Shown one piece after another: positions 1-64,000 of a stretch of 64,000 nt of DNA (within the stretch, counting starts at the first letter, position 1; each line of letters begins with the position of its first letter). The notes under the pieces are model-generated. The model was not told the origin of the DNA. It ran no database searches and saw only the letters and a list, made by a program, of their open reading frames with translations. The position numbers and the translations under genes were made by a program. Source of the stretch: an uncultured Dehalococcoidales bacterium (GTDB lineage Bacteria > Chloroflexota > Dehalococcoidia > GIF9 > UBA5629). The DNA is taken from NCBI GenBank assembly GCA_964519615.1, contig CAZFIM010000001.1, positions 37,065 through 101,064 of the forward strand, in the 5' to 3' direction.

Positions 1-438
1 AATCTCGGAATCCTGGAGAACGCACTTTATGAAACCCCGGAGAGCACAAAGGAGGCACTTCAGTCCGCCATCGACATTTCCATAGAGAATTACGCTCAAA
101 TTCAGCAGGAATTGCAGAACCTGGAGAAATTGCCTAAATACGGCCCCGGCTCTCCTACCAATACAAAATACGGGGATTTTTGGAAAAACAAACCGCAGAA
201 CGAGCCGGGATATACTTCAAACAGCGATAACCTCACAGCCGTCCCTCAGGAGAATAACGCCGTACAGGAACAGCAGCAAGAGCAGCAGCAGACAAACGTA
301 CAAGCGACTGTAACGGATAACACCACCACCGCCACTCCGGAACCGCAAATAATAGAAAAAACGAACGATTCCTCCGCCGCCGATGCGCAGCACTATTTTC
401 AAAAACATTGGTCGCCATGGTTTCAACAAAAGCACTAA
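1..438 (+). CDS. hypothetical protein, 5'-truncated at window edge; Q/T/N-rich low-complexity C-terminus
   Basis: Frame 1 is open from base 1 and continuous with listed ORF 112..438. No recognisable family. Confidence 0.4.
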   Translation, partial: NLGILENALYETPESTKEALQSAIDISIENYAQIQQELQNLEKLPKYGPGSPTNTKYGDFWKNKPQNEPGYTSNSDNLTAVPQENNAVQEQQQEQQQTNVQATVTDNTTTATPEPQIIEKTNDSSAADAQHYFQKHWSPWFQQKH

Positions 439-545
439 TCTTACCGCCGTTTTATCTCACTTTTTAATTCAAGTGCCCTAAACCTTTGGCGGGGGCTTGC
501 GTTCTACCTGTAGAAATATATGCTCGATTCATGCCGGAGTATCAT

Positions 546-806
546 ATGAAAGCTATAGAACTGGTGATTTTAACCGCTGCCGTAATCGTGTTGATCATAG
601 CGCTAGCGGCATCTGCAATTGTTTCAAATAGTGCGTCATTTCTCAATATCAATTTCCCCACCCACCATGCCCATGAGCCCAAAATAGGGGTGGCGGAAAC
701 GGGCATTCATTCAGGGAATACGCTGTGTATCGCTATCGATGCTATTACGGGTGCAATTGTAGATTCCAGGTCCTCGGCGGTCGAGTTCCGGGATTATGAC
801 GGATAA
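546..806 (+). CDS. small hypothetical membrane protein
   Basis: ATG at 546 preceded by GGAGT (534-538). Hydrophobic helix ELVILTAAVIVLIIALAASAIV. Start chosen inside ORF 486..806. Confidence 0.3.
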   Translation: MKAIELVILTAAVIVLIIALAASAIVSNSASFLNINFPTHHAHEPKIGVAETGIHSGNTLCIAIDAITGAIVDSRSSAVEFRDYDG

Positions 807-1175
807 ACAAAAACCAATCCCGTTTTACTGATTTATCCCTGACATAACGGTCGCTGTAAACGTAAAGTACGCTGATTTTATCCGGCTGACAATGCTCACT
901 CTATTCCGCTTAATGACCTCCAGATACTATCGGCAGTGTCATACGGGCTTGATTACTTCACCACATAATCGCCGGCAGCCGGATCAAGCTGCTTAAAGCA
1001 GGTTGCCAAATAGTACTTGCCGTTATCACCATAACAGCGATGAATGAAGATACACACGCTGCTCAGGCCGGCGCGTTACCGTATAACCCGGTACCATTTT
1101 CCTATATTCGCTGCCGGCGATAAAGAGTACAATCTAACGGTAAAGAGTGGAACCGCACACATCGACAGGAGGGCT

Positions 1176-2354
1176 ATGAAGTGTGAGTACCATCCCGATG
1201 CCGATGCAATTGAGGGCTGCATCAGATGCCAGCGGCTGATATGCGCCCAATGCAGGGTTATCATTGACGGGAATATCTACTGCAGGCAGTGCCTGAATGA
1301 ACTTAACAAACAGACAGAAAGAGCGGGCTGCGCAAGAGTACACCTCGTTGATACATTAGCGAACACTGCTGAATTATCGGGACATCAAAAATGCCGTTAT
1401 CATGAGCATGAAAACGCTGTGGCTGTCTGCGTACAATGCGGCAGCGCCATCTGCGGTCAATGCTGCCATGAGCGCGGAGGCAAGATACTCTGCGGCCACT
1501 GCCTGAAGTTGAGCACTCCATCAAAGTCACATTCAGGACTGGGCAACACTATCCTTATTCTCGTCTTGATTGTCCTCGTGTCCAGTGGAATTATGGCATA
1601 CAGGATTGTGCAGCAGCACCATGATAAGCCCCAAACCCCGGATTACGGAGCATTCGCACAGAGCACTTTTGTAGACGTACAGCCTCCGGTACTTAAGGTA
1701 ACGGGGGAACAGGTAAAATTGACCAATAATTCCCGGGCTGTTGACCCTTCTTTTGCCCAGCTGGAGGAATTTCTTGAACATGACCTGACCGATAATCTCA
1801 GATATATTATCGGCGAGCGTATGTGTGCCTCTTTTGCCGAGACACTCCATAATAATGCCGAACTTGCCGGCATAAGGGCTGCTTTCGTGGGCGTGGATAT
1901 TGTCGGTCGCCCTGTAGGGCATGCCTTTAATGCCTTCCAGACAACAGATAAGGGACTGGTGTATATCGATTGTGTAGGCCCAGAGCCTGACCGCGAGGAT
2001 GAACCTCAACCATCGGACTACGATAAAATCGCCTATGTTGTCCCGGGAGAAGCATACGGAACGATAAGTATCGATAAGGCCGGTTCACTGGACTACAGTT
2101 TCTACCGCAGCTACAGCCGGAAGTGGGATGCGTGCGAGCAGTCGATAGCCGATTACAACGATAATGTGGCCAAATTCAATAGCGAGGTGGAGGGCAAGGT
2201 CTACGACGAGAATTCGCAGAAAACTGACGATATCAGGGAATGGAAAGAGGAGCTCGACCGGCAAAAAGTAGAGATAGAAGATATGCTTACGGAACTGGGA
2301 AATTACAGGTTTGTCTCCCCCGGCATCGTTGAAGATATAAAATTTTACTGGTAG
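1176..2354 (+). CDS. membrane protein with two N-terminal B-box-type zinc-finger-like Cys/His motifs, one TM helix and a C-terminal domain of unknown function
   Basis: AGGAGG (1163-1168) then ATG at 1176. Two repeats of C-x-x-H...C-x2-C...C-x2-C (CEYHPD..CIRCQRLICAQC..CRQC and CRYHEHE..CVQCGSAICGQC..CGHC). TM segment ILILVLIVLVSSGIMAY. Confidence 0.55.
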   Translation: MKCEYHPDADAIEGCIRCQRLICAQCRVIIDGNIYCRQCLNELNKQTERAGCARVHLVDTLANTAELSGHQKCRYHEHENAVAVCVQCGSAICGQCCHERGGKILCGHCLKLSTPSKSHSGLGNTILILVLIVLVSSGIMAYRIVQQHHDKPQTPDYGAFAQSTFVDVQPPVLKVTGEQVKLTNNSRAVDPSFAQLEEFLEHDLTDNLRYIIGERMCASFAETLHNNAELAGIRAAFVGVDIVGRPVGHAFNAFQTTDKGLVYIDCVGPEPDREDEPQPSDYDKIAYVVPGEAYGTISIDKAGSLDYSFYRSYSRKWDACEQSIADYNDNVAKFNSEVEGKVYDENSQKTDDIREWKEELDRQKVEIEDMLTELGNYRFVSPGIVEDIKFYW

Positions 2355-2355
2355 C

Positions 2356-4923
2356 TTACTCTTCCCCGTACAAACCGGTTGCAGCCTTCATTCCTGTTTG
2401 AGTTTCAGTGGTGATCAGGGGTATGAAAAGGTCTACAAGATTCGGGTCCAGAGACTTCCCCCGGCAGCGCAAGAGCTCTTTCACCGCTTCCTCATATGTC
2501 AGGGCATTACGATAGGGCCGCACTGAAACCATTGCCGCAAATGCATCCGCAACCGCGATTATCCTGGCCCCAATAGGAATATCTTCACCCTTCAATTTCT
2601 CCGGGTAGCCCTGCCCGTTAAAGTGTTCATGATGATAAAGAACCAGTGGGCTGCATTTTACCAGCGCGGGAACATGGCTGATTATTGCCACTCCGATGGC
2701 ACAGTGGGAGTGAAACACCTCTATCTCCTCAGGAGAGAGAGCCTCTTCCTTATTAAGCAGCTCATCCGGAATGCCTATCTTGCCCACGTCATGCAGCAGG
2801 GCAGCCGTCCGCAGAACATTCAGATCATCCTGTGAGAGCCCCACCGCTCTCCCCAACGCTACAGCATACATCGATACCTGCTGCGAATGGCCGCTCGAAT
2901 AGTGATCGCGCGCATTTAAAGCCGCGATCAATGTGCGTACCGTTGCCAGTGGGCCGCTCACCCTTATATCTGCCGTTTCGCAGTCTAAAGGAGAAGAGGT
3001 CATGGAAGAATATATGGTGGCACGGTTGCCTCCGGCCCGCTTGGAGTTGTACAGTGCGGCATCGGCTGCTTTAACCAGATCATCGGCAAAGGCGCCGTCA
3101 TTGGGGAAGGAAGCGATGCCGAGACTTATGCCGGGTTTTATCTCGCCGGTACGCAGTGATTTTACCACTACCTTTCGTATCCTCTCCGCGATCAGGCTGG
3201 CTTCCACCGCGTCCGTCTGCGGCAGCAGCAGTACGAACTCATCACCACCGTAGCGGAATACCAGGTCTACGCTCCTGATGGACTTCACCAGTATCTTGCT
3301 GAAATCCTGAAGAAGTTTGTCACCTGCTTTATGTCCGTATGTATCATTATAGGTTTTGAACAGGTCCAGATCGCATAGCATAAGCGTGAATACGCCGCCG
3401 TAGCGGTTATGCCGGCTTATTTCCTCATTGATCCGTTTATCGAAATGCCTGCGGTTAAAGAGGCCGGTTAGCTCATCCGTAACCGCCTGTACCGCAATCT
3501 CCGCATGAAGCTGCGCGTTCTCTATAGCGGTGGCTATCTCTCTGGTGAAAAAGCCGATTATATCGATCTCGCCCATATCGTAGGTCATGCCGTTGACTTT
3601 CTTAGACAGCACCAGCACGCCGATAAGATTCCCCCTGCTGATAAGAGGAGCAAGGATCTCTATTTCCGCTCCCTCAATAGCGGTCATCTCTTTCTCCCAT
3701 GAATCGGAGCCTGCGTGGAGCGAATTGAGGTCATCTCTAAATAAAAGCCTTTGCTTCAGCCGGAGCTGTTCCACTACAGGCCCTTTTGGATCGAGGCTGA
3801 AAGAGGGAATAGTCTCCAGATTGCTCTCCATGCTCATAAACTGCGTTACCAGATCGCTTTTTTCGCCCTCGAAAAGAAGCAGATAGACCCGCCTGGCGTT
3901 CAAAGCAGCAGCCACCAGATTGGTTGCCTCGCTGCCGAGTTGATCGATCTCCAGAATACTACCTGCCCTGCGGCTGAAATCCAGCAGCATTTGGCGGTAA
4001 TCATACGTCTTGGGATAAAAAAGCTGCTCGATCTTGGCCTCCAGAATATTGCGCAGCGGCAAAAAGACGATAACGATAATCACCGCACCCACAAACGAAA
4101 GGGTAAACAGCGAAATGTCTATACCCAATCTCTGTAATTTTATTGCTATGTAGAGGATCGGCATGAATATGACCAGCACGATGATAATCATGCTCAGATA
4201 AACAAGGCCGTGGCGCAGAAAAAGCTTCATGTCCACAAGCTGGTGCTTGATAATAGAATAGGTCAATATTATGGCAATGATCAGATTGCCCAGATGTGAT
4301 ATAGGAAGCTGGCGGCCCATCATCGTAAGATTGCTTGCGGCGGAGGCCCCAAAAATAATTATGGCAAAGAGCAAATAAATAATCTGGTTGTGGATAAGAG
4401 GAGTTTCAGCCGTCTTGAGCCTGCGGAAAAGTTTAATAATAGCCCTGCCCGCCAGCACCAAAAAAGGGAAGGCGATAAAAATACCCATATAGAGCATATT
4501 GTATTCAGTATAATAGCTGAGCTTATGCGAGACTCCCTCCGGTAAATAACCCAGAACGCTGAGGACAATGCCGGAAAGCAGCGGTATATAGGCCAGCACC
4601 AGCCAATTGTCCCGCGGATTGCGATAAAACGTGGTGACGAAATGGCTGAACGGTATCAGCATAAAAAGAAAGAGACAAAAGGTTGTCTGCGACAGCAGCA
4701 CTTTATGGTAGGCGAAAAATTGGCTGCGGAATATGGTGCTGCTGATGATCCACGCCATAGCCCCCAGCAAAAATACAGCAAATAACCAGTGCCGCCTGCT
4801 CCAGGGGCGATTTACATACATGATGATAAACAACATGATGTATATAGCAAAAGCCAGTACAGGTATGGCCAAATAGACATTCATTTGTGAACGCATTATC
4901 ACTCCGCAGCGATCAACTGTCAA
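2356..4923 (-). CDS. membrane-anchored multi-TM sensor fused to a GGDEF diguanylate cyclase and an HD-GYP phosphodiesterase domain
   Basis: N-terminal ~8 hydrophobic helices. RYGGDEFVLLLP (GGDEF). HDVGK plus HHEHFNGQGYP (HD-GYP). Confidence 0.85.
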   Translation of the reverse strand: MTVDRCGVIMRSQMNVYLAIPVLAFAIYIMLFIIMYVNRPWSRRHWLFAVFLLGAMAWIISSTIFRSQFFAYHKVLLSQTTFCLFLFMLIPFSHFVTTFYRNPRDNWLVLAYIPLLSGIVLSVLGYLPEGVSHKLSYYTEYNMLYMGIFIAFPFLVLAGRAIIKLFRRLKTAETPLIHNQIIYLLFAIIIFGASAASNLTMMGRQLPISHLGNLIIAIILTYSIIKHQLVDMKLFLRHGLVYLSMIIIVLVIFMPILYIAIKLQRLGIDISLFTLSFVGAVIIVIVFLPLRNILEAKIEQLFYPKTYDYRQMLLDFSRRAGSILEIDQLGSEATNLVAAALNARRVYLLLFEGEKSDLVTQFMSMESNLETIPSFSLDPKGPVVEQLRLKQRLLFRDDLNSLHAGSDSWEKEMTAIEGAEIEILAPLISRGNLIGVLVLSKKVNGMTYDMGEIDIIGFFTREIATAIENAQLHAEIAVQAVTDELTGLFNRRHFDKRINEEISRHNRYGGVFTLMLCDLDLFKTYNDTYGHKAGDKLLQDFSKILVKSIRSVDLVFRYGGDEFVLLLPQTDAVEASLIAERIRKVVVKSLRTGEIKPGISLGIASFPNDGAFADDLVKAADAALYNSKRAGGNRATIYSSMTSSPLDCETADIRVSGPLATVRTLIAALNARDHYSSGHSQQVSMYAVALGRAVGLSQDDLNVLRTAALLHDVGKIGIPDELLNKEEALSPEEIEVFHSHCAIGVAIISHVPALVKCSPLVLYHHEHFNGQGYPEKLKGEDIPIGARIIAVADAFAAMVSVRPYRNALTYEEAVKELLRCRGKSLDPNLVDLFIPLITTETQTGMKAATGLYGEE

Positions 4924-5140
4924 GCGCTCTGCGGGTGACTATGGTACTGTCTTGTTTCCACCTATGGTCATGAGTAATAAGGGAAAGGCAAACAGCGAGT
5001 GTATGACGATACGAAGGTGTTCGACCCGGTAATGCCTGTCTTTTTACCTCAACACTCTTGACATAGACATCTTCACCCTATAAAGTAGTTCAGATCCTAT
5101 TCGTAAGTCTTGTTTGAAAGCAGGTAACAATGGCACACAA

Positions 5141-5689
5141 ATGCCGGAACGGGATGGTATGCTGGTAAATATTATCGCCCTGCTGATAATGGCCTTTAGC
5201 TTCATAGGCGGAATCGCACAGGGGGCTGTTAAGAGTCTATTTTCACTCATTGCTTTCTTATGTTCTCTCTGGCTCACCGGTCTGGTCTATCACATCCCGG
5301 CCGGATGGCTCTCCTTTATACGGGGCGAGTACTGGGAAAACTTTCTGGGTTTTTTCATCACCCTGGCGGTTATCAGCATAATTCTGCACCTTGTCCTATT
5401 CCTGCCGCGCTTCATCTTCAACAAGCTCTGGTTTATCAAAGGCATGCTTTTCCGTCTTCTAGGAGCGTTCATTAATCTCTTTTACTCTGCTCTCGGGCTC
5501 ACAGTCATTGCCCTCCTGATAACAGCATTTCCCATTGCCGGCTGGCTTCAGGACGCAGTTCTGGGATCCAGCGTGCTGTCATGGCTGGTTCATCACCTCG
5601 GTTTTATCGATGCTCTCATTCCGGGATTGACAGCGAGCAATAGCGGAACAATGGTCCTGCTGCCTTTGCTGGTGCAGTTATACACGTAA
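5141..5689 (+). CDS. CvpA-family membrane protein
   Basis: 4-TM small protein with CvpA-like profile. Listed ORF begins with TTG at 5114. First in-frame ATG is at 5141; 5159 is an alternative. Confidence 0.5.
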   Translation: MPERDGMLVNIIALLIMAFSFIGGIAQGAVKSLFSLIAFLCSLWLTGLVYHIPAGWLSFIRGEYWENFLGFFITLAVISIILHLVLFLPRFIFNKLWFIKGMLFRLLGAFINLFYSALGLTVIALLITAFPIAGWLQDAVLGSSVLSWLVHHLGFIDALIPGLTASNSGTMVLLPLLVQLYT

Positions 5690-5752
5690 ATTTGACGGCT
5701 GCTCTATTTTCATTTATACTTCCATATTGGAAATATTGTTTGCTGAAAATAT

Positions 5753-6265
5753 ATGGCTGAAACAGTGAGAAAGACCCCCGATACCGGGCTGGTGGCCACC
5801 ATAGTACAGGACTTCGTACAGATGTGGACCAGGTTCGAGGCTATGCTTCATAACGAACTGGCGCTTACGCAAAACGGCAACGGCAATGTGCGTAGCGGCA
5901 GCAAATCGACTATCGAAAGCAGCTACAGCCTTTTCTACCGGGTTGGAAATGTTATTCAAAAAGAGAACGGCATGACCATGGGAGAGTTAAGCAGCGCTCT
6001 CGCCGTACCGCTCAGCACCGCTACACGTACCGTCAACTGGCTGGTTGATGCCGGTTATGTTGAAAGGCTCTCTGACCCCGAGGACAGACGGATTGTGCGT
6101 GTTGCCCTCACCCCCCGCGGCAGAGATCTCTACCGGACTATGCAGAAGTACATCGAGGATAGAGTTCATCAGATTCTATCCTGCCTTTCCGCACGCGAAC
6201 AGGCCACTCTCTTTTCCTTTATCGGCAGAGTGGCAGCTGAGCTCAAAGACGTCTCCTCACATTAA
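5753..6265 (+). CDS. MarR-family transcriptional regulator
   Basis: wHTH segment LSSALAVPLSTATRTVNWLVDAGYVERLSDPEDRRIVRVALTPRGRDL. Confidence 0.8.
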   Translation: MAETVRKTPDTGLVATIVQDFVQMWTRFEAMLHNELALTQNGNGNVRSGSKSTIESSYSLFYRVGNVIQKENGMTMGELSSALAVPLSTATRTVNWLVDAGYVERLSDPEDRRIVRVALTPRGRDLYRTMQKYIEDRVHQILSCLSAREQATLFSFIGRVAAELKDVSSH

Positions 6266-6305
6266 TTTTTTTAGCCATATATTTTCATATTGGAATAGTA
6301 CCATT

Positions 6306-7598
6306 ATGAAATATTATCTGGATAAAACGAAATTTATCGCCAGAAAGCAGGTCTGGGCGGGGCTCAAGACAGCGTTCTTTCTGGCGTTCAAGTCCACGCT
6401 GCGCGGAAACAGGTGGGCGCTGGTTTTGATCGTGCTGGTGCTCTCATTCAGCTTCGTCAATCTGGTATTTGTATCCTCGCTGATCGCAGGCGTCATAACA
6501 ACCATGGACGACCAGGTTGTCAACGCTATGGTAAGCAACGTGGTAATAAGCCCTGAAGACGAAGACTATTACCTGGAGAAGATAAGCAGTATAGAATCCG
6601 CCTTGCTCCAGCTTCCTGATGTGGAAGCGGCAGCGCCGCGGCTTTTAAGCAGCGCCTATATCGAATATAAATGGAAGGAAAAGGTATCTCAATCGGATAA
6701 GGGTAAGAGCGGCACCTGGGAGATCGTAGGCATCGATCCTCACAAGGAAAAGGAAGTCACCATCGTACATGAAAGCATGATCGAGGGCAGCTATCTTGAT
6801 CCGGACGACCGCGACCAGATTGTTCTCGGGGTGGAGATTACGGGGGGAGAAGGCGCTGTCACCTCTGAGTTCCTCACGCTGGGAGGAGTGCATACAGGGG
6901 ATAAGGTGCGCCTGACCTACCCCAACGGCGTACAGCGGGAGTACACGGTCAAGGGCATCTTCCGGGCGCGCGAAATGACGCGGGTAGACCATCAAGCCTA
7001 TGTCACCAGGAAGGAGCTGGCCTCCGTGCTTGACAGGCATGTTTTTTATGACCGGGCCAGCGAGATACTGGTTAAAACTAAACAAGGAGCAAGTGAGCCC
7101 TCCGTTATCAGCCGAATGCAGGCTTTGGGCATCCCGGGAAAGATCAGGACCTGGTACGAATACGGCGGCTCCATGCGAGGAGTGATGTCCACCTTTGAAA
7201 TCATCGGCGGCCTGATCGGCGGAGTGGGGCTGGTGGTGGCTGCTGCGGTGATGTTCATCGTCATCTATATCAATGTCATCGGCAAGAGGCGTCAGATAGG
7301 TATACTGCGCGCTATAGGCATACCTCAGCGGTCTATCATCATTTCATATCTGCTGCAGTCGCTTTTCTATGTGGTCATGGGCGTCATTATCGGATGGATG
7401 CTGGTGCAATTTGTGGTTGAACCCTATTTCCGCTACTACCCGCTCGATCTGCCCACAGGCCTGCTCAGCCTTACGGTAGAGTGGACAACGATGTTAGGCA
7501 CGGTCATGGGGCTCTTTATCGCAGGCGTGCTGGCGGGGCTGATACCGGCCTATACTATTATGAGACAGAAAATCATTAAAATAATCTGGGGAAGCTGA
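6306..7598 (+). CDS. ABC transporter permease, FtsX/MacB-like
   Basis: MKYYLDKTKF.. start at 6306. N-terminal TM, large extracytoplasmic domain, C-terminal 3-TM FtsX module. The long 5' extension of ORF 6045..7598 overlaps marR and is rejected. Confidence 0.8.
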   Translation: MKYYLDKTKFIARKQVWAGLKTAFFLAFKSTLRGNRWALVLIVLVLSFSFVNLVFVSSLIAGVITTMDDQVVNAMVSNVVISPEDEDYYLEKISSIESALLQLPDVEAAAPRLLSSAYIEYKWKEKVSQSDKGKSGTWEIVGIDPHKEKEVTIVHESMIEGSYLDPDDRDQIVLGVEITGGEGAVTSEFLTLGGVHTGDKVRLTYPNGVQREYTVKGIFRAREMTRVDHQAYVTRKELASVLDRHVFYDRASEILVKTKQGASEPSVISRMQALGIPGKIRTWYEYGGSMRGVMSTFEIIGGLIGGVGLVVAAAVMFIVIYINVIGKRRQIGILRAIGIPQRSIIISYLLQSLFYVVMGVIIGWMLVQFVVEPYFRYYPLDLPTGLLSLTVEWTTMLGTVMGLFIAGVLAGLIPAYTIMRQKIIKIIWGS

Positions 7599-7604
7599 GA
7601 TACC

Positions 7605-8279
7605 ATGATAGTTGCCAAAGATATTCACAGAATTTATGGAACAGGCTCGGCTGCAACACACGCTTTGAAAGGCATCAATCTGGAGATAGAGCCCGGCGAG
7701 TTCGTGGCCATCATGGGACGCAGCGGCTCAGGCAAATCAACCCTCATGCATCAACTGGGACTGCTGGACCGGCCCACCAGCGGGCAGATATTTATCGAGG
7801 GAATGGACGTTCTTAAGATGTCCAAGGGTGACAGGGCGCAGTTCAGGCTACAGCGGCTTGGTTACGTCTTTCAGGAGCATTCACTCATCAATGAGCTCAC
7901 GATACTGGAGAACGTCTATCTCCCGGCTCTCTGCCTGAACGACGGCAAAGACTACCGTAAAAAAGCTGAGGAACTGCTTGAGATCGTGGGACTTGGGGAA
8001 CGCCTGACACACTATCCTTCCGAGACATCCGGAGGCGAACAACAGCGGGTCGCTATTGCCCGCGCTCTTATCAACGAACCTCATACGCTCTTTGCCGATG
8101 AGCCCACAGCCAGCCTTGATGTGGAATCATCCATCGTGGTACTGAGGCTGTTTAAAAAGCTGAATAGGGAGCTCAATCAAACCATCGTTATGGTTACGCA
8201 TGAGCCTGACGATGAAGATTACGTAGACAGGGTGATACGGCTCAAAGACGGACTTATCACGCAGGACTCGAGGCTTTAG
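7605..8279 (+). CDS. ABC transporter ATP-binding protein (MacB/LolD-type)
   Basis: Walker A GRSGSGKST. Signature LSGGEQQRVAIARAL. Walker B LFADEPT. Confidence 0.9.
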   Translation: MIVAKDIHRIYGTGSAATHALKGINLEIEPGEFVAIMGRSGSGKSTLMHQLGLLDRPTSGQIFIEGMDVLKMSKGDRAQFRLQRLGYVFQEHSLINELTILENVYLPALCLNDGKDYRKKAEELLEIVGLGERLTHYPSETSGGEQQRVAIARALINEPHTLFADEPTASLDVESSIVVLRLFKKLNRELNQTIVMVTHEPDDEDYVDRVIRLKDGLITQDSRL

Positions 8280-8430
8280 CTTCACAACCTTCTCCCGTGA
8301 TAGAGCACGCCTGCGATTCAGACGGTAGTTATGCAGGCAGTTCTCTACCCGTGACAACCCGTATGTAGCGTAACGGCACGATAGTGACACCTGTGTTATA
8401 ATAGGCGCATTCAAAGGCCGACAGGTGCTT

Positions 8431-9084
8431 ATGCTCTACGGAATAACAGGAATTATCGCAGGCTATTTGCTGGGCTCATTCCCCAGTGCCTACCTTATTA
8501 CCAAACTCCGCAAAGGCATCGATATCCGTGACGTAGATAACGGCAACATGGGTGCGGGAGCGGTTATACGGCAGGTGGGAAAGGTTGAAGGAGGCATCGT
8601 TGTTATTGCCGATTTCGGTAAAGGTGCTGCTTCCGTATATCTGGCAGGCCTGCTCGGTGTGGGTGAGGTCTGGGTTATACTCGCAGGACTGGCAGCCGTT
8701 ATCGGCCATAATTTCCCCGTTTATGTGGGATTCCGCGGCGGTCAGGGAATCGCCTGCCTTATCGGAGTGTTCCTGGCGCTGACCCCGCTGGCAACGGCCA
8801 TGGCGCTGATTGTTATCGGGATCGCTCTGCCCATCCTGCGCAATATCTTCAATTCCATATGCATTGCCAGTCCTTTTCTGCCGCTGTTTATTTGGCTGCT
8901 GGACGGATCTATGGCTGTCTTTATATTTTCGCTGGTAATCGTGCTGGCTCTTCTGTTAAGAAATATTCCCAAATTTACACATATGCTTGTACAGGCCCAC
9001 CACAAGCACAGGGCAAGAAAGGTACGTCTTGCAAACCATGCTACTGCCATTGTTGCCGGGCTGCACTCGCATGCAGATGAGTAA
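8431..9084 (+). CDS. plsY: glycerol-3-phosphate acyltransferase PlsY
   Basis: GSFPSAYLI..HNFPV..GGQG motifs. ATG at 8431; the track ORF begins at an upstream GTG. Confidence 0.85.
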   Translation: MLYGITGIIAGYLLGSFPSAYLITKLRKGIDIRDVDNGNMGAGAVIRQVGKVEGGIVVIADFGKGAASVYLAGLLGVGEVWVILAGLAAVIGHNFPVYVGFRGGQGIACLIGVFLALTPLATAMALIVIGIALPILRNIFNSICIASPFLPLFIWLLDGSMAVFIFSLVIVLALLLRNIPKFTHMLVQAHHKHRARKVRLANHATAIVAGLHSHADE

Positions 9085-9165
9085 GCATACTTACCGCTTG
9101 CTGTTAAGCAGGAAGCCCGTTAATACGAGCTGCCAGTACATCAACTATTGATTTCGAGGTAAAAA

Positions 9166-10527
9166 ATGACAAAGATAAGATCAGACGCCGGTCAGGGCAA
9201 GCTCAAGCGGGTGGTTACCCTTATCCCGCTCATAGCCATTATGATAGGGCTTAATATAGGCGGCAGCCTATTTTTAATCACCGGCATAGCCGCCGGGCTT
9301 ACAGGACCTTCTCTCTTTATCGCACAGCTTATCTCCGCTGCACCGATACTGCTTGCCATTATCCCTTATCTGGTGCTTACTTCAGCCATACCGACCACAT
9401 GTGCCAACTACCATTATGCCAAGCTTTTTTCCCGGCCGCTGGCTGTAGCTGCATGGATGGGTCTTTTTATAGCTATACCGGTAGGTGCATTCCCTCTTTT
9501 TGCCATCGCTACCGGCAAGCTGATAGCCGTGATTTTACCCGGAACACCGGTAATCGCCGCCGCAATCGCCGTAATGACCATTTTCTATGCGGTCAATATC
9601 CTGGGTGTAAAATCCGCTGCCTATATTCAACTGGCGACAGTAGCCGTGCTGCTTATTTCGCTGCTGGTCTTTATCATTCCGGGTGTGCCGGCCATCGACA
9701 CTGCCAACCTGACGCCTCTGTTTACCGGCGGTATCACAGGGCTGATAGGGGCAGCAGCCCTCATCTATACGCTTTTGGCGGGCGGACTTTTCGGTATAGA
9801 GATAGGAAATGAGATCAAGAACGCCCGCAATACCATACCGAAGGCCCTCATTATCAGCATGGCCATTGTGCTGGTCCTGTACCTGTTTATCGAGGTGGTC
9901 GCAGTGGGGGTGATGGACTGGAAAATATTTGCTAAGGAAACGCTGGGCGCTCCCGCGGGCATGTTCCTCTCAGGATTCTGGCTGGACTTCTTCGTCATCG
10001 GCGGCGGCATACTGGCATCGGTAACCACCATCAATCTTACGCTGACTGTGGCCGGACGCTACGCCCTGGCATTTGCACGCGACGGTTTCTTCCCTAACTT
10101 TTTCGGCAGTATCAATAAAAGATTCGGCACCCCTCACTGGGGACTGACGCTGCCTTATATCATGTCGGTAATAACGCTGCTGCTCAACCCCCCGCTGGAA
10201 ATTCTCGCGGCTATGCTTAACTTCGGGCTTCTCCTTATGATAACACTGGTTCTCCTGGCTGCTTATAAACTGCCTTCCAGCCATCCGGAGATATTTGCCC
10301 AGTCGAGATGGAAATTTCATCCCCGGCTGGTCTCCGGCACCGCTCTATCAGCAGCAATAATAAACATCGTTTTTATGCTCCTCCTTGCCTACGCTCTTAA
10401 ATGGACTTTCCTGATCTTTGTAGCCGCTGCTATCGCAGGCGTAGTTCTCTATCATGTCAGGATCAGGCAGATAGGATTTGTTCCAAAAGGATTTCAGCTT
10501 GAACCTACGGAACAGCAAAAATCGTAG
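9166..10527 (+). CDS. APC-superfamily amino acid/polyamine permease
   Basis: About 12 TM helices with an APC-type profile. Confidence 0.75.
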   Translation: MTKIRSDAGQGKLKRVVTLIPLIAIMIGLNIGGSLFLITGIAAGLTGPSLFIAQLISAAPILLAIIPYLVLTSAIPTTCANYHYAKLFSRPLAVAAWMGLFIAIPVGAFPLFAIATGKLIAVILPGTPVIAAAIAVMTIFYAVNILGVKSAAYIQLATVAVLLISLLVFIIPGVPAIDTANLTPLFTGGITGLIGAAALIYTLLAGGLFGIEIGNEIKNARNTIPKALIISMAIVLVLYLFIEVVAVGVMDWKIFAKETLGAPAGMFLSGFWLDFFVIGGGILASVTTINLTLTVAGRYALAFARDGFFPNFFGSINKRFGTPHWGLTLPYIMSVITLLLNPPLEILAAMLNFGLLLMITLVLLAAYKLPSSHPEIFAQSRWKFHPRLVSGTALSAAIINIVFMLLLAYALKWTFLIFVAAAIAGVVLYHVRIRQIGFVPKGFQLEPTEQQKS

Positions 10528-10609
10528 CTTACAGGATTGAATGATAAAGCAGCAAGAGGCAGACATTCTGAGTGTTTGCCTCTTGCTGCTTTCCGCCTGA
10601 GTCTCTCTT

Positions 10610-12391
10610 TTACTGCGTGTAGGTCACGGTCAACTGCGGCAGACCCGTAAGTAGCCAGATGATACTATCGGCCTGTCCGTCACCATTGGTCGCTGTCTCG
10701 TTATAATGAATCCGCATCTGGAAGCGTGAATGCCCTACTCTGGCCTGCAGCTCATTCTTCACATCGTTGTCTGCAGCCGGCGGCGTCAGTTCCGCTTCAG
10801 CGCAGTAGCGCAGCACCGCTCCCAACGCCGACGCGCTGAAATAGTCGCCGGCATCCAGCATAACATAATCGTCTACATACGCCCTCAGACAACCCAGGTC
10901 GCTGAAAGGGTCTCCGAAGACTATATGCTGGCCGTCGAAATCCACTACCACTTCCTCAATGGTAGCTCCTGCCGGTATAGCGGATATATTGAAGCTAACA
11001 AAAGCCTGGTACGATTTATCGCCCGCGTCGTCCCCTGCTATCATGACGCCGTTGAAAACCGTACCGTCATCGGCCACATAGCCGCCTTCTGTTGAAACGG
11101 CTGGGACCACTATGGTTGTGGAGGCAGCAGCCGGCGGCTGTACAGAAAAGCTTTGGGACTGCGACCACTGGCTCCATAATCCGGCGTTGTTCTGCGCTCT
11201 AACCTTCCATGTCCAGCCCTGACAATTGGCCGGTGGAATGGATCCGCCGCTGGTCTCGGAGTAGCCTGAGCCGGATACCAGCTCATCGATCGCCGCGTTG
11301 GGCATTGTGTCCAGTTTGACGTAAATCTGGTACTGCTTGATACCGCTCTCAGAATCTACGGCGTCAGCCCAGTCAAAGCTCCACGGACTGGTAGGCTGCG
11401 GCAGCGTAGCATTTTGTGCGGGAGAAAGCAGTACCGGGACGCTGGGCGGCGTGTTGTCAGGTGCGCCCGCGGCCACCGCAACCATCACAGACTGGCTGGT
11501 CCAGCCGCTGGCATTGGCGGCTTTGAGAGTATAGGCAGTCATAGCGGGAGGTGTTATCTGCTGCGAGCCTGCGGCCGCCACGGAGCCGATACCATGATCG
11601 ATAACAACAGATGTTGCGCCGGTGACCTTCCAGCTCAATACAGAAGGCTCTCCGGCAATCACGGTCAGCGGATTTGCCTTGAAATAGTGAATAACAGGCT
11701 GGCCCTGGTTCTGAGGAGCAGAGCCGACATACAGAACGGTATTGGCGGTTACCGTATCATTGCCTTTAATTGCTGTCAGCGTATAAGCGGTGGTTGATGC
11801 AGGCGAAACTGTTTTACTGCCTTCTGCAGGAACATCGCCGATACCGCCGTTAATGGCAACTCCGGCAGCGCCGTTAACTTTCCAGACCAGTGTTGCGCTA
11901 TCGCCCGGCTGGATAACAGTCGGATTGACCTGAAAGGTTGCTATGACCGAAGATGTAGTATCCTGCTGTGGTATGTCAATTCCAACTTTAACACGCTCCG
12001 TTACCTCTTCAGACCAGGCATTACTGCTGTCCTTCACTTTGAAGTAGATAATATGCGCCCCTTCCGAGAGAGAAGACGTTCTGAAGTTTGCCTGGTCGCT
12101 CAAACAACCGTCCAGATCAGAGCGCCAGCTGTAATCAGTAATATAGCCGTCAGGATCGATGCCTCGTCCTTTGAAGGTGATTTCACCGCCTGTCGCTACG
12201 GTACGGGGAAGAATAGAACTGATGTTTGCACGGGGAGCCTGGTTATAGCTATCTGCGGTAACCATAACACATGCTGCCGCTGCTGCGGGCAGCAGTACGG
12301 CAAGTATAATAAGCAGCATGAGCAGTTTACTCGTTTTACTTTTCTTAATTGATTCCATCGGGATGCCCTCCTTTTTGAAATATGTTTTCAC
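10610..12391 (-). CDS. secreted/cell-surface protein with signal-anchor and tandem Ig-like (PKD/FN3-like) repeats
   Basis: N-terminal TM or signal peptide. Two ~75-aa repeats (FQVNPTVIQPGDSATLVWKV.. / FKANPLTVIAGEPSVLSWKV..) plus further beta-rich modules. Confidence 0.6.
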   Translation of the reverse strand: MKTYFKKEGIPMESIKKSKTSKLLMLLIILAVLLPAAAAACVMVTADSYNQAPRANISSILPRTVATGGEITFKGRGIDPDGYITDYSWRSDLDGCLSDQANFRTSSLSEGAHIIYFKVKDSSNAWSEEVTERVKVGIDIPQQDTTSSVIATFQVNPTVIQPGDSATLVWKVNGAAGVAINGGIGDVPAEGSKTVSPASTTAYTLTAIKGNDTVTANTVLYVGSAPQNQGQPVIHYFKANPLTVIAGEPSVLSWKVTGATSVVIDHGIGSVAAAGSQQITPPAMTAYTLKAANASGWTSQSVMVAVAAGAPDNTPPSVPVLLSPAQNATLPQPTSPWSFDWADAVDSESGIKQYQIYVKLDTMPNAAIDELVSGSGYSETSGGSIPPANCQGWTWKVRAQNNAGLWSQWSQSQSFSVQPPAAASTTIVVPAVSTEGGYVADDGTVFNGVMIAGDDAGDKSYQAFVSFNISAIPAGATIEEVVVDFDGQHIVFGDPFSDLGCLRAYVDDYVMLDAGDYFSASALGAVLRYCAEAELTPPAADNDVKNELQARVGHSRFQMRIHYNETATNGDGQADSIIWLLTGLPQLTVTYTQ

Positions 12392-12520
12392 AGCTTAAAC
12401 CGTTTAAGTGGTTTTCAAGCACTCACATGTTCAGTCTACATTCAAGCAGCAGTGCCTGCATGATAAATGCCTGATAAGAAACCAACATTTTGCTGACATT
12501 TCGGGCAGTCGCAGGCGTGT

Positions 12521-12549
12521 TTGACAAGAGTGGCATGACGTGTTTAAAT
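12521..12549 (+). promoter_or_regulatory. sigma70-like promoter TTGACA-N17-TTAAAT
   Basis: TTGACA at 12521-12526, 17-nt spacer, TTAAAT at 12544-12549. There is no coding gene directly downstream on this strand. Confidence 0.4.
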
Positions 12550-12556
12550 GAAATCA

Positions 12557-12809
12557 GGAGCCGGGTGGCGTAAATGAAGATGTGGAGGTGAAGCATGAGG
12601 CTTCATGTATTGTACGGAGTATGGCAGGTTGATGAATGATGCCCTGTCTTGCGACAGGGCGAGAAGGACCTCGGGTCCGGTTTGTAAGTGAAAGTAAGGA
12701 CGGCCGGTAGATAAAAGAGGCCGTATACGGTAGTAAGTACCGCACAGGAGCCGGGCTTGCGAGTAGCGTGTAATGAAGGGGTGCTTTTTAAAGTGCCCCT
12801 TTTTCTTTC
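12557..12809 (+). ncRNA. candidate ~250 nt structured small RNA or cis-leader of unknown class
   Basis: Purine-rich. No stop codons in any minus frame (three overlapping spurious minus ORFs). No plus ORF longer than 25 aa. Multiple perfect hairpins (e.g. GCCCTGTC-ttgc-GACAGGGC at 12648-12667). Flanked by the promoter above and an intrinsic terminator. Confidence 0.35.
12777..12809 (+). terminator. rho-independent terminator
   Basis: AGGGGTGC-tttttaaa-GTGCCCCT followed by TTTTCTTTC. Confidence 0.5.
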
Positions 12810-12916
12810 GCTGCACATCTCTGCCTTTTTATACCTGCTGCGATATCCTTGTCCCTGCGGCCGGGATACACTATACTGTGAGAAACAACCGGAGGAAAGG
12901 TGTCCTTTCGTATAAC

Positions 12917-13438
12917 ATGGGTACACATGGGGTACTTTCAAGAGAAGATATCCTCAAGCTGATGAGTGCCACCCCGCCTCTGGTGGAGCATTTGCCTGAT
13001 AGCGAAAGGCAGATTCAGCCCAACGGCATCGATATGACGCTTCGTGATATTGCCATGTTTGAGAGTGCCGGTACGCTCCATCCTGATAACAGCGGCAGGA
13101 TACTATCCGGCACCGCACCGCTGATATTCGACGGGCTGGGCAGCATTATGCTCATACCCGGCTGTTACCTGGTCACCTGCAACGAGATTGTCAACCTGCC
13201 TAAAAACATCATGGCTCTGGCACGCCCGCGCTCGAGCCTTCTGCGCTGCGGCGTGACGGTGCAGAATGCCGTCTGGGATGCCGGATATTGCGGCAGATCA
13301 CAAGCGCTGATGGTGGTCTATAATCCGCTGGGATTCCGTATTTACAGGAACTCGGGCATTATACAGATGGTCTTTTTCCATTTAAGCAGCGAGGCCGCAG
13401 AGGGTTACAACGGCATCTATCAGAATAAAACCTTTTAA
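12917..13438 (+). CDS. dcd: dCTP deaminase/dUTPase-family protein
   Basis: RSSLLRCGVTV..WDAGYCGRSQALM matches the Dcd/dUTPase beta-barrel signature. ATG at 12917 (MGTHGV..). Confidence 0.75.
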   Translation: MGTHGVLSREDILKLMSATPPLVEHLPDSERQIQPNGIDMTLRDIAMFESAGTLHPDNSGRILSGTAPLIFDGLGSIMLIPGCYLVTCNEIVNLPKNIMALARPRSSLLRCGVTVQNAVWDAGYCGRSQALMVVYNPLGFRIYRNSGIIQMVFFHLSSEAAEGYNGIYQNKTF

Positions 13439-13469
13439 ACAGCTTAAACAGCCGCTCTTAAATGGAGTG

Positions 13470-13883
13470 CTAATCTCCTAACGCTTTGACGATTACCCTT
13501 TTCCTGCGCTGGCCGTCGAACTCGGCATAGTAGACCTGCTGCCAGGGGCCGAGATCCGGTTTACCGTCCGAGATAGGAACGATAACCTCATGGTGGATAA
13601 GCAGACTCTTGAGATGGGCATCACCGTTTGTCTCACCGGTTGCATGGTGGCGGTAATCGGGGCGGTAAGGCGCCAGCTTCTCCAGCCACTCCTCGATATC
13701 CGCTATCAACCCTGATTCGGCATCGTTGACATATACTCCGGCGGTAATATGCATAGCGGAGACCAGCACAAAGCCCTCCATTATGCCGCTCTTCTTAATA
13801 ATCTGCTCGACCGTGGGCGTGATATTGATAAACTCCCGCTGTTTTCCCGTATTGAACCAGAGATATTCGGTATAATGCTTCAT
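13470..13883 (-). CDS. yjbQ: YjbQ/UPF0047-family protein
   Basis: Full-length match in family size and motifs ([27 protein letters not shown]). Confidence 0.8.
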
Positions 13884-14509
13884 ATGCTTCCTCCTGTCCG
13901 GTGTTTTCTCTTCAATAATATATACCCGGCCTGCCTGTATGCCACTGTTGCTTTATATGCCCTCCGCAGGGTTGCTTCCGCACTATATCCGGATGGAGAA
14001 GATAGTCTGCGGCTATTGTAGGCAGGGAATATGAGGCCTGTCAATCGGATTGGGGCAGGTAGTTAAGCTTCCAGCCGTAATTTTACTCCCGGATTATCAT
14101 TGCCTATCCTGATTACAGCGGGATACGGCAATTCGGGCGGGGTGGCGGAAAAATCTGCAATAGTTCTGGAAAAACAGGGCTTTTTACTTATTGCCAACGT
14201 CTGCACTTTTACTGTATAGTAATAAATAATGTTTGCAGGTCAGGGCCGCGGCAGAGGTACGTATTTCATTCACACGAGCTGTAATAACATCTGTACTAAC
14301 TCCTGATTTCCCGGATTCGGTTAACCAAAACCGTTATCGTCAGAGTTGTCATAGCGAAAAGGATATCGAATTCGAAATCGAGTAGACTATTATTCCACCA
14401 TGTAGTACAATACTGTGGGCCGTAAAAGACCCGTTTAAAATAATTGAGTCTGTACCTTAAGCACTTTGAAAAAATTTTGCTTACCACAGAGATGAAAGGA
14501 GGTATTTAA

Positions 14510-17182
14510 GTGCCAGTAAAAAAAGAGGTAGCAAAATCTCAATCCAAGGCATCCCCCGGCGATCTGCCGGCAGTGGGAGCCGACAAAACGGTAATCAAGT
14601 CCCTGGGGCTCAGCGGGGGCATCTTTGGAGCAGTGCCCAGCTCCATCGATGTTAAGAACGGAAAAATTGTCCGTATCAGGCCGCTGCATTTCGACTCCAA
14701 GTACGATCCCAAAACATTCAATCCCTGGAAAATAGAAAAGAACGGTCACACTCTCGAACCTCTCATGAAGGCTGTCCCGTCTCCTTTCTCTCTCGCCTAT
14801 AAAAAGAGGGTCTACTCCCCCAACCGCATCAAGTATCCTCTGAAGAGAGTTGATTGGGACCCCAACGGAGAGAGAAACCCACAAAACCGCGGCAGAAGCA
14901 AATACAAGAGAATTTCCTGGGAGGAAGCGTCCACTATCCTTGCCAATGAGATCAGGCGCATCCACAAGGAGTACGGTCCTCTGGCCATTTTATGTCAGGC
15001 TGACGGCCACGGTGAATGCAAGCTTATCCATGCTCCGCACGGCTGCTCCACCCTGCTTTTCGATAAAATGGGCGGCTTTACCCAGCAGGTAAGAAACCCC
15101 GATAGCTGGGAAGGCTGGTATTGGGGCGCCAAGCACGTCTGGGGACCCGGCCTTATCGGTATGATGGCCCCCAATGACAATATCGTGAAAGACATCACCG
15201 AGCACAGTGATATGGTTGTCGTCTGGGGCGGCGACCCGGAAACCACAGCGTGGGGCTTCCGCGGTCAATTCGCCAGCCGCCTGCTGTTCTTCTGGTCTCA
15301 GGTCGGAATAAAGCAGGTCTATATCTGCCCGGAGGTCAATTACTCCGTGGCAATTCACGCCGACAAATGGATCCCTGTACTGCCCAATACGGATTCCGCC
15401 TTGCAGCTTGCGGTCATGTATATGTGGATTACCGAAGGCACCTATGATAAAGAATATGTCAAGACGCATACCGTTGGCTTCGATAAAGTTAAAGCGTATG
15501 TGATGGGTGAGGAAGACGGCATCCCCAAGACACCTAAATGGGCCTCACCTAAATGCGGTGTCCCCGTCTGGACCATCAAGGCTCTTGCCAGAGACTGGGC
15601 TAAGAAGATCGTTACCATCGGCCACTACTTTGCCGGCGGCATGGCGCGCGGCCCTTACTCGCACGAGCCTGCCCGTCTGGAATGTATCCTTCTGGGCATG
15701 CAAGGGCTGGGCAAACCCGGCGTTCATCAGGCCCAGATAGCTTATGTAGGTATGCCGCGCAACGTTATCGGCGGTACTGGTCATATGGGCATGTTCCAGA
15801 ACCTTTCCAAGCATCCTCTGGGAAAAAGGCTTCTCACACCCCACCAGACCACTCCCACCGCCTGGGGCAAGCAGCTTATACCCAAAACGCTGATTGAAAA
15901 AGGTATACGTGAAGGTAAGGTGGAATTCTGGGGCACTGGAGCCCATGAAATTCCCGTACCCGACCAATATAAAAAATACACCTATCCCATTCCCAAGGAA
16001 CAGGGGGGTACGGAGTTCCATATGATTTGGACGGATACTCCCTGCCGCCAGACCTGCTGGAACTGTGGAAACGATGTGGCTGAGGCTGCCCGCAGTCCCA
16101 AGATCGAGTGTTTCGTAGCGCAGCATCCCTGGCTGGAGAACGATTGTTTGCTGGCGGATATCATTCTGCCCTCCAATACCACCCTGGAAGTTAACGATAT
16201 CATGCCCTGCGTCAGGCACGGCGACAGTTTCCAGAGCCTCCTGCTCATGGAACAGGCTATCCCGCCCATCGGAGAATCCAAGAGCGACTTCGAGGTGGTT
16301 TGCGAGGTAGCGAAGAAGCTGGGCATGGAGGAAGCGGTCACTGAAGGAAAGACGGTTGAGGAATTACAGAAGATCGTCTTTGAAAACATGGGACTCGGCA
16401 ACAGGATAACCTGGAAAGAGTTCAAGGAAAAACAGTACTATGTTATTCCGGTAGCGGAAGATTGGGAGAAAGACCCCGCCGGATTATACAATTTCTATAA
16501 AGACCCCAAGAAATATCCCATCGATACTCCCACCGGAAAGCTGGAGTTCTGGTCTGAATCGCTGGAAAAAGCATTCCCCGATGATAAGGAGAGACCGCCC
16601 ATACCCAAGTACGTTGAGAAGGGCATTACTCATGATGAGTCCATCTTCAGCAAGAGGGCTCAAGCATATCCTCTGCTGGTCATGTCAAATCACGGACGCT
16701 GGAGGGTCCACGCCCAATGCGATGATATCGTCTGGACGCGCGAAGCCCTTACCGGCAAGGTTAAGGGCATGGACGGCTACATGTATGAACCCTGCTGGAT
16801 GAATCCCAAAGACGCCGCCGACAGAGGCATCAAAACGGGCGATATCGTCAAGGTCTTCAACGAGAGAGGCGCGGTCCTGTGCGGCGCTCTCGTCTGGGAA
16901 CGGATTATGCCCGGAGCGGTCTCCATCGACCACGGCGCGCGTGTTGACTTCATCATACCCGGCAAGCTGGATAGAGGCGGCGCCATCAACCTCATTACAC
17001 CGGAAGGGATCGTCTCCAAGCACGCTGCCGGTCAGGCAACCAGCGGTTTCCTGGCACAGGTGGAAAAAGTGTCTCTGGGGCAGATGCAAGAATGGAAAGA
17101 GCAGTATCCGGAGGCCTTTAATAGGGAATACGATCCGGCAAGCGGACTACGCTTCAATGCCTGGGTACAGGAGGATAAATAA
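14510..17182 (+). CDS. molybdopterin (bis-MGD) oxidoreductase large subunit, pyrogallol hydroxytransferase-like; no TAT signal, no N-terminal Fe-S motif
   Basis: GTG start at 14510 with AAAGGAGG 9 nt upstream. 890 aa. DMSO-reductase-family fold. Lacks an RR motif and a Cys cluster at the N-terminus. Confidence 0.75.
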   Translation: MPVKKEVAKSQSKASPGDLPAVGADKTVIKSLGLSGGIFGAVPSSIDVKNGKIVRIRPLHFDSKYDPKTFNPWKIEKNGHTLEPLMKAVPSPFSLAYKKRVYSPNRIKYPLKRVDWDPNGERNPQNRGRSKYKRISWEEASTILANEIRRIHKEYGPLAILCQADGHGECKLIHAPHGCSTLLFDKMGGFTQQVRNPDSWEGWYWGAKHVWGPGLIGMMAPNDNIVKDITEHSDMVVVWGGDPETTAWGFRGQFASRLLFFWSQVGIKQVYICPEVNYSVAIHADKWIPVLPNTDSALQLAVMYMWITEGTYDKEYVKTHTVGFDKVKAYVMGEEDGIPKTPKWASPKCGVPVWTIKALARDWAKKIVTIGHYFAGGMARGPYSHEPARLECILLGMQGLGKPGVHQAQIAYVGMPRNVIGGTGHMGMFQNLSKHPLGKRLLTPHQTTPTAWGKQLIPKTLIEKGIREGKVEFWGTGAHEIPVPDQYKKYTYPIPKEQGGTEFHMIWTDTPCRQTCWNCGNDVAEAARSPKIECFVAQHPWLENDCLLADIILPSNTTLEVNDIMPCVRHGDSFQSLLLMEQAIPPIGESKSDFEVVCEVAKKLGMEEAVTEGKTVEELQKIVFENMGLGNRITWKEFKEKQYYVIPVAEDWEKDPAGLYNFYKDPKKYPIDTPTGKLEFWSESLEKAFPDDKERPPIPKYVEKGITHDESIFSKRAQAYPLLVMSNHGRWRVHAQCDDIVWTREALTGKVKGMDGYMYEPCWMNPKDAADRGIKTGDIVKVFNERGAVLCGALVWERIMPGAVSIDHGARVDFIIPGKLDRGGAINLITPEGIVSKHAAGQATSGFLAQVEKVSLGQMQEWKEQYPEAFNREYDPASGLRFNAWVQEDK

Positions 17183-18006
17183 TGAAAAAGAAAGTCTTTG
17201 TAATCGATATTTCCAAGTGCAACGGATGTCATACCTGCCAGGTAGCCTGCAAAGACGAACATGTGGGCAATGACTGGACTCCTATAGCCAAGCCCCAGCC
17301 GGACAGCGGCCAGTTCTGGCTTGAGCTGACCGAGAGGGTCAGAGGCACCGTTCCTAAGGTAAAAGTAGCTTACCGTCCTCATCTTTGCGTCCACTGCGAC
17401 AAGGCCCCCTGTATGGATGCCTGCCCCATAGAGGGCACAATCTACAAGAGAGACGACGGTCTGGTGATTATCGATCCGGAGAAGTGCAACGGCTGTAAGA
17501 ATTGTGTGGATGCCTGCCCTTACGATGTTATCTTCTTCAATGAGGACCTCAATATCGCCCAGAAATGTACGGGCTGCGCTCATCTGCTCGATGGCGGCTG
17601 GACGGAGCCCCGCTGTGCCGATGCCTGTCCCACGCTGGCCCTGCGCTTAATGGATGAAGACAAAGCCAAAGACCTGATAGCAAAGGCCGAGGTCTGGAAA
17701 CCGGAGCTTAAAAACAAGGTGAAGCCGAGGGTCTATTACCTCAACCTGCCTAAAAAGTTTATTGCCGGCACTGTCTATGATCCGGTAGAGGAAGAGGTAA
17801 TCATCGGAGCTACCTGTACTCTGACGGAAGCCAAGGGCGGTCAGGAATATAAGATCAAGACCGACAGCTACGGCGATTTCTGGTTTGAAGACCTGAAAGA
17901 CGGTAAATTCAATCTGGAGATTAAGAGCGGTAAAAAGGTAAAAACCTTCAAAGGTCTGAATACTGCAGAGGCAGATATCAACCTGGGAGATATTCCGCTC
18001 ACGTAG
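17182..18006 (+). CDS. 4Fe-4S ferredoxin-type small subunit with C-terminal Ig/transthyretin-like domain (transhydroxylase beta-like)
   Basis: 274 aa. Four Cys motifs (CNGCHTCQVAC, CVHCDKAPCMDAC, CNGCKNCVDAC, CTGC..CADAC). ATGA overlap with the alpha subunit stop. Confidence 0.8.
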   Translation: MKKKVFVIDISKCNGCHTCQVACKDEHVGNDWTPIAKPQPDSGQFWLELTERVRGTVPKVKVAYRPHLCVHCDKAPCMDACPIEGTIYKRDDGLVIIDPEKCNGCKNCVDACPYDVIFFNEDLNIAQKCTGCAHLLDGGWTEPRCADACPTLALRLMDEDKAKDLIAKAEVWKPELKNKVKPRVYYLNLPKKFIAGTVYDPVEEEVIIGATCTLTEAKGGQEYKIKTDSYGDFWFEDLKDGKFNLEIKSGKKVKTFKGLNTAEADINLGDIPLT

Positions 18007-18032
18007 CCGAGCTCTGCATGAGAGTTCCATAA

Positions 18033-18062
18033 GGGGGCCTGATTACGGCCCCCTTATTTTTT
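18033..18062 (+). terminator. rho-independent terminator
   Basis: AAGGGGGCC-tgatta-CGGCCCCCTT followed by ATTTTTTA. Confidence 0.6.
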
Positions 18063-18173
18063 ACCCGACGCAGATAAAAATACTGTGATCTGATAACGAC
18101 TTCGTGATTGTGCGCATATTATTATCGGTCGCACATTGTCCGCAGTATGATATAAGCCGGCTGCCCGTTACCT

Positions 18174-19508
18174 TCAGGGATGTTCCATCTCCTCTATAAT
18201 CTTTTCTATATCTTCCGGTTTCTTGAAGGGGTCATCAACGATATACCTGATGATACCCTGCCGGTCGACAAAAAAGGTAGTAGGGAGAAATTCCAGCTTA
18301 TAGCTCTCAGCCACTTTTCCATCATAGTCCAGTAAAACGGGGAAGCTTATGTCCTGGGCCATAACATATATCTCCACCGATTTCTGCTTACCGTATACAT
18401 TAATAGCCAGCACCGTTGCCCCCTTGTCCTTCCACTGATCATAGAAAGATTGAAGCTGGGGTATCTCCCCCCGGCAGGCACCGCATGAAGCTATCCAGAA
18501 ATTGACCAGTACGATAGAGCCCTGCAGGTCGCTCAGTTTCACCTTTTGTCCATTTAAGTCCGAAAGCTCGAAATCAGGCGCAACGCTGCCTTCCTCCGGA
18601 CCTGTAGGCAGGGAAGCCAGTGTTGTGAAGCCCTCGGGTGCTTCATAGGTAGCTTTGTTGCCCCGTGAATCGGCAGAGATGACAACAAAGGTATACCCCG
18701 TATTGGGTTCCAGTCCCGTAACAGTGACAACATGATCGGTTACCGGAGTTTCATCGATATCCGTAAAATAAGAATGATTAGGTGTTGAGATACCCACCTG
18801 GCTGGTGGACAGTTTATCGGTCTTCCAGGTAATGACCGCCCCTGTGTGCGTTATCTGGACCGCTTCTGCCTCGGATATGGCAGGCGGGGACTCATGATCC
18901 GGGGTCAATCCCTTTATCTCGGCAATCATCCCGGCAACATCGCTTACCACGGCGGCTCCATGATCGGCCCCGTCGGGAGCCTTCACTTTTTTAGCTCGTA
19001 TGACGCCCTGCTCATCGATGAATATGGCCGCTGGAAAAGTGTCCAGACCGTATTGTCCGTAGACAAGGCTGTCCGGATCCAGCAGGACGGGAAAAGTATA
19101 TCCCTCGACGGTGATAAAATCGCTTACCGCCTGGCTGTTCTCGCCGATATCGATAGCCAGCACCTTGAGGCCTTCACTGGAGAAGGTCTGTGCCGTATCC
19201 TGCAGCAAAGGCAGGTCATAGACGCATTGAGTACACCACGATGCCCAAAAATAAAGCAGAACGATACTCCCCCTGTAATCACTTAGCGAGACGGGTCTTC
19301 CCCCGATATCAAACAGTGTGAAGTCGGGCGCCAGTTTGCCCACGTCCACCCCCACCTCAGGCCCCGGCTCATCTGCAGGGAGAGGATTCTCTGCATCTGC
19401 AGGCACAGGACTTTCTGCGGGGGAAGCGGCAAATAACACGATCCCCCATGCCGCCAGTCCCACAATACACACCGCCGCAATCACCACGGGCAGCATATGG
19501 CGCCGCAT
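18174..19508 (-). CDS. membrane-anchored thiol-disulfide oxidoreductase with TlpA-like thioredoxin, FN3-like and second TlpA-like domains
   Basis: TM helix. Two CxxC redoxin motifs (WCTQC and CGAC). Central FN3-like segment. Start chosen at MRRHM (ATG 19508). Confidence 0.7.
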   Translation of the reverse strand: MRRHMLPVVIAAVCIVGLAAWGIVLFAASPAESPVPADAENPLPADEPGPEVGVDVGKLAPDFTLFDIGGRPVSLSDYRGSIVLLYFWASWCTQCVYDLPLLQDTAQTFSSEGLKVLAIDIGENSQAVSDFITVEGYTFPVLLDPDSLVYGQYGLDTFPAAIFIDEQGVIRAKKVKAPDGADHGAAVVSDVAGMIAEIKGLTPDHESPPAISEAEAVQITHTGAVITWKTDKLSTSQVGISTPNHSYFTDIDETPVTDHVVTVTGLEPNTGYTFVVISADSRGNKATYEAPEGFTTLASLPTGPEEGSVAPDFELSDLNGQKVKLSDLQGSIVLVNFWIASCGACRGEIPQLQSFYDQWKDKGATVLAINVYGKQKSVEIYVMAQDISFPVLLDYDGKVAESYKLEFLPTTFFVDRQGIIRYIVDDPFKKPEDIEKIIEEMEHP

Positions 19509-19909
19509 AAACGAGCCCGCCTTTTGGAGGCAACGCTTTTCACGTAGTTTTCCTATAAAGCCATGACAATCTGTAATCCAGCCCGTAAACTTCATGATAC
19601 TCTCAGGCCTGTATACCTATCCTTTATTATATACTCTCTAAGGGAAACGGTTTATATGCAGAATAATCTTGATAACGTACACTATATCATATATCCGCAG
19701 TATGAGGCGACAGCGTTTAAGTACCGGTATACGCTGCCGCGCTGTACACCATCAAGCTGAACTATCGTATAGAAATATAACGCAAAAAGGAAGGTACGTG
19801 TTCAATTATCCGCCTGCCTCAATGAGCGGCTCTATGATAATATGATATACTCAAACGTATCACTTGCAGGTTGCCTTGGGGGCGCCATCCTGCATGGAGG
19901 AGACGATAT

Positions 19910-20359
19910 ATGGCAAACCTGATTTATGAGATGCCTACACGCTACGACAGGGGGATAAAGATCCTTTTCCTGATAATACTGCTCGTACTGGTTATTCCCG
20001 CCATATTCATCTTCGACAGCGACCGCGAGGGCGCTTTTGCAATGCTGGGGACCGTTATCCTGGTGGCATTCATCCTCTGGTTTATCATGCCGCGTAAACT
20101 GCGAATCATGGAGGACAGGCTGCAGGTTGTGCTCGGCAGCCCGTTTACATTCACAATTCCCTTCACTGCAATAAAAGAGGTCCGTATACCGCGAGGGCTG
20201 ACAAGCGGTGTCAACTTCTGCACCGCCCTCAGCGGCGTGGTGCAGATCGTCCGAAAGGGTAAAATGAGCGTAAATATTACGCCGGCCGAGCCGGCGCAAT
20301 TTATGGAATATCTCAATAAAGCGCTGTCAAATTCGCAGATACCGCATGAGGGCAGGTAA
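19910..20359 (+). CDS. hypothetical membrane protein (bacterial PH-domain-like)
   Basis: GGAGGA at 19895 then ATG at 19910. Two TM helices followed by a small beta-rich domain. Confidence 0.4.
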   Translation: MANLIYEMPTRYDRGIKILFLIILLVLVIPAIFIFDSDREGAFAMLGTVILVAFILWFIMPRKLRIMEDRLQVVLGSPFTFTIPFTAIKEVRIPRGLTSGVNFCTALSGVVQIVRKGKMSVNITPAEPAQFMEYLNKALSNSQIPHEGR

Positions 20360-21394
20360 ATGAAAGCGGTTGAATGGCTGGGTAACAGCATACGCATTAT
20401 AGACCAGACCTTGCTTCCGGCAGCGCTTAAAACTCTTGATATCAGGGATTGGTGTGAGATGGTGGGCGCTATCAAAGAGCTCAAGGTACGCGGTGCTCCT
20501 GCTATCGGGGTGGCCGCCGCTTACGGGATTGCGCTGGGCGCACAAAATATCACAGCCGCAAGCGAGTATGCTTTTTTAAAAAAACTGGAGGCGATCATGG
20601 ATACGTTCGCCGCCTCCAGGCCGACAGCGGTAAACCTGTTCCGTTCTATTGACCGCATGAAGCAGCGCATAAAGCAGGTAGAGGGAAAAGAAGCGATTAT
20701 ACAAGCCTTAATCGCAGAGGCCCACAGCATTCACACCGGGGAGATAGAGTCCACAGAGCGGTTATCGTATCACGGAGCGGAGCTGATCAGGGACGGTTTT
20801 ACTATTTTAACCCACTGCAACGCCGGCCCGCTGGCCACAGCGGGCTACGGTACCGCACTGGGCGTAATCATAGCCGCACACAAGCAGGGCAAGAATATTC
20901 GAGTCTTAGCCGATGAGACGCGCCCTCTTTTGCAGGGAGCGCGCCTGACGGTCTGGGAACTTATGCAAGAGCATGTTCCGGTAACTCTTATTACTGATTC
21001 AATGGCAGGCTATTTTATCAACCGCGGCAAAGTGAACTGCGTTATCACAGGCGCTGACAGGATTACCACCGGAGGCGATACAGCCAATAAAATAGGCACC
21101 TATACACTGGCGGTACTGGCCAAAGAAAACGGCATTCCTTTCTACATAGCAGCCCCTGCCAGCACCATAGACCCTGCACTGCGGCTGGGAGGGGATATCC
21201 CCATTGAAGAGAGAAACCCCGAAGAAGTAACCATGCTGGCCGGCGTACGCATCGCTCCCTCAGAAGCACAAGCTGCCAACCCCGCTTTCGATGTTACGCC
21301 GTCGCGCTACATTACTGGTATAATCACTGAGCGGGGGGTTATAGGTCCGCCTTATGACCATACGCTGCCTGCACTATTGAAGGAGGTACGATAA
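20360..21394 (+). CDS. mtnA: S-methyl-5-thioribose-1-phosphate isomerase (eIF-2B family)
   Basis: HCNAGPLATAGYGTALGVI and the family length (344 aa) fit MtnA rather than ribose-1,5-bisphosphate isomerase. Confidence 0.75.
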   Translation: MKAVEWLGNSIRIIDQTLLPAALKTLDIRDWCEMVGAIKELKVRGAPAIGVAAAYGIALGAQNITAASEYAFLKKLEAIMDTFAASRPTAVNLFRSIDRMKQRIKQVEGKEAIIQALIAEAHSIHTGEIESTERLSYHGAELIRDGFTILTHCNAGPLATAGYGTALGVIIAAHKQGKNIRVLADETRPLLQGARLTVWELMQEHVPVTLITDSMAGYFINRGKVNCVITGADRITTGGDTANKIGTYTLAVLAKENGIPFYIAAPASTIDPALRLGGDIPIEERNPEEVTMLAGVRIAPSEAQAANPAFDVTPSRYITGIITERGVIGPPYDHTLPALLKEVR

Positions 21395-22257
21395 TGTCAC
21401 ATGCTACCATCGGTGTCATCGGCGGCTCGGGGCTTTACGAGATAGAAGGAATGACCGGCATCGAGGAAATAACGATTAAAACTCCCTTCGGTGACCCAAG
21501 CGATACCATCAAGGTAGGAGAACTGGAAGGAGTAAAGGTTGCCTTCCTGCCGCGCCATGGGCGCGGACACCGCATCAGCCCCACCAAACTGCCGGTCAGA
21601 GCCAATATTTACGCCCTTAAAACACTGGGAGTCGAGAGGCTTATCTCAATAGCAGCGGTAGGCAGCCTGAAAGAGGAAATCGCTCCTCTCAATGCGGTAC
21701 TGCCGGACCAGATTATCGACCGTACCAGCAGAACAGCCAATACCTTCTTCGATGACAATATCGTGGCGCACGTTGCCTTCGCCGAGCCTTTCTGCCCGAT
21801 AATGTCCCAGGTACTGTGGCAGACAGCAGTCGATTCAGGTATTACAATACATAAAGGCGGTACATACCTGGCAATGGAGGGCCCGCAATTCTCTACCAGA
21901 GCGGAGTCCAATCTCTACCGCTCATGGGGCGCTGCCGTGATCGGCATGACCGCCATACCGGAGGCTAAGCTGGCCCGTGAAGCCGAGATTTGTTATGCCA
22001 CACTTGCTTTCGTAACCGATTACGATTGCTGGAATGAAGACCATGAGACCGTTTCCACGGAGATGATAATAGATAATCTCAAGCAAAATGTTAATGCAGC
22101 CGGAGAGATAATAAAAAAGGCGGTAAGCCGGATGCCGGATACCAGGGACTGCGGCTGCGCCACTGCGCTGGCAAATACCATTGTCACCGATCCCGCACGC
22201 ATTCCTGCAAAGGTAAAAAAAGACCTGGCGCCATTGATCGGCAAGTATATTAAATAA
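21394..22257 (+). CDS. mtnP: 5'-methylthioadenosine phosphorylase
   Basis: IGVIGGSGLY, PNP/MTAP fold, 287 aa. ATGA overlap with mtnA. Confidence 0.85.
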   Translation: MSHATIGVIGGSGLYEIEGMTGIEEITIKTPFGDPSDTIKVGELEGVKVAFLPRHGRGHRISPTKLPVRANIYALKTLGVERLISIAAVGSLKEEIAPLNAVLPDQIIDRTSRTANTFFDDNIVAHVAFAEPFCPIMSQVLWQTAVDSGITIHKGGTYLAMEGPQFSTRAESNLYRSWGAAVIGMTAIPEAKLAREAEICYATLAFVTDYDCWNEDHETVSTEMIIDNLKQNVNAAGEIIKKAVSRMPDTRDCGCATALANTIVTDPARIPAKVKKDLAPLIGKYIK

Positions 22258-22265
22258 GGAGCGTA

Positions 22266-23294
22266 ATGACCGCAAAATTTGAGTTCTGCTGCCGCCCCAC
22301 TATTATCGGGTCCATGCCCCACACTGATCCTGACGAGGCGTGTATGCTGATAAATAATTATCTTCCAGACCTGCCTGCCTGGCCTCAGCTGCCGCAGAGA
22401 GGCAGCTTCGAGAACATGTATATTCAGTATAGCGAGGGCTTCCCCGGGCTGGTGGTGGAAAACGATAAGCTCTATGTTGAGCAGACCGGGAAATTCGATG
22501 AGCAGATAGAACAATTCTACAATGATTATGAGCAGAATAACCTTGCCCGCTTCAATGTAAGCGGGCAGTATGCAGCCGGACTGCATGCTTTCAAAGCGCT
22601 CAGCCAGGAAAGCTACGGTCTGATAAAAGGACAGATAGTAGGACCCATTAGCTGGGGGCTGTGTGTCGTAGACAGGCAGCAGCGCGGTATTCTCTATGAT
22701 GATCTGCTGGCGGAGACGGCAGCGAAGTTCTTACGCTTAAAGGCTTCGTGGCAAGAAGAATTTCTTAAATCTTTTGCACGCCGGACCATTATCTTCATCG
22801 ATGAGCCCTATCTCACCTCGCTGGGAACAGCCTTTGTGGCGGTGCCCGATGAGACGGTAAGCTCTCTGCTGGAGGAGGTATTGAAAGGCATATCGGGTAT
22901 CAGCGGTATACACTGCTGCGGCAGTACCGATTGGTCCCTGCTGCTGCGCAGTTCGGCCGATATTATCAGCTTTGATGCCTACAATTATGCCGATTCTCTC
23001 AGTACCTATACAGCCGATGTGCAGACCTTCATGAATCGGGGGGGGGCGATCGCCTGGGGTATCGTGACCAACATGGATGAATCGCTGCAGCAAGAGACAG
23101 TTCCCAGCCTTTATGACAGGCTGGGAGAGGCAATGGCTCCCTATACCAGAGGAGGCCTCTCCATCAAACAGCTAGCCGCACAAAGCATTCTCACCCCATC
23201 CTGCGGTCTGGCCACCCTTTCCATCGAAGCGGCCACTGAAGCGCTTCACCTGCTGGCTGAGCTTTCGGAAAAGATGCGCGCGAAGTATTGTTAA
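22266..23294 (+). CDS. short cobalamin-independent-methionine-synthase-family protein (MetE C-terminal domain only; 'core-MetE'-like)
   Basis: RPTIIGSMPHT (cf. MetE PTTTIGSFPQT). Zn-ligand-like HCC at GIHCCG and C in PSCGL (cf. MetE NPDCGL). 342 aa, no N-terminal folate-binding half. Confidence 0.65.
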   Translation: MTAKFEFCCRPTIIGSMPHTDPDEACMLINNYLPDLPAWPQLPQRGSFENMYIQYSEGFPGLVVENDKLYVEQTGKFDEQIEQFYNDYEQNNLARFNVSGQYAAGLHAFKALSQESYGLIKGQIVGPISWGLCVVDRQQRGILYDDLLAETAAKFLRLKASWQEEFLKSFARRTIIFIDEPYLTSLGTAFVAVPDETVSSLLEEVLKGISGISGIHCCGSTDWSLLLRSSADIISFDAYNYADSLSTYTADVQTFMNRGGAIAWGIVTNMDESLQQETVPSLYDRLGEAMAPYTRGGLSIKQLAAQSILTPSCGLATLSIEAATEALHLLAELSEKMRAKYC

Positions 23295-23391
23295 GCGCAT
23301 GCTTCATCGCTGCTATTTGAAATATACGTCCAATTAGGGGATAATAAAAAGTCCCGAGGTTGACGAATAGTAAGGTGAATGGTGATAAAAA

Positions 23392-23763
23392 ATGAATAAA
23401 AGTAAACAAATGGCAATACTAAAACATCGCAGACGCAAGAAGAAACTCAAAGAACGACAGAAGGCTATCGCCGCAGTGTCGGGGACCAGCCATGCAGTCG
23501 TAAAACCGGCGCCGAAGGTACAGGAGCCTGTTGAACAGGAAGCGGCCAAAAAGAAAAAGGCCGCCAAGCAGGCTGATGTAGCAGAACAGGCTGCCGTCGA
23601 GGCAGTTGCTCCCGCTCAGGCGGAGAAAGCAGCCGAGGCACCCAAGAAAAAGCCTGCAAAAAAGGCCCCGACCAAAGCGGAAGCGGAAACAGAGGATACG
23701 GAAGCCACTAAAAAACGCTCTCGCAAAAAGAAAGCTGACGAGGAGCAGGCCGCGGAAAGTTAA
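23392..23763 (+). CDS. Lys/Ala-rich basic low-complexity protein (histone-H1/HC1-like)
   Basis: KKKKAAKQA..PKKKPAKKAPTKAEA repeats. Predicted pI is very high. Confidence 0.45.
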   Translation: MNKSKQMAILKHRRRKKKLKERQKAIAAVSGTSHAVVKPAPKVQEPVEQEAAKKKKAAKQADVAEQAAVEAVAPAQAEKAAEAPKKKPAKKAPTKAEAETEDTEATKKRSRKKKADEEQAAES

Positions 23764-24320
23764 TGGCGGATATATTCCTCTTAACGGGTGGTCCCGGTAG
23801 CGGTAAGACCACTATCGTTAAAGAGGCGCTCTCTTACACGCAGGCAAGCGCCGGCGGCTTCTATACAGAGGAAATACGGACCGCAGGTGTACGTGCAGGT
23901 TTTAAAATCAGTACTTTCGATGGGCGAGAAGGTATTCTCGCCCATATTGATTTTCACTCCCCTTACCGCGTGGGCAAATATGGCGTGGATATAACCGAAC
24001 TGGATGAACTGGGTGTTGCTGCGCTTACCGATGCGGCTGATACCCGTGATATTATCGTTATAGATGAGATTGGTCGTATGGAGCTCTTCTCACAAAAATT
24101 CAGAGAGGCCGTATGGCAAATACTGCAAAGCCCTAAAAAAGTTCTGGGCACCGTGATGTTGAAGCCCTATCCTTTTGCAGATAAGGTTAAATGTTTGTCC
24201 GGCATCAAGCTGATGGAAGTTAACGCGCAAAACCGGCTCGAAGTCCTCAGTCAGGTAATTGAATGGTTAATGGTGCCTGTTAATGAAGATAAAGATCGTC
24301 CCGCTGAAACCGGTAGATGA
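23763..24320 (+). CDS. THEP1-family nucleoside-triphosphatase
   Basis: Walker A LTGGPGSGKTT. About 185 aa NTPase_1 architecture. Confidence 0.75.
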   Translation: MADIFLLTGGPGSGKTTIVKEALSYTQASAGGFYTEEIRTAGVRAGFKISTFDGREGILAHIDFHSPYRVGKYGVDITELDELGVAALTDAADTRDIIVIDEIGRMELFSQKFREAVWQILQSPKKVLGTVMLKPYPFADKVKCLSGIKLMEVNAQNRLEVLSQVIEWLMVPVNEDKDRPAETGR

Positions 24321-24801
24321 CACTCTTATCGCGGACTTAAACCGGGAGCTTTACCGGACTTTCGGATGCCCCGTACAGGTGGCTTCCGCCCTCGATGCCC
24401 CCGCCGGGGCATGCAACTGCGAACGCAAGCAGTACCTTGCTTCCGGTCTGCTCAATGCCTTGAGCTGTCCCTCGTACAGCGAGAACGAAAAGGTGCTGGG
24501 AGTTACTTCTGTAGACATATATTCAGCCCGCCTTAATTACGTTTTTGGCCAGGCTGACCTTGCGGGCAGGGCTGTTATCTCGCTCTTCCGCCTTGACCCC
24601 CGCACCTATGACCTCCCGCCTGATACAAACCTGCTGCTGAAGCGGGCCGTTAAAGAGGCTGTTCATGAGCTGGGGCATACGCTGGGCATGGCACACTGCG
24701 CAAATCCCTCCTGCGTTATGTTTTTCTCGGGCAGTCTGGCAGATACAGACCGCAAACAAACTGCATTTTGTAGTCAATGCCATCCGAAACTGTTAAAATA
24801 G
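24283..24801 (+). CDS. amzA: archaemetzincin-family zinc metallopeptidase
   Basis: HELGHTLGMAHCANPSCVM..CSQC equals HExxHxxGx3Cx4CxMx17CxxC. Starts 38 nt inside the THEP1 gene. Confidence 0.8.
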   Translation: MKIKIVPLKPVDDTLIADLNRELYRTFGCPVQVASALDAPAGACNCERKQYLASGLLNALSCPSYSENEKVLGVTSVDIYSARLNYVFGQADLAGRAVISLFRLDPRTYDLPPDTNLLLKRAVKEAVHELGHTLGMAHCANPSCVMFFSGSLADTDRKQTAFCSQCHPKLLK

Positions 24802-24832
24802 CCCCAAAGTATCTGAGAATATTTTTTAACAA

Positions 24833-26377
24833 ATGACATCACAATTAATAGCGTTATTGAGTAATCCGCGAATATATCCGGATAACCCTGAAAAAATAGA
24901 GATCTCCCAGACGCAGATGTCTGTGGTATTCCTGACCGGTGCGTTTGCCTACAAGATAAAGAAGCCGGTAAATCTGGGCTATCTGGATTATACTACACTG
25001 GAAAAGCGCCTTTTTTTCTGCCGGCAGGAAGTGGATCTCAACAGGCGGCTGTCGCCGGATATATACCTTGAGACAGTGCCCATCACTGAGAACAAAGGCG
25101 GCATTGCCCTTGGAGGAAAGGGCACGGTTATAGAATACGCAGTTAAAATGAAGCAGCTACCCCGAGATCATACTATGGACATCCTGCTTGCTCAGAACGC
25201 GGTAACCGCTGCTATGGTAGAGCAGGTGGCTTACATACTTCAGAGCTTCCACGGAAAGGCGGCTACGGACTCCCGTATAAGCACTTTCGGGGAACTGAAA
25301 AGCATCAAGGTCAACACAGACGAAAATTTCAGCCAGACGGAAAAATATATCAATACTACTATCACACAGAGTCAGTATGATCGAATCAAAATCTATACCG
25401 AAGAGTTTATGAACGAGCATGCTCGTCTGCTTGAAGACCGCGTCAAGGACGGCCGAATAAGAGATTGTCACGGTGACCTGCATGCGGCGCATGTCTGTTT
25501 TACCGACAGCGGTATACGCATCTTCGATTGCATTGAGTTCAACGACAGGTTCCGGTACTGTGACGTGGCCTCCGAGGTAGCTTTCCTGGCAATGGATCTG
25601 GACAGATACGGGAGGGCAGACCTTTCCCGCAAATTCGTCGAAGCCTATGTAGAAGCCGGCGGCGACAGCGGGCTTGCACGCCTTCTCAACTTTTATAAAT
25701 GCTACCGCGCCTACGTCCGCGGCAAAGTTGAGTGCTTTAAATATGACGATCCTTACCTTGCCGATAAAGAACATATTATGAACACTGCTAGAGGCTACTT
25801 CTCGCTGGCTGTCCGTTATACCAGACAGCGGCCGCAGCTGATTATCATCTGCGGGCTGGTGGGAACAGGCAAGAGTACCACCGCACAGTCACTTAGCCGC
25901 AGGCTGGGATACGATGTTCTCTCCTCCGATGTAATTAGAAAAACTTTAGCGGGCGTTCCGCTGAAGGAGCAGCATTTCGATGAATTCCAGAGCGGACTTT
26001 ACTCCACTGATTTCACCCGCAGGACTTATGATGAGTTATTCCGGCAGTCGCAAGCGCTGCTCCGGGAGGGTAAATCCGTTGTACTGGATGCCTCGTTCAT
26101 GAGAAGGGCGGACAGGGAAAAGGCGGCCGCTATCGCTTATGAGCATCAAGCGGACTTTAAAGTGATCGAATGCACGCTGGATGAGAAAACAGCCAGAGAG
26201 AGGCTTGACCGCAGAGTGCGACGCGGTTCTGTCTCCGACGGCCGCTGGGAGATATATGAATCGCAGCGACAGGCCTTTGAGCCTGTCTGCGAGCTGTCAT
26301 CTGAAAATCATGTTATACTTGACACATCCCTCCCTCGCGATGAAAGCATAAATACGGTAATTGAAAGGATCGAGTAA
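24833..26377 (+). CDS. two-domain kinase: N-terminal aminoglycoside/choline-kinase-like phosphotransferase fold fused to C-terminal P-loop (AAA_33-like) kinase
   Basis: HGDLHAAHV plus D.IEFNDRFRY.D (APH-like catalytic motifs). C-terminal GLVGTGKST Walker A. Confidence 0.55.
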   Translation: MTSQLIALLSNPRIYPDNPEKIEISQTQMSVVFLTGAFAYKIKKPVNLGYLDYTTLEKRLFFCRQEVDLNRRLSPDIYLETVPITENKGGIALGGKGTVIEYAVKMKQLPRDHTMDILLAQNAVTAAMVEQVAYILQSFHGKAATDSRISTFGELKSIKVNTDENFSQTEKYINTTITQSQYDRIKIYTEEFMNEHARLLEDRVKDGRIRDCHGDLHAAHVCFTDSGIRIFDCIEFNDRFRYCDVASEVAFLAMDLDRYGRADLSRKFVEAYVEAGGDSGLARLLNFYKCYRAYVRGKVECFKYDDPYLADKEHIMNTARGYFSLAVRYTRQRPQLIIICGLVGTGKSTTAQSLSRRLGYDVLSSDVIRKTLAGVPLKEQHFDEFQSGLYSTDFTRRTYDELFRQSQALLREGKSVVLDASFMRRADREKAAAIAYEHQADFKVIECTLDEKTARERLDRRVRRGSVSDGRWEIYESQRQAFEPVCELSSENHVILDTSLPRDESINTVIERIE

Positions 26378-27634
<1,257 letters not shown>

Positions 27635-27655
27635 CACTGAGTGAAGGAGAAATTA

Positions 27656-28867
27656 ATGCCCAATAGCTTTAAGAAAAATAGCTCTCATTTTTTTGCTTCC
27701 GAATCTGTTACAGAGGGACATCCCGATAAGCTCTGCGACCAGATATCGGACGGCATTCTGGATGCGATACTGGCCGATGATCCGACTGCCCGTGTTGCCT
27801 GTGAAGTAGCGGTTACCAAGGGGCTGGTGGTTGTGCTGGGGGAAATAACCACCGATTGCTATGTGGAGGTCCCTGAGGTTGTCCAGCGGGTTGTTAAAGA
27901 GGCGGGATATACAGATCCTGCTTTTGGTTTCGATTATAAAAGCTGCGGCATACTGGAATGCATCAAGCCGCAGTCAAAGGATATCTCGGCAGGCGTAAGC
28001 AAAGCAGCCGAAATACGCAACGCCGCCGGTGCGGAGGATGATCTGGATAAGACCGGAGCGGGAGACCAGGGAATGATGTTCGGATATGCCTGTACGGAGA
28101 CACCGGAGCTCATGCCTCTGCCCATCGCTTTAGCGCATAAGCTCTGCCGTGAGCTTGCCCGGCTGAGAAAAGAGAAGGTACTGCCCTATCTGCGCCCGGA
28201 CGGCAAATCACAGGTAACCGTTGAATACTGTCACGGAAAACCCAAACGGGTGGACGGAGTAGTGATAGGCGCACACCACAGTCCTGATGTCGATAACACA
28301 ACTATCAGACGCGACATGATAGAGAAACTGATTAAGTCTGTTATACCGGCAGACCTGCTGGATGAGAAAACGAAATATGTGGTCAATGGTGCAGGCAGAT
28401 TTGAAATCGGCGGTCCCATTTCGGATACCGGCTTTACCGGCCGCAAGATACTGGTTGACACATACGGCGGGACCGCTCATCACGGTGGCGGCGCCTTTTC
28501 CGGCAAGGACCCGACCAAGGTAGACCGCTCGGCAAGCTATATGGGCCGCTATATCGCTAAAAATCTGGTGGCTGCGGGGCTGGCTGATTATTTGGAGGTA
28601 CAGGTATCGTATGCTATCGGAGTAGCACATCCTATGTCTCTCTCCGTCGAGACCTTCGGATCAGGAGTGATTCCTGATGAAGCCATAGTTTCCATCATCA
28701 ATAAGCATTTCGACCTGAGGCCTGAGGCTATCATACGGCACCTGGACCTGCGCCGCCCCATTTACCACCAGGCAGCCGCCTACGGCCACTTCGGCAGGAC
28801 CGATATAGATTTGCCATGGGAGAAGCTGGATAAGGTGGATGTAATTAAAAAAGAGGCCGGACTCTGA
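27656..28867 (+). CDS. metK: S-adenosylmethionine synthetase
   Basis: [17 protein letters not shown] and [15 protein letters not shown] then ATG at 27656. Confidence 0.9.
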
Positions 28868-28968
28868 ACCGGCACTATGGTACAGGGGGCCTTTTTACCC
28901 GGCAGGAATAATTATGACATCAGCTTTCCGATGCTCGCCCGGCAATAAAAGAGATTAAAAGGAGCACT

Positions 28969-30393
28969 ATGAGTAAACGCATCAGTTTCGGTACCGATGG
29001 ATGGCGCGCTATCATAGCTGAAGATTTCACCTTCGATAATGTCCGGGCCTGTGCCAGAGGGGTAGGTGAATATATAAACAGCCGGAAACTGGGGCGTAAA
29101 GGGTTGGTGATAGGGTATGACACGCGCTTTGCCTCAGAGCAGTTTGCTGCGGCGGCAGCGGAAGTTATCGCTGCCTGCGGTATTAAAGTACATTTCTTGA
29201 CTGAGGCAGCTCCTACACCCGCCATCAGCTATATCGTCACCGCAACGCAATCTGCCGGAGGCATTATCATCACCGCCAGCCACAATCCCGGCGCCTGGAA
29301 CGGTTTCAAATATAAAGACGAGACCGGCGCCAGCGCGGCAAGCGAGCTAGTGGCCGTCATCGAACAGAATACCAATAAAGTTCTTAAAAAAGGTGACATA
29401 AAGAGGATACCTTTCGAGCAGGCGGTACAGGCCGGCCTCGTGAGCCTTTATGAACCAAAACCGATCTACTATCCGCAGATAGAGCGTCTGGTGGACCTTA
29501 AGTCCATACGCGCAAGCGGTCTATCCGTTGTGGTGGACTCCATGTACGGAGCCGGTATAGGATATTTCAAGGAGCTTCTGAACGGCGGCACCGTCAAAGT
29601 CAATGAGATCAACGGCTGCCGTAATCCCCTCTTCCCCGGTATACAACCTGAGCCGATAGGCAAAAACCTGACTGACCTCTGTGCGCTGGTGCCGCAGCAG
29701 AAAGCAAATGTCGGGCTTGCCACAGACGGTGATGCAGACCGCATAGGCGTTGTCGATGAAAAAGGCACCTTTCTCACCACACATCAGGTCTTTGCCCTGC
29801 TTGCCCTCTATTTTCTGGATATACACGGAGAGAAAGGGCCGATCGTCAAAAGCCTGTGCTCCACCAACATGATCGAGAAGCTGGGATCTCTCTATAACGT
29901 ACCGGTTTATGAGACTAAAGTAGGGTTCAAATACGTGGCGCCGCTTATGAAGGAGCATGATGCCGCCATCGGCGGGGAGGAGAGCGGAGGCTACGGCTTT
30001 AGAGGTCACGTACCGGAGCGCGACGGTATACTGGCCGGGCTCTATTTTCTGGATTTCATGCTCAAGACGGACAAAACGCCCTCTCAGCTTATCGACTACC
30101 TCTACAGCAAGGTGGGGCCGCATTACTATGACCGCCTGGATTTTCACCTCGCTCCGGAGCAGAAACAGGCGCTCATGGGCAGGCTTGCAGAAGGTCGTAT
30201 AAGCACTATAGGCAAGAGCAAGGTGAAGAGAATCAACGATGCGGACGGCCATAAGTTTATACTTGAAGATGATTCCTGGCTGCTGATGCGTTTCTCCGGT
30301 ACCGAACCTTTGCTCCGCATCTATGCCGAGAGCAGCACCATGGACAAAGTTCAGGCGCTGCTTGTCCGGGGAAGGGAGATGGTGGGGTTATGA
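28969..30393 (+). CDS. phosphoglucomutase/phosphomannomutase-family enzyme (archaeal-type)
   Basis: TASHNPGAWNGFK active-site serine loop and the GLATDGDADR metal loop. Confidence 0.85.
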   Translation: MSKRISFGTDGWRAIIAEDFTFDNVRACARGVGEYINSRKLGRKGLVIGYDTRFASEQFAAAAAEVIAACGIKVHFLTEAAPTPAISYIVTATQSAGGIIITASHNPGAWNGFKYKDETGASAASELVAVIEQNTNKVLKKGDIKRIPFEQAVQAGLVSLYEPKPIYYPQIERLVDLKSIRASGLSVVVDSMYGAGIGYFKELLNGGTVKVNEINGCRNPLFPGIQPEPIGKNLTDLCALVPQQKANVGLATDGDADRIGVVDEKGTFLTTHQVFALLALYFLDIHGEKGPIVKSLCSTNMIEKLGSLYNVPVYETKVGFKYVAPLMKEHDAAIGGEESGGYGFRGHVPERDGILAGLYFLDFMLKTDKTPSQLIDYLYSKVGPHYYDRLDFHLAPEQKQALMGRLAEGRISTIGKSKVKRINDADGHKFILEDDSWLLMRFSGTEPLLRIYAESSTMDKVQALLVRGREMVGL

Positions 30394-31454
30394 ACGATCT
30401 GGACAATCCCGCTGTTTTTCGAGAACGCGATCCGCAGGACATGCGCTCTCATCTGCGCGGGCTGCCCAAACAATGCCTCGATGCATGGCACAGCGCACTG
30501 AGTTTAAAACTCCCCTCTGATTACCGCACCGCAAACAAGGTGGTAATCCTGGGCATGGGCGGCTCCGCTATCGGAGCGGACCTGCTCAAAGGCCTTGCTG
30601 CCGGGCAGTCCAGACCTCTCATTTTCGTAAACCGTGATTACACCCTCCCGCCGTACGTGGATGAATCCACGCTGGTAGTTGCTTCCAGTTATTCGGGCAA
30701 CACGGAGGAGGTACTCTCGGCGTTCAGTCAGGCGCTCAAAAGCAAATGTAAAAAGCTCATCCTGACCACAGGGGGAGAGCTGAAGGCACTTGCCGATAAA
30801 GCGGGGATTCCTGTATATACGATAAATCACGTTTCTTCGCCCCGGGCGGCACTCGGGTACAGTTTGATGCCTTTGATGGCCGTTTTACGCAATCTGGAGC
30901 TTTTTGAGAGCACGCAGGTTAATATCGAGTCCCTGAAAAGGCACTTGTTTCTCCTGCTGGACCAGATCAACGATGAGGTGCCCTCCGCGTCCAATCCGGC
31001 CAAGAAGCTGGCGCTGGCTATGCAGGGCAAGATTGCCGTAATCTATGGAGCAGGCATGCTCACCGATGTAGCCCGCCGCTGGAAGACACAGATAAATGAG
31101 AACAGCAAAGCGTGGGCCTTCTACGAGACCTTCCCCGAGCTTAACCACAACGCGGTGGTGGGCTACCGCTACCCTGATGGGATGGCGGACAGCCTTTTTG
31201 TGGTGATGCTGCGCAGTCCGCGCCTGCACCCTCGCGTCCTGCTCCGCTATGATATTACCGCCGACCTGCTGGCGCAGCACCGCGTCTCCCATACGATAGT
31301 TGACGGCAAAGGCATCGACGACTTAAGCCAGGTCATGACGCAGGTCTTCTACGGCGATTGGGTGAGCTACTATCTGGCCCTGCTCAACGATGCAGACCCC
31401 ACTCCGGTGGAGACCATCGATTATCTTAAAAAGCGCCTGAGCGAAAGCCGGTAG
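30390..31454 (+). CDS. bifunctional phosphoglucose/phosphomannose isomerase (SIS domain, archaeal-type)
   Basis: Tandem SIS profile. ATGA overlap with the upstream gene. Confidence 0.8.
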   Translation: MNDLDNPAVFRERDPQDMRSHLRGLPKQCLDAWHSALSLKLPSDYRTANKVVILGMGGSAIGADLLKGLAAGQSRPLIFVNRDYTLPPYVDESTLVVASSYSGNTEEVLSAFSQALKSKCKKLILTTGGELKALADKAGIPVYTINHVSSPRAALGYSLMPLMAVLRNLELFESTQVNIESLKRHLFLLLDQINDEVPSASNPAKKLALAMQGKIAVIYGAGMLTDVARRWKTQINENSKAWAFYETFPELNHNAVVGYRYPDGMADSLFVVMLRSPRLHPRVLLRYDITADLLAQHRVSHTIVDGKGIDDLSQVMTQVFYGDWVSYYLALLNDADPTPVETIDYLKKRLSESR

Positions 31455-31457
31455 CTT
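31426..31457 (+). repeat. direct repeat copy A (3' end of PGI/PMI gene)
   Basis: TTAAAAAGCGCCTGAGCGAAAGCCGGTAGCTT. Matches copy B at 41538-41578 in 31 of 32 positions, with indels. Confidence 0.7.
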
Positions 31458-31673
31458 TCCTGCAAGAGAGGCCTCACGAACCTGATAGCTCCATATGCGT
31501 GTTTGCCAGCAAAGTAGTTTACCGTACCCCGATTTTATCGGGATGCGCAATAACAAATTGGAATAACCTTCAAAAATAGCACCCCTTGCCCAAGTATTCT
31601 GAAGACTGAAAATAACGGCGATTTCATCTTCATTTTTCGTATCATTATTCACATTTACATTCTTCGGTCATTA

Positions 31674-33635
31674 CTAGAGCAAAGACGCGGTGCTGAAAGC
31701 ACTTCGCATTGCTTTTTGCACATTACCAGGCACGTTGCAGTCACCAATCATGAAAAACCTATCGGCTATGCCGTAAAATTTAAGTGCCATGTCGCTCTTA
31801 GCCTTCATACCTGCGGCAATAATTACACTGTCAGCTTCAATACTATGATCGACTCCCTCGGCATCCGTATATATTATTCCATTCTCCCGAATAGTCTTAC
31901 AATATGCCTTTAAGATATATTTAAATGTTGGTAGCTTCTCCCATGCTTCTCTGAACATGCCGTAGAAATGGACAGGCGCAACATTTGGTGCCAGCATATC
32001 AAGCATCTCCAATAAAATGATATGGTGTCCTTTCTCGGCTAGATGCATCCCGGTTTCTACACCGACCTCTCCACCACCGATAATTACAACCTTTTTTGCC
32101 AGCGATTCCTCATTCCCGTAAACATTTTCGGCAAACAGAACATTACTCCCATCCACGCCGGGAATCCGTGGAACAACTGGCTGAGCGCCTATAGCAACAA
32201 GCACGGCATCATAATGATCTTTTTTAAGTATTTCTGGAGTTGCTTCTGTATTCAAGAGTACTTTTACATTTGCTTTTTCAATCTGTCGGACAAGGTAGTT
32301 TTTAAAATCTCGCTGTGGCCATTTGAAAGAAACGTTATCAGTCGTTTTGAGGAGTCCCCCCAGAGAATCGCTTTTTTCGTATAATGTTACATGATGTCCT
32401 CTGCCGGCTGCTATCAAGCTTGCTTCCATCCCTGCTGGTCCTCCACCTATAACCGCAATGTTCTTTATATCAGTAGGAGGCGAAATCATCCTTTCGATTT
32501 TATGCTCCAACCCCCATACAGGGTTGACCGAGCATACACTGACCTTTGGGTCTGCGGGGGCTCTCCTCAGACACATATTACATCTCATACAGGGCACCAC
32601 ATCCTCCCCTCTCCCCTCGTATGCTAAGCGGCCGAAATTCGGGTTGCTTATCCAGACTCTGGCCATGGCGATGAAATCAGCTTTTCCCGAAGCAATAATA
32701 CTCTCACAAACATCTAGGTCCTGATATCCGCCAACAGTTACGATAGCAATGTTTTCTACACTCTTTTTAACGGCCTCTGCCATATAAAGGTACGGCGTGC
32801 GCTCCGGCATAAAGCCGGTGGGATGCGCAGGATCGATCTCCGGCGCCCTTATCTGGAGCAGGTCAATATGACCGGCGAACATCTTTGCATACTCCACGGC
32901 ATCCTCCAGGGTAAAACCTCCCGGCGGTTCGCAGCCGCTCATATTTGCTTCAATAAGGAAATCACGTCCGCACTTCTGCTTAATTCGATCGGCAACCATA
33001 AGCGGAAAACGTGCCCTGTTTTCCAGACTCCCGCCGTATTGGTCCGTTCTCTTGTTTGTAAGGGGAGATAAAAACCTCCCTAATATAGTAAACCTGTACG
33101 CCATATGTAGATACACCATATCAAAGCCCATGGATTTCATCATAAATGCCTGATGCACAAAATATTCGGCAACTTCATCCAGTAAATCCGCGGGAATTTC
33201 TTCACCTGTTCTGGGAGTAGCAAAACCTACATCTACAGAAAGGATCCCACTACTCACATCGTATTTAATCGGCACGTAGCCGCCGATCTGCATTGATGCC
33301 CTGGCACCATAGAAGTGGATTGCATCAGCCATCTGGCTGATGTAATTCTGGCAGTGCACATTATCAATATCAAAGGTACCCGGCAATATCCGCTTTGGGG
33401 AATACGTTTTTAGCTCGTCATCGGGAATTACCTCCGGCATGCCCACTCCTTTGCAGGTAACAAGAGCCGCACCGTTTCTGGCTTTATTGGCATAATGTGT
33501 AATCAGAGGCTCGGTAGGATATGGTTCTGAGCCCTGGATATAGCGGGGTGAGCTCCGCGATGCGATCATCCTATTTTTAAAAACGCTGTTGCCTACTTTA
33601 ATAGGTGACAATAGATTTTGGTATTTATGAGACAT
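31674..33635 (-). CDS. NADH:flavin oxidoreductase of the 2,4-dienoyl-CoA reductase/2-enoate reductase type (OYE TIM-barrel plus 4Fe-4S plus FAD/NAD(P) domain)
   Basis: 653 aa. Cys cluster CMRCNMCL..C. Two Rossmann GxGxxG motifs (VIGGGPAGME, IIGGGEVG). Confidence 0.8.
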   Translation of the reverse strand: MSHKYQNLLSPIKVGNSVFKNRMIASRSSPRYIQGSEPYPTEPLITHYANKARNGAALVTCKGVGMPEVIPDDELKTYSPKRILPGTFDIDNVHCQNYISQMADAIHFYGARASMQIGGYVPIKYDVSSGILSVDVGFATPRTGEEIPADLLDEVAEYFVHQAFMMKSMGFDMVYLHMAYRFTILGRFLSPLTNKRTDQYGGSLENRARFPLMVADRIKQKCGRDFLIEANMSGCEPPGGFTLEDAVEYAKMFAGHIDLLQIRAPEIDPAHPTGFMPERTPYLYMAEAVKKSVENIAIVTVGGYQDLDVCESIIASGKADFIAMARVWISNPNFGRLAYEGRGEDVVPCMRCNMCLRRAPADPKVSVCSVNPVWGLEHKIERMISPPTDIKNIAVIGGGPAGMEASLIAAGRGHHVTLYEKSDSLGGLLKTTDNVSFKWPQRDFKNYLVRQIEKANVKVLLNTEATPEILKKDHYDAVLVAIGAQPVVPRIPGVDGSNVLFAENVYGNEESLAKKVVIIGGGEVGVETGMHLAEKGHHIILLEMLDMLAPNVAPVHFYGMFREAWEKLPTFKYILKAYCKTIRENGIIYTDAEGVDHSIEADSVIIAAGMKAKSDMALKFYGIADRFFMIGDCNVPGNVQKAMRSAFSTASLL

Positions 33636-34213
33636 AAGAACTCCTTTTTAATACTATTTTAACCAGTTAATCGTTTGTGGCGAAGTAAAACGATATGTTA
33701 AGAACGACCACTCGTACCCACCGGATTCGGGCTAGAAAAAGCGACACCCCCAAAACCCCGGCCGGTTAATGGCGAATATAGCCATTGAGGAATAGCCTGC
33801 CTCCTTCCTATAAGTACCTTTAATAACAGCGGAAGAAATAGAGATAGGCCGCTTAAATCACTTCTTATACCACTATACTGCTCTACGCTTAAACTTGGCC
33901 TTCTCCGGAGATCTTGCACGTTTGCAGTATGGGCGTCTCAAGGGAACCATGTTAGTACCATACCAAATCAATCACATGTTATTACCGTGCCAATAGTTGC
34001 TATCGCAATAATATCTAATGGGATCAATAAGACATACAATGCTCAACTCTTGTGAACAGAAGCACCCGATACAATAGCTGATCATGCCTAATAATATCTA
34101 TTGTCGCTGATAGAATATCAATCCGTAGTACGGTGACCCAATTTACATGGACAGTATCCAGTATCACCTTAATAAATCTTCCGCCGTTTTCATTAATGGT
34201 TATGCATATCCGC

Positions 34214-34882
34214 CTATACAGTGGTTCCCTGTATAGGCGGCATGTTATGTTTCCTTCTGTCAATAATGGAAAGAAAAGCTTGACTTAATCCAATTTCTTC
34301 CCAATTCTGATCGTGTAATGAGGGAATAAAATAAACGCTGGTGCTTTTTATGCCGCCGGATAAAAGGGGTTTGGCTTTCCCGGAATCAACTAATGAGAAT
34401 ACAGGACTCTCCTTATCGTCTTGAAGGCCGAATAGTATTGCCTGTGCCGGACATGTTTCCACACACTTGGGTAGTAAACCTTTCTCTAGCCGGTCAGCGC
34501 AGAAATCACACACATCAGCTTTACCGTCCGGTCCAATATATATAACGCCATAGGGGCAAACGCCGGCACATAGTCCGCATCCATTACAACTTTCCTTATC
34601 TATTCTAATTATGCCGTCACTTCCCTGAGTTATAGCACCAGCATGACAAAAAGTTAAACAAACCGGATTTTCACAATGCATGCAATGTAGAGGTATAAAA
34701 GCCCTTTCTACCGTGGGAAATTTACCATATTCCCACTCGGCATATATCAATCTAGAATACTCGTATTTATGTGTTTTATCCCTGGGGTGAGCCAGTATAC
34801 CATGTTCTTTTTTACAGCTTACATAGCAGGTTCTGCAGCGAACACACTTGTTAAGATCTATGACCATTGCGTATTGTGCCAT
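34214..34882 (-). CDS. 4Fe-4S ferredoxin-type electron-transfer subunit (DmsB/PsrB-like) of molybdoenzyme
   Basis: Four CxxCxxCxxxCP-type motifs. Confidence 0.8.
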   Translation of the reverse strand: MAQYAMVIDLNKCVRCRTCYVSCKKEHGILAHPRDKTHKYEYSRLIYAEWEYGKFPTVERAFIPLHCMHCENPVCLTFCHAGAITQGSDGIIRIDKESCNGCGLCAGVCPYGVIYIGPDGKADVCDFCADRLEKGLLPKCVETCPAQAILFGLQDDKESPVFSLVDSGKAKPLLSGGIKSTSVYFIPSLHDQNWEEIGLSQAFLSIIDRRKHNMPPIQGTTV

Positions 34883-34883
34883 C

Positions 34884-37370
34884 CTAAGCCTCTTTATCGA
34901 TTTTTTGCAGCTTTACTATCGAGTAGTTTTTACCTACTCCTGCCGCATATGGGGAGACAGTCGTTGGAATAAGTCTGTTCATAGCTATAGCTGTATCGGC
35001 CTTATCGAGTTTATGTGTGGACTTATGTCCCGAGGCAAAATATATCCACAAAGCACTGGGATGCAATCCTTCAGTTACCTTTACCTTTGCCCTTTCTTTG
35101 TTCCCTACCGCTGTTTCATCATAAACACAACTATCCGTCTGTTTGGTTGGCCCTATACAGGTAACCTCGACAAGATCACCATCTGCTATATCCAGCTTCC
35201 CGGCTCGTTCGGTGTTAATGTACAATGTAGTATAAGGACATCCGCCCTCAATACCATCTTCCATTAAATACAAATTATTCTGAGTTGCACTTTTTTGATG
35301 CCACGATGCTTTCCCACATGTAAGAATAAATTCATCATCTCCGTCAGGTTGTGCCGTCGGTATATAATTTGGAAGCGGGCTCACGTGTGGGTTCCCTTTC
35401 CATACAGAATTAGTGTTGAAATAACATTCCTCAGCAAGCTCATTGGAATACATTTCAAACCGTCCACTTCTGGTTTTAATGGGCTTATAAAGTAAGTTAT
35501 ATTCAAGTGGATGTGATTCTAAGTAGGGGCCGTCATCAATCAACTGCCTGCTATTTACTCCGGGGTATAACCCGGCTCGCTTTAACATCCTGTCCCACCA
35601 TCCATAATCCAGGTCCAGTTTAGAAAAGTATTTCTCCATGCCAGCTTTTTTAGCCACCTCCACAAGAAACCAGCTAAGCGATTTTGCCTCTCCCGGCGGA
35701 GGGATCACCGCCGATCTCATATACAGGACATCGTGTTCTTTTCCGTCCGTGCCGATATAATTACGCTGATATAAGTGATATCTTTCCAGATAAGACGCTT
35801 CGGGAATTACGTAATCAGCCATATCGGTAAACTCTTTATATATCTGCTCACCTACAATGACAAGCTCAAGGTCGCTAATGCACCCGTTCACCAGATCAGA
35901 ATTAGACTGTGTAAGAGCGGCATTTTCAGCCGATGATAATACTGCTCGTACTTTTTTCTCTTTGATTGCATCAAAATGCAGCCACGGGAGCGCTACAGTG
36001 GCGGGATGGAATTTTCGCGGGTTTTCATAACAGGATGCTTTATCGATTGCCTCAATCGATATCATGTTTCCCCAGGGTCCTGGAACAGTATTAAGCTTAT
36101 CCCGATAGTCGGGGACTTCCGGAGGCTCCGGCCACCCATTGCCCAGATCGAATTTATGTTTGAGACAATAGTATCCCCCGGGTTTTTCGAAATTGCCAAG
36201 CAGCATATTGGTTGCACTGAACGCTCTTAGCGTCTGGAACCAGTTTGGATACCTCCCGGATGTGAAACCGGGATACAGGATTACAGCCGGTTTATTATTA
36301 CCGAGGTATCTTGCTATTTCCGCTACCTTCTCTTCCGGGAATGGTATATCAGCAGAATATTTCAGGGCTTCTTCCGCGAACATTTGAAAAACTGTTTTAC
36401 ATGTTATCGTTTCCCCGTTGTGTTCGACTTTAAAAGTCTGCCCTGAACCAAGCGTCAGGCCGTCTCGCATGCCCGCGCCTGGTAGAGGCTGTGCTGAACT
36501 GGTAGTGGTATTCCAGACCAGGTACATACCGTCTTTATTTGTCAGCGCCTGTCCATTGTCTTCACGTACAAGCTGACACGCATTTGTATAATTGAGAAGA
36601 AATTCCTCATCATACAGGTTTTCTTTAATCAGAATAGCCGCTATGTTTAACGCAAATGTTGCGTCTGTACCTGGCTTAATAGGGATCCATTCATCGCACC
36701 ATGCTGATGAGTCACTGAGCTTTGGATCAACTACAATAAATTTACATCCCTGCTCTCTGGCTTTGTTTGCCATAGCGTACATAGGTATGCTGCATGGAGA
36801 ACAATTACCCGGAAAGTTTTGTCCTCCTATCACCGCATATTTTGTTTTTGTGAAATCAACTGAAATTGAAAGGAAGGAGGGACCATGATTTTCACCAAAA
36901 GTAATCATTTTTTCCACAGCATGATCGCCAAAGCATGCCTGGCCGTGCAAATATGAGATGCCGGTTTTCATCACCGCAGACCAGTAATGTAAAAAGGGAA
37001 CCTTGTCTTGTTGATCGGGGCATCCCCACCATATTTCAAAATAATTTGGATACTCAGAATGATCATATCCCTGAAGTTTAGATGCCAGAGCCCCGATAAC
37101 CTCATCCCATGTACATCTGATGAATTTACCCTCACCTCTTTCTCCTATTCTCTTCAGAGGATATAATATTCTATTAGACGGATATACCCGGTCACTGACT
37201 CCTGAAATAGCTTTGCCGCAGATTTTCCCATTCCAATCAGGCAAGTCTTCTCCGGCTACTTCAACAATCCTGCCGTCTTTAACCCTCGCTTTCATCGGTG
37301 CGCCTATGCACATTGCGCAACCGCTATGCATCCACTTCCCATCTTCTTCACTTTTTTTTACGAACGCCAT
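34884..37370 (-). CDS. DMSO-reductase-family Mo/W-bisPGD oxidoreductase catalytic subunit, cytoplasmic (no TAT signal), atypical N-terminal H-x2-C-x2-C..C motif
   Basis: 828 aa. N-terminus HSGCAMC...KICGKA. Molybdopterin-binding fold throughout. Confidence 0.75.
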   Translation of the reverse strand: MAFVKKSEEDGKWMHSGCAMCIGAPMKARVKDGRIVEVAGEDLPDWNGKICGKAISGVSDRVYPSNRILYPLKRIGERGEGKFIRCTWDEVIGALASKLQGYDHSEYPNYFEIWWGCPDQQDKVPFLHYWSAVMKTGISYLHGQACFGDHAVEKMITFGENHGPSFLSISVDFTKTKYAVIGGQNFPGNCSPCSIPMYAMANKAREQGCKFIVVDPKLSDSSAWCDEWIPIKPGTDATFALNIAAILIKENLYDEEFLLNYTNACQLVREDNGQALTNKDGMYLVWNTTTSSAQPLPGAGMRDGLTLGSGQTFKVEHNGETITCKTVFQMFAEEALKYSADIPFPEEKVAEIARYLGNNKPAVILYPGFTSGRYPNWFQTLRAFSATNMLLGNFEKPGGYYCLKHKFDLGNGWPEPPEVPDYRDKLNTVPGPWGNMISIEAIDKASCYENPRKFHPATVALPWLHFDAIKEKKVRAVLSSAENAALTQSNSDLVNGCISDLELVIVGEQIYKEFTDMADYVIPEASYLERYHLYQRNYIGTDGKEHDVLYMRSAVIPPPGEAKSLSWFLVEVAKKAGMEKYFSKLDLDYGWWDRMLKRAGLYPGVNSRQLIDDGPYLESHPLEYNLLYKPIKTRSGRFEMYSNELAEECYFNTNSVWKGNPHVSPLPNYIPTAQPDGDDEFILTCGKASWHQKSATQNNLYLMEDGIEGGCPYTTLYINTERAGKLDIADGDLVEVTCIGPTKQTDSCVYDETAVGNKERAKVKVTEGLHPSALWIYFASGHKSTHKLDKADTAIAMNRLIPTTVSPYAAGVGKNYSIVKLQKIDKEA

Positions 37371-37467
37371 TGACTCTCCTTTGTCTAAAGCACATATTGC
37401 TATTTCCGGGTTAATAGTTCAGGAAGTTATCATCACCAACTGTTTCTTTTGCCGCAAATACAGCAGC

Positions 37468-38769
37468 TCATCCGGTCATATGCGTTGGCAGGAACATGGC
37501 TATTTCCGGAAACAGGATAAGCAGGATGATGCAGACGAACATTGGTATTATGAAGGGAATAACGCCTCTAAATATTGTGCCAAGCGAAATATCGCGGGCA
37601 ACTCCGTGGATAACATATACATTCATACCAAATGGAGGAGTAATCATACCCATCTCCATCATGATGACTACTATTACTCCGAACCAGATAAGATCATAGC
37701 CGACAGCCTGTACAGCAGGGTAAAAAATAGGTATCGTCAGTAGTATCATAGCCAGAGTATCCAGAAAACAGCCAAGGATTAAATATACAACTACAATAAC
37801 TATAATAACCACATAAGGAGTCTGGAGCGTACCAAGAATATCAGAAAGTACAAAAGGTATTTTTGAAAACGCAATAAAGGACGAAAATATAAGGGCTCCA
37901 ATAAGTATTGTGAAAATCATACCGGTGGTTATCATCGTTTCGGTGATGGACGTGCGTATTCCCTTCCATGTAAGCTTACGGCTTGCGAGAGCTATAATAA
38001 AGACAAGAAGAGCTCCCACCGCGCCTGCTTCTGTAGGTGTAAAAATCCCAGCATATATGCCTCCCATCATACCGATAAAGACGATCAATACAGGCCATAC
38101 TCCTGAGAGCGATTTCACCATTTCCTTAAATGGAGCGCGCTTTATGGCAGGCCCCATAGTGCCATCAATTCTGCACAATATGTATATGGTGCCTAAAAAT
38201 AGTAGCGCGAGGAGTATACCGGGTATAAAACCGGCAAGTAAAAGCTTGCCTACTGATTCTTCGACAAGTATTGCATAGATAACAAGCGGCACACTTGGTG
38301 GTATTAGTATACCCAGAGTACCTCCCGCAGCCACACAACCAGTCGCCAGCTTTTGAGAGTACTTATAGCGCTTCATTTCCGGCAGTGCGACAGCCCCCAT
38401 GGTAGCCGATGTGGCAAAACTCGAACCTGAGAGAGCAGCAAAAGCAGCACACGCCACAATACTGGCCATTGCCAGTCCGCCTTTTATATGTCCGACCCAC
38501 TTGTATGTAGTAGAGTAGAGGTCTACGCTTATGGCTGAATGAAAAGAGAACTGCCCCATTATAATAAACAAAGGAACAACACTTAGCGAATATGCTGCGA
38601 TAGTGTTATACGGGATTGTCCCAAGACAGGAAAGAGCGGAATCCATACCTCTGAAATAAATCAGTCCCAGAAATCCAATACCAGCCATCGAAAACGCAAT
38701 GGGCAATCTCAAAAACATGAGCACAATAAGAAGGGCAAGTCCTATAATACCAATTGTTACACTGCTCAT
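37468..38769 (-). CDS. dctM: TRAP transporter large permease DctM
   Basis: 433 aa, 12+ TM helices, DctM profile. Confidence 0.85.
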   Translation of the reverse strand: MSSVTIGIIGLALLIVLMFLRLPIAFSMAGIGFLGLIYFRGMDSALSCLGTIPYNTIAAYSLSVVPLFIIMGQFSFHSAISVDLYSTTYKWVGHIKGGLAMASIVACAAFAALSGSSFATSATMGAVALPEMKRYKYSQKLATGCVAAGGTLGILIPPSVPLVIYAILVEESVGKLLLAGFIPGILLALLFLGTIYILCRIDGTMGPAIKRAPFKEMVKSLSGVWPVLIVFIGMMGGIYAGIFTPTEAGAVGALLVFIIALASRKLTWKGIRTSITETMITTGMIFTILIGALIFSSFIAFSKIPFVLSDILGTLQTPYVVIIVIVVVYLILGCFLDTLAMILLTIPIFYPAVQAVGYDLIWFGVIVVIMMEMGMITPPFGMNVYVIHGVARDISLGTIFRGVIPFIIPMFVCIILLILFPEIAMFLPTHMTG

Positions 38770-39263
38770 TTTTTCATGGCCTCCCCAATGTTAGACAAGA
38801 TTTTTACCAGCAAAACGATGCATAGCAAGAAGAGGCCAAAGGCGAATATATAGATGAAAATTGAATCCGGCAAGTGTAGAACGGCAGAATATTGGCCGTA
38901 TTTTAACAATTTACTGCCATAGACAAAGGTTTGCCACGATATCAGACCAAATATGCAAAGCGCAAATAGATGAGTGATGATATAAACTATGGCCTGTGCC
39001 CTGCTCGGGAACGAAAAAAAGGTTACCGTAACATGCCTGTCGTGGATCATTGTATAGGATATTGCAAAACCTACCAGAACAACCAGTGTAAATACGATTA
39101 ACTCGAAGTCCCCAGGTATAGGGCTATTGAAGAGATATCGCAATATTACAGTTACGAAGGTGAAAAACATCATAAGAATAATAAGCATTCCACCCAAAAG
39201 GCTCAGTGCCCCGCTGACGGGATAAAATATCTTTTTTATGAATGCGGCTATTGCATCTATCAT
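38766..39263 (-). CDS. dctQ: TRAP transporter small permease DctQ
   Basis: 165 aa, 4 TM helices. 4-nt overlap with dctM. Confidence 0.7.
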   Translation of the reverse strand: MIDAIAAFIKKIFYPVSGALSLLGGMLIILMMFFTFVTVILRYLFNSPIPGDFELIVFTLVVLVGFAISYTMIHDRHVTVTFFSFPSRAQAIVYIITHLFALCIFGLISWQTFVYGSKLLKYGQYSAVLHLPDSIFIYIFAFGLFLLCIVLLVKILSNIGEAMKK

Positions 39264-39426
39264 ATAAACCTCATTCAGGTTAATACTATATCAGCTTTAT
39301 CAATTATCGATTAAGTCTGGCGACTGCTATATGCGGTATGTAACAAGATGACTATGTGGGAGATGGGCAAACCTTTCATTTAATGGTCTGCCCATCCCGT
39401 TGTCACCATTTAAGACACTTTACAGA

Positions 39427-40503
39427 CTATTTATATTCTGCAGACATCTCCAGTGCTGCGTTTACCATTTCCGTGCCTGGGAATCCTTTAGCATCCATAT
39501 CTGCAGCCCATTGGTCCCTCTGAGGTTTTACTGCCGCTTCAAATTTAGCCTTTTCAGCGGCTGAGACCTCTACTAATACCTGTCCCCCTTCAATGATTTT
39601 ATCGTAGGCGTTCCGGTCCATATCATACATTACCTGGGCATATACCTGTGAAGCTTTAGCTCCCGCATACTCATCGAACACTGCTTTTACATCTGCGGGC
39701 AAGCTATTATATTTTTCTTTGTTCATTACTACAAGGTGGCTGGTAGTTGCGATATCGACCATGGTCGTATATTTTGCTACCTCCCACAGTTTAAAGGCAT
39801 TATAACCTTCCCATTCGAACAGGGATCCATCCAGTGTGCCTCTTTCTATGGAAGTATAGATCTCTGAGGGAGGCATAGCCACCGGGACTGCCCCTGTCAA
39901 TGTAACCGTTTCTGTGGGGATACTCCCCGTTACTCTTATCTTCTTCCCTTTAAGGTCCGCGATTGTTTCTACCGGTTCAACCATTTGAAACTTTCTGGCA
40001 CCAAGCGGCGACCAGACCAGTACCTTCACATCGGCAAAATCATCCAGCATCTCAGGGAACATTTCATGAAGCCCCATGGCAACGCGGGTAGCGTTCACAC
40101 CGTCGCCAGGAAATATAAGCGGAAGTTCGACAATTTCATGCATAGGAAAACGGCCTGAGAGATAAGCGGGATTGATTAAAATGATATCTGCCGTGCCTTC
40201 TACAGCCAGGTCATACTGCTCCACCGATTTACCTAAAGCACCACCGACATACATTTCAAATGTCATTTTGCCATTGGTAGCATCTTTGATTTCGTTACAT
40301 ACAGCCTCCATGCTTACAGGGCCACCCGCAGGTCCGGGATCTGCCGTAGAAACGATTAAATTAACAACTTCAGTTGTATCCGGTATTGTTGATGGTGCAG
40401 GTGCCGGTTCAGTCGACGGGCTAGGTGCTGGCTGCGCACAACCAAGCATAGTCGAGCCCGCAATGATTACACTCACCATCAAAAGTATAAAGATTTTATT
40501 CAT
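39427..40503 (-). CDS. dctP: TRAP transporter solute-binding lipoprotein DctP-type
   Basis: Lipobox LGC followed by a Pro/Ala/Ser-rich linker. DctP-family fold. Confidence 0.8.
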   Translation of the reverse strand: MNKIFILLMVSVIIAGSTMLGCAQPAPSPSTEPAPAPSTIPDTTEVVNLIVSTADPGPAGGPVSMEAVCNEIKDATNGKMTFEMYVGGALGKSVEQYDLAVEGTADIILINPAYLSGRFPMHEIVELPLIFPGDGVNATRVAMGLHEMFPEMLDDFADVKVLVWSPLGARKFQMVEPVETIADLKGKKIRVTGSIPTETVTLTGAVPVAMPPSEIYTSIERGTLDGSLFEWEGYNAFKLWEVAKYTTMVDIATTSHLVVMNKEKYNSLPADVKAVFDEYAGAKASQVYAQVMYDMDRNAYDKIIEGGQVLVEVSAAEKAKFEAAVKPQRDQWAADMDAKGFPGTEMVNAALEMSAEYK

Positions 40504-40727
40504 TAGTATGCCTCCTTATAACGTTTAATAGTTTAGTTGCCAGGTAAAAACATCACAAAAGTTAATATAAAGCACGAATAATGAAAATACGAGACGCCAT
40601 AATTCCTACATTTTACTTAAATGTCCAACGGATGTATATATGTAAAATTAACTACTACTAAATAGTTATTTATTTGTTATAATTAATACTACTTCTTTAT
40701 TAATTCTGGCTTCTTCGAGAACTTAAA

Positions 40728-41377
40728 ATGAAGATAATGGTTGCTGATAAAAGAGAGCTATTTCGTGAAGGTTTAACCACTCTACTCAAAGCTAAATATG
40801 GGCGTAAATCGGTTTTTTCTTGTTCTGATCCGTCTAAATGCATAACAAAATGCATGGAGTGTGAGCCTGATATTATCATTATAGATATAGAGATTTACGA
40901 AAAAGATAGGAATCTGATAGAGGAAATACACAAATCTCTTCCCAATACAAAAATCCTGGTATTGACACATTCGATAAATAATGCTGATATGATTAATGCG
41001 ATAAAAAGCGGTTCGCGCGGATATCAAAGGACGTTTCGCTTCAACACCTTTGTGCGGTTATCACCAGTATTGCTTCGGGAGAAATGGTTATATCGGAGCC
41101 TTTGGCTTCAAGTATATTAAAAAAAGAAGGCATTTTTAAGTCTGATTTAGATAATTTTAATGAAAAAGATATTGCTGGTCTCACGGAAAAAGAAAAAAAA
41201 GTGTTGGCGCTATTGGCTAAAGGAGCTTCAAATAAACAAATAGCGCAGGAACTTAAGATTAGTGAAAATACAGTAAAAGCCCATATGCGAAATATATTTG
41301 AAAAACTGCGCGTACACAGCAGGCAGCAGGCGATATCTGTGCTATTTGGGAATAATCGGGCTTCTCAATCTGCCTGA
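40728..41377 (+). pseudogene. NarL/LuxR-family response regulator, frameshifted (REC domain in frame 1, linker plus LuxR HTH in frame 2)
   Basis: ORF 40728..41120 encodes a REC-like domain ending ..SGSRGY. Shifting reading frame at ~41021 gives [27 protein letters not shown].. continuing into the LuxR HTH of ORF 41084..41377. The REC has an atypical acidic pocket (VADKRE instead of DD). Confidence 0.55.
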
Positions 41378-41440
41378 TCCTAGATTTGCATCCGTTTTTA
41401 AACTCTATTCAAAGTAGTAGATTTGTCTCTTAGATGAAAA

Positions 41441-41467
41441 ACAATCCGATTCAACGAATCGGATTGT
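41441..41467 (-). terminator. perfect 11-bp hairpin with short U-tract on the minus strand (possible secondary terminator)
   Basis: ACAATCCGATT-caacg-AATCGGATTGT. The minus-strand 3' flank is TTTTC. Confidence 0.3.
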
Positions 41468-41537
41468 TGGAAGAAAGGTACCTTAGGCATCATCAATCTC
41501 ATCCGGTACATTTTGCCACAACGCCGCTAGCAGCTAT

Positions 41538-41578
41538 TTAAAGAAGCGCTTGAGCGAAAGCAGGAAAAGCGGTAGCTT
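41538..41578 (+). repeat. direct repeat copy B (intergenic relic of PGI/PMI 3' end)
   Basis: TTAAAGAAGCGCTTGAGCGAAAGCAGGAAAAGCGGTAGCTT. Confidence 0.7.
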
Positions 41579-41590
41579 ATCTGAAATTCA

Positions 41591-41623
41591 TAAAAAAGGC
41601 CTGCTCTTTTTAAGCAGGCCTTT
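41591..41623 (-). terminator. rho-independent terminator of the ribosomal superoperon
   Basis: AGGCCTGCT-taaaaagag-GCAGGCCT followed by TTTTTT on the minus strand, 20 nt after the rpsI stop. Confidence 0.7.
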
Positions 41624-41643
41624 AATTTTTCCAAAAATAATCT

Positions 41644-42039
41644 TTAGCGCTTGGTGTACTGAGGCGCCTTGCGGGCACGTTTGAGACCGTACTTCTTGCG
41701 CTCTTTTTCACGCGCATCGCGTGTGAGCAGGCCCTCATTGCGCAGAGGGGTCCTGAAGTTCTCATTGTTCAGTACCAGGGCACGGGCGATACCAAGGCGG
41801 ATTGCTCCTGCCTGACCGGTAACACCGCCTCCGATTACTTTTACCTCGGCATTGTATTTGCCAACCGTATCTGTAGCCTTAAAGGGCTTTTCTATCGTTC
41901 GTTGATGCTCCACCCGTGGGAATCTTTGCTGATAGGGTTTCCCATCGATGATAATCTCTCCCGTTCCCTGTGTGAGCTTGACCTGGGCAATAGCGCTTTT
42001 GCGCCTGCCGGTACCTCGATCATAAGTTTGCGCGGACAC
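41644..42039 (-). CDS. rpsI: 30S ribosomal protein S9
   Basis: Conserved uS9 translation with C-terminal ..KRARKAPQYTKR. Confidence 0.95.
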   Translation of the reverse strand: MSAQTYDRGTGRRKSAIAQVKLTQGTGEIIIDGKPYQQRFPRVEHQRTIEKPFKATDTVGKYNAEVKVIGGGVTGQAGAIRLGIARALVLNNENFRTPLRNEGLLTRDAREKERKKYGLKRARKAPQYTKR

Positions 42040-42482
42040 TAGCTTCCACTCCCTTCTGTTTCTTTAGCACTGCCGACCTGAGCCTGATGAGGATGGCTGT
42101 CGCCTGCATATACTTTAAGTTTCTTGATCATAACCCTGCCAACCCTGGTGTGCGGCAGCATTCCTTTTACGGCATGCTCAATAACACGGGTGGGGAAGGT
42201 TTCCATCATCTTGGTATAATTGGCGGCTTTCAATCCTCCCGGATAACCGGAATGACGGTAATACATCTTATCATCGGCTTTTTTGCCGGTCACACGCACC
42301 TTCGATGCGTTGATAACCACGACAAAGTCTCCGGTATCCATTGTGGGCACATAATAGGGCTTATGCTTGCCCATGAGCAGCGTTGCAATCTGAGTGCAAA
42401 GTCTGCCCAGCGTCTTGCCGGAGGCATCTATTACGTGCCACTGGCGCTCTATGTCTTTAGCCTTTGTTGAATAAGTCTTCAT
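42039..42482 (-). CDS. rplM: 50S ribosomal protein L13
   Basis: uL13 translation. Confidence 0.95.
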
Positions 42483-43254
42483 ATTTTAACTCCACATCCT
42501 GGGGATAATTAACCCTGGTTAAATACAATCCGTATGGCGGTGCCGCCGGACCGGCTGTCCCCGGTTTTTTTGCCTCCATGATGGCTCTAAATTCATCGAG
42601 GCTTACTTTTCCCAGCCCTATCCGCACCAGCAGCCCTACCGTATTACGCACCTGGTGAGTAAGAAACGAGCTGGCAGCAATATAAAAGGTAACCATGCTG
42701 TCCTCTCTTTTCACTTCCGCCCGGTATACAGTACGAACCGTGCTTTTCACCATGTCCAGGTCTGACGCAAAGGAGGCCAGGTCATGTTTCCCCTCCAGCG
42801 TCCTGCAGGCCTGATTTATGATCTCTATATTCAATTTAACAGGTACACGATAGCTGAGACCCTCCTTAAGCGGAGAGCGTGTTACGCTATTGTAAATCTT
42901 ATACTCATACTCGCGGCCGGTGGCATCCCTCCTGATGTGAAACTCCTCCCCTATCCGGCAGGCTGCCTTCACCGCAATATCATCCGGTAAATAATGGTTG
43001 AGCGCTTTTAAAAACGTTGCCGCCGGCAATTCCGAGCGGGTCCAGAAACTGGCTACCTGCCCCGCGGCATGTACACCTGTATCTGTCCTGCTGGCCGCCA
43101 TAAAGCGCCTGCGCTCACCGGTAATTTTATGCAGAGCCGTTTCCAGTTCCGCCTGAATAGTGGGCAGCCCATGCTGCCACTGGAAGCCGTAATACCGCCT
43201 TCCATCATATTCAACTACCAGAGCTATTTTCTGTACGTTGTTAAAGAGCTCCAC
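42457..43254 (-). CDS. truA: tRNA pseudouridine(38-40) synthase
   Basis: TruA fold with catalytic Asp motif RTDTGVHA. Confidence 0.9.
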
Positions 43255-43266
43255 CGCCCCGCTCTG

Positions 43267-43620
43267 CTATTCCACCAGTTCGATTTTCACCATCGGTGCG
43301 CCGTCGCCTACCCTGGGGCCCAGTTTAACGATCCTTGTATATCCGCCTGCCCGTTCACGGTACCTGGGAGCGATGGTGGCAAACAGCTTCTCTACGATCT
43401 TTTTTTCCGGAGTAAAAGCCAGAGCGCGTCTGCGTGATGCAAGCGTGCCGTCTTTGGCAAGCGTTACCATCCTCTCCGCCATACCCCGTATCTCTTTTGC
43501 CTTGGCCTCCGTCGTTACGATCGCTTCATGTCTGAACAGGTCAGCAACCAGATTGCGGTATAACATCTTGCGATGCGCACTGGTCCTGCCCAGCTTACGT
43601 CCTGTTATCTGGTGTCTCAT
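43267..43620 (-). CDS. rplQ: 50S ribosomal protein L17
   Basis: bL17 translation. Confidence 0.95.
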
Positions 43621-44627
43621 TCTTCAGTCTCCCCGGTATCGGCATCCTCATCTTCTTGCCCCTTGGCGCGTTTGCTCTTCTTCGATTGCTTCTTTATCTC
43701 CGGAACAAAGGGAAGGTTAAGGCCGCCCAGAGCCACCTCTACCTCTTCCTGAGATTTAGCACCGAAGCCGGCAAGAGAGGAAAGTCCTTCACTTGTTTTT
43801 TCCAGCAGCATGCCCAGAGTGGTAATGCCGCCCCTACGCAGGCTGTTATACGTATGCGTCGATAGATTTAACTGGTCGAGAGGCATATCGTACTGCTCGG
43901 GAGGAATGAGTCTTTGCCATGCAAGCTCAGAGCCGTCCTCCGTCAATGTCTTCGCTAATTCCCTGAAACAAGAATACTGCTCAATTAATATGGCAGCGCT
44001 CTGGCTGACCGCTTCAGTCGGTGAAAGGGTGTTGTCCGTCCACACTTCCAGAACGAGCCTTTCCTGACCGCTCCCCTCTCCGAACCCGCTGGTCTCTACG
44101 GTACAATTGGCTTTTCGTACCGGCGAGAAAACTGCGTCGATAGGTATAGAACCCACCGGCAATCCATTGCTTGAACCGGCCGGCATATAGCCTCTGCCCA
44201 GTTCCACGTTGAAAGTGACCCTCAGCCGCGCATCACCCGAATCCAGGGTAATGAGGTGGAGATCAGGGTTGATAATCTCAAAATCCGCCGTGGGATTGAT
44301 ATCCGCAGCATTAACATCACCTTCACCGTGTACATCCAGGGTCATCCTGCCTGATCTCTGCGAAAGCGGACGAATCCGCAATTCTTTTACATTAAGCAGA
44401 AACTCCAGAGTATCTTCCTTGGCATGCGGAATGGAAGAGAACTCGTGGAAAATATCCTCGATCTCCACACAGGTAACGGCAGCGCCTACCAGCGAACCCA
44501 GCAGTACCCTGCGTAATCCGTTGCCAAGCGTAATGCCAAAACCCCGCTCCAGCGGTTCTGCTATAAAGCGGCCATAGTTCTGCGTACTCTCAACACACTC
44601 TACCTTTGGTAATAATAATCCAGCCAA
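43617..44627 (-). CDS. rpoA: DNA-directed RNA polymerase alpha subunit
   Basis: RpoA NTD and CTD; 336 aa. Confidence 0.95.
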
Positions 44628-44635
44628 AACCTACC

Positions 44636-45268
44636 TCACCTAGAATAGTACTCAACAATCGCTTTACCATTGAATTTAACCTCCACATCATCCCTCACCG
44701 GTAAAGCACGAACTCGACCTATCATTTTATCAGTTTCAAGTTCCAGCCATCCTGGAACCACTCTATCTCCGATGGTCTCCACCATGATCTTGTAATACTC
44801 CGTTTTGGCAGAGCCCGGGCGCCAGCTTATCTCGTCACCCACCTTAACCAGGCAGGAAGGGATATCGGTTTTGCGGCCGTTCAATAAGATATGGCCGTGT
44901 CTTACCAGCTGCCTTGCCTGTGCCCGCGAGTCTGCAAATCCCAGACGGAAGGCAACGTTGTCAAGACGCCGTTCCAGCAATATTACCAGATTATCGCCCG
45001 TAATACCGGGTAGCCGCTCAGCCTCACCGAAGGACTTGCGGAACTGCCTTTCGAAAACTCCGTAAATGAACTTGGCCTTCTGTTTCTCCTCCAGCTGTAT
45101 ACCACGGTCAGACTTCTTTGCGCGGCGTTTTCCCACACCGTGCTGACCCGGGTGAGTAGCTTTACGCTCCATCGCGCATTTGGAGCTGAAACAGCGGTCC
45201 CCCTTAAGCATTAATTTATCGCCGACTCTGCGGCAAAGGCGACATCTAGGATCTGTATATCGTGCCAT
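44636..45268 (-). CDS. rpsD: 30S ribosomal protein S4
   Basis: MARYTDPRCRLCRR.. with GGAGAAGG RBS. ATG at 45268, 2 nt after the rpsK stop. Confidence 0.9.
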   Translation of the reverse strand: MARYTDPRCRLCRRVGDKLMLKGDRCFSSKCAMERKATHPGQHGVGKRRAKKSDRGIQLEEKQKAKFIYGVFERQFRKSFGEAERLPGITGDNLVILLERRLDNVAFRLGFADSRAQARQLVRHGHILLNGRKTDIPSCLVKVGDEISWRPGSAKTEYYKIMVETIGDRVVPGWLELETDKMIGRVRALPVRDDVEVKFNGKAIVEYYSR

Positions 45269-45270
45269 TT

Positions 45271-45663
45271 CTACACCCTTCTCCTTTTCCGTGCCCTGCA
45301 ACCATTATGCGGTATAGGAGTAACATCATTTATGCTCACAACATTGATCCCGGCTGCCTGAAGCGCCCTGATCGCAGCCTCCCGGCCGCTTCCCGGACCT
45401 TTAACAAAGACCTCAACCTGCCTCAGCCCGTGTTCCTTCGCCTTGGCCGCAGCACCCTGTGCTGCCAGCTGCGCCGCATATGGCGTACCTTTTCTGGACC
45501 CCTTGAATCCCGCTGTTCCGGGGCTGCCCCAGGAAATAACGTTCCCTTTGAGGTCCGTAATCGTAATCACAGTATTATTAAAAGTGGATTGTATGAAGAC
45601 TTTCCCCTCGGGAATAGCCTTACGTTCCCTTCTTCTTACTCTCGTTCTCTTCTTTTGAGGCAT
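45271..45663 (-). CDS. rpsK: 30S ribosomal protein S11
   Basis: uS11 translation. Confidence 0.95.
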
Positions 45664-45678
45664 AGCTGCTGCACTCCT

Positions 45679-46065
45679 TTATTTCTTCATACCGCGGCGC
45701 TGACCACGTCCGGCTACTGTTCTGCGTAATCCACGCCTGGTACGTGCGTTGGTCCTGGTCCGCTGCCCGTTCGCCGGCAAATTGCGGCGATGCCTGAGCC
45801 CGCGGTAGCTGCCGATCTCTATCAGACGCTTGATGCTCATGTTCACTTCTTTACGAAGCTCACCCTCAACCGTGTATTCCTTGTCGATAACCTCACGGAT
45901 ACGGCTGATTTCACCTTCAGTGAGGTCCTTTACTTTGGTATCAGGGTTTACATTGCTTACCGCCAGAATACGGCTGCTTACTGTCGGACCTATGCCGTAA
46001 ATATATTGCAGGGATACAACAACTTTTTTATCCCTGGGTATATCAACACCAACTATACGAGCCAT
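45679..46065 (-). CDS. rpsM: 30S ribosomal protein S13
   Basis: uS13 translation. Confidence 0.95.
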
Positions 46066-46084
46066 AGTCTACCTGCTCCTCTCA

Positions 46085-46198
46085 TTAGCCCTGGCGCTGT
46101 TTGTGCTTGGGATTATCGCAAATAACGCGCACAACCCCCCGCCGCCTTATTATTTTACATTTTTCACATCTACGTTTTACTGATGCTCGAACTTTCAT
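46085..46198 (-). CDS. rpmJ: 50S ribosomal protein L36 (zinc-ribbon type)
   Basis: Hand-translated: [37 protein letters not shown] (37 aa; C-x2-C-x12-C-x4-H). It is below the ORF-track length cutoff. Confidence 0.9.
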
Positions 46199-46272
46199 AA
46201 CTCTCTACCTGTTCTAACTCAAAAATGCTAATGATAAACCTTTATTCCTGCACTGTCAATAAATATATACTT

Positions 46273-46491
46273 TTATTTCAGCCTGTAGGTAATTCTACCA
46301 CGACTGAGGTCATAGGGAGAAAGCTCTACCAGCACCTTGTCCTCCGGCAGAATCCTGATATAATGCCTTCGCATTTTACCGGATATATGAGCCAGCACCT
46401 TGTGCTCATTCGGCAACTCTACTAAAAAAGTTGCATTCGGCAAACATTCTACTACTTTCCCTTCGACCTCTATCGCTTCTTTCTTCATCAA
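46273..46491 (-). CDS. infA: translation initiation factor IF-1
   Basis: S1-like IF-1 translation (..[18 protein letters not shown]..). Confidence 0.95.
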
Positions 46492-46502
46492 ACCCTTCTT
46501 AC

Positions 46503-47249
46503 CTATAACCGGGTAAGTATCTCCGGTTCATCGTTCATTATAGCGATGGTGTGCTCAAAATGAGCTGAAAGGCTTCCGTCAGCCGTCCTTACGGTCCACT
46601 TATTACTATCGACCTTCGTGGGCCAACCGCCTTCATTTACCATCGGCTCAATGGCTATGGTCATGCCATTTTTCAATACCAGCCCCGTACCCCTACTCCC
46701 AAAGTTCGGTACCTGCGGGTCCTCATGCAAATCCCTGCCGATGCCGTGTCCGCAGTATTCCCTTACCACAGAAAAACCGCTGGACTCAACATATTCCTGT
46801 ACGGCAGCCGAAATATCACCCAGATTGCCCCCCTGACGCGCAGCTCCAACTCCCTTCATAAGGGAATCTTCTGTTACTTTAATCAGCCTCTGCGCTAAAG
46901 GGCTGATATCCCCTACTCCCACGGTGATTGCTGAATCACCATGGTAGCCTTCCAGGTATGCCCCGAAATCAAGCGATACGATATCCCCCTCATTCAATAC
47001 TCTGTTACCCGGTATGCCGTGAACTATCTCATCGTTCACTGAAACACATAAACTCGCCGGATAACCCATATACCCTTTGAAAGAAGCCTGCGCCCCCAGT
47101 TTTTTCAGCTCCCGCTCTGCGACTTTATCGAGGTAGCGGGTTTTAACTCCCGGCTTCACCTCTTCCCTTAATTTCTCCAGAACTGTCGCTACTATTTTGC
47201 CTGCCCTCCTCATAACCTCAACCTCTTCAGCAGACTTCAGAATCGTCAT
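46503..47249 (-). CDS. map: methionine aminopeptidase type I
   Basis: MetAP metal ligands D..D..H..E..E, 248 aa. Confidence 0.9.
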
Positions 47250-47261
47250 ATATCCTTCCTG

Positions 47262-47909
47262 CTACTTCCCCAGCGCTTTTATTATGCCTTCCGTAACCGC
47301 TTTTATCTCCAGTGTACCATCCACCGAGAGCAGTTTGCCAGCCTTTTTATAGTAATCCAAAAGCGGTGTGGTCTGAGAGAAATATACTTTCAATCTCTCT
47401 AGTATCGTTTTCTCATTATCATCAGCACGCTGATAGAGCTCTCCGCCGCATTTATCGCACTTTCCGGCAACTTTTGGCGGTGACGCTATCTCGTGGTAGA
47501 CAGCCTGACACTGCTTGCATGTCCAGCGGCCTCCCAGCCTCTTTAACAGATTTTCTTCAGGCACCTCTATGTAGACCGCTTTATCGATGCTCTTCTTTTG
47601 CCCGGACATCATTTTATCCAGTGCCGCAGCCTGATCAAGCGTCCGTGGAAAACCATCGAATATAACGCCGCCGGCGCAATCAGACTGCGCCAGTCTTTCC
47701 GCGAGCATTTTAATGGTCACCTCATCAGGCACCAGCTCTCCTTTTTCCATGTATGTTTTAGCCAGTTTCCCCAGTTCTGTCCCCTTTTTCACCGCTTCTC
47801 TGAAAAGATCGCCCGTAGCAATATGCGTCAATTTCAACCGCTCTGCAACTATTGCTGCCTGCGTTCCTTTTCCTGCACCGGGTGCTCCGAGAAACACTAA
47901 AAACATCAC
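47262..47909 (-). CDS. adk: adenylate kinase (Zn-lid Cys4 type)
   Basis: GAPGAGKGTQA P-loop. Lid CKQC..CDKC. Confidence 0.9.
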   Translation of the reverse strand: MMFLVFLGAPGAGKGTQAAIVAERLKLTHIATGDLFREAVKKGTELGKLAKTYMEKGELVPDEVTIKMLAERLAQSDCAGGVIFDGFPRTLDQAAALDKMMSGQKKSIDKAVYIEVPEENLLKRLGGRWTCKQCQAVYHEIASPPKVAGKCDKCGGELYQRADDNEKTILERLKVYFSQTTPLLDYYKKAGKLLSVDGTLEIKAVTEGIIKALGK

Positions 47910-47918
47910 TAGTACCCC

Positions 47919-49235
47919 TTATTTAAGAAATCCTTCATATCTGCGCATGGTGAGCTGTGCCTCTATCTGCTTCATAGTATCAAGCGCAACACCGACCATA
48001 ATCAGCATTCCCGTGCTTGACAGAGTCAGCACCGCCACATCCGTTATCTCCCTGACGATGAAAGGCATAATCGCGATCAACGCCAGGTAGAGAGCGCCTC
48101 CCCAGGTAATACGGCTGATTACTCTGTTCAGATAATTGATAGTAGGTTTGCCGGGCCTGACCCCCGGGATGAACCCTCCCTGCCTCTGCAGCGTTTGGGC
48201 CAGATTCATCTGCTCGAATATTACCATAGTATAGAAGAAGGCAAATCCCACTGTCATAAGAAAATACACTACCCAGTAAAACAGCCCTATAGGTAAAGCC
48301 GTATCAGGGCTAAACCATTTGACAAGAGTATTGGCGAAATTGGGGTCCGCCGTTGCCGGAGCCGCAAAATAGCTGGCGATGGTGCTGGGGAATAACATCA
48401 GCGACATAGCAAAGATGAGCGGGATCATACCTGCGGTGTTAACTCTCAGCGGGATATGAGTGGACCCGCTCTGACGGTACATGCGAGCGCCGCGGAAAGC
48501 GGTCTTGGCATACTGTACAGGTATACGACGATGCGCCTCAGTAAATATCACGATAATGACTATCAGGATCAGGGCCAGAACGATATAAACCGCCAACCCC
48601 ATAAAATTAGATCCGGCCAAAAGGCCCCTTCCGATGGTCTGCGGCAAACCTGCTACAATGCCGCCAAATATTATTATAGATACGCCGTTGCCGATGCCTC
48701 TCTCAGTGATAAGCTCACCCAGCCACACCAGGAACATGGTTCCTGCTACCAGTGAAACGATAATGGCAGCCGTCCCCAGAGTGGTTGCCTCACTAATACC
48801 TCCCTGGCTGCGCAACAGCGCCAGCTGTGCATATCCCTGCAGAGCTGCCAGCGGTACGGTAAGCCAGTGCGTCATTTGGTTGATGCGGTGTCGGCCGGAC
48901 TCGCCTTCCATGGAAAGATTACGCAGCTGCGGAATAACAGGCACCAGCAACTGCATGATAATGGATGAGGTAATATAGGGATACACACCCATTGCCGCCA
49001 CACTGAAGTTCCTCATGGCGCCGCCGCTGAACATATCGAGCATGCCCAGCAGTTGGTTCTTATCAAAAATCTCACGCAGCGCAGCGAGGTCGACACCCGG
49101 TAGAGGCACATGTGCAATAAAACGGAAGATAACCAGCATAACCAGCGTAAAAATGAGCCTCCGTCGCAAGTCCGGAAGCGAAAACGCGTCTATGAGAGCC
49201 TGTATCAGCCGCGGCCGCGAATCCCTCTGGCGCAT
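47919..49235 (-). CDS. secY: preprotein translocase subunit SecY
   Basis: 10-TM SecY translation. Confidence 0.95.
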   Translation of the reverse strand: MRQRDSRPRLIQALIDAFSLPDLRRRLIFTLVMLVIFRFIAHVPLPGVDLAALREIFDKNQLLGMLDMFSGGAMRNFSVAAMGVYPYITSSIIMQLLVPVIPQLRNLSMEGESGRHRINQMTHWLTVPLAALQGYAQLALLRSQGGISEATTLGTAAIIVSLVAGTMFLVWLGELITERGIGNGVSIIIFGGIVAGLPQTIGRGLLAGSNFMGLAVYIVLALILIVIIVIFTEAHRRIPVQYAKTAFRGARMYRQSGSTHIPLRVNTAGMIPLIFAMSLMLFPSTIASYFAAPATADPNFANTLVKWFSPDTALPIGLFYWVVYFLMTVGFAFFYTMVIFEQMNLAQTLQRQGGFIPGVRPGKPTINYLNRVISRITWGGALYLALIAIMPFIVREITDVAVLTLSSTGMLIMVGVALDTMKQIEAQLTMRRYEGFLK

Positions 49236-49679
49236 CTATATACCCTCGGTTCTGCCGCCTGCGGCAGTGATCTTGCTTGCAGCGGACACAGAAAATTTGG
49301 CAGCCTTGACTACCAGAGGTTTGTCTATCTCGCCGCCGCCCAGTATTTTTACCGGGCGTTTGAGCGTTTTAATAATGCCCGCCTCATAGAGCGTCTGAGG
49401 CGTTACTTCCTCGTTAGCGGCAAAACAGTTGAGCGAACCGATATTAACGGTGCTGAACTCTTCTTTAAATATGTTGGTAAAACCCCGTACACGCGGCAAA
49501 CGTTTGATCAGCGCAAGCTGACCGCCTTCAAAGCCCAGGCGAACTCCACCCCCGGCCCGGGACTTCTGTCCTTTACAGCCTCTTCCTGAATACGTTCCCC
49601 GGCCGCTTCCGTCACCACGTCCGACCCGTTTTTTACTATGTTTTGCCCCTGCAGGAGGCTTTAATTCATGCTGTTCCAT
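49236..49679 (-). CDS. rplO: 50S ribosomal protein L15
   Basis: uL15 translation. Confidence 0.95.
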   Translation of the reverse strand: MEQHELKPPAGAKHSKKRVGRGDGSGRGTYSGRGCKGQKSRAGGGVRLGFEGGQLALIKRLPRVRGFTNIFKEEFSTVNIGSLNCFAANEEVTPQTLYEAGIIKTLKRPVKILGGGEIDKPLVVKAAKFSVSAASKITAAGGRTEGI

Positions 49680-49860
49680 CGTTCACTTCTTCCGTTATCA
49701 CCAGATGTTTTACTTTATCAATCATACCCAGGACACTGGGCGTATCTTCCTTCTCGATCTCCTGATAGAGACGGTGAAATCCGAGAGCCTTTAATGTCCG
49801 GCGCTGATCAGCCGAGTAGCCGATAGCGCTCTTTGTCCACTTAATCCTCAACTTTGCCAT
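49666..49860 (-). CDS. rpmD: 50S ribosomal protein L30
   Basis: uL30 translation. Confidence 0.9.
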
Positions 49861-50398
49861 CAGACTCGATAGCCTCCTCGATGATATCTACTTTGCGCTT
49901 AGCTACTGCTTCTTTTGGATCACGCAGGGACTGCAATGCCAGCAGGGTTGCCTTTACCACATTCATTGAACTATTGCTCCCCAGAGACTTGGTGAGCACA
50001 TCTTTTATTCCTGCAACCTCCAGCACAGCACGTACGCCTCCGGCAGCGATAACACCGGTACCGGCCAGCGCCGGTCTGAGCAGTACTTTTGCAGCACCGA
50101 ACTTGGCAAATACATCATGCGGAATAGTACTATCCGCCATCCTTATTTCAATCAAATTTTTGCGCGCAACGCTTCCGGCTTTGCGGATCGCCTCGGGGAC
50201 TTCCTTGGACTTTCCCAGCCCCACTCCAACATGGCCGTTGCCGTCACCCACTACTACCAGTGCCCTGAAATGGAGATTCTTTCCCCCCTTGACCACTTTG
50301 GTAACCCGGTTCAGCGAGACAAGCTTCTCACTCAGTTCCAGCTCGCCGGCGTCAATTTTTTTTCTGGTTGCGTATATTTTGGTAATCGGTTTCTTCAT
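49841..50398 (-). CDS. rpsE: 30S ribosomal protein S5
   Basis: uS5 translation. Confidence 0.95.
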
Positions 50399-50407
50399 AG
50401 AACACCT

Positions 50408-50773
50408 TTAAAATTCTAGTCCTTCTTTTCGGGCAGCCTCTGCAAGCGCTTTTACTCTGCCGTGATATTGATAACCACCACGGTCAAAGATCACTTTCTT
50501 TATACCGTTACCTGTAGCACGTTGTGCTACAAGCGTACCGACTATTCCTGCAGTTTCAACCTTGCTTTTGCCTTCAATCTTACCCTGTACGTCCTTCTCC
50601 AGGTTGCTTGCACAGGCCACCGTGTGACCGGCACTGTCATCGATAACCTGGGCATAGATATTCTTGATGCTGCGGAATACGCACAGCCTCGGTCTCTCAG
50701 TCGTGCCGCAAACTTTATTTCTTACTCTGGCGTGTCTTCGTGTACGCGCCAATCGCGCATCTGCCTTTGACAT
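50408..50773 (-). CDS. rplR: 50S ribosomal protein L18
   Basis: uL18 translation. Confidence 0.95.
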
Positions 50774-50779
50774 CTTCCT

Positions 50780-51331
50780 CTATTTCCTCATTGCAGTTTT
50801 ACCGGCTTTGCCCGGTTTAATTCGAACTCTCTCACCCTGGTATCGTATGCCTTTTCCTTTGTATGTCTCAGCCGGGCGAATCCTTCTGATTCTGGCCGCT
50901 GTTTCTCCTACAAGTTCCTTATTGATACCGACAACCTTAATACGGTTGTTGCCCTCTACTAAAAGCTCGATACCTTCGGGCGATTCTATCTCAACTGGAT
51001 GGCAAAAACCGATCTGTAGCGTTATGCCTTTATCGGTCTTCTGCGCCCTGTAGCCGACACCGTAAATTTCCAGCATCTTCTCGAACCCTTTGCTCACTCC
51101 TTCGACCATATTGGCAAGCAGGGTACGCGTCAAGCCGTGAAGAGAGCGGTGTTCCCGCTCGTCAGTAGGCCTGCTGACCAGTATCTTTTCACCTTCCTGT
51201 ACTACAGTAATATCAGGAGGTAAATCTCGCGAAAGCTTTCCCTTAGTACCTTCTACGGTTACATTATTGTCTTTCTGTGTTATCTTCACACCGGACGGGA
51301 CCGGTATCGGCATCAAACCTATTCGTGACAC
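50780..51331 (-). CDS. rplF: 50S ribosomal protein L6
   Basis: uL6 translation. Confidence 0.95.
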   Translation of the reverse strand: MSRIGLMPIPVPSGVKITQKDNNVTVEGTKGKLSRDLPPDITVVQEGEKILVSRPTDEREHRSLHGLTRTLLANMVEGVSKGFEKMLEIYGVGYRAQKTDKGITLQIGFCHPVEIESPEGIELLVEGNNRIKVVGINKELVGETAARIRRIRPAETYKGKGIRYQGERVRIKPGKAGKTAMRK

Positions 51332-51355
51332 TTGCTCAATATCTCCTCGTTTACT

Positions 51356-51748
51356 CTACCAGACATAGCATAACAGCTCGCCGCCCATATTCCCTTTCCA
51401 CGCATTATGCCCAACCATGATTCCTTTGGGCGTCGAAACTATGGCAACACCGAGTCCGCCGTAGACACGCGGTATCTCGTTGTGCTTTACATATACACGC
51501 AGGCCCGGCTTGCTCACGCGTTCCAGCCCCGTTATTGCCGGTACGTTATCCGTATATTTCAACGTTATCTTGATGACTTTCTCCGGCTTACCCTTAACGA
51601 TGGTAAAATCCGTAATAAAGCCTTCCTCTTTTATTATTTTGGCAATAGCAAGCTTGGTATTGGAAAGGGGTACCAGCACACTATCATGCCGTGCAAGCAC
51701 TGCATTTCTTATTCTCGTTAACATATCTGCTATCGGATCTGTTACCAT
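51356..51748 (-). CDS. rpsH: 30S ribosomal protein S8
   Basis: uS8 translation. Confidence 0.95.
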
Positions 51749-51774
51749 CAGCTATTTCTCCACACTGCTTTCGA

Positions 51775-51960
51775 TTACCAACTTGACTTCCTCACCCCAG
51801 GGATTTGGCCGAGTAAAGCAAGCTGTCTAAAACAAATACGGCAAAGGCCGAATTTCCTGATGTAAGCACGCGATCTTCCGCATCGTTTACACCGGTTATG
51901 CTGTTGAACCTTATATTTCGGTGTCCTTTGCGACTTCATTATTTTCGATAATTTTGCCAT
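51775..51960 (-). CDS. rpsN: 30S ribosomal protein S14 type Z (zinc-binding, 61 aa)
   Basis: C-x2-C..C-x2-C short-form uS14. Confidence 0.95.
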
Positions 51961-51976
51961 GTACTACTCCAAGCGG

Positions 51977-52519
51977 TTAACTTTTTGCAAAGGGCATACC
52001 CAGGGATCTCAGTAATTCCCTGCCTTCCTCATCATTTCTGGCAGTTGTCACGATGACAATCTCCAGGCCGCGCAATTTATCCACTTTGTCATAATCGATC
52101 TCGGGGAATACTACCTGCTCCTTCATGCCCAGCGCGTAATTACCCTGACCGTCAAACGACTCCCGAGGCACTCCCTGAAAGTCTCTGATACGGGGCAAGA
52201 CAACGCTGACCAGCTTGTCATAAAAGTCATACATCCGCTTACCGCGCAAAGTCACCATCATTCCGATGGGCACTCCCGCCCGCAATTTAAAAGCGGCAAC
52301 AGACCTTTTTGCCCTCGTTATTACCGGTTTCTGCCCGGCTATAGCGGTCAGGTCTTTTTCAGCAGCTTCCATTGCCTTGGGATTCTGTATCGATTCCCCC
52401 ATACCTATATTGAGCACGATCTTGCTCAATTTCGGTACCTGCATAACATTCTCATATCCGAACTTTTTCATGAGCTCGGAAACGGTTTCCTTTTGATGTT
52501 TTTCTTTAATACGGGACAT
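51977..52519 (-). CDS. rplE: 50S ribosomal protein L5
   Basis: uL5 translation. Confidence 0.95.
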
Positions 52520-52536
52520 CTTCCACTAATCCTTCA

Positions 52537-52845
52537 CTAATCGATGATCTCTTTACATGACCGGCATACCCGTACACGTTTACCATCTTCCATTCTGCGA
52601 TATCCGACTCGCACCGGTTTATCACATTTATTGCAGATAATCATGACGTTCGATACGTTCAGCGGCCCTTCCATCTCGATAATCCCGGCCTGCCGTGCCT
52701 GTCCGCTTGTACGGGAGTGGCGTTTAATCATATTCAGACCGTCAACCAGAATCGTTCCCTTCGTAGGAAGCGACTTACGGACGCGGCCTCTTTTCCCGCG
52801 GTCTTTACCGGCGATTATCAGTACTGTATCATTTTTCTTAATCTT
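52537..52845 (-). CDS. rplX: 50S ribosomal protein L24
   Basis: Start MKIKKND at 52845 with AGAGG RBS. The track ORF has a spurious 5' extension. Confidence 0.9.
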
Positions 52846-52849
52846 CATC

Positions 52850-53218
52850 TTATAGAACCTCTGGAGCGAGCGATACAATCTTCATGAAATTCTTATCTCG
52901 CAGCTCTCTACCCACCGGGCCGAAAATGCGTGTTCCCCTGGGGTTTTCTTTTTCATCTAAAATTACAGCGGCATTCTCATCAAATTTAACAAAGGAGCCG
53001 TCTTTGCGGTGATATTGCCGTGCAACACGTACGATAACAGCCTTGGTGACATCACCCTTTTTTACCATGCCGCCGGGTATGGCACGTTTTACCGTGACCA
53101 CAATAATATCTCCTATACTGGCATAGCGGCGTCTGCTGCCGCCAAGAACCTTGATGCACAGAACCTGGCGCGCTCCTGTATTGTCAGCAACTCGTAATCT
53201 GGTCTCGGCCTGTATCAT
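52850..53218 (-). CDS. rplN: 50S ribosomal protein L14
   Basis: uL14 translation. Confidence 0.95.
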
Positions 53219-53221
53219 TGC

Positions 53222-53521
53222 TTACTCACTCTCACTCACCTCTCCGATCTCCGCCGGCTGAATCTCCGCCCTTTCTTTCTTCTGCAGAATCTCTACAATA
53301 CGCCAGCGTTTATCTTTCGAGAGAGGACGCGTCTCCATTATTTTAACGGTATCACCGATATGACTTTCATTCTGCTCATCATGAGCTTTGAAATTGGCCC
53401 GATGACGGACTACTTTTTTATAAAGCGGATGCTGTCTGGTGATCTCCACCTGTACAATCCGCGTTTTGTCCATCTTGTCGCTGATTACCGTACCATTGCG
53501 AACTTTTCGTATTTTCTCCAT
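53222..53521 (-). CDS. rpsQ: 30S ribosomal protein S17
   Basis: uS17 translation. Confidence 0.95.
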
Positions 53522-53522
53522 A

Positions 53523-53720
53523 CTATCCTCTATCGAGTTCCCTCTCCCGCATAATCGTTTTCATACGGGCGATAGTCTTTTTTACACGTGAAATCTCACG
53601 GTGATTAACCAATTGCCGTGTAGCCAGGCGAAAACGCAGGTTAAACAGCTCCTGATACGACTCTTCCAGTTTCTTTTGTAATTCCTGATCGCCGAGCGAT
53701 CTGATTTCGGCTATCTTCAC
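53523..53720 (-). CDS. rpmC: 50S ribosomal protein L29
   Basis: uL29 translation. Confidence 0.9.
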
Positions 53721-54148
53721 CGCTCTTCACTCCCTGTGACAGCTTCTTTTATTACAAATCTTGTCGAAATAGGCAGCTTATAAGAGGCCAGGTGCATCGC
53801 TTCCTTTGCCATAGGCTCTTTAATACCGCTGATCTCAAACAGCATTCTGCCCGGTTTCACTACGGCTACCCAATGATCAGGAGCGCCTTTACCGCTGCCC
53901 ATCCTGGTCTCCGCCGCTTTCTTGGTCACCGGCTTGTCCGGGAAAATCCTTATCCACATCTTTCCGCCGCGGCGCAGATACCTGACCATCACACGACGGG
54001 CTGACTCGATCTGCCTGGCTGTAACCCATGCCGCTTCCTGAGCCTGCAAGCCGAATTCGCCAAATACTACTGTGTTTCCTGAGTTCGCTTTACCCCTTCG
54101 GTTTCCCTTGTGAGTCTTACGAAACTTCACTCTCTTCGGCTGTAGCAC
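53717..54148 (-). CDS. rplP: 50S ribosomal protein L16
   Basis: [11 protein letters not shown].. uL16. 32-nt overlap with the rpsC 3' end. Confidence 0.95.
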
Positions 54149-54788
54149 TTTCTCTCCTTACTTCCGGTACGATATTGCCTTTATAGATCCACACCTTGAC
54201 ACCAATCACTCCCATCTGTGTATGGGCCTCTGCCAAACCATAGCTGATATCAGCACTTAAGGTATGCAGCGGCAACCTGCCCTGCCGTGTGGTCTCGCGG
54301 CGTGCGATCTCATTGCCGCCCAGCCTGCCGGCACAGCTGATCCTGACACCCTTAGCACCGGCCTGCATTGTACGGAAAGCAGCCTGCTTCATAGCACGTC
54401 TGAACGCTACCCTGCGCTCAAGCTGCTCCGCTATATTCTGGGCCACCAGAATGGCCTCAAGCTCCGGCTGTTCGACCTCTTTAACCGAGAGGCGCACTCT
54501 CTTGCCGCAGGCCGCCTCAAGCCCCATACGCAGTTCCTCTGCCCGCTGTCCACCGCGGCCGATCACCACGCCGGGACGCGAGGAGTAAAGGGTAACCACC
54601 ACTTCTACTCCCTGCCTGTCTACTTCTACATTGGCAACCCCGCCATCACGGCAATTTTTAGCAACGACCTTGCGCAACGCCAAGTCTTCATGCAACATCT
54701 CCGTGTAATGTTTCTGGTCATACCACTTGGCATGCCAGTCTCTTATCACTCCGATTCTAAACCCATACGGGTGTACCTTATGTCCCAC
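54117..54788 (-). CDS. rpsC: 30S ribosomal protein S3
   Basis: uS3 KH domains, with an acidic C-terminal tail. Confidence 0.95.
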
Positions 54789-55127
54789 CTATATACCCTC
54801 CTCGTCAACGGATACTACTATATGCGTGGAACGCTTCAAGATAGGATTGACACGCCCCCGCCCCTGCGCCCTGAAGCGCTTGAGGGTATGTCCTTCATTT
54901 GCTTGTATGTCCACTATTTTTAAATCGGCAGGGGTCATCTCGTAGTTATTTTCAGCATTGGCCGCCGCCGACTTAATGACTTTCAAGACTGCCCGCGCCG
55001 ATGCAGTGGGGACGAACTGAAGCATCGAAACGGCTTCTTCAACCTTCTTCCCCCTGACCATATCCACAGCCAGCCTCACTTTTCGGGAGGGTATACCTAT
55101 GTCTTTTCCTATTGCTGTTACTTTCAT
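54789..55127 (-). CDS. rplV: 50S ribosomal protein L22
   Basis: uL22 translation. Confidence 0.95.
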   Translation of the reverse strand: MKVTAIGKDIGIPSRKVRLAVDMVRGKKVEEAVSMLQFVPTASARAVLKVIKSAAANAENNYEMTPADLKIVDIQANEGHTLKRFRAQGRGRVNPILKRSTHIVVSVDEEGI

Positions 55128-55137
55128 GGCACCCTAT

Positions 55138-55428
55138 CTAATTCTTTTTCTTCTGGACAGTGACCGTAGCCTTGCTCACATGCCCGCGGAACGTCCGCGT
55201 AACAGCGAACTCTCCCAGTTTATGTCCAACCATGTTTTCAGTTATATATATGGGTACATGACGCCTGCCGTCATGTACCGCAATCGTGTGACCGATCATC
55301 TGCGGCATTACCGTCGATGCCCTGGCCCAGGTCTTAATCACCGTCTTCTCATTTGTCGAATTAAGCTTCTCAATCTTCTTAAGCAGCTTCTCATCGCAAT
55401 AAGGACCTTTTTTAGATGATCTCGACAT
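55138..55428 (-). CDS. rpsS: 30S ribosomal protein S19
   Basis: uS19 translation. Confidence 0.95.
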
Positions 55429-55457
55429 ACTCCTGCTACCTCTTTGTTACTCTCTAT

Positions 55458-56288
55458 TTATTTCTCAGCCTTACGCCTGCGTACTATCAGCCTGTCGGAA
55501 GGCTTGCTGCCGCGGGTCTTCTTGCCCAGAGCCGGTTTGCCCCAGGGCGTCTTGGGAGCCATGCCCCTTGGCGCCCTGCCTTCGCCGCCGCCGTGGGGAT
55601 GATCGCGCGGGGTCATGGCGGAACCGCGTACCTGCGGCCGTCTGCCCTTAAGGCGTATGCGCCCCGCTTTACCCGCCTTGATACCGCGATGTTCCTGGTT
55701 GCCCAACTGGCCTATGGTCGCCAGGCATCCCACCAGGAAGCGCCGCATCTCGCCGGAAGGCAAACGTACCAGTGCATATTTACCTTCCTTGCCCAATAGC
55801 TGCGCTGCGACTCCCGCACTGCGTACAAGCTGCCCACCTTTGCCGGGCTCAAGCTCAATATTGTGAATCAGCGTACCTGCGGGAATGTTATCCAGCGGAA
55901 GCGTATTCCCCGGCTTTATCTCAGCGCCTTCTCCCGCACCGATTGTCTGGCCCACACTCAAGCCGACCGGCGCCAGTATATAGCGCTTGTCGCCATCAAG
56001 ATAGTGTATCAGCGCTATGCGCGCCGAGCGGTTCGGGTCATACTCAATGGTAGCAACCTTACCGGGTACTCCCATTTTGTCCCGCTTGAAATCTATAATT
56101 CTCATCTTACGCTTTACCCCACCCCCGCGGTGCCTCACCGTGATAACACCTCTGTTGTTGCGGCCCGCTTGCTTCTTAAGCGGCAATAACAGAGATTTCT
56201 CCGGTGCGGACGCAGTAAGCTCTTCGAATGAAGCACTTACCATGCCCCGCCTTGATGGTGAAGTTGGGCGATATGTTTTCAGTGCCAA
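55458..56288 (-). CDS. rplB: 50S ribosomal protein L2 (TTG start)
   Basis: [13 protein letters not shown].. uL2. Initiates at TTG (56288), preceded by GGGAGTAGGT. Confidence 0.9.
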
Positions 56289-56419
56289 AATACCTACTCC
56301 CTATGTTATGGGTGTCGTCTTTGCCATCGGTTCTTCTTCATGAGTTTCCGATGCTTGTGCCGTGCCATCTTCTTTCTTCTTTTCTTGATTACAGAACCCA
56401 ATGTTGTACCCTTACCTTT

Positions 56420-56704
56420 TTATACTCCCTCGAAAAATTCTATTTTATTACCGGGCTCAAGGGTCACCACAGCCTTTTTCATGGGCGGTGTCTGCTTATA
56501 GCGCTTGCCAAACCTCTTCAGCTTACCGGGCGTTGTGATCACATTAACATTCGTCACCTTGACCTTGAACGCTTTCTCCACGGCCTGTTTGACCTGGGGC
56601 TTGGTAGCGGCTTTCTCGATCTCAAATACATAGCAATTGCTCTCTTTGAGTATTGAGCTTTTCTCTGTAACTAACGGTCTTTTTAACACTTCATATATAT
56701 GCAT
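56420..56704 (-). CDS. rplW: 50S ribosomal protein L23
   Basis: uL23 translation. Followed by an unusual 131-nt spacer before rplB. Confidence 0.95.
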   Translation of the reverse strand: MHIYEVLKRPLVTEKSSILKESNCYVFEIEKAATKPQVKQAVEKAFKVKVTNVNVITTPGKLKRFGKRYKQTPPMKKAVVTLEPGNKIEFFEGV

Positions 56705-56719
56705 GATACCGCTCTATCC

Positions 56720-57373
56720 TTATTTGCCTGCCTTAGCTTTTTGCGGCTCTTTATTTGCCCACAACTCCTCGACGGCCTTGACCGCACCAGCGCTCATTAT
56801 AAGAGACTTACTGGCCAGCATATCGGCTACGTTCAGGAGGCGGGCGGGTGTGGTGTTCACCCCTTCTATATTAGAAGCTGAGAGTATCAGATTTTCCTGG
56901 TTCTCCATGGTGGCAATCAGCACCGAAGTGCCGATCCCCAGCGCAACCAGCATATCATATATCATTCTCGTTTTCGGCTGCTCAAGGTCGAAATCCTCGA
57001 CAATCTTAAGGGCGCCGCTGCGGGCCTTATCAGAGAGCACACATTTGATTGCCAGCCGTCTCATTTTCTTGGGCATCTCCTGGCGGTAGCTGCGAGGATG
57101 CGGGCCAAAGACAACCCCGCCGCCCCTGCGCAGCGGAGATTTCATGCTGCCGGCGCGGGCGCGCCCCGTATGTTTCTGCATATAGAGCTTCTTGGTGCTT
57201 TTGGATACATCGGCCCGTGTCTGAGTATCAGCCGTACCCTGGCGGCAGTTGGCAAGATGCCGTACCAGCGCCTGATGCACAACGGCCTCATTAAAAGGCA
57301 CTGCGAATACATCATCCCGCAGGTCCATAGACCCTGCTATCTTACCTTGAACGGAATAAATATCTACCTTCAC
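56720..57373 (-). CDS. rplD: 50S ribosomal protein L4
   Basis: uL4 translation. Confidence 0.95.
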   Translation of the reverse strand: MKVDIYSVQGKIAGSMDLRDDVFAVPFNEAVVHQALVRHLANCRQGTADTQTRADVSKSTKKLYMQKHTGRARAGSMKSPLRRGGGVVFGPHPRSYRQEMPKKMRRLAIKCVLSDKARSGALKIVEDFDLEQPKTRMIYDMLVALGIGTSVLIATMENQENLILSASNIEGVNTTPARLLNVADMLASKSLIMSAGAVKAVEELWANKEPQKAKAGK

Positions 57374-57379
57374 TATCTC

Positions 57380-57997
57380 TTAACCCTTCGATACTTTATG
57401 AATGAGAAGCAGCCCCGTTTTCGCTCCGGGAACAGCACCTTTTACCAGCAATAAGTGTTTTTCAGCATCGACGCTGACGACTTCAAGGTTCCTCATCGTA
57501 ACGCGCTGGCTGCCCAGATGCCCCGCCATTCGCAGACCCTTCCATACCCTGCCGGGTGTAGACCCTGCGCCGATGGAGCCGGGAGCACGGGATCTGTCCG
57601 ACTGCCCGTGCGTCTTGGGACCGCCTTTGAAGCCGTGGCGTTTCATTCCGCCTGCGAACCCTTTACCTTTCGAGACGCCAATGACGTTGACCCGGTCACC
57701 CGATTGCAGCATCTCCACACTAACCTGCTGGCCGACCTCATAAGGTCCGACATCGTTCATTCTGAACTCGCGCAGATTCCTGAACATCCCGACATCGCCG
57801 AGATGGCCTTTCTCCGCCTTATTCAGACGCTTGCCCTGACCAAAGCAAAGCTGGATAGCATTATAACCGTCTTTCTTCTCTGTTTTTACCTGTGACACAA
57901 AGCAGGGACCGGCCTCTATAGCAGTAACCACCACTTCCCGGCCGTCCAGATACAGCTGTGTCATTCCTATTTTTTTTCCTAATAAACCTTCAGACAT
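57380..57997 (-). CDS. rplC: 50S ribosomal protein L3
   Basis: Start MSEGLLGKKIGMTQ at 57997. The track ORF is extended upstream into rpsJ. Confidence 0.9.
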   Translation of the reverse strand: MSEGLLGKKIGMTQLYLDGREVVVTAIEAGPCFVSQVKTEKKDGYNAIQLCFGQGKRLNKAEKGHLGDVGMFRNLREFRMNDVGPYEVGQQVSVEMLQSGDRVNVIGVSKGKGFAGGMKRHGFKGGPKTHGQSDRSRAPGSIGAGSTPGRVWKGLRMAGHLGSQRVTMRNLEVVSVDAEKHLLLVKGAVPGAKTGLLLIHKVSKG

Positions 57998-58004
57998 GAT
58001 CAAC

Positions 58005-58313
58005 CTACAGTCTAATATCAATCTCCACGCCCGACGGCAGCTGGAGCTGGGTCAACGCATCAATTGTTTTGGTAGTCGGGCCGACAATATCGATAACCCG
58101 CTTGTGCGTTCTTATCTCGAACTGCTCGCGCGAGTCTTTATCGATGTGCGGTGAGCGGATAACACAGAACTTCTCGATGCGTGTAGGCAGGGGAACCGGT
58201 CCCGCTACCACTGCGCCCGTACGCTCAGCTGTTTCCACGATCTGCTCAGCCGACTGATCGACCAACCTGTGATCGTAACCCCTTACTTTTATACGTATAT
58301 TTTGCTTGGGCAT
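58005..58313 (-). CDS. rpsJ: 30S ribosomal protein S10
   Basis: uS10 translation. Confidence 0.95.
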
Positions 58314-58316
58314 CTC

Positions 58317-60392
58317 TTATATACCTCTGCGACCTGTTATCTCAGCAGCCTGTTCCGCAGGCAATTGCTGATAGCTGTGAAACTGTAGTGAATACGTGGC
58401 TCTGCCCTGGCTTATGGATCTCAGTTGAGTCGCATACCCGAAAGTATCAGCCAGTGGAACGAGCGCATGAATCACTGCGGTCTCGCCGTGAGTCTCAATG
58501 CCTTCGATATGTCCTCTTCTGGAATTCAAATCACCGATAACATCGCCCATGAACTCCGCCGGCGTCACCAGCTCCAGTTCCATAATGGGCTCCAGGAGAA
58601 CAGATTTGGCCCTGCGCAGTCCCTCTTTCACCCCAATGGAAGCGGCCATCTTGAAAGCCATCTCGGAGGAATCAACCTCGTGATAGCTTCCATCGGTAAG
58701 AGTAACCTTGACATCGAGAACCGGATATCCGGCCAGCACACCGGTATCCAGCGCGTCTTTTGCGCCTGCCGCAATAGCATTGTAATATTCTTTGGGTATT
58801 GCGCCACCCTTCACTTTATTAACAAAGCTGAAACCGCTCCCTTTCTCTCCCGGCTCCAGCGTAAGCACCACGTGGCCGTACTGGCCGTGGCCGCCGGTCT
58901 GCCGCACAAACTTGCCTTCGGCTTCAGCGGAGGACGTAATTGCTTCTTTATAAGATACCTGAGGTTTTCCTACCCGTACACCTACATTATATTCGTGCAA
59001 TACGCGGTCGATGAGCACCTCGAGGTGCAGTTCTCCCATACCGGAGATGAGCGTCTGCCCTGTCTCCTGATCTGTACGGATCTTGAATGTAGGATCTTCC
59101 TCGGACAGCTTGTTCAAGGCTTCGCCCAGCTTATCCTGGTCGGCCTTGCTGTTGGGCTCGACTGCCATGGAGATCACCGGCTCCGGGAACCGTATATTTT
59201 CCAGCAGTACCGGCTTGACCATCTCACAGAGCGTGTCGCCGGTAAAGGTGTTCTTCAGCCCTACCGTTGCGGCGATCGTGCCGGTATCAACCTCTTTTAT
59301 CTCCTCGCGGCGGTTGGCATGCATGAGCAGCAGCCTTCCGATGCGCTCTTTCTGCCCCTTGCTTGAATTATATACCTGAGCGCCCTCTTTGACCTTGCCT
59401 GAATAGACCCTGAAATAGACGAGCCTTCCCATGAAGGGGTCAGCCACCACTTTGAATGCCAGTGCAGCAAAGGGGGCATCATCGCTTGCTTCACGGGTAG
59501 CTTTATCACCGGAACTTGCATCGATCACGTTGATAGGCGGGACATCCAGAGGCGAGGGAAGATAGTCTATAACTCCGTTAAGCAGGAGCTGTACTCCTTT
59601 ATTTCTTAAAGCCGTACCGCAGAAGACAGGCACGATGCGGCTGGTTGTGGTCAGCTTTCTGATAGCGGCCTTGAGGTCTCCCTCCGTAATCTCCCTGTCC
59701 TCTAAAAAGAGCAGCATGAGTTTATCATCATTCTCGGCAAGTTTTTCAATCATTTTCTGGCGGTGCTGCTCGACCCTGCTCCTCTCCTCCTCCGGAATAT
59801 CTATGGCAACCAGAGGATCATCCACATCCGGCTCGAACCTCCAGGCCCTGTTGCCTACCAGGTCAACAACACCGTAAAAGGAGCTTTCCGCCCCCAGCGG
59901 CATTTGCATAAGTACCGTTGTAGCGCCCAGGCGTTCTTCTATCATTTTTACGGTTCGGTAGAAATCTGCGCCTACGCGGTCCATTTTATTGATAAAACAA
60001 ATACGAGGTACCCTGTATTTATCAGCCTGTCTCCAGACCGTTTCAGATTGAGCCTCAACGCCAGCCACGGCATCCAGCACTACCACGCCGCCGTCGAGCA
60101 CGCGCAAACTGCGCTCAACTTCCGCCGTGAAATCCACGTGGCCCGGGGTATCGATAATATTAATGCGGTGATCTTTCCAGTGGCAGGTAGTTGCTGCGGC
60201 GGTAATAGTGATACCGCGCTCGCGCTCCTGCTGCATCCAGTCCATTACGGCCGTCCCATCATCGACATCACCTATCTTATAGGTGCGCCCGGTATGGAAA
60301 AGAATCCGCTCTGTGGTCGTGGTCTTACCGGCATCGATATGCGCGATAATCCCTATGTTTCTGACTTTTTCCAGTGGATAGGTTCTTTCCAT
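58317..60392 (-). CDS. fusA: elongation factor G
   Basis: G-domain [21 protein letters not shown]. Start chosen at [15 protein letters not shown] (60392); the track ORF extends to 60458. Confidence 0.9.
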
Positions 60393-60451
60393 AACAGCCT
60401 GTCCCGCAGCGGCTTTGGCCTTACGTTTGCTTTGGTTTAAATCGGTGAGTG

Positions 60452-60922
60452 CTACCATCGGTAATGAGCGTACGCCTTATTGGACTCGGCCATTCTATGG
60501 GTATCCTGACGCTTCTTGACCGCCGCCCCTTCGCCCTGTGCGGCATCGCCAATTTCTGACGCAAGCCTGCTTGCCATCGACTGACCTTTACGTGACCTGG
60601 CAAAATCGACCAGCCATCGGATAGCCATGATCTGTCCGCGCGCAGGTGTAACCTCAACGGGCACCTGATAGGTGGCACCGCCCACCCGCCTGGCTTTCAC
60701 CTGGACGAGAGGGGTAACGTTTTTCATCGCCTGCTCGAAGATTTCCATGGGATCACGCTTCAATTTTCCACTGACGATCTCCAGCGCATCATAGACAACG
60801 CGTTCGGCGGTAGATTTCTTACCGTCAAGCATTACTTTGTTAATGAACTTGGTCAATACCTGGCTCCCGTATCTGGGGTCAGGAATTATCGGCCGTTTTA
60901 TTGCCCTGGCACGTCGTGACAT
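60452..60922 (-). CDS. rpsG: 30S ribosomal protein S7
   Basis: uS7 translation. Confidence 0.95.
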
Positions 60923-60935
60923 TCATGTACTCCTG

Positions 60936-61358
60936 CTATGATATAGCCTTTCCTGCTTTGGCGCCGTATTTGCTGCGCCCCTGCTGGCGGTTTTCGACAC
61001 CTGCCGTGTCCAGCGCGCCGCGAACGATATGATAGCGGACGCCGGGCAGGTCCTTGACCCTGCCGCCGCGGATGAGCACTACCGAGTGCTCCTGCAGGTT
61101 ATGGCCTTCACCGGGGATATATGCGGTAACTTCGATATGATTGGTCAGGCGCACACGCGCGATCTTGCGCAGCGCCGAGTTAGGCTTCTTGGGCGTCATT
61201 GTCTTGACCTGGACACACACTCCGCGCTTCTGAGGCGAGTTGGTATCCCGGCGCGTCCTGTTCTTAAGCGTATTAAAAGTCACGCCCAGGGCAGGAGCCT
61301 TGGTCTTCTTTATAGGGCGACTTCGCCCCTTCCGCACTAACTGATTGACGGTTGGCAT
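60936..61358 (-). CDS. rpsL: 30S ribosomal protein S12
   Basis: uS12 with [20 protein letters not shown]. Confidence 0.95.
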
Positions 61359-61552
61359 CGTATGTTTTTTACCTCTATTCCTATTTCCGGTTTGACGTTT
61401 TGCCTAGTGCTTCCCCTAGAAACTAAAAAGCCACCCAGTTATCTACCGCTCCGGTTTCCGCCCCCTCAAGGGCGGCTCTGGCTGCGGCTCAACCAGCCGG
61501 CTCTTTCAGGCTTTCAACGCCTTTACTAGTGGCTAGCTAGACACAAAGCATT

Positions 61553-61582
61553 ACTATACCACAAGAATAAGAGGGGTGTCAA
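61553..61582 (-). promoter_or_regulatory. candidate sigma70 promoter of the str operon (TTGACA-N18-TATAGT) with ~190-nt GC-rich structured leader
   Basis: On the minus strand: TTGACA (61582-61577), 18-nt spacer, TATAGT (61558-61553). Confidence 0.35.
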
Positions 61583-61688
61583 TAGGATAAATGAGAGGGT
61601 AGTGTATCAGTTTGAAAGGAGAAAAAATGTTAACCAATAGTACATCCATATACCCCTATTGTCAATATTGTTTTGGTAGAATAGGGGC

Positions 61689-62240
61689 ATGTGGAAAGCA
61701 ACGAAATGGCTTTTGGGAGCTACAGCAACAATGGTAGCCCTATATTTTGCTTCACTCCAAATTCCGGATAAACTTCCACCAAATATTTCTCTGATTATAT
61801 TTATTTTAGCTTGTATTTTCGCTACTTTATTTATATTTACTGGCATTGTATCTGCATATCTTTTTGTTAAAAAGCATCTATATCCTATCCGGTTCATTGA
61901 AGATGTTAAATGTACTTATTGGACTAAGGAAAAGCAAATGCAGGTAAGCTATCTGTTTTGTGATTATTCGGAATCTAATACCTTTACAGTTAATTGTATG
62001 GCAATTTTTAATGAGCAGGTCGTAAATATAGATAGATGTAGTCACTTAAACATGCTTGGTGATCAAGCAGCAAAATGTATAAAGGGTAAGAGAATATTTA
62101 TAGAACAATCAAAACACGATGTGGAAGTCATTATTCCTGATAAGTGTAAGATAACAGTACGTGTGAAACCATACGGTTTTGGGTGGAGGACTATACAGAA
62201 AACAGCAGAAGTTAAAACTCTGATTGTCGATCACGGATAG
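61689..62240 (+). CDS. hypothetical two-TM membrane protein with Cys-rich C-terminal soluble domain (AT-rich islet)
   Basis: Two N-terminal hydrophobic helices. No recognisable family. Local composition is markedly AT-rich. Confidence 0.4.
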   Translation: MWKATKWLLGATATMVALYFASLQIPDKLPPNISLIIFILACIFATLFIFTGIVSAYLFVKKHLYPIRFIEDVKCTYWTKEKQMQVSYLFCDYSESNTFTVNCMAIFNEQVVNIDRCSHLNMLGDQAAKCIKGKRIFIEQSKHDVEVIIPDKCKITVRVKPYGFGWRTIQKTAEVKTLIVDHG

Positions 62241-62373
62241 GTGATTTTATTAATCAGGCTAATTATTTCTTCTATCGTCCATATATGATCGGTTACTTTT
62301 GCTGCCATAGCTGGCGTTTTCCTCGGTATCCAGTAAACTCTAATCTATCTAGCGAGTAAATAAACTTTCACTA

Positions 62374-63144
62374 TTATTGTTGGTTTTTTAAAGGCAATTG
62401 AGAGATACATAGATGTTCATCAAGATTATCATATCCAATATCATAGTGCCAGTCAGTAATTTGGTTTAAACGTCTTGCGCCACCAGGTAGAAGTTCCCCA
62501 CCACGTGTTTTAAAAGCTACATTTACTACCCTTTTACCGCAATCTTTTACAACTTCAACAGCAGGAACATAATCTTGATCACCCGTAACAATAATAGCAA
62601 TATCATATATATCTTTGAGTGTAATTAAGTCGGAGGCCAATTTTACATCCACAGCTTTTTCTTTCCCTATTTTTTGTGTAAATAAATCATATCTACAATA
62701 TCCAGCTCTACGAAATTCAACAGCCTTTTGTTGAGAAGAAATACCATCTTGTATAGCAGTCCAACCATTAAATCTGTTTTGGAATTTCTCTCTTGTTTGC
62801 TCTAGTTCATTAATGAATGTTTTCATTCGATCAATAATCATGTCATCACTGAGTGTATCAAGTTCTGCTTTGTATGGTTCATGTTTGGAAAGCAGGTTCC
62901 GTGCATTAGATTGTTCTTTCTCGGGATTTGGGAAATGATAAGGGAAAAAGTCCACAGATTTAATAACGTACCAATAAGTTCTAATGCGCTCTCCTTCTTC
63001 ATCTGTACACTTTGATACAATCCAATTAAATAGTTCAGTCCAATTTGCTTGTTTTGGAAGGTAATGTTGCTGTGGGAATTCAGGAAATAGCTTAACTATG
63101 GAGTGCCGGAAATTTTCGCCATCAACAAAAACACAAACCCTCAT
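62374..63144 (-). CDS. NYN/LabA-like nuclease-domain protein with ~120-aa internal insertion
   Basis: MRVCVFVDGENF (NYN N-terminal Asp motif) and ..AVDVKLASDLITL..YDIAIIVTGDQDYVPAVEVVKDCGKRVV (NYN C-terminal motifs). ATG at 63144 with a G-rich RBS. Confidence 0.65.
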   Translation of the reverse strand: MRVCVFVDGENFRHSIVKLFPEFPQQHYLPKQANWTELFNWIVSKCTDEEGERIRTYWYVIKSVDFFPYHFPNPEKEQSNARNLLSKHEPYKAELDTLSDDMIIDRMKTFINELEQTREKFQNRFNGWTAIQDGISSQQKAVEFRRAGYCRYDLFTQKIGKEKAVDVKLASDLITLKDIYDIAIIVTGDQDYVPAVEVVKDCGKRVVNVAFKTRGGELLPGGARRLNQITDWHYDIGYDNLDEHLCISQLPLKNQQ

Positions 63145-63434
63145 AATTTCCCCCCATATAATAGTAATGGCGACAGACACGCAGTCCGTCGCCAAACCAA
63201 ACTAATCACTTAGGAAGCACCTAAGTTTCATATGATATTATGCACATTTTGTGATATTTGTCAATAATTTTTCCCTGATTTTTGCAGTACTTTTTTACCA
63301 GATTATTATTAAAGAAAATTCAAACTGACTTACCATCAATGAGATGTCTTCCACCCCTTGGGCGGAAAGCTATAAAAGGATAGCACGTGACGGACAGAAC
63401 GAAAAGACTGGATATAATAGTAATTACTTTAAGC

Positions 63435-63728
63435 TTACGGATGTGAGGTGATTGCTATGAGTGTGATCACTCCCCGGGCAGTCCCATAATACCAGAATAC
63501 TCTGTAGGCTGCCGGAGTATTTTGCTCTGCGTAAGCTTCAAAAATCTTTTCCTCGTGCGGGCCCTTCAGTGATGAATACTCATGAGTCTGCAGACTTTTA
63601 TGGCTGGGGTCCTGTGCCAGGAAACGGATTGTTTTTACGACGGCTTTATAGCGCTTCTTCTGTGAAGGATCATTTTTTATGACATTATCATTATTTCTAG
63701 CTTCGTACGTCCATTCTACAGCAAACAA
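63435..63728 (-). pseudogene. RelE/ParE-superfamily toxin-like ORF lacking an ATG start; possible degraded type II TA module
   Basis: C-terminal ..AAYRVFWYYGTARGVITLIAITSHP resembles the RelE/ParE core. The only in-frame start is TTG. Immediately upstream (63742-63869) lies a start-less frame ending ..SIERGLSDAAQGKLSKVDLNNL, which looks like an RHH antitoxin C-terminus. Confidence 0.3.
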
Positions 63729-63802
63729 TACGGTTAACCTTTACAGATTGTTGAGGTCGACTTTTGATAATTTACCTTGCGCGGCATCAGAAAGGCCGCG
63801 CT

Positions 63803-64000
63803 CTATGGAGGCAAGCGCTTGCCTGTTGTTAAATAACCAGCATTCCGAAACAGGAATTGTAACCTGCGGTCAAGTATTATCTGCCCGATGCTGTTCCTGT
63901 GAATATGATAGGTAACACCTTCCTGAAGTGAAGTTACGCGAACAGTAACACTGTTCTTTGAATCCGGCTTTACGCCATCAGCTACTTTAACAAAACCCTC
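63803..64000 (-). CDS. partial ORF running off the window end (unknown product)
   Basis: The minus frame is open from 64000 to the stop at 63803-63805 (..RVTSLQEGVTYHIHRNSIGQIILDRRLQFLFRNAGYLTTGKRLPP). Its start lies outside the window. Confidence 0.2.
   Translation of the reverse strand, partial: EGFVKVADGVKPDSKNSVTVRVTSLQEGVTYHIHRNSIGQIILDRRLQFLFRNAGYLTTGKRLPP

Follow-up and report, generated by a model that had tools for sequence, protein, structure and literature searches.

To our knowledge, model organisms have yielded a handful of cases each of arrest peptides and dual-function small RNAs (sRNAs), and comparative genomics has uncovered almost none of either kind in uncultivated lineages. 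The E. coli arrest peptide PepNL, which is 14 residues long, holds peptidyl-tRNA-Asp in the ribosomal P site at a UGA stop codon (PMC11890864). Among dual-function sRNAs, rnTrpL/peTrpL is an attenuator-derived sRNA paired with a leader peptide (PMC7968998). Dehalococcoides mccartyi CBDB1 produces two abundant monocistronic intergenic transcripts, sRNA2 and sRNA3, which have sigma-70-type promoters and no Rfam match, as well as sRNA1, which has been described as 6S-like (PMC12961961).

Here, we examine a region from an uncultured Dehalococcoidales bacterium that had been singled out as a candidate structured sRNA of about 250 nt upstream of the dCTP deaminase gene (dcd). The window, i.e., the whole stretch of DNA analyzed, covers 64,000 nt (contig CAZFIM010000001.1, positions 37,065 to 101,064), and all coordinates given here are positions within it. 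The region carries a conserved mini-gene joined to a covarying RNA fold, and this combination matches no Rfam, Pfam, or NCBIfam family. Arrest-peptide leaders and dual-function sRNAs are kinds already known, and we regard the present transcript as a variant of them.

A predicted transcription unit conserved across lineages

The region is a self-contained unit running from promoter to terminator, with a predicted transcript of approximately 250 nt. Its boundaries are as follows.

12521-12526, + strand: -35 hexamer TTGACA, read from the window; homologs have a perfect TTGACA at the matching distance.
12541-12549, + strand: extended -10 element, TG-T-TTAAAT (TG at 12541-12542, TTAAAT at 12544-12549), with a 17-nt spacer to the -35 hexamer.
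12556-12809, + strand: predicted transcript of ~254 nt, its 5' end placed from the promoter and its 3' end from the terminator.
12776-12809, + strand: intrinsic terminator, stem 12776-12785 with 12792-12801 and then a T tract, from a terminator scan (reported as 12775-12802 plus a T tract).

Both ends had been anticipated in the original prediction, and both hold up. The proposed sigma70 promoter, TTGACA-N17-TTAAAT, is present with its -10 hexamer extended by TG, and a perfect TTGACA lies 91 to 102 nt 5' of the Tyr codon of the mini-gene in 14 of 15 type-A homologs. At the place equivalent to the -10 element, homologs have TGnTTAAAT, TGnTTAACT, TGnTATTAT, and similar forms. The site at 12541-12549 is missing from the list returned by a consensus promoter scan because position 2 of the TTAAAT hexamer is a T rather than an A. 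The canonical terminator, recovered by the scan, is retained with covariation in all homologs (compensatory changes in 8 of 11 pairs across lineages). Overall, the -35 hexamer, extended -10 element, Shine-Dalgarno sequence, and terminator are conserved in 14 to 15 lineages.

The transcript is also purine rich, as had been noted (59% purine; 89 G versus 42 C; GC skew of +0.37). The accompanying remark that the minus frames contain no stops is nearly right, with 1, 1, and 0 stops across 12556-12809, and this near-lack follows from base composition.

At least 14 divergent metagenomic lineages have homologs, and by this comparison the predicted transcript is conserved in Dehalococcoidia-like bacteria. 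A covariance model (R1) scores whole-length homologs in divergent loci at 62 to 97 bits, and the RNA around the mini-ORF has diverged to about 60% identity across lineages. An alignment of 14 lineages (A7) is the basis of the pairing and covariation counts reported here. The neighboring genes are unrelated and differ in every lineage, in at least five loci the gene that follows is convergent, and no shared function of downstream genes was found across the homolog loci. Through dcd synteny, four close dcd relatives were the sole useful route to homologs.

The note that RNase P, SRP, tmRNA, and common riboswitch cores are not matched agrees with the Rfam searches, in which no known family was recovered. 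The 4227 models of Rfam 15 gave 0 matches on the whole window, a permissive search of 12350-12950 returned terminator-like chance matches only (E > 0.4), and ten homolog loci showed no consistent match. A tmRNA was rejected, as ARAGORN finds neither tRNA nor tmRNA in the window.

A 14-codon mini-gene under protein-level selection

Within the transcript lies a short ORF with its own ribosome-binding site.

12584-12590, + strand: mini-ORF Shine-Dalgarno sequence, GGAGGTG; its GGAGG does not vary in A7 and sits 6 nt ahead of the ATG.
12595-12639, + strand: mini-ORF MRLHVLYGVWQVDE, 14 codons plus TGA, with protein-level conservation of YGVWQVD.

The plus strand had been described as holding only tiny ORFs, a statement that is accurate as to size yet masks this conserved 14-codon frame, whose Shine-Dalgarno sequence and ATG are both invariant in A7. 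Those homologs that were retrieved with the peptide rather than the DNA keep YGVWQVD with changed third codon positions. The window encodes this heptapeptide as TAC GGA GTA TGG CAG GTT GAT; homologs use, for example, TAT GGA GTG TGG CAG GTG GAT, TAC GGA GTT TGG CAA GTG GAC, or TAC GGG GTG TGG CAG GTT GAC. Across homologs, codon 6 is TTG, CTG, ATT, ATA, ATC, or ATG, i.e., always Leu, Ile, or Met, and codon 4 is CAT, CAC, or CAA.

A profile search of 1.84 billion representatives found the motif in 65 called ORFs. Nearly all core substitutions among the retrieved sequences are conservative: Tyr becomes Phe or Leu, Val9 becomes Ile, and Val12 becomes Thr. Exceptions are rare and include Arg in place of Trp in P0191, Arg-Arg in place of Gly-Val in P0202, and replacement of Asp by Glu, Gln, or Thr. 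The peptide core can be written as [LF]-[HQN]-x-[LIMV]-[YFL]-G-V-W-Q-V-D. This conserved block is C-proximal, preceded by an N terminus of variable length (5 to 12 residues before Tyr), and the window peptide contains single Trp, His, and Tyr residues, with no codon runs. Taken together, the comparative evidence indicates that the 14-codon mini-ORF is translated and that its seven-residue core, essentially invariant, is under very strong protein-level selection.

No match to the peptide was found in Pfam, NCBIfam, or PDB at E values up to 10, described arrest peptides included, and a full-text literature search did not return the motif. Type I toxin peptides are hydrophobic and membrane spanning and have roughly 20 to 60 aa; a type I toxin mRNA was rejected, as this peptide has 14 aa, is charged and aromatic, and is not membrane spanning. 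At the nucleotide level, a search that required exactly the 19-mer ACGGAGTATGGCAGGTTGA recovered 18 loci; 16 of these share it identically, and the other two look like chance. The family was not seen across viral, phage, and plasmid collections. The exact 19-mer had 0 matches in viral contigs, and seven viral-contig matches to a codon-degenerate pattern were rejected as chance, being without a Shine-Dalgarno sequence, ATG, or hairpin.

The locus also bears on annotation. Gene callers miss the 14-aa ORF, call spurious read-through ORFs of 29 to 72 aa across the RNA, and over-extend the adjacent dcd into the terminator.

A covarying RNA fold

The transcript has a predicted folding energy of -89.5 kcal/mol (z = -3.35) and is more stable than shuffled sequence. 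Six helices comprising 50 pairs are 94% paired, versus 32 to 48% when the partners are slid by 1 to 3 columns. Compensatory changes occur in 28 of the 50 pairs. The slid controls have 5 to 9 such pairs, and none of 500 shuffles matches the observed figure. The proposal of a structured unit with its own promoter and terminator is borne out, with promoter, conserved and covarying fold, and terminator shared by the homologs. Besides the terminator, the helices are as follows.

12557-12562, + strand: 5' strand of P0, GGAGCC, at the extreme 5' end of the transcript; pairs with 12599-12604.
12599-12604, + strand: 3' strand of P0, GGCTTC, within codons 2 to 4 of the mini-ORF.
12641-12660, + strand: P2 hairpin, GCCCTGTC-TTGC-GACAGGGC; its stem begins 7 nt past the Asp codon.
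12669-12683, + strand: 5' strand of P3, pairing with 12748-12763; includes the 3' half of a local GGACC/GGTCC hairpin.
12748-12763, + strand: 3' strand of P3, GAGCCGGGCTTGCGAG; contains the second copy of CAGGAGCCGGG.
12700-12724, + strand: P4 hairpin, ACGGCC ... GGCCGT, with a variable loop; covariation.
12726-12744, + strand: P5 hairpin, TACGGTA-GTAAG-TACCGCA; covariation.

P0 joins the 5' end of the transcript to the mini-ORF and is 98.8% paired in 14 lineages. The only changes in it replace G with A where the partner is U, or C with U where the partner is G; double-sided compensatory change is absent, and the pair-preserving changes lie solely on the 5' side. We nevertheless consider P0 supported because these 5'-side changes are the only ones and because CTT is invariant at Leu3 (14 of 14 A7 rows and L027), with the other codons varying synonymously.

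Farther downstream, P2 is 98% paired, with compensatory changes in 4 of 8 pairs, and the long-range helix P3 is 90.8% paired, with such changes in 10 of 14 pairs. All four scored pairs of P4 are compensatory (e.g., GC, CG, AU, and UA at one position), and L017 has an insertion in the P4 loop. P5 is 91% paired, with compensatory changes in two pairs; most lineages have GTGAA, GTGAT, or GTAAG as its loop, and L049/L056 and L059 have AAGGT or ATGAT. By this covariation, the predicted 3' module is a three-way-junction RNA (P3, P4, and P5) followed by the terminator.

The perfect hairpins listed in the original prediction fare unevenly against this consensus. GCCCTGTC/GACAGGGC (P2) and CGGTA/TACCG (P5) covary, whereas GGACC-tcg-GGTCC, 77% paired across homologs versus 90.8% for P3, overlaps that better-supported helix. 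The two copies of CAGGAGCCGGG are present at 12555-12565 and 12745-12755, but the second is unconserved even among the nearest relatives, in L015 and L017; the copies serve different strands, the first as the 5' strand of P0 and the second as the 3' strand of P3.

Several further pairings were considered and rejected. An outer helix between codons 10 to 12 of the ORF and the pre-terminator segment was predicted from four close sequences and lost with 14 lineages. An antiterminator formed by the 5' arms of P2 and the terminator amounts to 4 to 5 bp by eye; it shows no covariation, and L024 alters P2 and not the terminator. The 5'-UTR segment CCGAAUC is complementary to GAUUCGG of P5 in L028, L036, and L046, but this complementarity is missing from L020, L047, and the window. 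An all-against-all single-column covariation scan of 14 sequences for extra helices or pseudoknots gave phylogenetic noise only, and no covariation-supported antiterminator or other alternative pairing linking P2 to the terminator was found. A 6S RNA was rejected as well, as the consensus fold is multibranched (P0, P2, the P3-P4-P5 junction, and the terminator) rather than a rod-like hairpin with a large central bubble and paired 5' and 3' ends, and the Rfam 6S models are unmatched.

Ribosome arrest as a candidate mechanism

The relationship between the mini-ORF and P2 raises the question of what happens at the end of the peptide. A GC-rich P2-type stem begins 7 to 8 nt past the Asp codon in 21 of 23 loci, irrespective of the position of the stop codon. 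The stop itself is not conserved and falls 1 to 52 codons after Asp; some homolog ORFs read straight through covarying RNA helices, and in P0171 and P0200 the mini-ORF continues in frame into downstream signal-peptide proteins. The residues after Asp are set solely by the sequence of the RNA hairpin. Given the ribosome footprint, a spacing of 7 to 8 nt puts the hairpin at the mRNA entrance of the ribosome when codons 12 and 13 are decoded. Because the stop codon drifts over 1 to 52 codons and the hairpin spacing stays constant, we infer that ribosomes usually stop at about Asp13 and rarely pass it. As the stop position is unfixed, elongation arrest or abortion would be more likely than termination arrest. 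The mini-ORF RNA probably works through ribosome pausing on the mini-gene.

These observations suggest a model in which a stand-alone transcript encodes a nascent peptide that arrests the ribosome against a hairpin and so gates the 3' three-way-junction RNA. We favor this model tentatively, rating it a little short of probable. The nascent peptide in the exit tunnel and the P2 roadblock at the mRNA entrance would together cause arrest or abortion at about Val12-Asp13. With a ribosome parked there, P2 could not form, and P0 may re-close behind the ribosome. Occupancy of the mini-ORF would then set the fold, stability, or terminator efficiency of the 3' RNA domain, which would be the output of the stand-alone version. 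Programmed frameshifting at the hairpin was rejected: a slippery heptamer is absent, and the -1 frame meets a UGA inside GUUGA.

In a second, type-B architecture, the mini-ORF and hairpin lie directly before signal-peptide protein genes, where they may act as a cis leader. The type-B downstream proteins are not homologous to each other or to the 584-aa neighbor in the window, and several of those inspected have signal-peptide-like N termini. Type-B leaders folded with and without a stalled-ribosome footprint did not show a clear switch unmasking the Shine-Dalgarno sequence. Against the arrest model, the stand-alone form lacks a regulated gene downstream and so offers arrest no defined output.

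A fuller version of the arrest model is possible, although we hold it with less confidence. LHxLYGVWQVD may be an undescribed arrest or abort peptide tied to a hairpin 7 to 8 nt downstream, which in Dehalococcoidia-like bacteria is fused to the ~130-nt three-way-junction RNA as a stand-alone, ribosome-gated riboregulator. A stalled-ribosome state set by a metabolite, antibiotic, or translation factor would be converted into trans-acting RNA activity, and the same sensor would be reused as a cis leader before secreted-protein genes.

Alternative explanations

One possibility is that the locus encodes a small mRNA or dual-function sRNA whose 14-aa peptide is released as a free micropeptide, with an independent 3' part that either stabilizes the RNA as a 3' UTR or works in trans as an sRNA, by base pairing or by binding protein (compare SgrS/SgrT, SR1/SR1P, and Spot 42/SpfP). 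An invariant heptapeptide would fit a free micropeptide with a conserved binding partner as well, and the protein-level selection on the ORF, the independent unit with its covarying RNA domain, and the base-paired 5' end and 3' terminator hairpin typical of stable sRNAs are all in keeping with this explanation, as is a stop one codon past Asp in most stand-alone copies. However, a defined free peptide is hard to square with the in-frame fusions to secreted proteins, and the drifting stop, hairpin-dictated residues after Asp, and variable N-terminal length also count against it. Nor would the constant spacing between the Asp codon and the hairpin have a role in this explanation. On balance, we judge a free micropeptide rather unlikely, though the strongest rival to ribosome arrest.

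Far less probable is the idea, carried by the original prediction, of a purely non-coding structured sRNA in which the ATG, Shine-Dalgarno sequence, and open frame are coincidental and conservation of the stretch reflects an RNA motif. Strong covariation in six helices would suit such an RNA, P0 places an RNA-level constraint on codons 2 and 3, and the 19-mer ACGGAGTATGGCAGGTTGA recurs identically, though in a search that demanded exactly that sequence. Nevertheless, the window has at 12595-12639 a coding frame with synonymous variation among its homologs, an outcome that the original prediction itself had named as refuting it. Peptide-found homologs vary at third codon positions and keep the amino acids; codons 4 and 6 and Leu3 of more distant relatives (CTT, TTG, CTG, and TTA) show synonymous or conservative substitutions; and the start signals do not vary.

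A cis leader, whether a leader-peptide attenuator or a riboswitch, controlling terminator read-through into dcd (12917-13438) is slightly less credible still, and we consider it very unlikely. The terminator does share its strand with dcd, which begins about 105 nt farther downstream, and the order of leader ORF, structure, and terminator resembles an attenuator. Yet nhmmer, blastn, and the covariance model found no such element at 14 Dehalococcoidia/Chloroflexota dcd loci (L001-L014) of 47 to 68% identity, dcd relatives at 64 to 70% identity have none upstream, and even the 87% identical L019 dcd is without it. Most homologs are not near dcd and adjoin unrelated genes, often facing a convergent one. 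In addition, a conserved promoter-like sequence, TTGTCC-N17-TATACT, lies between the terminator and dcd, and the mini-ORF has no run of regulatory codons. The attenuation of dcd raised earlier for testing is not supported, and the element is not tied to that gene.

Finally, a CsrA/RsmA-sequestering decoy of the CsrB/RsmZ type, to which a purine-rich transcript with six GGA triplets might point, is extremely improbable: contrary to the earlier placement of GGA motifs in loops, 0 of 6 triplets fall in a hairpin loop when the sequence is set against the consensus structure (they lie in P0, the Shine-Dalgarno sequence, Gly codon 8, J2/3, the J3/4-P4 junction, and P3), the loops of P2 (TTGC), P4, P5 (GTAAG), and the terminator have no GGA, a repeated GGA stem-loop array is absent, and the Rfam Csr/Rsm families are unmatched even at E values up to 10.

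Comparison with known systems

The transcript shares with the D. mccartyi CBDB1 sRNA2 and sRNA3 its bacterial class, and identity of either with the mini-ORF RNA family is only a lead, drawn from a comparison by description only.

The order of Shine-Dalgarno sequence, short ORF, hairpins, and intrinsic terminator recalls the trpL, hisL, and pheL attenuators. Unlike these, the mini-ORF has no tandem regulatory codons and conserves the peptide sequence itself, it is separated from the terminator by about 100 nt of RNA that folds independently, and it has no conserved downstream operon, its downstream genes being unrelated or convergent.

Dual-function sRNAs (SgrS/SgrT, RNAIII/Hld, SR1/SR1P, Spot 42/SpfP, and rnTrpL/peTrpL) are likewise stand-alone or attenuator-derived small transcripts in which a translated small ORF is joined to structured RNA, and peTrpL is also 14 aa long. 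The locus has its own conserved promoter and terminator, with predicted transcription, and an ORF with a coding signature. It differs in that the peptide is far more conserved than the surrounding RNA and in that the hairpin is locked to a codon position, with ORF length unconserved.

The transcript also resembles the leaders of short arrest peptides. As in PepNL, TnaC, and ErmCL/ErmBL, the ORF is so short that the whole peptide fits the exit tunnel, and MRLHVLYGVWQVDE has the same 14 residues as PepNL, which stalls with tRNA-Asp in the P site (PMC11890864). In both, a C-proximal block is conserved behind a variable N terminus, conservation acts on amino acids rather than codons, and the paused ribosome, putative here, has an RNA structure nearby; in the window, this combination of a selected motif and a hairpin at the predicted pause-site distance is read from sequence. 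The peptide differs in having no sequence similarity to SecM, TnaC, MifM, VemP, Erm leaders, SpeFL, or PepNL; its stop codon is not at a fixed position, stalling is proposed from evolutionary patterns, and in the window the mini-ORF is followed by a three-way-junction RNA and terminator instead of a regulated gene. The case combines a near-invariant seven-residue core with a covarying RNA domain and a hairpin locked to a codon position. Should the arrest model prove correct, these systems would gain a new sequence that interacts with the tunnel and a novel design in which a stand-alone RNA is gated by the ribosome and has no downstream gene.

Locus and promoter

The intergenic region between the gene for a 584-amino-acid (aa) signal-peptide protein and dcd (12392-12916) had been proposed, from sequence alone, to encode a structured small RNA (sRNA) with its own promoter. 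The claimed promoter, TTGACA-N17-TTAAAT, was found and is conserved among homologs.

Features of the locus
10610-12364, minus strand: gene for the 584-aa signal-peptide protein, divergently transcribed, no Pfam match
12521-12526, plus strand: -35 element TTGACA, 17-nt spacer to the -10 element
12544-12549, plus strand: -10 element TTAAAT, with TG before it at 12541-12542
12917-13438, plus strand: dcd, the dCTP deaminase gene, matching PF22769

A perfect TTGACA lies 91 to 102 nt 5' of the Tyr codon of a conserved mini-ORF in 14 of 15 stand-alone homologs, followed after ~17 nt by TGn and a -10-like hexamer (TTAAAT, TTAACT, TATTAT, TAGCAT, and others). A consensus promoter scanner misses this site in the window, owing to the T at hexamer position 2; the site's conservation among homologs argues that this predicted site is real, and we infer a transcription start at about 12556. 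The ~65 bp 5' of the -35 element (12456-12520; TGCCTG...CCTGATAARAAACCAACATYTTGCTGA...CAGTCGCAGRCGTG) are conserved as strongly as the RNA in three related contigs (L015, L017, and L018). Inverted repeats (GCCTGC/GCAGGC) occur in them, as do TTATCAG-like words that recur on the minus strand; the stretch may serve as an operator or as promoter for the divergent 584-aa gene.

The segment, described as purine rich, proved to be G rich (89 G versus 42 C; GC skew, +0.37), and to contain perfect hairpins; a terminator scan placed the expected intrinsic terminator at 12775-12802, with a T tract. The plus strand folds at -89.5 kcal/mol (z = -3.35 versus shuffles). The minus frames, described as lacking stops, are nearly but not entirely stop free (1, 1, and 0 stops; 2 over 254 nt), a scarcity explained by the purine-rich plus strand. 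Three overlapping minus-strand ORFs of 63 to 112 aa span the RNA (12544-12941); these are spurious, composition artifacts. In agreement with the original prediction, an Rfam search of the whole window returned zero families at gathering thresholds; a permissive Rfam scan of the element region gave terminator-like noise only, and ARAGORN found nothing.

A conserved mini-ORF

The longest invariant stretch, the 19-mer ACGGAGTATGGCAGGTTGA, was used as the query for a metagenome scan, which returned 18 loci; a covariance model from close relatives recognized 10 of these full-length, at 62 to 97 bits. This stretch forms the core of an ORF of 14 codons (12595-12639, plus strand) whose frame reads MRLHVLYGVWQVDE followed by a stop and whose Shine-Dalgarno (SD) sequence is perfect (GGAGGTG-N4-ATG, the GGAGG core six bases before ATG). 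Among homologs, codon 6 is TTG, CTG, ATT, ATA, ATC, or ATG, encoding Leu, Ile, or Met in every case, and codon 4 is CAT, CAC, or CAA. Distant matches with unrelated flanks retain an L-(H/Q/N)-x-(L/K/W)-YGVWQVD block in which Leu is encoded by CTT, TTG, CTG, or TTA.

Because the DNA scan imposed an identical 19-mer, a peptide-profile search of the protein collection served as an unbiased test. It yielded 43 predicted "proteins" of 29 to 72 aa, nearly all with YGVWQVD at or near the N terminus (in a few the ending is VE, VQ, or VT, and in one Phe replaces Tyr); gene callers kept these ORFs because the frame stays open past the heptapeptide. On the contigs found by peptide, the heptapeptide is encoded as TAT GGA GTG TGG CAG GTG GAT, TAC GGA GTT TGG CAA GTG GAC, TAC GGG GTG TGG CAG GTT GAC, or TAC GGA GTA TGG CAA GTA GAC. 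Since third positions vary, what is conserved is the peptide and not the nucleotide string. Searched exhaustively with an HMM, 1.84 billion representatives yielded 65 called ORFs with the motif. Their core substitutions are nearly all conservative, with Tyr giving way to Phe or Leu and Val to Ile or Thr; there are rare exceptions (Trp to Arg in protein P0191, Gly-Val to Arg-Arg in protein P0202, and Asp to Glu, Gln, or Thr). The peptide motif has no match in Pfam, NCBIfam, or PDB chains and none in the searchable literature.

A covarying RNA fold

Alignment A7 covers 14 distinct lineages, from the predicted 5' end through the terminator; from it, RNAalifold with explicit pair counting gave six helices.

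Helices of the element (all plus strand)
12557-12562 with 12599-12604: P0, 98.8% paired; no changes other than G to A facing U and C to U facing G
12641-12648 with 12653-12660: P2, compensatory changes in 4 of 8 pairs
12669-12683 with 12748-12763: P3, compensatory changes in 10 of 14 pairs
12700-12705 with 12719-12724: P4, compensatory changes in 4 of 4 scored pairs
12726-12732 with 12738-12744: P5, compensatory changes in 2 pairs
12776-12785 with 12792-12801: terminator, compensatory changes in 8 of 11 pairs

Over the six helices, 94% of cells are paired, versus 32 to 48% when partners are slid by 1 to 3 columns, and double changes occur in 28 pairs, versus 5 to 9 in the slid controls; none of 500 shuffles reached the observed pairing and covariation values. 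Even among close relatives, one hairpin changes from ACGGCC/GGCCGU to GCAGCC/GGCUGC and GCGGUC/GACCGC. Plus-strand orientation follows from the abundance of G-U pairs together with the promoter, T tract, and ORF. Through P0, the extreme 5' end pairs with mini-ORF codons 2 to 4, without double-sided changes. Leu3 is CTT in all stand-alone copies while other codons drift, which points to an RNA constraint superimposed on the coding one.

Two predicted details stood only in part. The GGACC-TCG-GGTCC hairpin (12666-12680; A7 columns 130 to 142) is 77% paired across lineages, one pair being GC in nine, AU in three, and GU in two, but its covariation is weak and it overlaps the 5' strand of P3, with which it may compete as an alternative or cotranscriptional fold. 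Both copies of CAGGAGCCGGG exist, as the P0 5' strand and the P3 3' strand, although the second is not conserved in L015 and L017. The shortest stand-alone homolog (L027, ~1380-1420) lacks P4 and P5; a sequence resembling the 3' half of a tRNA, GGTCGCAGGTTCGAATCCCGCCGCTGCTAC, follows ~100 nt 3' of it and went unreported by Rfam at the threshold used.

Genomic context and relation to dcd

Flanking genes differ in every lineage; examples are an M50 peptidase with tyrA and aroA, DUF1648 with a class II tRNA synthetase, Yip1, PspC, a cyclase with rpe, PAC2, and a tRNA. At no fewer than five loci, the gene that follows is convergent. The varied flanks and convergent neighbors indicate a stand-alone unit (type A). 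In type B, only the mini-ORF and hairpin are kept, immediately before an SD sequence and gene (L045, 4001-5129; L058, 2207-3125; L033, ~266-923; L025; less clearly L022 and L032), and in proteins P0171 and P0200 the mini-ORF is fused in frame to the downstream gene. The type B products inspected have a signal-peptide-like N terminus and lack an assigned function (one matches DUF6345), and the downstream proteins are mutually nonhomologous. The searched plasmid, phage, and viral collections contained no copy of the element. Some homolog contigs encode proteins with archaeal-type Pfam domains (CetZ_C tubulin, PAC2, and MJ1433; L046, 2465-3649; L049, 4442-5326; L056, 7778-8144); in promoter (TTGACA), SD sequence, and intrinsic terminator, their RNA units are nevertheless of bacterial type.

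The best genome matches for dcd are 64 to 68% identical; the organism is related to Dehalococcoidia or Chloroflexota. The element is absent at all 14 dcd loci from this genome search. The protein collection held four closer dcd relatives, and the syntenic contigs L015/L016, L017, and L018 retain the whole segment. In L019, where dcd shares 87% identity with that of the window, unrelated AT-rich sequence (L019 1-223) replaces the element, which was therefore gained or lost between close relatives. A promoter-like TTGTCC-N17-TATACT between terminator and dcd (12849-12877), with a -10 region (CTATACTGTGA) conserved in L015 and L017 and weakly recognizable in L019, suggests that dcd has its own putative promoter. 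The longest dcd ORF (221 aa, ATG 12773) begins within the RNA's terminator, a call matched in length by P0167 (NCBI, 221 aa; 90%-identity cluster of P0004); the true start is indicated to be ATG 12917 by the 173-aa relatives P0001 and P0002 and by the Pfam match.

Proposed mechanism and alternatives

The descriptive anatomy of the element is, in our judgment, secure. The comparisons show protein-level selection on the mini-ORF and structural selection on the RNA fold. In 21 of 23 loci, 7 to 8 nt separate the Asp codon from the start of P2, and the stop codon lies 1 to 52 codons past Asp, varying by locus. In many lineages the open frame crosses the covarying P2 and P3 or enters the downstream signal-peptide protein in frame. 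Routine read-through would unfold a conserved RNA or extend secretory proteins N-terminally, so translation would normally end at about Val12-Asp13, and we propose that it halts there by arrest or abortion. Given the established footprint and helicase geometry of the ribosome, codon 12 or 13 in the P or A site would bring the P2 stem against the mRNA entrance. The entire 13- to 14-residue chain would then lie within the exit tunnel; being universally conserved, this partner could account for the peptide's extreme conservation. A ribosome on the mini-ORF would block P2 formation and leave P0 free to re-close behind it, with the three-way junction and terminator directly downstream. Ribosome pausing in type B would amount to classical cis-leader control; in type A, as in the window, the RNA itself would be the only available output. 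A search for a covariation-supported alternative pairing making a defined switch found none. Arrest gating is a plausible, if tentative, reading of these sequence patterns.

The main alternative, a free micropeptide with an independent sRNA or 3' untranslated region, seems rather unlikely, as it leaves unexplained both the variable stop position and the codon-locked hairpin. A purely noncoding RNA is quite improbable, being contradicted by a frame conserved at 12595-12639 with synonymous-site variation. That the element is a dcd leader is very improbable given its distribution, and the suggested CsrB/RsmZ-type decoy is extremely improbable, since the loops lack GGA.

The element belongs to no Rfam, Pfam, or NCBIfam family, and its motif is without a literature match. 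Escherichia coli PepNL, which arrests unaided with peptidyl-tRNA-Asp in the P site, demonstrates that 14 residues can suffice for arrest (PMC11890864); it has no sequence relationship to the mini-ORF peptide. RNA-seq of Dehalococcoides mccartyi CBDB1 revealed three abundant intergenic sRNAs without an Rfam match, one 6S-like and two unassigned (PMC12961961), whose possible kinship to the element is a lead. We classify the element as a variant of arrest-peptide leaders and dual-function sRNAs.

Follow-up and report, generated by a model that had tools for sequence, protein, structure and literature searches.

A strain-variable, integrase-less gene block flanked by two diverged copies of the PGI/PMI gene end in a Dehalococcoidales bacterium

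The PGI/PMI-rpsI slot and its contents

The window, that is, the whole 64-kb stretch of DNA analysed here, contains a gene for a bifunctional phosphoglucose/phosphomannose isomerase, PGI/PMI (30390-31454, plus strand; Pfam bact-PGI_C, 1.2e-48; NCBIfam NF006426, 360 bits, above cutoff). It is the last gene of an AhcY-MetK-PGM-PGI run and the target or anchor gene of the block described below. Its GC3 is 0.69 and it is 99% identical to P0001 on contig L029. Facing it is rpsI (41644-42039, minus strand; Pfam Ribosomal_S9, 3e-43), the last gene of a convergent operon of ribosomal-protein genes and rpoA. A bidirectional intrinsic terminator with an 11-bp stem between an A-tract and a T-tract (41595-41623) is common to the slot and rpsI, and lies at the beginning of the conserved right flank, which runs from 41590. 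The terminator is kept in contig L031, where the RpsI protein is identical.

Between these genes lies a strain-variable, low-GC accessory block of 10.1 kb (31457-41589), its borders set by L029 on the left and L031 on the right. Eight ORFs, corresponding to seven genes with one frameshifted, lie between the repeat copies, and their content agrees with the preliminary description: an OYE/FadH-type flavoenzyme, a Mo/W pair, a TRAP transporter and a frameshifted regulator. The OYE/FadH-type Fe-S flavoenzyme (31674-33635, minus strand; Pfam Oxidored_FMN and Pyr_redox_2, best NCBIfam matches below cutoffs) resembles 2,4-dienoyl-CoA reductase, enoate reductase and BaiCD. Small ORFs in the adjoining 578-nt gap (33636-34213) had no matches in profile searches of Pfam and NCBIfam. 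The Mo/W enzyme consists of a 4Fe-4S electron-transfer subunit (34214-34882, minus strand; Pfam Fer4_11, 5e-22), which matches NCBIfam DMSO-reductase type II beta-like models below cutoff, and a molybdopterin oxidoreductase catalytic subunit of the DMSO-reductase family (34884-37370, minus strand; Pfam Molybdopterin and Molydop_binding). The closest non-self relative of the catalytic subunit, 70% identical, is encoded on contig L032 by a related MoOx-FeS-TRAP-OYE cluster whose genes are arranged differently. The TRAP transporter genes (37468-40503), all on the minus strand, encode DctM (37468-38769; Pfam DctM, 9e-97), DctQ (38766-39263; Pfam DctQ, 7e-22) and DctP (39427-40503; Pfam DctP, 2.5e-47).

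The last gene of the block encodes a LuxR/NarL-type response regulator (40728-41377, plus strand) that is frameshifted near 41025, with Response_reg in 40728-41120 and GerE in 41084-41377. In a tblastn comparison with the intact regulator of L032, the frame switches between residues 103 and 106; either the gene is a pseudogene or the shift is a sequencing error. The regulator has no partner kinase here. Just 3' of it is a terminator-like hairpin with a 13-bp stem (41440-41468), probably the regulator's terminator, and about 65 nt of unassigned DNA separate this hairpin from the second repeat copy. The gene content is best explained as a horizontally acquired cluster with a predicted role in organic-acid uptake (TRAP) and redox conversion (Mo/W, OYE).

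The block had been described as compositionally different from its flanks, and both GC and GC3 bear this out. The GC content is 0.39-0.48 in the block and 0.50-0.54 in the flanks. GC3 of the block genes is 0.30-0.48 (mean 0.40), against 0.55 +/- 0.08 for the 63 other ORFs of the window (Mann-Whitney p = 4e-5). The shift is abrupt at both ends, from 0.69 in PGI to 0.46 in the OYE gene, and from 0.30 in the regulator to 0.56 in rpsI.

Two copies of the PGI/PMI gene end

The end of the PGI/PMI gene (31422-31465) is found again, in the same orientation, at 41535-41586. The alignment first proposed for this repeat, 31426-31457 (TTAAAAAGCGCCTGAGCGAAAGCCGGTAGCTT) with 41538-41578, holds; it contains a single mismatch and two insertions, of 1 and 8 nt. 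The repeat had also been taken for the last 32 nt of the ORF; the match stands but the extent does not, since the ORF ends at 31454 including its stop codon and the repeat extends 3 nt beyond it. On the left, similarity begins 4 nt before the start first noted, at a Tyr codon, TAT (31422 and 41535), and on the right a weaker similarity carries on to 31465 and 41586. The first 30 nt can equally well be aligned in frame and without gaps (offset 10113 = 3 x 3371; 25/30 identical), and both copies then encode YLKKRLSESR.

Copy 1 (31422-31465, plus strand) thus comprises the last ten PGI codons (YLKKRLSESR), the stop codon and 11 nt beyond. Within it, a palindrome, GAAAGC-CGGTA-GCTTTC (31443-31459), straddles the PGI stop codon. 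Copy 2, which we call the relic (41535-41586, plus strand), begins with the 30-nt in-frame YLKKRLSESR stretch, carrying five silent differences from copy 1. An 8-nt insertion (AGGAAAAG) follows, then CGGTAGCTT with a stop codon, then weak similarity. The relic is intergenic and upstream of the rpsI terminator, as had been noted, lying 9 nt before the bidirectional terminator and 68 nt from the rpsI stop. The overall repeat, 36-44 nt long, amounts to 25/30 identities, the 8-nt indel and a 9-nt identical stretch; its longest perfect match is only 11 nt.

When the 63-nt gene end was aligned with the 12 kb downstream, the score was 44, against 20.6 +/- 1.9 for shuffles. The same pair is the top direct repeat in an all-against-all comparison of the 64-kb window, where its score of 44 exceeds the maxima of all 25 dinucleotide shuffles (33-41, mean 36.3, sd 2.1). 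A hand-made Gumbel estimate from this mean and sd gives about 0.005. Blastn does not span the 8-nt gap and yields E ~1 all-against-all for the first segment alone, so the significance of the repeat comes from the gapped alignment and from its position. A flanking direct repeat that duplicates the 3' end of the gene, as the preliminary description claimed, is therefore present.

Strain variation and the search for a recombinase

Two short contigs, L029 and L031, have flanks 97.6% and 98.9% identical to the window and lose homology at 31456/57 and 41589/90, respectively. Because near-identical contigs break off at both borders, the block is strain-variable. An empty site was not found in any close relative; in the only close strain the slot is filled with other DNA. 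In more distant relatives, AhcY-MetK-PGM-PGI converges on rpsI-rplM-truA, with 0 to 5 unrelated genes in the junction, which supports the proposed ancestral adjacency of PGI and rpsI, relative to which the block is an insertion. Empty junctions were seen only in the distant relatives L004 and L011 (49-56% PGI identity), where PGI directly converges on rpsI-rplM-truA-rplQ-rpoA across spacers of about 250 and 50 nt. These comparisons are best explained if the slot between the convergent PGI/PMI and rpsI genes is a naturally variable site. The idea that the insertion is old and has stabilised is doubtful, the block being polymorphic between strains whose flanks are 1-2% apart.

No ORF of the block or of the 64-kb window matched Phage_integrase, Resolvase, Recombinase, rve or DDE, confirming that no integrase is present, and neither a relaxase nor a transposase was found in either. 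The window contains no tRNA or tmRNA (ssrA), and the block has no Rfam match. In representative relatives (L002, L003, L006, L008, L010 and L013), the genes scanned downstream of PGI included no PGI-linked integrase, and those called on L035 and L037 included none either. A search of viral contigs found nothing. None of six other occupied or empty slots has a gene-end scar; a PGI-end scar is likewise missing from the fetched loci that reach far enough past PGI, and the slot borders in relatives have no conserved motif. The preliminary description had suggested a site-specific recombinase as the maker of the insertion; it may have been, but no recombinase, no empty site in a close relative, no border motif and no scar in the six other slots back this up.

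We also considered two known kinds of element and rejected both. A transposon or IS-bounded composite does not fit, as there is no transposase, no terminal inverted repeat at the block ends (score 16, against 18 +/- 2.6 for shuffles), and the repeat is 36-44 nt long. Membership of the Dehalococcoides ssrA-specific genomic islands (ssrA-GIs) was rejected on the missing tmRNA or tRNA in the window, the missing Rfam match in the block and the missing recombinase. The variable presence (L029, L031) and deviant composition (GC3 0.40 vs 0.55, p = 4e-5) are those of a genomic island. The block also partly fits a cis-mobilizable element (CIME): repeats are present and no recombination or transfer signature genes were found. 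What does not fit is that no ICE or IME with the same integration specificity, from which it could derive or by which it could be mobilised, was found in relatives scanned downstream of PGI or in viral contigs.

Origin of the second copy and of the block

Read in frame, all five base differences of copy 2 are silent, an outcome with a probability of 3e-4 to 7e-4 for five random substitutions. In the alternative alignment, three of the five become two compensating 1-nt indels, leaving two unambiguous silent substitutions (P = 0.046). With L030 as outgroup, three of the five changes fall on the relic's side; the relic-type codons are TTA AAG ... TTG ... AGG. The two copies are 17% diverged, compared with 1-2% between strains that differ in the presence of the block, and so copy 2 would have arrived already diverged. 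Since the five differences are all silent, the relic appears to have evolved within a working PGI of another lineage; in our reading of the codons it is probably a piece of that lineage's functional gene and not a local duplication. The original view of the repeat as a simple copy of the resident gene end does not hold; the silent differences point to a different, functional PGI allele.

Copy 1, on the other hand, is base-for-base identical in L029, which has no block; the identity continues up to 31456 (TAGCT) and is then lost. PGI GC3 stays at 0.68-0.83 up to the 3' end, and therefore copy 1 would be resident and the left part of the relic imported. Comparison with L031 places the second copy within the variable segment and outside the conserved flank; it is missing from the corresponding flank of L031 beside the conserved terminator, suggesting that the relic travels with the block.

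Our best explanation, which is tentative and to which we assign a probability of roughly 0.45, is a single-crossover (Campbell-type) insertion, of the kind seen at att sites, of circular DNA that bore a mimic of the PGI end. The incoming molecule, which we infer to have been circular, would have carried its own copy of the PGI 3' end, picked up, or kept as an attachment site, in an earlier related host, and the repeat copies would be the left and right junctions of the insertion. The crossover would have occurred in or beside the shared CGGTAGCTT, so that copy 1 stayed native and copy 2 kept the foreign, silently diverged codons. Copy 2 may have gained its 8-nt insertion later by slippage. A site-specific recombinase, if involved, may have been supplied in trans or since lost, in the manner of cis-mobilizable elements. 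A genuine frameshift in the regulator would mean that the element is already decaying. In favour of a single crossover, the repeat copies sit at both ends of a compositionally deviant, strain-absent segment. Against it count the missing recombinase in the window and the missing scar and common border motif in the other slots, which leave a dedicated PGI-targeting system without independent support. L031 also lacks the 11 nt (41579-41589) that the single-crossover model counts as native. Homology would also end sharply at the PGI stop and at the terminator wherever two strains hold different DNA in the slot, so that these breaks alone do not mark mechanistic junctions.

The relic has the geometry of an empty junction (relic-terminator-rpsI, 68 nt, vs ~50 nt in L011), which fits the single crossover but also the opposite assignment, displacement of the 3' end. 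Linear foreign DNA, anchored by homology inside PGI, would have carried in a PGI 3' end of its own and, behind it, the block, while its far end joined illegitimately 30 nt before the resident stop; the relic would be the resident's old end in place and copy 1 the import. Such an event requires no recombinase, matching the absence of one, would leave two orthologue-like ends with only silent changes, and has precedents in e14/icd (PMC6379469) and in orphan 3' ends from homology-facilitated illegitimate recombination (PMC5361080). We nevertheless consider it unlikely. L029, without the block, has exactly copy 1 as its PGI end in a PGI 99% identical throughout; GC3 stays at 0.68-0.83 to the end of PGI with no donor-like tract; and there is no relic beside the conserved terminator in L031. 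The rarity of the relic's Leu codons TTA and TTG in the host is a weak argument in the same direction. Thus, the evidence (L029, L031, GC3) leans against an e14/icd-type assignment, with a native far fragment and a gene-proximal end from the element.

Insertion of a larger foreign segment (the block plus a donor AhcY-to-PGI operon) after the resident PGI, with the operon later deleted to its last 30 nt and stop, would again need no recombinase. It would account for the foreign PGI end with coding-type differences on the block's right and for the sharp left edge where homology begins at the TAT codon. This we regard as improbable. Two or more separate events, with endpoints that happen to suit, would be required; 41378-41534 holds no further debris of a donor operon; and among the sampled relatives none carries a cluster of this sort upstream of AhcY. 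We give equally little credence to duplication of the 36-44 nt segment in situ, by staggered cuts or replication slippage at insertion, with the copies diverging in place. The relic is indeed most like the window's own PGI end among available sequences (25/30; next best 21/30), and an 8-nt insertion is typical of pseudogene decay. However, a non-coding relic should not gather only silent changes (P 3e-4 to 0.05, depending on alignment), and strains only 1-2% apart differ in the block, which does not square with 17% divergence between the copies. Transposon target-site duplications are usually a few bp, far below 36-44 nt, and terminal inverted repeats are missing. Finally, the blastn E of ~1 for the first ungapped or near-ungapped segment and the lack of a scar in other occupied slots would suit chance or low-complexity similarity, the block having entered the slot by an unrelated route. 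We give this a very low probability, as the pair scores above all 25 shuffles (Gumbel ~0.005), its copies bound a variable, low-GC segment that was delimited on other grounds, the reading frame preserves the peptide, and CGGTAGCTT with its stop codon is common to both after the gap.

A broader proposal, for which we see only a slim chance, is that the convergent PGI/PMI-rpsI junction is a dedicated gene-capture site in this Dehalococcoidia group, where an unlinked, trans-acting recombinase would swap integrase-less metabolic cassettes. The recombinase would recognise the PGI 3' end, namely the palindrome around the stop codon, and the window would keep the only sampled case with an attachment-site copy still unerased.

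Integration at the 3' end of housekeeping genes that occur in single copy, with gene-end direct repeats and integrase-less derivatives, is known from Dehalococcoides (PMC3146451) and from streptococci at fda, rpsI and rpmG (PMC7563491). PGI/PMI is not named as an integration target in PMC3146451, PMC7563491 or PMC6379469, a set of sources short of a systematic literature search. The streptococcal CIMEs and ICESt1/ICESt3-type elements (PMC7563491) are likewise strain-variable islands of 1-13 kb with metabolic cargo and without integrase, relaxase or transfer genes, bounded by direct repeats duplicating a housekeeping gene 3' end, there glycolytic or ribosomal. Here, by contrast, the host belongs to the Chloroflexota, the repeats agree at only ~83% of positions and contain an indel, and no related integrase-bearing element with the same target was found, which leaves descent from an ICE or IME conjectural. 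The ssrA-GIs of Dehalococcoides, also in the class Dehalococcoidia, likewise sit at the 3' end of an essential gene that is present once, with a gene-end direct repeat, and some tandem ssrA-GIs without an integration module are proposed to be cis-mobilizable (PMC3146451). They differ in their tmRNA gene target, near-perfect 20-bp repeat and DsiB/DsiA serine recombinase module beside attL (PMC3146451), whereas our window has a protein-coding target, no ssrA and no recombinase.

The e14 prophage, as portrayed in PMC6379469 (citing Hill et al. 1989), is integrated inside the 3' end of a central-metabolism gene, E. coli icd, and two versions of the gene end with mostly silent or conservative differences flank the element while the gene stays intact. 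According to the same source, e14 encodes its integrase and supplies the new functional end, a displaced native 163-bp fragment lying at the far side (PMC6379469). The evidence here (L029, L031, GC3) favours the opposite assignment. Phage 21 likewise integrates in E. coli icd. In T6SS effector and Rhs arrays (PMC5361080), too, DNA has been added after a conserved gene, and an orphaned 3' piece of that gene lies beyond the added module. Those loci, however, are toxin genes, constant in their 5' and variable in their 3' parts, accompanied by immunity genes (PMC5361080), while ours has a housekeeping enzyme, a relic of only ten codons and no visible donor tract in PGI. Set beside these systems, the block is an ordinary genomic island that lacks an integrase and whose insertion scar is unusually easy to read.

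The repeated gene end and the block beside it

The last ten codons of the PGI/PMI gene (ORF 30390-31454), with the stop codon and a few bases further, occur a second time at 41535-41586. This second copy, the relic, lies 9 nt ahead of a bidirectional terminator (41595-41623) and 68 nt from the stop codon of rpsI (41644-42039, minus strand). The preliminary description, a gapped alignment matching at 31 of 32 positions with insertions of 1 nt and 8 nt, is right. The first 30 nt can just as well be aligned without gaps, at an offset of 10113 (3 x 3371) and with 25/30 bases identical; both copy 1 (31422-31465, the end of the gene itself) and the relic then translate as YLKKRLSESR. Beyond the 8-nt insertion the two copies have CGGTAGCTT in common, stop codon included, followed by 6/9 bases; the longest perfect match between them is 11 nt. 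The gene end scores 44 when aligned with the 12 kb that follow PGI (shuffles: 20.6 +/- 1.9), and in an all-against-all comparison the pair is the top direct repeat of the window (maxima of 33-41 in 25 dinucleotide shuffles). Blastn does not bridge the gap and reports the first segment alone at an E of only ~1, so the statistical case rests on the gapped alignment and the location of the copies. Chance similarity is excluded for practical purposes.

A perfect palindrome, GAAAGC-CGGTA-GCTTTC, extends across the PGI stop codon at 31443-31459. Its right arm is imperfect in L029, a contig from a near-identical strain (GCTGTC), and in the relic (GCTTAT). The palindrome could be a core-type site for a recombinase or no more than a small hairpin. 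A perfect direct repeat of 19 nt, shared by a host gene (19971-19989) and the Mo enzyme gene (35934-35952), scores 39, inside the range of shuffle maxima, and is probably due to chance.

The block holds eight ORFs for seven genes, and Pfam and NCBIfam bear out the gene content first assigned by eye: an OYE/FadH-type Fe-S flavoenzyme, a DMSO-reductase-family molybdopterin enzyme with its 4Fe-4S partner, the TRAP transporter proteins DctM, DctQ, and DctP, and a LuxR-type response regulator (40728-41377). The regulator is frameshifted near 41025, which could reflect decay or a sequencing error. It has no adjacent histidine kinase; a related cluster on another locus, L032, has an intact kinase-regulator pair. 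The L032 Mo enzyme is the closest non-self relative at 70% identity, and its cluster also contains FeS, TRAP, and OYE genes in another order and another neighbourhood. The Mo/FeS pair is found without the rest of the cluster in still other contexts. Taken together with the gene content, these relatives indicate that the block is a functional accessory cluster for organic-acid uptake and redox conversion, not a phage or conjugative element. Its composition differs from that of the flanks, as had been proposed: GC3 is 0.30-0.48 (mean 0.40) versus 0.55 +/- 0.08 for the 63 other ORFs (p = 4e-5), and the shift is abrupt at both the left and the right end.

Within the block, a 578-nt gap (33636-34213) between the OYE and FeS genes contains two small ORFs (73 and 79 aa) with no family matches, and a strong 12-bp hairpin at 34210-34240 overlaps the end of the FeS gene. 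Elsewhere in the window, 14510-18006 encodes a second molybdopterin oxidoreductase, whose first domain is AhtL-like (pyrogallol hydroxytransferase type), and a 4Fe-4S subunit. The GC3 of this pair, 0.62-0.64, is host-like, which means that an enzyme pair of this superfamily was already resident in the genome. Another low-GC patch, at 61689-63195, lies just past rpsL, where the ribosomal region ends. It has two ORFs (GC3 0.25-0.27), one with an NYN domain and the other without a Pfam match, and may be another acquired segment.

The PGI-rpsI junction in close strains and relatives

Only two close contigs are present in the collections, L029 for the left flank and L031 for the right; the 90% clusters of PGI and rpsI consist of these two and the source contig. 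L029 shares 97.6% identity over 4.65 kb, and its PGI protein 99%. Its homology with the window stops after 31456 (TAGCT), and its sequence beyond that point (31457 on) is unrelated. In L031, where rpsI is identical and 892 nt align at 98.9% identity, homology begins at 41590 and continues to the right across the terminator; to the left the sequence is unrelated, and the tail shows no trace of the relic, even a decayed one. These break points define the variable segment as 31457-41589, relic included. They fall where constrained sequence ends, at the coding region on one side and the terminator on the other, and would arise for any two different contents of the junction. The earlier suggestion of an old insertion that had stabilised is doubtful, given that near-identical strains differ in having the block.

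L029 is not an empty site, since it holds a 475-nt module (L029 4736-5209) with a 79/95-aa ORF that has no Pfam match. The same module occurs in L030 (2798-3271), a relative with 72% PGI identity, which independently supports the junction in L029. Between L029 and L030 the module is 88% identical, against only 75% between L030 and the window in the PGM-PGI stretch; for the ORF, amino-acid identity is about equal to nucleotide identity. This pattern suggests recent sharing, or mobility, of the alternative content. The ORF79 peptide had no match in metagenome contigs. In L029 835-3581, the coding sequences of MetK and PGM run over more than one reading frame and mismatches are concentrated, suggesting indel errors of the metagenome contig.

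The source organism is a Dehalococcoidia, and the run AhcY-MetK-PGM-PGI converging on rpsI-rplM-truA-rplQ-rpoA is kept in several lineages, with varying contents at the junction. Nothing lies between PGI and rpsI in L011 (spacer ~50 nt) or L004 (~250 nt). The junction contains one Fe-ADH gene in L035, a CorA gene in L013, an acetyltransferase (GNAT) gene and an unknown gene in L037 and L038, and four to five genes in L010 (amidohydrolase, aminotransferase, ornithine cyclodeaminase, ammonium transporter); in the window it contains the block. A conserved run with such variable contents, 0 to 5 unrelated genes elsewhere, makes direct adjacency the likely ancestral state and marks the junction as a recurrently used slot. 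The proposed insertion into an ancestral PGI-rpsI junction is thus supported, as the two genes converge directly in L011 and L004. No PGI-end scar was found in the occupied slots of L010, L013, L035, L037, and L038 or in the empty ones of L004 and L011, and the relatives' slots have no border motif in common. The PGI-rpsI junctions of L004, L011, L013, L035, L037/L038, and L010 contain neither an integrase nor a repeat. In L001-L008, unrelated housekeeping genes follow PGI, again with no integrase.

Origin of the relic and route of insertion

Across the 30-nt coding part the copies differ at five bases, always silently (CTT to TTA, AAA to AAG, CTG to TTG, CGG to AGG). The probability that five random substitutions leave the peptide unchanged is 3e-4 to 7e-4; on an alternative alignment, in which two compensating indels replace the first three differences, two silent changes are unambiguous (P = 0.046). 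A silent-only pattern is unlike that of a non-coding duplicate and argues that the relic is a fragment of a PGI gene that worked in another lineage. Among available sequences the relic is closest to the window's own allele (25/30; next best 21/30), pointing to a fairly close relative as the source. With L030 as outgroup, 3/5 changes fall on the relic side. The copies are 17% diverged, far more than the 1-2% between strains that differ in block presence, and the relic was therefore already diverged on arrival. In situ duplication of the gene end is disfavoured by both this gap and the silent-only pattern.

Copy 1 is identical in L029, which is without the block, and PGI GC3 stays at 0.68-0.83 up to the last codons with no donor-like tract. 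Together with the lack of a relic in L031, this favours copy 1 as the resident and the left part of the relic as imported with the block. A codon-usage likelihood comparing the relic with copy 1 points weakly the same way, too weakly to decide.

The best but unproven mechanism is a single crossover by which a circular molecule bearing a PGI 3' end entered the chromosome (attP x attB type), with the crossover point at, or right of, CGGTAGCTT. A foreign copy of the target end, in direct orientation on the far side of the insert, is the expected product. A perfect match of 11 nt is a poor RecA substrate, so the agent would more likely be a site-specific recombinase, either supplied in trans or lost afterwards. 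Site-specific integration, as the preliminary description had it, therefore remains the leading account; neither a recombinase nor a circular form nor a reconstructable empty site was found. Integration may have taken place in a donor lineage, the whole slot allele being moved later by homologous recombination in the flanks. If the single-crossover reading is true, the empty site of a close relative would read ...GAAAGCCGGTAGCTT-ATCTGAAATTC-ATAAAAAAGGCC. Excision, if ongoing, would give a circle junction of ...GAAAGCAGGAAAAGCGGTAGCTT abutting TCCTGCAAGAGAGG and an empty site in which the left of copy 1 is joined to ATCTGAAATTCATAAAAAAGG.

Displacement of the 3' end by a linear fragment anchored in PGI, for which e14/icd (PMC6379469) and homology-facilitated illegitimate recombination (PMC5361080) are models, fits the geometry and needs no recombinase, but it is at odds with L029, L031, and the uniform PGI GC3. 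It would predict a relative whose PGI ends TTA AAG AAG CGC TTG AGC GAA AGC AGG. A larger transfer followed by deletion of the donor operon is possible but needs more events.

In agreement with the first reading, no integrase, resolvase, or transposase was found in the ~65 window ORFs scanned (all in or near the block and most of the remainder). The window contains no tRNA or tmRNA that could have served as the target, and known RNA families (Rfam) are missing from the block, its ends, and L029-L031. A transposon was rejected, as the block has neither terminal inverted repeats nor an rpsI 3'-end copy inside it. The rpsI 3' end is a known integration target in streptococci (PMC7563491); here it was rejected because L031 homology passes the terminator to 41590, 54 nt past the rpsI stop. 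A prophage or viral origin was rejected, as viral contigs contained no Mo-enzyme relative and no match to the PGI-end pattern. An assembly chimera was rejected as well, since the block leads back to precisely the syntenic neighbour, rpsI, and shared exact matches are <=11 nt. Degenerate back-translation of YLKKRLSESR gave no match in metagenome contigs, and searches for exact protein matches to PGI, OYE, DctP, and the Mo enzyme returned nothing besides L029 and L031. With the nearest non-self Mo enzyme just 70% identical, the donor is unsampled.

Relation to known islands

The block is an integrase-less genomic island with a gene-end scar, a known kind of element, and it reveals no new kind of mobile element or mechanism. 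It does provide a base-by-base record of the arrival, in an uncultured Dehalococcoidia strain, of a 10-kb cluster for uptake and redox chemistry at a conserved junction between housekeeping genes, itself a variable slot of note for Dehalococcoidia pangenomes. That the scar has diverged by silent changes alone gives a simple argument, reusable elsewhere, that a gene end came with an island and is not a local copy; from such an import it follows that the island had already used this gene end in a previous host. Protein-coding genes whose 3' ends serve as landing sites include fda, rpsI, and rpmG (PMC7563491) and icd (PMC6379469). PGI/PMI is absent from the targets named in PMC3146451, PMC7563491, and PMC6379469, and would join these and others. 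Being without a recombinase now, the block resembles a cis-mobilizable element, or CIME (PMC7563491), and it likewise resembles the integrase-less tandem islands at ssrA in Dehalococcoides (PMC3146451).

Follow-up and report, generated by a model that had tools for sequence, protein, structure and literature searches.

We analysed a 64,000-nt stretch of DNA (the window) in which an island of about 10 kb with low GC content encodes, as far as can be read from its sequence, a TarP-like, lipoprotein-anchored TRAP system and, head-to-tail with it, a cytoplasmic Mo/W-bisPGD oxidoreductase of two subunits. The alpha subunit of this enzyme is predicted to bind the pterin and to have a degenerate FS0 cluster site, and the beta subunit to conduct electrons through four [4Fe-4S] clusters. 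The best explanation that we can offer, tentatively and with somewhat less than an even chance of being right as a whole, is that the island was gained by horizontal transfer and is a mosaic module serving catabolism or as an electron sink, by which an aromatic carboxylate (the predicted substrate) would be taken up and then reductively processed in the cytoplasm. The island is a real candidate for not-yet-known anaerobic chemistry, with a presumed substrate. Its features are as follows.

31455..41643, no strand: island of low GC, flanked by pgi (30390-31454) and rpsI (41644-42039) and containing all genes of the module
31674..33635, minus strand: FMN/[4Fe-4S]/FAD-NAD(P)H reductase of the FadH/enoate-reductase/NCR family, 653 aa (Pfam Oxidored_FMN and Pyr_redox_2)
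33636..34213, no strand: non-coding spacer of 578 nt between beta and the flavoenzyme gene
34210..34240, no strand: perfect 12-bp stem-loop across the beta stop codon
34214..34882, minus strand: beta, electron-transfer subunit, 222 aa (Pfam Fer4_11; 16 Cys)
34884..37370, minus strand: alpha, catalytic Mo/W-bisPGD subunit, 828 aa (Pfam Molybdopterin and Molydop_binding)
37468..38769, minus strand: DctM, large TRAP permease (Pfam DctM, E 9e-97)
38766..39263, minus strand: DctQ, small TRAP membrane subunit (Pfam DctQ, E 7e-22)
39427..40503, minus strand: DctP, TarP-like (aromatic-acid type) solute-binding lipoprotein of the TRAP system (Pfam DctP, E 2.5e-47)
40504..40727, no strand: divergent, AT-rich control region (GC 0.27) with a 23-nt direct repeat
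40728..41377, plus strand: frameshifted NarL/FixJ-type response regulator (Response_reg 40728-41120 and GerE 41084-41377, in different frames)

The original prediction had placed these genes correctly, since open reading frames lie at each of its positions and the Pfam and NCBIfam domains agree. Inside the island, GC per gene is 0.36-0.47 and GC3 is 0.30-0.48, compared to 0.49-0.56 and 0.54-0.69 for the flanking housekeeping genes. The entire block 31455-41643 is compositionally foreign, and this includes the flavoenzyme gene. Judged from EF-G, the host belongs to the Dehalococcoidia.

The genes dctQ and dctM overlap by 4 nt, the gaps from dctM to alpha and from alpha to beta are 97 nt and 1 nt, respectively, and dctQ, dctM, alpha and beta all have a good SD. 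Both spacing and SDs fit a single dctPQM-alpha-beta operon, as we infer. The stem-loop at the beta stop codon has no U-run behind it on the minus strand and is therefore not a canonical terminator; it may mark the 3' end of the transcript. As 578 nt and the 12-bp hairpin separate beta from the flavoenzyme gene, the latter, which has its own SD, probably also has its own promoter. The spacer contains no ORF with homologues and no Rfam match, and blastx found in it no remnants of the genes that follow beta elsewhere (e.g. DUF169).

At its N-terminus DctP carries a lipobox (MLGC) together with a Pro/Ser/Thr linker, and it keeps the carboxylate-binding Arg (in KIR). Its best PDB sequence matches are 7NR2, 5IM2, 7NRR, 7NSW and 5I5P. 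The top Foldseek matches of its AF2 model (pLDDT 91.7) are TarP complexes of coumarate, cinnamate, ferulate or caffeate, and a metagenomic GOS solute-binding protein described as aromatic-acid-specific (TM 0.80-0.82, 25-30% identity). DctM scores 331.8 bits against TIGR00786, over the cut-off of 268. TarPQM, a TRAP system for lignin-derived phenylpropenoids, is thus the best match of DctP in both sequence and fold and shares the conserved Arg, although identity to TarP is only 25-30% and the window DctP is lipoprotein-anchored, as in a monoderm host. These matches lend real support to the earlier suggestion that the presumed substrate is an aromatic or unsaturated carboxylate.

The flavoenzyme shares the FMN barrel, the four-Cys cluster and the FAD/NAD(P)H domain with FadH, 2-enoate reductase, NCR and BaiCD, which it matches over the full length; its C348-x2-C351-x2-C354-x12-C367 motif sits between the FMN and FAD parts. 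The best PDB matches are 2-naphthoyl-CoA reductase (6QKG, E 4e-72) and then FadH (1PS9, E 7e-51). However, it scores only about 300 bits against the NCBIfam equivalogs BilR-long, BaiCD and mycofactocin-OYE2 (cut-offs 750-825), and the usual substrate-binding H-x2-H/N pair reads H-M-A-Y-R. Its functional link to alpha-beta is presumed.

We then consider the catalytic subunit. A search for a twin-arginine motif in alpha found none, and the FS0 site reads H15-x2-C18-x2-C21 ... C51, with Ala24 at the position of a Cys in TAT-type relatives, so that the third FS0 cysteine is lost. On these features alpha is a cytoplasmic protein from an uncharacterised clade, and the original description of a cytoplasmic enzyme with a non-canonical FS0 holds. 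The H-x2-C-x2-C..C motif that it reported is also present; however, the His is not clearly a replacement ligand, because it is conserved in four-Cys members of the clade as well. The motif H142-G-Q-x-C146-F-G-D149 is invariant, with C146 aligned to the Mo-ligand Cys173 of PsrA and to Cys141 of acetylene hydratase, and D149 aligned to the Mo-ligand Asp170 of PcrA and Asp223 of EbdA. In a fold comparison using the AF2 model (pLDDT 82.5), PcrA, EbdA, PsrA and ArrA are about equally close, PcrA and EbdA being the top Foldseek matches (E about 1e-37). By sequence, the nearest solved relative is PsrA at about 19-25% identity (best PDB match, E 8e-35; profile E 9e-58), followed by acetylene hydratase (E 2e-26). 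No NCBIfam cut-off is reached by alpha, the best model being PhsA with 216 bits versus a cut-off of 694. Profile searches placed alpha robustly in none of the well-characterised clades that they covered, and it probably lies outside all characterised clades, as had been proposed.

The clade of alpha is small and known from metagenomes only, with about 66 clusters down to 47% identity, below which identity drops to 31%. In a set of 1.84 billion proteins it accounts for about two clusters at 50% identity; a search for a named or cultured relative found none. It has two architectures that follow the FS0 cysteine count. Members of the first are exported by TAT, have all four FS0 cysteines and come with an NrfD anchor and a NarJ-like chaperone; from these parts they are built like quinol-linked terminal reductases of the PsrABC type. 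The second, to which the window alpha belongs, is a cytoplasmic form in which the third FS0 cysteine is lost; it may be a derived, soluble version of the exported form.

In order to examine gene neighbourhoods, we used 70 non-redundant alpha loci, of which 61 had downstream DNA and were testable for beta. Beta directly follows alpha in 56 of the 61, and the alpha-beta pair alone is conserved across loci; other partners vary but recur, namely solute transporters, aldehyde:ferredoxin oxidoreductase (AOR), DUF169 and 2-hydroxyacid enzymes. The module thus does not form a conserved pathway unit. Neighbours were counted in 30 informative cytoplasmic-type and 12 TAT-type loci, and these counts are not fully independent, given synteny between related loci. 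A solute transporter is nearby in every informative cytoplasmic-type locus, with TRAP genes in 6/30 and an OYE/FadH gene in 3/30. Aryl-lactate-pathway-like neighbours are D-2-hydroxyacid dehydrogenase (2-Hacid_dh, 7/30), LarA-like racemase (Lar_N, 4/30), 2-hydroxyacyl-CoA dehydratase with its activator (HGD-D with BcrAD, 2/30), CoA ligases (6/30) and AOR (10/30), and none of these five is found in the 12 TAT-type loci. Class-III aminotransferase (7/30) and FAD_binding_4 (2/30) complete the list; together with AOR, the dehydrogenase, the racemase and the dehydratase, they come in at least seven different gene arrangements. OYE/FadH, TRAP and alpha-beta genes occur together, in differing orders, in three non-redundant loci (the window, L022 and L047). 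Between these three, OYE and TRAP genes are non-orthologous and only 25-37% identical, versus 60-70% for alpha, and the association may therefore reflect gene abundance in these genomes.

Under the preferred explanation, electrons would pass from the ferredoxin pool to beta and on to alpha, and alpha-beta would convert the imported carboxylate, in the window presumably a phenylpropenoid-type or similar aromatic acid, in a two-electron step that is most likely reductive. Acting on the same compound or on its CoA ester, the flavoenzyme would use NAD(P)H to saturate the alpha,beta double bond or to reduce the ring in part. In concrete terms, the route could run from hydroxycinnamate to hydroxyphenylpropionate to a dehydroxylated product, mirroring the soluble catechol dehydroxylases of the Gordonibacter type. 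The catalytic direction (reduction, hydroxylation or non-redox) is not readable from the sequence. Several observations favour this explanation: gene content, spacing and SDs; the shared foreign GC; the likeness of DctP to TarP and of the flavoenzyme to NCR and FadH; the alpha-beta adjacency (56/61), the recurrence of OYE/FadH with TRAP, and the ever-present transporter in cytoplasmic-type loci; the two architectures tracking the FS0 cysteines; PsrA and PsrB as nearest relatives by sequence; the Dehalococcoidia host and its transhydroxylase-like enzyme (see below); and the aryl-lactate-pathway-like genes of other loci, absent from TAT-type loci.

There is also a precedent for soluble alpha-beta bis-MGD enzymes with aromatic acids as substrates and transporter genes as neighbours, namely the Gordonibacter-type catechol dehydroxylases Dodh, Cldh and GsVadh (PMC7028382, PMC11887054). 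These are predicted to be soluble and to pair a bis-MGD subunit lacking TAT with a small Fe-S protein, and a regulator gene lies near theirs as well (PMC7028382, PMC11887054). Going by such descriptions, theirs would be the nearest known architecture to the window module, and, as in the alpha clade, their family includes a second form that is exported by TAT and anchored in the membrane (Eggerthella type; PMC7028382, PMC11887054). The published enzymes are, however, nearest to acetylene hydratase (PMC7028382, PMC11887054), whereas the alpha clade scores higher with PsrA, and they have an MFS transporter and a LysR-type regulator in place of TRAP and a broken NarL-type regulator. The difference in nearest match counts against the preferred explanation, as do the low DctP-TarP identity and the 578 nt and hairpin before the flavoenzyme gene. 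Moreover, the TRAP binding proteins beside alpha-beta elsewhere are of other subfamilies: that of L022 matches 4MNC, and those of L032 and L004 most resemble binders of lactate, pyruvate and keto acids. If there is one substrate class, it may not be phenylpropenoids.

Those two binders, together with the AOR, aminotransferase, 2-hydroxyacid dehydrogenase, racemase, FAD_binding_4 and dehydratase neighbours, would also suit an unlikely alternative, in which alpha-beta is a ferredoxin-dependent 2-oxoacid/2-hydroxyacid (or aldehyde-linked) oxidoreductase of amino-acid-derived acid metabolism, and the acid imported in the window would be an aryl-pyruvate, aryl-lactate or aryl-acrylate. The reaction type would be comparable to that of the orphan Mo-dependent (2R)-hydroxycarboxylate-viologen oxidoreductase of Proteus vulgaris. 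However, none of these partner genes was found in the 64-kb window, the synteny noted above weakens the counts, and we know of no gene for a DMSO-reductase-family enzyme with this activity that could serve for comparison; a literature search on the Proteus enzyme gave nothing usable.

Equally unlikely, in our judgement, is that alpha-beta is a soluble Psr/Phs-type descendant that dumps ferredoxin electrons on a small inorganic or simple acceptor (e.g. polysulfide, thiosulfate, elemental sulfur, or an S- or N-oxide), with catabolic and transport genes next to it for no other reason than that it re-oxidises ferredoxin reduced by them. Among solved structures, PsrA and PsrB (2VPW_B, E 3.4e-36 for beta) are indeed the best sequence matches of the two subunits, Cys146 is at the Mo-ligand Cys position, the 16 Cys of beta form four [4Fe-4S]-type groups, and TAT-type relatives have the full PsrABC-like subunit set, including the NrfD anchor. 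The very heterogeneous neighbours would fit a pathway-independent role, and AOR, a frequent one, is a ferredoxin reducer. Yet the window enzyme differs from PsrABC/PhsABC in lacking TAT and NrfD, in having three FS0 cysteines and in its coupling to an organic-acid importer. That tight head-to-tail coupling (97 nt; 34-190 nt in other loci) is unexpected for an inorganic acceptor, the rarity of the clade is odd for a general electron sink, and the PhsA score and PsrA identity are low. PcrA and EbdA also match alpha by fold as well as PsrA does. With these type II DMSO-reductase enzymes (NarGH, EbdABC, PcrAB) alpha shares the Mo-ligand Asp position (Asp149) and, with NarG-type FS0 sites, a His in first position, and the best NCBIfam match of beta is a type II beta model. 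All scores are nevertheless far below the family cut-offs (143.6 versus 984.75), FS0 spacing is x3 in type II enzymes and x2 in alpha, beta with its 16 Cys has no 3Fe-4S site, and the type II gamma haem subunit and chaperone gene are both missing from the window locus.

Still more doubtful is a largely coincidental adjacency, with TRAP-alpha-beta as one unit and the OYE/FadH gene as an unrelated passenger on the island. The 578-nt gap, the stem-loop and the separate SD agree with this, as does the presence of OYE/FadH genes in only 3/30 loci, the three copies being only 28-33% identical; but the flavoenzyme gene has the foreign GC of the island, and OYE, TRAP and alpha-beta recur together, each time in another gene order, in three loci. 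That alpha is a non-redox hydratase like acetylene hydratase is very improbable: C146-F-G-D149 resembles C141-I-G-N of that enzyme, the second-best PDB match, and an aldehyde-oxidising AOR often adjoins alpha-beta, but the catalytic Asp13 aligns to a gap, and the conserved four-cluster beta argues for electron transfer. Acetylene hydratase (PDB 2E7Z) is a monomer and is not known to have a beta subunit.

Pyrogallol-phloroglucinol transhydroxylase (AthL/BthL) and the resorcinol/3,5-DHB hydroxylases are also cytoplasmic alpha-beta bis-MGD enzymes and act on phenolic rings, but they lie very far from alpha (38 bits against the profile of its clade), which has no AhtL-like domain. A true relative of this family, a second enzyme that resembles pyrogallol transhydroxylase, is encoded elsewhere in the window (14510-18006), and this indicates that the host handles phenolics.

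The regulator was correctly described as frameshifted, its two domains being in different frames, and it is orphaned: no histidine kinase adjoins it. The frame switches at 41025-41026, where a long homopolymer is absent, and tblastn against the intact L022 regulator places the break after G-Y. The acidic pair of the receiver reads D-K, and no SD is seen at the start. As the regulator is broken, expression of the island may be constitutive or controlled from elsewhere. The two copies of the 23-nt repeat in the control region are at 40637-40659 and 40671-40693, 34 nt apart.

The 828-aa Mo/W catalytic subunit (alpha) is a new variant inside the DMSO-reductase superfamily, for which we infer the substrate and the catalytic direction. 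Membership of the Mo/W-bisPGD (DMSO reductase/MopB) superfamily can be seen from PF00384 (87.9 bits, cut-off 24), from PF01568 (30.8, cut-off 26.8) and from dozens of superfamily structures found by Foldseek at E 1e-28 or better. The score of alpha fell below every curated family, the best NCBIfam match being NF012032 PhsA with 216.3 bits against a cut-off of 694. Against the type II DMSO reductase models TIGR03479/TIGR03478, the values were 143.6 versus 984.75 for alpha and 118.7 versus 480.7 for its 222-aa iron-sulfur partner (beta), which carries sixteen Cys in four groups. In sequence comparisons with solved proteins, alpha came closest to Thermus PsrA and beta to PsrB, with acetylene hydratase, PcrA and EbdA next. 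By fold, the predicted model of alpha lies about equally near PcrA, EbdA, PsrA and ArrA (TM about 0.7, 16-19% identity). The original prediction of an uncharacterised Mo/W enzyme holds.

We compared alpha with solved relatives and with the metagenome-only relatives that form its clade. The motif H-G-Q-x-C146-F-G-D149 is invariant across the clade. The Cys ligands of PsrA and acetylene hydratase line up with C146, and the Asp ligands of PcrA (D170) and EbdA (D223) with D149. As read from these alignments, the metal ligand is ambiguous, with both the Cys type and the Asp type matched. The type II family (Nar/Ebd/Pcr) has an Asp ligand to Mo and a His as first ligand of the N-terminal Fe-S cluster, and here the residues point both ways: D149 aligns and H15 is conserved, but C146 is invariant too, and H15 is retained also in members with four Cys. 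Two candidate families were rejected at this level. For formate dehydrogenase, the residue after C146 is Phe and not His. For pyrogallol transhydroxylase and resorcinol hydroxylase, alpha has no PF21423 (AhtL-like domain), and the clade profile scored 38 bits against 4V4C_A.

The clade is sharply bounded. The 5.8 billion protein clusters searched include 66 with an identity to alpha of 47% or more, and the next match is at 31%; with clustering at 50%, the clade shrinks to about two representatives among 1.84 billion. Among the clusters found, none of the clade members and intermediate relatives comes from a cultured organism and none is informatively named. The hosts, at 45-70% identity, are Dehalococcoidia, other Chloroflexota, Desulfobacterota, Syntrophomonadaceae, other Bacillota and Bathyarchaeia, and this spread over bacterial and archaeal groups implies lateral transfer. 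Eight contigs (L005, L028, L015, L049, L087, L074, L048 and L003) have alphas at least 97% identical to each other and about 60% identical to the window alpha, and those with named sources (L005, L015 and L003) are all of Bathyarchaeia type. From these identities, the set indicates a recent spread within archaea and an older transfer between domains. The clade is not described in the MopB superfamily survey, and searches for genomic studies of the enzyme in Dehalococcoidia and Bathyarchaeota yielded nothing about it.

An alignment of all clade members splits cleanly into two forms. The twin-arginine form has four Cys (C18, C21, C24 and C51) at the N-terminal Fe-S cluster site (FS0); the genes that come after it encode beta, in most cases an NrfD-type membrane protein, a NarJ/TorD-like chaperone, and a polyferredoxin that carries a FlpD domain. 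In the signal-less form, to which the window alpha belongs, position 24 is Ala, Gly or Thr, and the NrfD, chaperone and polyferredoxin genes are lacking. The H-x2-C-x2-C...C motif of alpha was correctly described in the original prediction. The role of the His as a substitute ligand is not clear, since His15 is kept in both forms, including the four-Cys members. With three Cys, the site could bind a [4Fe-4S] cluster through a His ligand, as NarG does, or else a [3Fe-4S] cluster. As a natural pair, the exported form with four Cys and the soluble one with three make a useful case for how respiratory molybdoenzymes turn cytoplasmic.

We then considered the genes around alpha. Their predicted coordinates were recovered at the same positions in our ORF list:

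40503-39427, minus strand: dctP, first in transcription order
39263-38766, minus strand: dctQ, second
38769-37468, minus strand: dctM, third
37370-34884, minus strand: alpha, 828-aa molybdopterin oxidoreductase, fourth
34882-34214, minus strand: beta, 222-aa ferredoxin-like protein, fifth
33635-31674, minus strand: flavoenzyme, 653-aa OYE and Pyr_redox_2 protein, 578 nt beyond beta
40728-41120 and 41084-41377, plus strand: regulator, receiver domain and GerE helix-turn-helix in separate reading frames

These genes occupy an island (31455-41643) flanked by pgi and by the rpsI-rplM-truA-rpoA cluster, and its GC3 of 0.30-0.48, compared to 0.54-0.69 in the flanking genes, indicates foreign composition. 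The gene spacing (a 4-nt overlap of dctQ and dctM, 97 nt from dctM to alpha and 1 nt from alpha to beta) and the ribosome-binding sites, with a clear Shine-Dalgarno sequence for dctP, dctM, alpha and beta but not for dctQ, would fit a dctPQM-alpha-beta operon. A perfect 12-bp inverted repeat, or stem-loop, spans the beta stop codon (34210-34240) with no U-run after it. In the 578-nt spacer, blastx found no remnant of DUF169 or other neighbour genes, and neither the spacer nor the other intergenic regions matched an Rfam family. Because of this stem-loop and a spacer free of gene remnants and Rfam matches, the flavoenzyme gene is probably under its own promoter; promoter and terminator scans of the intergenic regions gave nothing exceeding shuffled expectation. 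Between dctP and the regulator, the divergent region is AT-rich and has a 23-nt direct repeat (TATATGTAAAATTAACTACTACT and TATTTGTTATAATTAATACTACT, 34 nt between copies, 40637-40693), which may be an operator. The regulator had been called a decayed NarL/LuxR protein, which is a fair term, although an assembly error is conceivable. The frame switches at 41025-41026, right behind a conserved G-Y as aligned to an intact relative, D-K replaces the acidic pair, and there is neither a Shine-Dalgarno sequence nor an adjacent kinase. The window regulator is thus short of a one-frame receiver plus GerE, the DD pair and the cognate kinase of the NarL/FixJ type; another alpha-bearing locus, L022, has its intact counterpart with a HisKA_3 kinase.

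The transporter gives a clue to the substrate. Pfam DctP, DctQ and DctM were found, with TIGR00786 above cut-off, as for a DctP-type TRAP system. The best PDB sequence and Foldseek matches of DctP (model pLDDT 91.7) are TarP structures with coumarate, cinnamate, ferulate, caffeate or 4-hydroxyphenylacetate, the ligands being those named in the titles of the PDB entries that the fold search retrieved. The carboxylate-binding Arg in the K-I-R of DctP aligns with the TarP Arg, and a further top match is a marine metagenome binding protein described as specific for aromatic acid ligands. The identity of DctP to TarP is 25-30%, which assigns the ligand class and not the ligand. The original interpretation is supported in part: the suggested uptake of an aromatic carboxylate gains support, while we still infer the substrate and the direction of catalysis. 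Seventeen kb away, in native-GC DNA, the window has a second Mo-bisPGD alpha-beta pair (14510-18006, plus strand). The large subunit (890 aa) contains an AhtL-like domain and matches 4V4C_A, the pyrogallol hydroxytransferase large subunit, along its full length (E 3.8e-124), and its 274-aa small subunit has Fer4_11 and a CarboxypepD_reg-like C-terminal domain. By homology, this pair is probably a transhydroxylase or a resorcinol-type hydroxylase, and such a close relative of pyrogallol-phloroglucinol transhydroxylase in the window indicates that the host handles phenolics.

The flavoenzyme has an OYE FMN domain, a 4-Cys cluster and a FAD/NAD(P)H domain on one chain, as in FadH, enoate reductase and NCR. 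Its scores are below the cut-offs of the BaiCD, bilirubin reductase and mycofactocin OYE2 equivalogs (302/825, 306/750 and 295/793, respectively), and its nearest solved relatives are 2-naphthoyl-CoA reductase and 2,4-dienoyl-CoA reductase.

Look-ups in genomes and metagenomes and by exact protein were pooled, and this gave 70 non-redundant loci. Beta directly follows alpha in 56 of the 61 testable ones. Neighbours were counted in the cytoplasmic-type loci, which are without a TAT signal.

Neighbours of alpha-beta in the 30 cytoplasmic-type loci whose flanking DNA spans at least 5 kb.
AOR (aldehyde:ferredoxin oxidoreductase): 10/30
DUF169, always right behind beta: 7/30
Class-III aminotransferase: 7/30
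D-2-hydroxyacid dehydrogenase: 7/30
DctM: 6/30
CoA ligases: 6/30
LarA-like racemase: 4/30
OYE/FadH: 3/30
2-hydroxyacyl-CoA dehydratase and activator: 2/30

The 12 TAT-type loci are without these neighbours, save one locus with DUF169 and one with the aminotransferase. The counts overstate independence, since related loci share synteny; AOR occurs in at least 7 distinct gene arrangements. A transporter (TRAP, TAXI-TRAP, Opp-type, Liv-type, MFS or TTT) is near alpha-beta in essentially all informative loci. The trio of OYE/FadH, TRAP and alpha-beta was seen in the window, L022 and L047, with differing gene orders. Between these loci OYE, DctP and DctM are 25-37% identical and alpha is 60-70% identical, so that the conserved unit is alpha-beta. 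The module, put forward in the original prediction as a candidate new pathway, is a mosaic and not a conserved pathway: alpha-beta is constant and the partners vary, and alpha-beta behaves, on comparative grounds, as a cassette inserted into varied acid-catabolic clusters. Beside alpha-beta, L032 and L004 encode binding proteins similar to lactate and keto-acid binders, and the one encoded in L022 resembles 4MNC, which would argue against a single aromatic substrate for the entire clade.

Several other arrangements were seen in these loci. A DUF169 gene of about 263 aa lies 40-100 nt behind alpha-beta in L031, L032, L033, L045, L053, L054, L066 and L079. In total, DUF169 occurs in 10 non-redundant loci, 9 of them cytoplasmic-type, and we found no literature tying it to molybdoenzymes or molybdopterin. 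In L024/L040 (1-5271), L024 has two extra molybdopterin oxidoreductase genes, one by UbiA and one by HGD-D and BcrAD, and L037 has a second, convergent alpha copy. The Desulfobacterota locus L004, with TRAP and alpha-beta, also has genes (3849-7105 and 17783-19588) for a glycyl-radical enzyme and its activase, for a ThDP enzyme and for a Zn alcohol dehydrogenase, a gene set that resembles organosulfonate or diol catabolism.

The island encodes a Mo/W-bisPGD enzyme that is a soluble alpha-beta pair fitted with an electron wire; directly upstream of it lies a TRAP importer of the aromatic-acid type and, in the same acquired DNA, an NAD(P)H-linked flavoenzyme of ene-reductase type. In a possible scheme, the TRAP system would bring the acid into the cell, the flavoenzyme would saturate a double bond or partially reduce the ring, and alpha-beta would carry out a two-electron step on ferredoxin-derived electrons. 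Reduction is favoured for alpha-beta since its exported relatives share the layout of terminal reductases. In architecture, the closest precedent by published descriptions would be the Gordonibacter-type catechol dehydroxylases, which are soluble alpha-beta bis-MGD enzymes encoded beside transporters and a regulator and have TAT-exported, membrane-anchored Eggerthella cousins (PMC7028382, PMC11887054). The soluble pair, the transporter and the regulator are common to both systems. The catechol dehydroxylase (Cdh) clade is nearer to acetylene hydratase than to other characterised families, whereas here PsrA outscores acetylene hydratase, which would argue, as an indirect pointer, against placing alpha in that clade.

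In a further, unlikely reading, alpha-beta would found a new functional class of soluble Mo/W enzymes in subsurface Dehalococcoidia, Bathyarchaeia and Desulfobacterota. Its ancestors would be exported respiratory reductases that lost their TAT signal, their membrane anchor and one FS0 Cys, and its role would be to remove functional groups reductively, as in dehydroxylation, from aromatic or 2-oxo/2-hydroxy acids that are imported. One rival reading is a 2-oxo/2-hydroxy-acid or aldehyde-linked oxidoreductase. AOR, D-2-hydroxyacid dehydrogenase and LarA recur beside alpha-beta elsewhere, and a homology search of the full 64-kb window found no AOR, DUF169, PrpD, LarA or HGD-D; a literature search on the Mo-dependent 2-oxoacid reductase of Proteus gave nothing on the clade. 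Another rival is a Psr-like electron sink. Of the PsrA/PhsA features, the Cys at the Mo-ligand position is present (PsrA Cys173 aligns with C146), and the cut-off score, TAT export and NrfD/PsrC anchor are all missing. Alpha has no RR motif, the island has no NrfD gene, and the two features are found in the TAT subclade elsewhere only. The flavoenzyme may be merely an unrelated passenger, and the spacer and the few OYE/FadH loci would suit this; its gene carries the foreign GC of the island, which suggests that it arrived with the TRAP and Mo genes or from a like donor. Finally, a hydratase would share the Cys ligand of acetylene hydratase and is the weakest reading; acetylene hydratase itself was rejected for want of its catalytic Asp13, that residue (beside the second FS0 Cys) falling in a phmmer alignment gap and a four-cluster beta following alpha, where acetylene hydratase is a single-subunit enzyme.

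Dehalococcoidia and Bathyarchaeia dominate anoxic sediments, and their catabolism is mostly uncharted. Here a metagenome-only clade, found at 60-70% identity in bacterial and archaeal phyla alike and paired with its own Fe-S subunit, recurs beside solute importers, tungsten aldehyde oxidoreductases and enzymes of 2-hydroxyacids. Identifying the reaction would give a new activity for the DMSO-reductase superfamily, and could explain how acids that stem from lignin or amino acids serve these organisms as electron acceptors or as sources of carbon. If reductive defunctionalisation is true, alpha-beta would parallel the gut catechol dehydroxylases as an environmental system that arose independently, and would tie Mo/W chemistry to AOR and DUF169 in the turnover of carbon in sediments.

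The host was assigned from the relatives of EF-G, the named ones of which (74-75% identity) are all Dehalococcoidia or Chloroflexota MAGs. The lipobox and Pro/Ser/Thr linker of DctP would fit a monoderm host, and megablast of the region against complete E. coli genomes gave no match. The EF-G ORF (58317-60458, minus strand) has 713 aa from its first start codon, about 21 aa beyond its closest relatives (691-692 aa), and its true start is probably located further downstream. At the right end of the window (62001-64000), the GC falls to 0.38 around the gene of a NYN-domain protein (62374-63195), and this may be another foreign segment.

Follow-up and report, generated by a model that had tools for sequence, protein, structure and literature searches.

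A cluster of small self-contained modules lies directly upstream of the str promoter, at positions 61600 to 64000 of the window (the whole 64,000-nt stretch of DNA that was analysed). In one of them, about 1.1 kb long, a structured RNA precedes a gene for an NYN-domain nuclease, in the order promoter, two-hairpin RNA of about 65 nt, intrinsic terminator, Shine-Dalgarno sequence and NYN gene. We read the patch, tentatively, as a set of independent modules in which the NYN unit is a type III-like pair of RNA antitoxin and nuclease toxin. The other modules would be a membrane-protein gene, an IS1 relic and a type II toxin-antitoxin cassette with a RelE/ParE-fold toxin. The features are as follows:

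61553-61582, minus strand: promoter-like site of the str (rpsL-rpsG-fusA) operon, sigma-70-like TTGACA-18-TATAGT with extended TG, 11 of 12 consensus matches
61689-62240, plus strand: gene for a 183-aa membrane-anchored protein of a small uncharacterised family (24 representatives; family alignment)
62249-62335, minus strand: 3' remnant of an IS1-family transposase, about 29 codons (tblastn; 90% identity to the remnant in the relative L081)
62374-63144, minus strand: gene for the NYN-domain nuclease, 256 aa (PF01936, AF2 fold, acidic residues)
63150-63155, minus strand: Shine-Dalgarno sequence GGGGGG, 5 nt before the NYN ATG (sequence reading)
63160-63229, minus strand: conserved two-hairpin RNA motif, about 65 nt (covariance model, covariation, fold z-score)
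63226-63208, minus strand: hairpin 1 of the RNA motif, loop UGCUU
63194-63168, minus strand: hairpin 2 of the RNA motif, loop UGCGU, with a U-rich tail after it, intrinsic-terminator-like (terminator scan match)
63237-63264, minus strand: promoter-like site TTGACA-16-CATAAT, 11 of 12 consensus matches
63435-63728, minus strand: intact gene for a 97-aa RelE/ParE-fold toxin, TTG start (homologue family, AF2, Foldseek)
63741-64000, minus strand: gene for the partner, a presumed antitoxin, with a 1-nt deletion at about 63868-63870 (GAC CCG to GACCG) and its first 8 or so codons past the window end

The NYN protein has a helical insert and an intact active site

A preliminary description of this DNA, made from the sequence alone, had read a 256-aa NYN protein with a large insertion, converging on the membrane-protein gene. 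Both the reading frame and the insertion were confirmed. The protein matches Pfam PF01936 with 53.5 bits (cut-off 24.2), and because this match spans residues 139-212 only, a large insert separates the N-terminal DGEN motif from the C-terminal core. In the AF2 model (pLDDT 91.9) the insert is predicted to form a helical hairpin at about residues 78-138. The same description had suggested that the insertion-bearing protein could be an effector of an uncharacterised type; the insert is real, but it is present family-wide, across more than 1000 protein clusters, and is not peculiar to the window copy. A 273-aa ORF with a TTG start was rejected as the real start of the gene, its frame crossing the leader hairpin, and the 256 aa from the ATG were kept.

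Comparison of the model with the PDB using Foldseek returned 2qip, a LabA-like NYN protein, as the best match (E 4.2e-5, target TM-score 0.65), followed by T5 flap endonuclease, and the structural matches in BFVD were LabA-like/NYN proteins. Searching PDB sequences with the family profile gave only two chance coiled-coil matches at E<=1. By its predicted structure the protein has a NYN/PIN-like fold, and its acidic metal-binding active-site residues are intact: D8, N11, D166, D172, D189 and D191 show no substitution in 74 homologues or in any full-length relative from 80 species loci. Altogether, the alignment of the 74 sequences has 45 invariant columns, and the family shows the additional invariant motifs EFRRAG and LLPGGARRL. 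The catalytic fold and the acidic motifs are shared with LabA-like/DUF88 NYN proteins (PF01936; 2qip is VPA0982 of Vibrio parahaemolyticus). Compared with 2qip, the window protein has about 90 more residues, with the helical-hairpin insert and extended beta-hairpins, and its family is set apart by the EFRRAG and LLPGGARRL motifs and by a dedicated upstream RNA.

A conserved two-hairpin RNA precedes the NYN gene

The RNA upstream of the NYN gene consists of two hairpins, which usually both bear UGCGU loops across relatives. In the window, the motif scores 61.3 bits against the covariance model (E 7.6e-15) and has a fold z-score of -5.3. Its structure is conserved: in a MAFFT alignment of 56 NYN leaders, 89.7% of the cells are paired and 17 of the 19 pairs show double-sided changes. 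The covariation score of 0.52 compares with 0.28 for shuffles, none of 500 reaching it, and with 0.12-0.17 for slid controls, and the result was replicated on 19 metagenome instances. Rfam 15 gave no match in the window at E<=1 and, in seven NYN loci, none at gathering score except tRNAs elsewhere; in the locus L043 only sub-threshold matches appeared, mostly over the hairpin-2/terminator region. A new structured-RNA family, absent from Rfam 15, is well supported by these alignments and searches, and whatever its mechanism the motif is fit for submission as a family and for metagenome annotation.

The predicted transcription start from the promoter-like site at 63237-63264 lies a few nt ahead of hairpin 1. 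Among 69 instances of the motif, 39 (57%, compared with 0.8% of control windows) have a promoter-like site within 70 nt upstream, counted as consensus matches only, and 51 have four or more consecutive T after the motif. The terminator tail in the window (UUACUAUUAU) is weaker than the tails of most relatives.

The RNA motif is found only beside NYN genes

The motif adjoins the NYN gene in at least 67 of 80 species. A covariance-model search of 1.33 Mb yielded 69 matches at E<=1e-4, every one of them beside NYN. Searching metagenomes by the RNA pattern alone recovered 19 true motifs; 18 have an NYN gene 16-26 nt downstream and the remaining one lies beside a 16-codon NYN remnant, as against none of 61 chance matches to the pattern with NYN. 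The association of the RNA with NYN is exclusive. Protein and RNA may also vary together. Where a UGCGU loop is present, 47 of 48 loci retain both R214 and R225, as against 11 of the 30 loci that lack it, a correlation that phylogeny confounds, and because mutual information did not put R214 top (it ranks 7th) we use this co-variation as a hint only. Furthermore, the Patescibacteria/gamma clade of the NYN protein is accompanied by a variant RNA class.

The motif could instead be a purely cis-acting leader, which we consider somewhat less likely: NYN or another factor would bind the UGCGU loops in the NYN 5' UTR and set the NYN level by cleavage or by altering how efficiently hairpin 2 terminates transcription, the short RNA being a by-product. 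Autoregulation through the leaders of RNase E and RNase III is known, and the rne, rnc and pnp leaders are cleaved or bound in cis. The NYN element resembles them as a structured leader before a ribonuclease gene and as a possible target of the enzyme itself. Its position also fits: about 95% of the loci have the motif on the NYN strand, 16-45 nt ahead of the start codon, with the terminator directly ahead of the Shine-Dalgarno sequence, and in more than 95% it is an ordinary 5' leader, the expected look of a cis-regulatory element. The window RNA can also fold differently, with the Shine-Dalgarno sequence base-paired to the 3' arm of hairpin 1; this alternative is specific to the window and was set aside as not general, and the other loci contain no conserved antiterminator or alternative pairing. 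To our knowledge, the rne, rnc and pnp leaders have no promoter-plus-terminator unit of their own, and unlike them the NYN element survives inversion away from its gene. In three species (loci L037, L045 and L054) the motif is turned round, reads divergently from NYN and lies outside the NYN transcript; a -10 box that may serve it was recognised by eye in L037 and less clearly in L045. The inverted motif is under purifying selection, being 80-87% identical among the three loci, compared with about 55% for the flanking DNA and 62-69% for the NYN proteins. As it is conserved in spite of the inversion, this motif suggests an action in trans, although the three loci belong to one clade and probably go back to a single inversion event.

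A proposed type III-like toxin-antitoxin module

By analogy of layout, the RNA motif and the NYN gene most likely form a type III-like RNA/nuclease toxin-antitoxin module. Type III toxin-antitoxin systems consist of a single promoter, a short non-coding RNA, a Rho-independent terminator and an endoribonuclease gene (PMC5086642). The NYN module has the same order of promoter, RNA, terminator and nuclease gene as ToxIN, CptIN and TenpIN, its promoter being recognised by consensus only, and it is likewise compact, free of a protein partner, chromosomal and patchy in its distribution. In contrast to the tandem 34-36-nt direct repeats of type III RNAs, which are processed by the toxin, its RNA is made of two covarying hairpins with similar pentaloops, and the terminator hairpin belongs to the conserved motif itself. 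The nuclease has a NYN/PIN-like and not a ToxN/Kid-like fold and belongs to none of the ToxN, CptN and TenpN families. The module therefore lacks two defining features of type III, since it has no repeat array (a search for a direct-repeat family in the NYN leader found none) and its nuclease is not ToxN-like. All characterised type III systems that we know of combine ToxN-like toxins with repeat-array RNAs.

If the RNA is an antitoxin, the majority of the transcripts would end at hairpin 2 and build up as a small RNA, and rare read-through of the terminator would yield the NYN mRNA. The NYN protein, probably as a dimer joined via the helical insert, would then bind the two near-identical UGCGU loops, and the metal-dependent nuclease would thereby be neutralised and kept inactive. 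At a shortfall of the RNA, free NYN would be toxic and cut cellular or invading RNA, so that the module could serve addiction or abortive infection and may have an anti-phage role. A wider proposal, which we regard as a possibility at best, is that promoter, RNA, terminator and NYN gene make up an unrecognised family of type III-like RNA-antitoxin toxin-antitoxin or abortive-infection systems, whose UGCGU loops would inhibit NYN and whose autonomous AT-rich module of about 1.1 kb would spread through the chromosomes of uncultured Dehalococcoidia, Planctomycetota, Desulfobacterota, Nitrospirota, Patescibacteria and others. Literature searches that combined NYN or DUF88 with type III or RNA-antitoxin systems, structured RNA motifs or anti-phage defence turned up no earlier description. 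Should the proposal be true, an NYN nuclease under the control of a two-hairpin RNA would bring in a protein fold and an RNA architecture that are both new to RNA-antitoxin systems, and it would give a first functional handle on the NYN/LabA-like family, which comprises more than 1000 clusters and is currently without an assigned role.

The NYN module is autonomous and scattered over distant phyla

Relatives of the NYN protein form 1018 protein clusters at E<=1e-3; they are full length, with 55-69% identity in the best 120. The NYN gene was found in at least 104 of 185,579 species genomes, with hosts in Dehalococcoidia, Planctomycetota, Desulfobacterota, Nitrospirota, Patescibacteria and Gammaproteobacteria, and the closest locus among GTDB species representatives is 62% identical. 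The module is autonomous. Neighbour families recur in 4 of 80 loci at most, and there is no conserved neighbourhood even within about 20 Dehalococcoidia genomes. A multi-gene NYN system was rejected as well, no window neighbour of NYN recurring beside NYN elsewhere. The GC content of the NYN gene is below that of its flanks in 80 of 80 loci, and the dip, of about 10 points, does not reach beyond -300 to +800 about the start codon (52 loci).

The preliminary description had suggested that the NYN protein could be a stand-alone RNase effector and, together with what it took for toxin-antitoxin relics, typical cargo of a defence or mobile islet, which leaves the RNA without a role. We regard this as improbable. 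The AT-rich, strain-variable DNA, in which an IS1 relic and a toxin-antitoxin cassette lie nearby, would be in agreement with such cargo, as would partial PADLOC matches to HEC-09 (PDLC04163; E 2e-8, residues 149-212) and to an NYN model (6e-6), but these matches are limited to the NYN core. HEC-09 is an NYN candidate in Hma defence systems; its N-terminal domain differs, and unlike it the window family is not embedded in defence systems. It is also the sole NYN candidate assayed in the defence literature found, and it gave no protection against the tested phages (bioRxiv 10.1101/2024.01.29.577857). The neighbour genes in 80 other species are ordinary: 143 flanking genes matched 169 different Pfam families, mostly metabolic (DNA methylase in 2 of 143), with no enrichment of defence or mobile genes, and 2.9 M viral contigs, 50,697 phage records and 72,556 plasmids contained zero members of the family. 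The label "stand-alone" does not hold either, as a dedicated structured RNA is almost universal beside the NYN gene.

Even less probable is a vertically inherited housekeeping enzyme, a LabA-like RNA-processing protein whose low GC and leader would reflect expression control. The strong sequence conservation, with the 45 invariant columns mentioned above, and the single chromosomal NYN copy per genome in the retrieved loci would suit such a role. A housekeeping gene is, however, hard to reconcile with a presence in only about 104 species, scattered over unrelated phyla at similar identity, or with a GC dip that is sharp and module-sized. The preliminary description had named a housekeeping LabA ortholog with a conserved neighbourhood as the contrary case, and the neighbour counts given above speak against it. 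Furthermore, the 90% protein cluster of the window protein has a single member, and the gene is missing at this site in L081, a relative with 98.3% identity to the window.

The patch is strain-variable

A sharp drop in composition beside the str operon, noted from the first reading of the sequence, was borne out. The GC content falls from 0.515 at 61200-61599 to 0.328 at 61600-61999 and stays at 0.32-0.39 on to about 63400, compared with 0.50 in the remainder of the window. The fall, from about 52-57% to 33-39%, is located just upstream of the str promoter, and judged by composition the str promoter-like site is the native edge of the patch, the drop starting directly past it.

The preliminary description had proposed to compare the site with related genomes for presence or absence, and this was done with L081. 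Over 10.6 kb of aligned DNA, both share the membrane-protein gene and the IS1 transposase relic. Homology breaks at about 62318-62335, i.e. some 40-55 nt past the NYN stop codon, and beyond this point L081 has a longer IS1 relic followed by a radical-SAM gene at native GC; the segment with the NYN gene and the toxin-antitoxin cassette is missing from L081 at this site. The NYN gene and the cassette are strain-variable, because so close a relative diverges near the NYN stop, and the alignment supports the view that the patch is foreign-looking DNA. Searching the flanks of the patch for direct or inverted repeats of an integration site gave only short matches at chance level, and no tRNA genes were found within the 64-kb window.

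An artefact of assembly, in which either the window or L081 would be a chimera joined at the IS1 relic, is a very unlikely source of the junction: the breakpoint does fall within repeat-type sequence and the L081 assembly is error-rich (60 gaps per 10.6 kb, split ribosomal-protein genes), but the essential genes of the window are intact, the breakpoint falls where 52 other loci independently place the 3' end of the NYN module (about 50 nt past the stop codon), and the IS fragment in the window, about 90 nt, is too short to mislead most assemblers.

The neighbouring modules

The membrane-protein gene had been described as an orphan coding for a two-TM, Cys-rich protein. The 183-aa reading frame stands, but the protein has a single strong hydrophobic stretch (residues 27-61, Kyte-Doolittle), an N-terminal stretch being weaker, and only two of its seven Cys are conserved in the family. 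Neither is it an orphan, with 24 representatives at E<=1e-3 among 1.84 billion proteins and a conserved RCTYW..EKQ motif in the family alignment. L081 carries the gene at 99% identity.

The longer IS1 remnant of L081 matches annotated IS1 family transposases in tblastn with E 2e-17. In the window only about 29 codons of the transposase are left, and the feature is therefore a relic and not an element. Neither this relic (62249-62335, minus strand) nor the structured RNA (63160-63229, minus strand) figured in the preliminary description.

Upstream of the NYN module, the RelE/ParE likeness that had been proposed for the next reading frame was confirmed at the level of the predicted fold. The AF2 model (pLDDT 89.8) has a beta-alpha-alpha-beta4 fold, and Foldseek returned archaeal RelE (1wmi), YoeB/ParE (6n90), E. 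coli RelE (4fxe), 7v5y and 9lew with a query TM-score of 0.56-0.70 and a probability of 1.00, the top structural matches being RelE, YoeB/ParE, YafQ and HigB2. The gene had been called decayed for want of an ATG; it is intact and full length, its family comprises more than 1250 homologous clusters, nearly all of exactly 97 aa, and the TTG start recurs in 3 of 3 relatives inspected. In this start it differs from RelE/ParE/YoeB type II systems, as it does in passing no Pfam or NCBIfam model. Pfam gave no match for the window protein, and ParE_toxin matched weakly in 8 of 39 family members (best E 0.0033); neither the toxin nor its profile matched PDB sequences.

The start-less, RHH-like C-terminus reported ahead of it turned out to be most of a partner gene with a 1-nt frameshift, whose 5' end lies past 64000. 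The RHH identity found no backing: neither the partner nor its profile had any match in Pfam, NCBIfam, PADLOC or PDB, and the partner, like the toxin, passes no Pfam or NCBIfam model. Toxin and partner of about 93 aa represent a large RelE/ParE-fold family without any curated model. As in RelE/ParE/YoeB type II systems, the toxin gene is preceded, at a distance of 11-15 nt, by a small partner gene; this arrangement was seen in three unrelated contexts and in the window, and the partner measures 91-94 aa in relatives. Once repaired, the window partner aligns to its relatives with 66% identity, and tblastn places it in two frames.

A structured RNA is coupled to a family of NYN nucleases

The main interest of the region 61600-64000 lies in a dedicated structured RNA that went unrecognised in the preliminary description, has no Rfam entry, was described in none of the papers searched, and is coupled to a large family of NYN nucleases. 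Folding of each leader revealed the same two hairpins nearly everywhere in the 100 nt upstream of NYN genes. In the window, the module is arranged as follows:

63264..63237, minus strand: promoter-like TTGACA-16-CATAAT (consensus match)
63226..63208, minus strand: hairpin 1, ACUUAGG-UGCUU-CCUAAGU (fold)
between hairpins 1 and 2, minus strand: linker of 13 nt (sequence)
63194..63168, minus strand: hairpin 2, UGGCGACGGAC-UGCGU-GUCUGUCGCCA, then a U-rich tail (fold)
downstream of the U-rich tail, minus strand: Shine-Dalgarno GGGGGG, then the NYN ATG at 63144 (sequence)
62374..63144, minus strand: NYN ORF, 256 aa from ATG, convergent with the membrane-protein ORF (ORF call)

When 56 leaders were aligned with plain MAFFT, 89.7% of the cells were paired and 17 of the 19 pairs showed changes on both sides (167 cells). 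The covariation score of 0.52 compares with 0.28 for shuffles, 0/500 of which reached this value, and with 0.12-0.17 when the partners were slid. Hairpins 1 and 2 share the consensus loop UGCGU. A covariance model derived from this alignment yielded 69 matches (E ≤ 1e-4) from both strands of 1.33 Mb, and all 69 adjoin an NYN gene, which argues against the earlier idea of a stand-alone RNase effector. The window motif scores 61.3 bits with this model.

For a test starting from the RNA, metagenome contigs were scanned with a degenerate DNA pattern and the 80 loci returned were judged by the covariance model. Nineteen were true motifs, in 18 of which the NYN start follows 16-26 nt downstream, and the covariation was replicated in this set; none of the 61 chance pattern matches had an NYN gene beside it. 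In the remaining true motif (locus L151, 1858-2042, minus strand), a complete motif and the first 16 NYN codons (MSKRICIFVDGENFRR) are followed by a deletion and unrelated sequence. This locus has the appearance of a deletion remnant, its RNA having outlasted the nuclease gene.

A sigma-70-like promoter was found within 70 nt upstream of the motif in 39 of 69 instances, compared with 0.8% of control windows, the distance from the end of the -10 element to the motif being 12 nt in the median and most often 6-9 nt. In 51/69 instances, the motif closes with four or more consecutive T. No Rfam 15 family matched the motif, and the literature searched held no published account of NYN or DUF88 paired with a toxin-antitoxin system, an RNA motif or a defence role.

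About eleven loci from Patescibacteria and Gammaproteobacteria carry a variant leader RNA of the same architecture with another first loop, ~100 nt upstream of NYN (among them L033, L055, L059, L060, L061, L064, L067, L070, L074, L075). Here, hairpin 1 reads CCUCGG-AAUUGU-CCGAGG, GAAUA occurs in the linker, AAAGGCGGAC...GUCCGCCUUU forms the terminator, and R214 of the NYN protein is replaced. Locus L048 has an aberrant leader architecture: two motif copies, each with a low score of 27 bits, stand in tandem (9859-9916 and 9930-9982) ahead of a single NYN gene, whose R225 is changed to E. In the minimum free energy fold of the window leader and ribosome-binding site (63145-63232, minus strand), the 3' arm of hairpin 1 (CUUCCUA) pairs with the GGGGGG Shine-Dalgarno; this pairing was not seen in other loci.

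The NYN protein and its genomic setting

Pfam recognises the NYN domain above threshold over residues 139-212. The large insertion reported for the 256-aa protein is indeed present, but it is not peculiar to the window copy: homologues form 1018 clusters (E ≤ 1e-3), the best 120 of which are full length and 55-69% identical, so the insertion is a feature of the family. In the AlphaFold model (pLDDT 91.9), it forms a long helical hairpin (about residues 78-138) between extended beta-hairpins. The closest solved structure to the model is 2qip, a LabA-like NYN protein, followed by T5 flap endonuclease; a search of the family profile against the PDB found no relative by sequence. The acidic residues that an active NYN nuclease should possess (D8, N11, D166, D172, D189 and D191) are invariant in the family, and the active site is intact. 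EFRRAG and LLPGGARRL are further, largely invariant motifs.

Of 185,579 species genomes, at least 104 encode relatives, at comparable identity to the query and with a scattered distribution that takes in Dehalococcoidia, Planctomycetota, Desulfobacterota, Nitrospirota, Patescibacteria, Gammaproteobacteria and further groups. No protein family recurs next to NYN (the commonest in 4 of 80 loci), which speaks against a housekeeping LabA with a conserved neighbourhood, and none of the window neighbours lies beside NYN elsewhere. The GC content of NYN was below that of its flanks in all 80 loci, with a mean difference of 10 points, and where the flanks were long (52 loci) it was limited to -300 to +800 around the start codon. 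A dip of this size marks the NYN unit as an autonomous module of ~1.1 kb.

The view of NYN as typical defence-islet cargo was not borne out. The 143 flanking genes contain 169 different Pfam families, mostly metabolic, searches of IMG/VR viral contigs, of phage genomes and of plasmids found no family member, and PADLOC gave no full-length match, its matches being restricted to the NYN core. HEC-09, an NYN candidate, had no activity against the phages tested (bioRxiv 10.1101/2024.01.29.577857). In three Planctomycetota loci, a tRNA gene lies ~1.5-2.6 kb upstream of the module (L043 7798-7871, L057 2915-2989, L071 7691-7763), which could reflect an integration hotspot or shared synteny.

The RNA may act in trans on the nuclease

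In type III toxin-antitoxin systems, a single promoter precedes a short RNA, which a Rho-independent terminator separates from the endoribonuclease gene; owing to this terminator, the RNA outnumbers the toxin mRNA (PMC5086642). The NYN module has the identical order of promoter, RNA, terminator and nuclease, but its toxin has another fold and its RNA consists of two hairpins instead of a repeat array, which places the module outside the known type III families. Based on this layout, we propose an RNA-held nuclease. The majority of transcripts would terminate at hairpin 2, so that the ~65-nt RNA accumulates; NYN, plausibly a dimer formed via the helical insert, would bind the two similar loops of this RNA and so be kept inactive. 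Read-through past hairpin 2 would supply NYN, and loss of the RNA supply would free it. By the same analogy, NYN may be toxic and neutralised by the RNA, and might have a role in phage defence.

The main rival explanation is that the motif is a cis-acting autoregulatory leader of NYN, which is compatible with 95% of the loci. It does not fit three Planctomycetota species, whose motif is on the opposite strand, 120-200 nt upstream of NYN, and thus outside the NYN transcript (covariance model):

L037 9786-9849, minus strand: inverted motif
L045 9803-9864, minus strand: inverted motif
L054 9820-9881, minus strand: inverted motif

A possible separate -10 box accompanies the inverted motif, clearly in L037 and less so in L045. 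The motif is 80-87% identical between these loci, with compensatory changes, whereas the flanking DNA is at background level (~55%); the corresponding NYN proteins are 62-69% identical. Such conservation is difficult to explain by a leader that acts purely in cis and suggests a trans-acting small RNA. The conserved arginines R214 and R225 are both kept in 47 of 48 loci with at least one UGCGU loop, compared with 11 of 30 without; since phylogeny confounds the correlation, and a mutual-information scan places R214 only 7th, we regard the correlation as a hint.

A full-length toxin gene with an apparently frameshifted partner

Upstream of the NYN module lies a toxin-antitoxin cassette:

63435..63728, minus strand: toxin ORF, 97 aa, TTG start (ORF call)
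upstream of the toxin ORF and past the window end, minus strand: antitoxin-like reading frame (translated frame)

The cassette had been described as a decayed RelE/ParE-RHH pair. The RelE/ParE assignment of the toxin holds: its AlphaFold model (pLDDT 89.8) has beta-alpha-alpha-beta4 topology, with RelE, YoeB/ParE, YafQ and HigB2 as best PDB matches. Its decay does not, as the protein is a full-length member, with all invariant residues kept, of a family of >1250 clusters, nearly all exactly 97 aa long and 67-74% identical. All three relatives inspected also start with TTG (LFEIEW, LFELEW, LFQLDW), so the absent ATG is probably a family trait. No Pfam domain was found in the >1250 clusters, and the ParE_toxin model matched 8 of 39 members weakly (best E 0.0033).

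A partner gene of 91-94 aa precedes the toxin by 11-15 nt in three unrelated contexts. What had been taken for a start-less RHH-like C-terminus is most of this gene: the window ends at 64000, which leaves out the first ~8 codons, and an apparent single-C loss in GAC CCG near 63868-63870, by mutation or consensus error, shifts the frame after codon ~52. After frame repair, the encoded protein is the same, at 66% identity; sequence-model and structure-database searches gave no support for an RHH fold. Toxin and partner constitute a large two-gene family (L082 3704-4294, L085 3714-4294, L088 3705-4294, window 63435-64000) with no Pfam or NCBIfam model for either gene. In L088/L089, a terminase large-subunit gene precedes the pair; L085 has a phage-type integrase nearby.

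The segment differs between strains

All ORFs named in the preliminary description were recovered, as was the composition break beside the str promoter. The GC content is 0.50-0.57 in the str/S10 genes and 0.515 at 61200-61599, drops to 0.328 at 61600-61999, stays at 0.32-0.39 to ~63400 and reaches ~0.43-0.45 in the final 600 bases. Neither tRNA genes nor Rfam families were found in the window. The features at this boundary are:

61582..61553, minus strand: sigma-70-like site TTGACA-18-TATAGT, extended TG (strong consensus match)
61689..62240, plus strand: membrane-protein ORF, 183 aa (ORF call)
62249..62335, minus strand: IS1-family transposase relic, ~29 codons (match to L081 remnant)

The sigma-70-like site is located as expected for the rpsL promoter, and the foreign-looking DNA thus begins directly upstream of the str promoter.

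With the membrane protein as query, a close relative was identified, L081 (GCA_030153525.1, contig JASEKR010006896.1), which is 98.3% identical over window positions 51674..62318 and diverges completely beyond. The two genomes have in common the AT-rich membrane-protein gene and, on the minus strand, the 3' end of an IS1-family transposase gene; the remnant in L081 matches annotated IS1 transposases at E 2e-17 (tblastn). Past this relic, L081 reaches a radical-SAM gene (PF19864; GC 55-62%) within ~80 nt, in place of which the window carries NYN and the toxin-antitoxin cassette; the breakpoint coincides with the 3' boundary of the NYN module. Neither the radical-SAM gene nor a second cassette was found elsewhere in the 64 kb, and the 90% protein clusters of the window NYN and toxin have one member each. 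From this comparison, the NYN and toxin-antitoxin segment differs between strains at this site, which supports the proposed islet as variable DNA but, given the ordinary neighbours and core-only PADLOC matches of NYN, not as defence cargo.

The L081 assembly is error-rich (60 alignment gaps or indels per 10.6 kb, ribosomal-protein genes split), and its frameshifts are best read as assembly errors, so that in its membrane-protein gene is uninformative. Many essential genes are broken in L081 1-10000 (L4 split, EF-G truncated, S10-L3 fused).

The membrane protein is no orphan: exhaustive HMMER searches found 24 representatives at E ≤ 1e-3, 14 of these at E ≤ 1e-10, mostly 150-190 aa long, with a core RCTYW..EKQ..C; family-model searches gave no family or function match. 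It had been described as a two-TM protein with a Cys-rich domain; the stretch 27-61 is strongly hydrophobic, the N-terminal stretch is weaker, and 2 of the 7 Cys are conserved.

Elsewhere in the window, within the str/S10 cluster, rpsL-rpsG-fusA is followed directly by rpsJ (58005-61358), with tuf absent between them, and the long overlapping ORFs at 5753..6265 and 6045..7598 (plus strand) may represent one frameshifted gene or a mis-called start.
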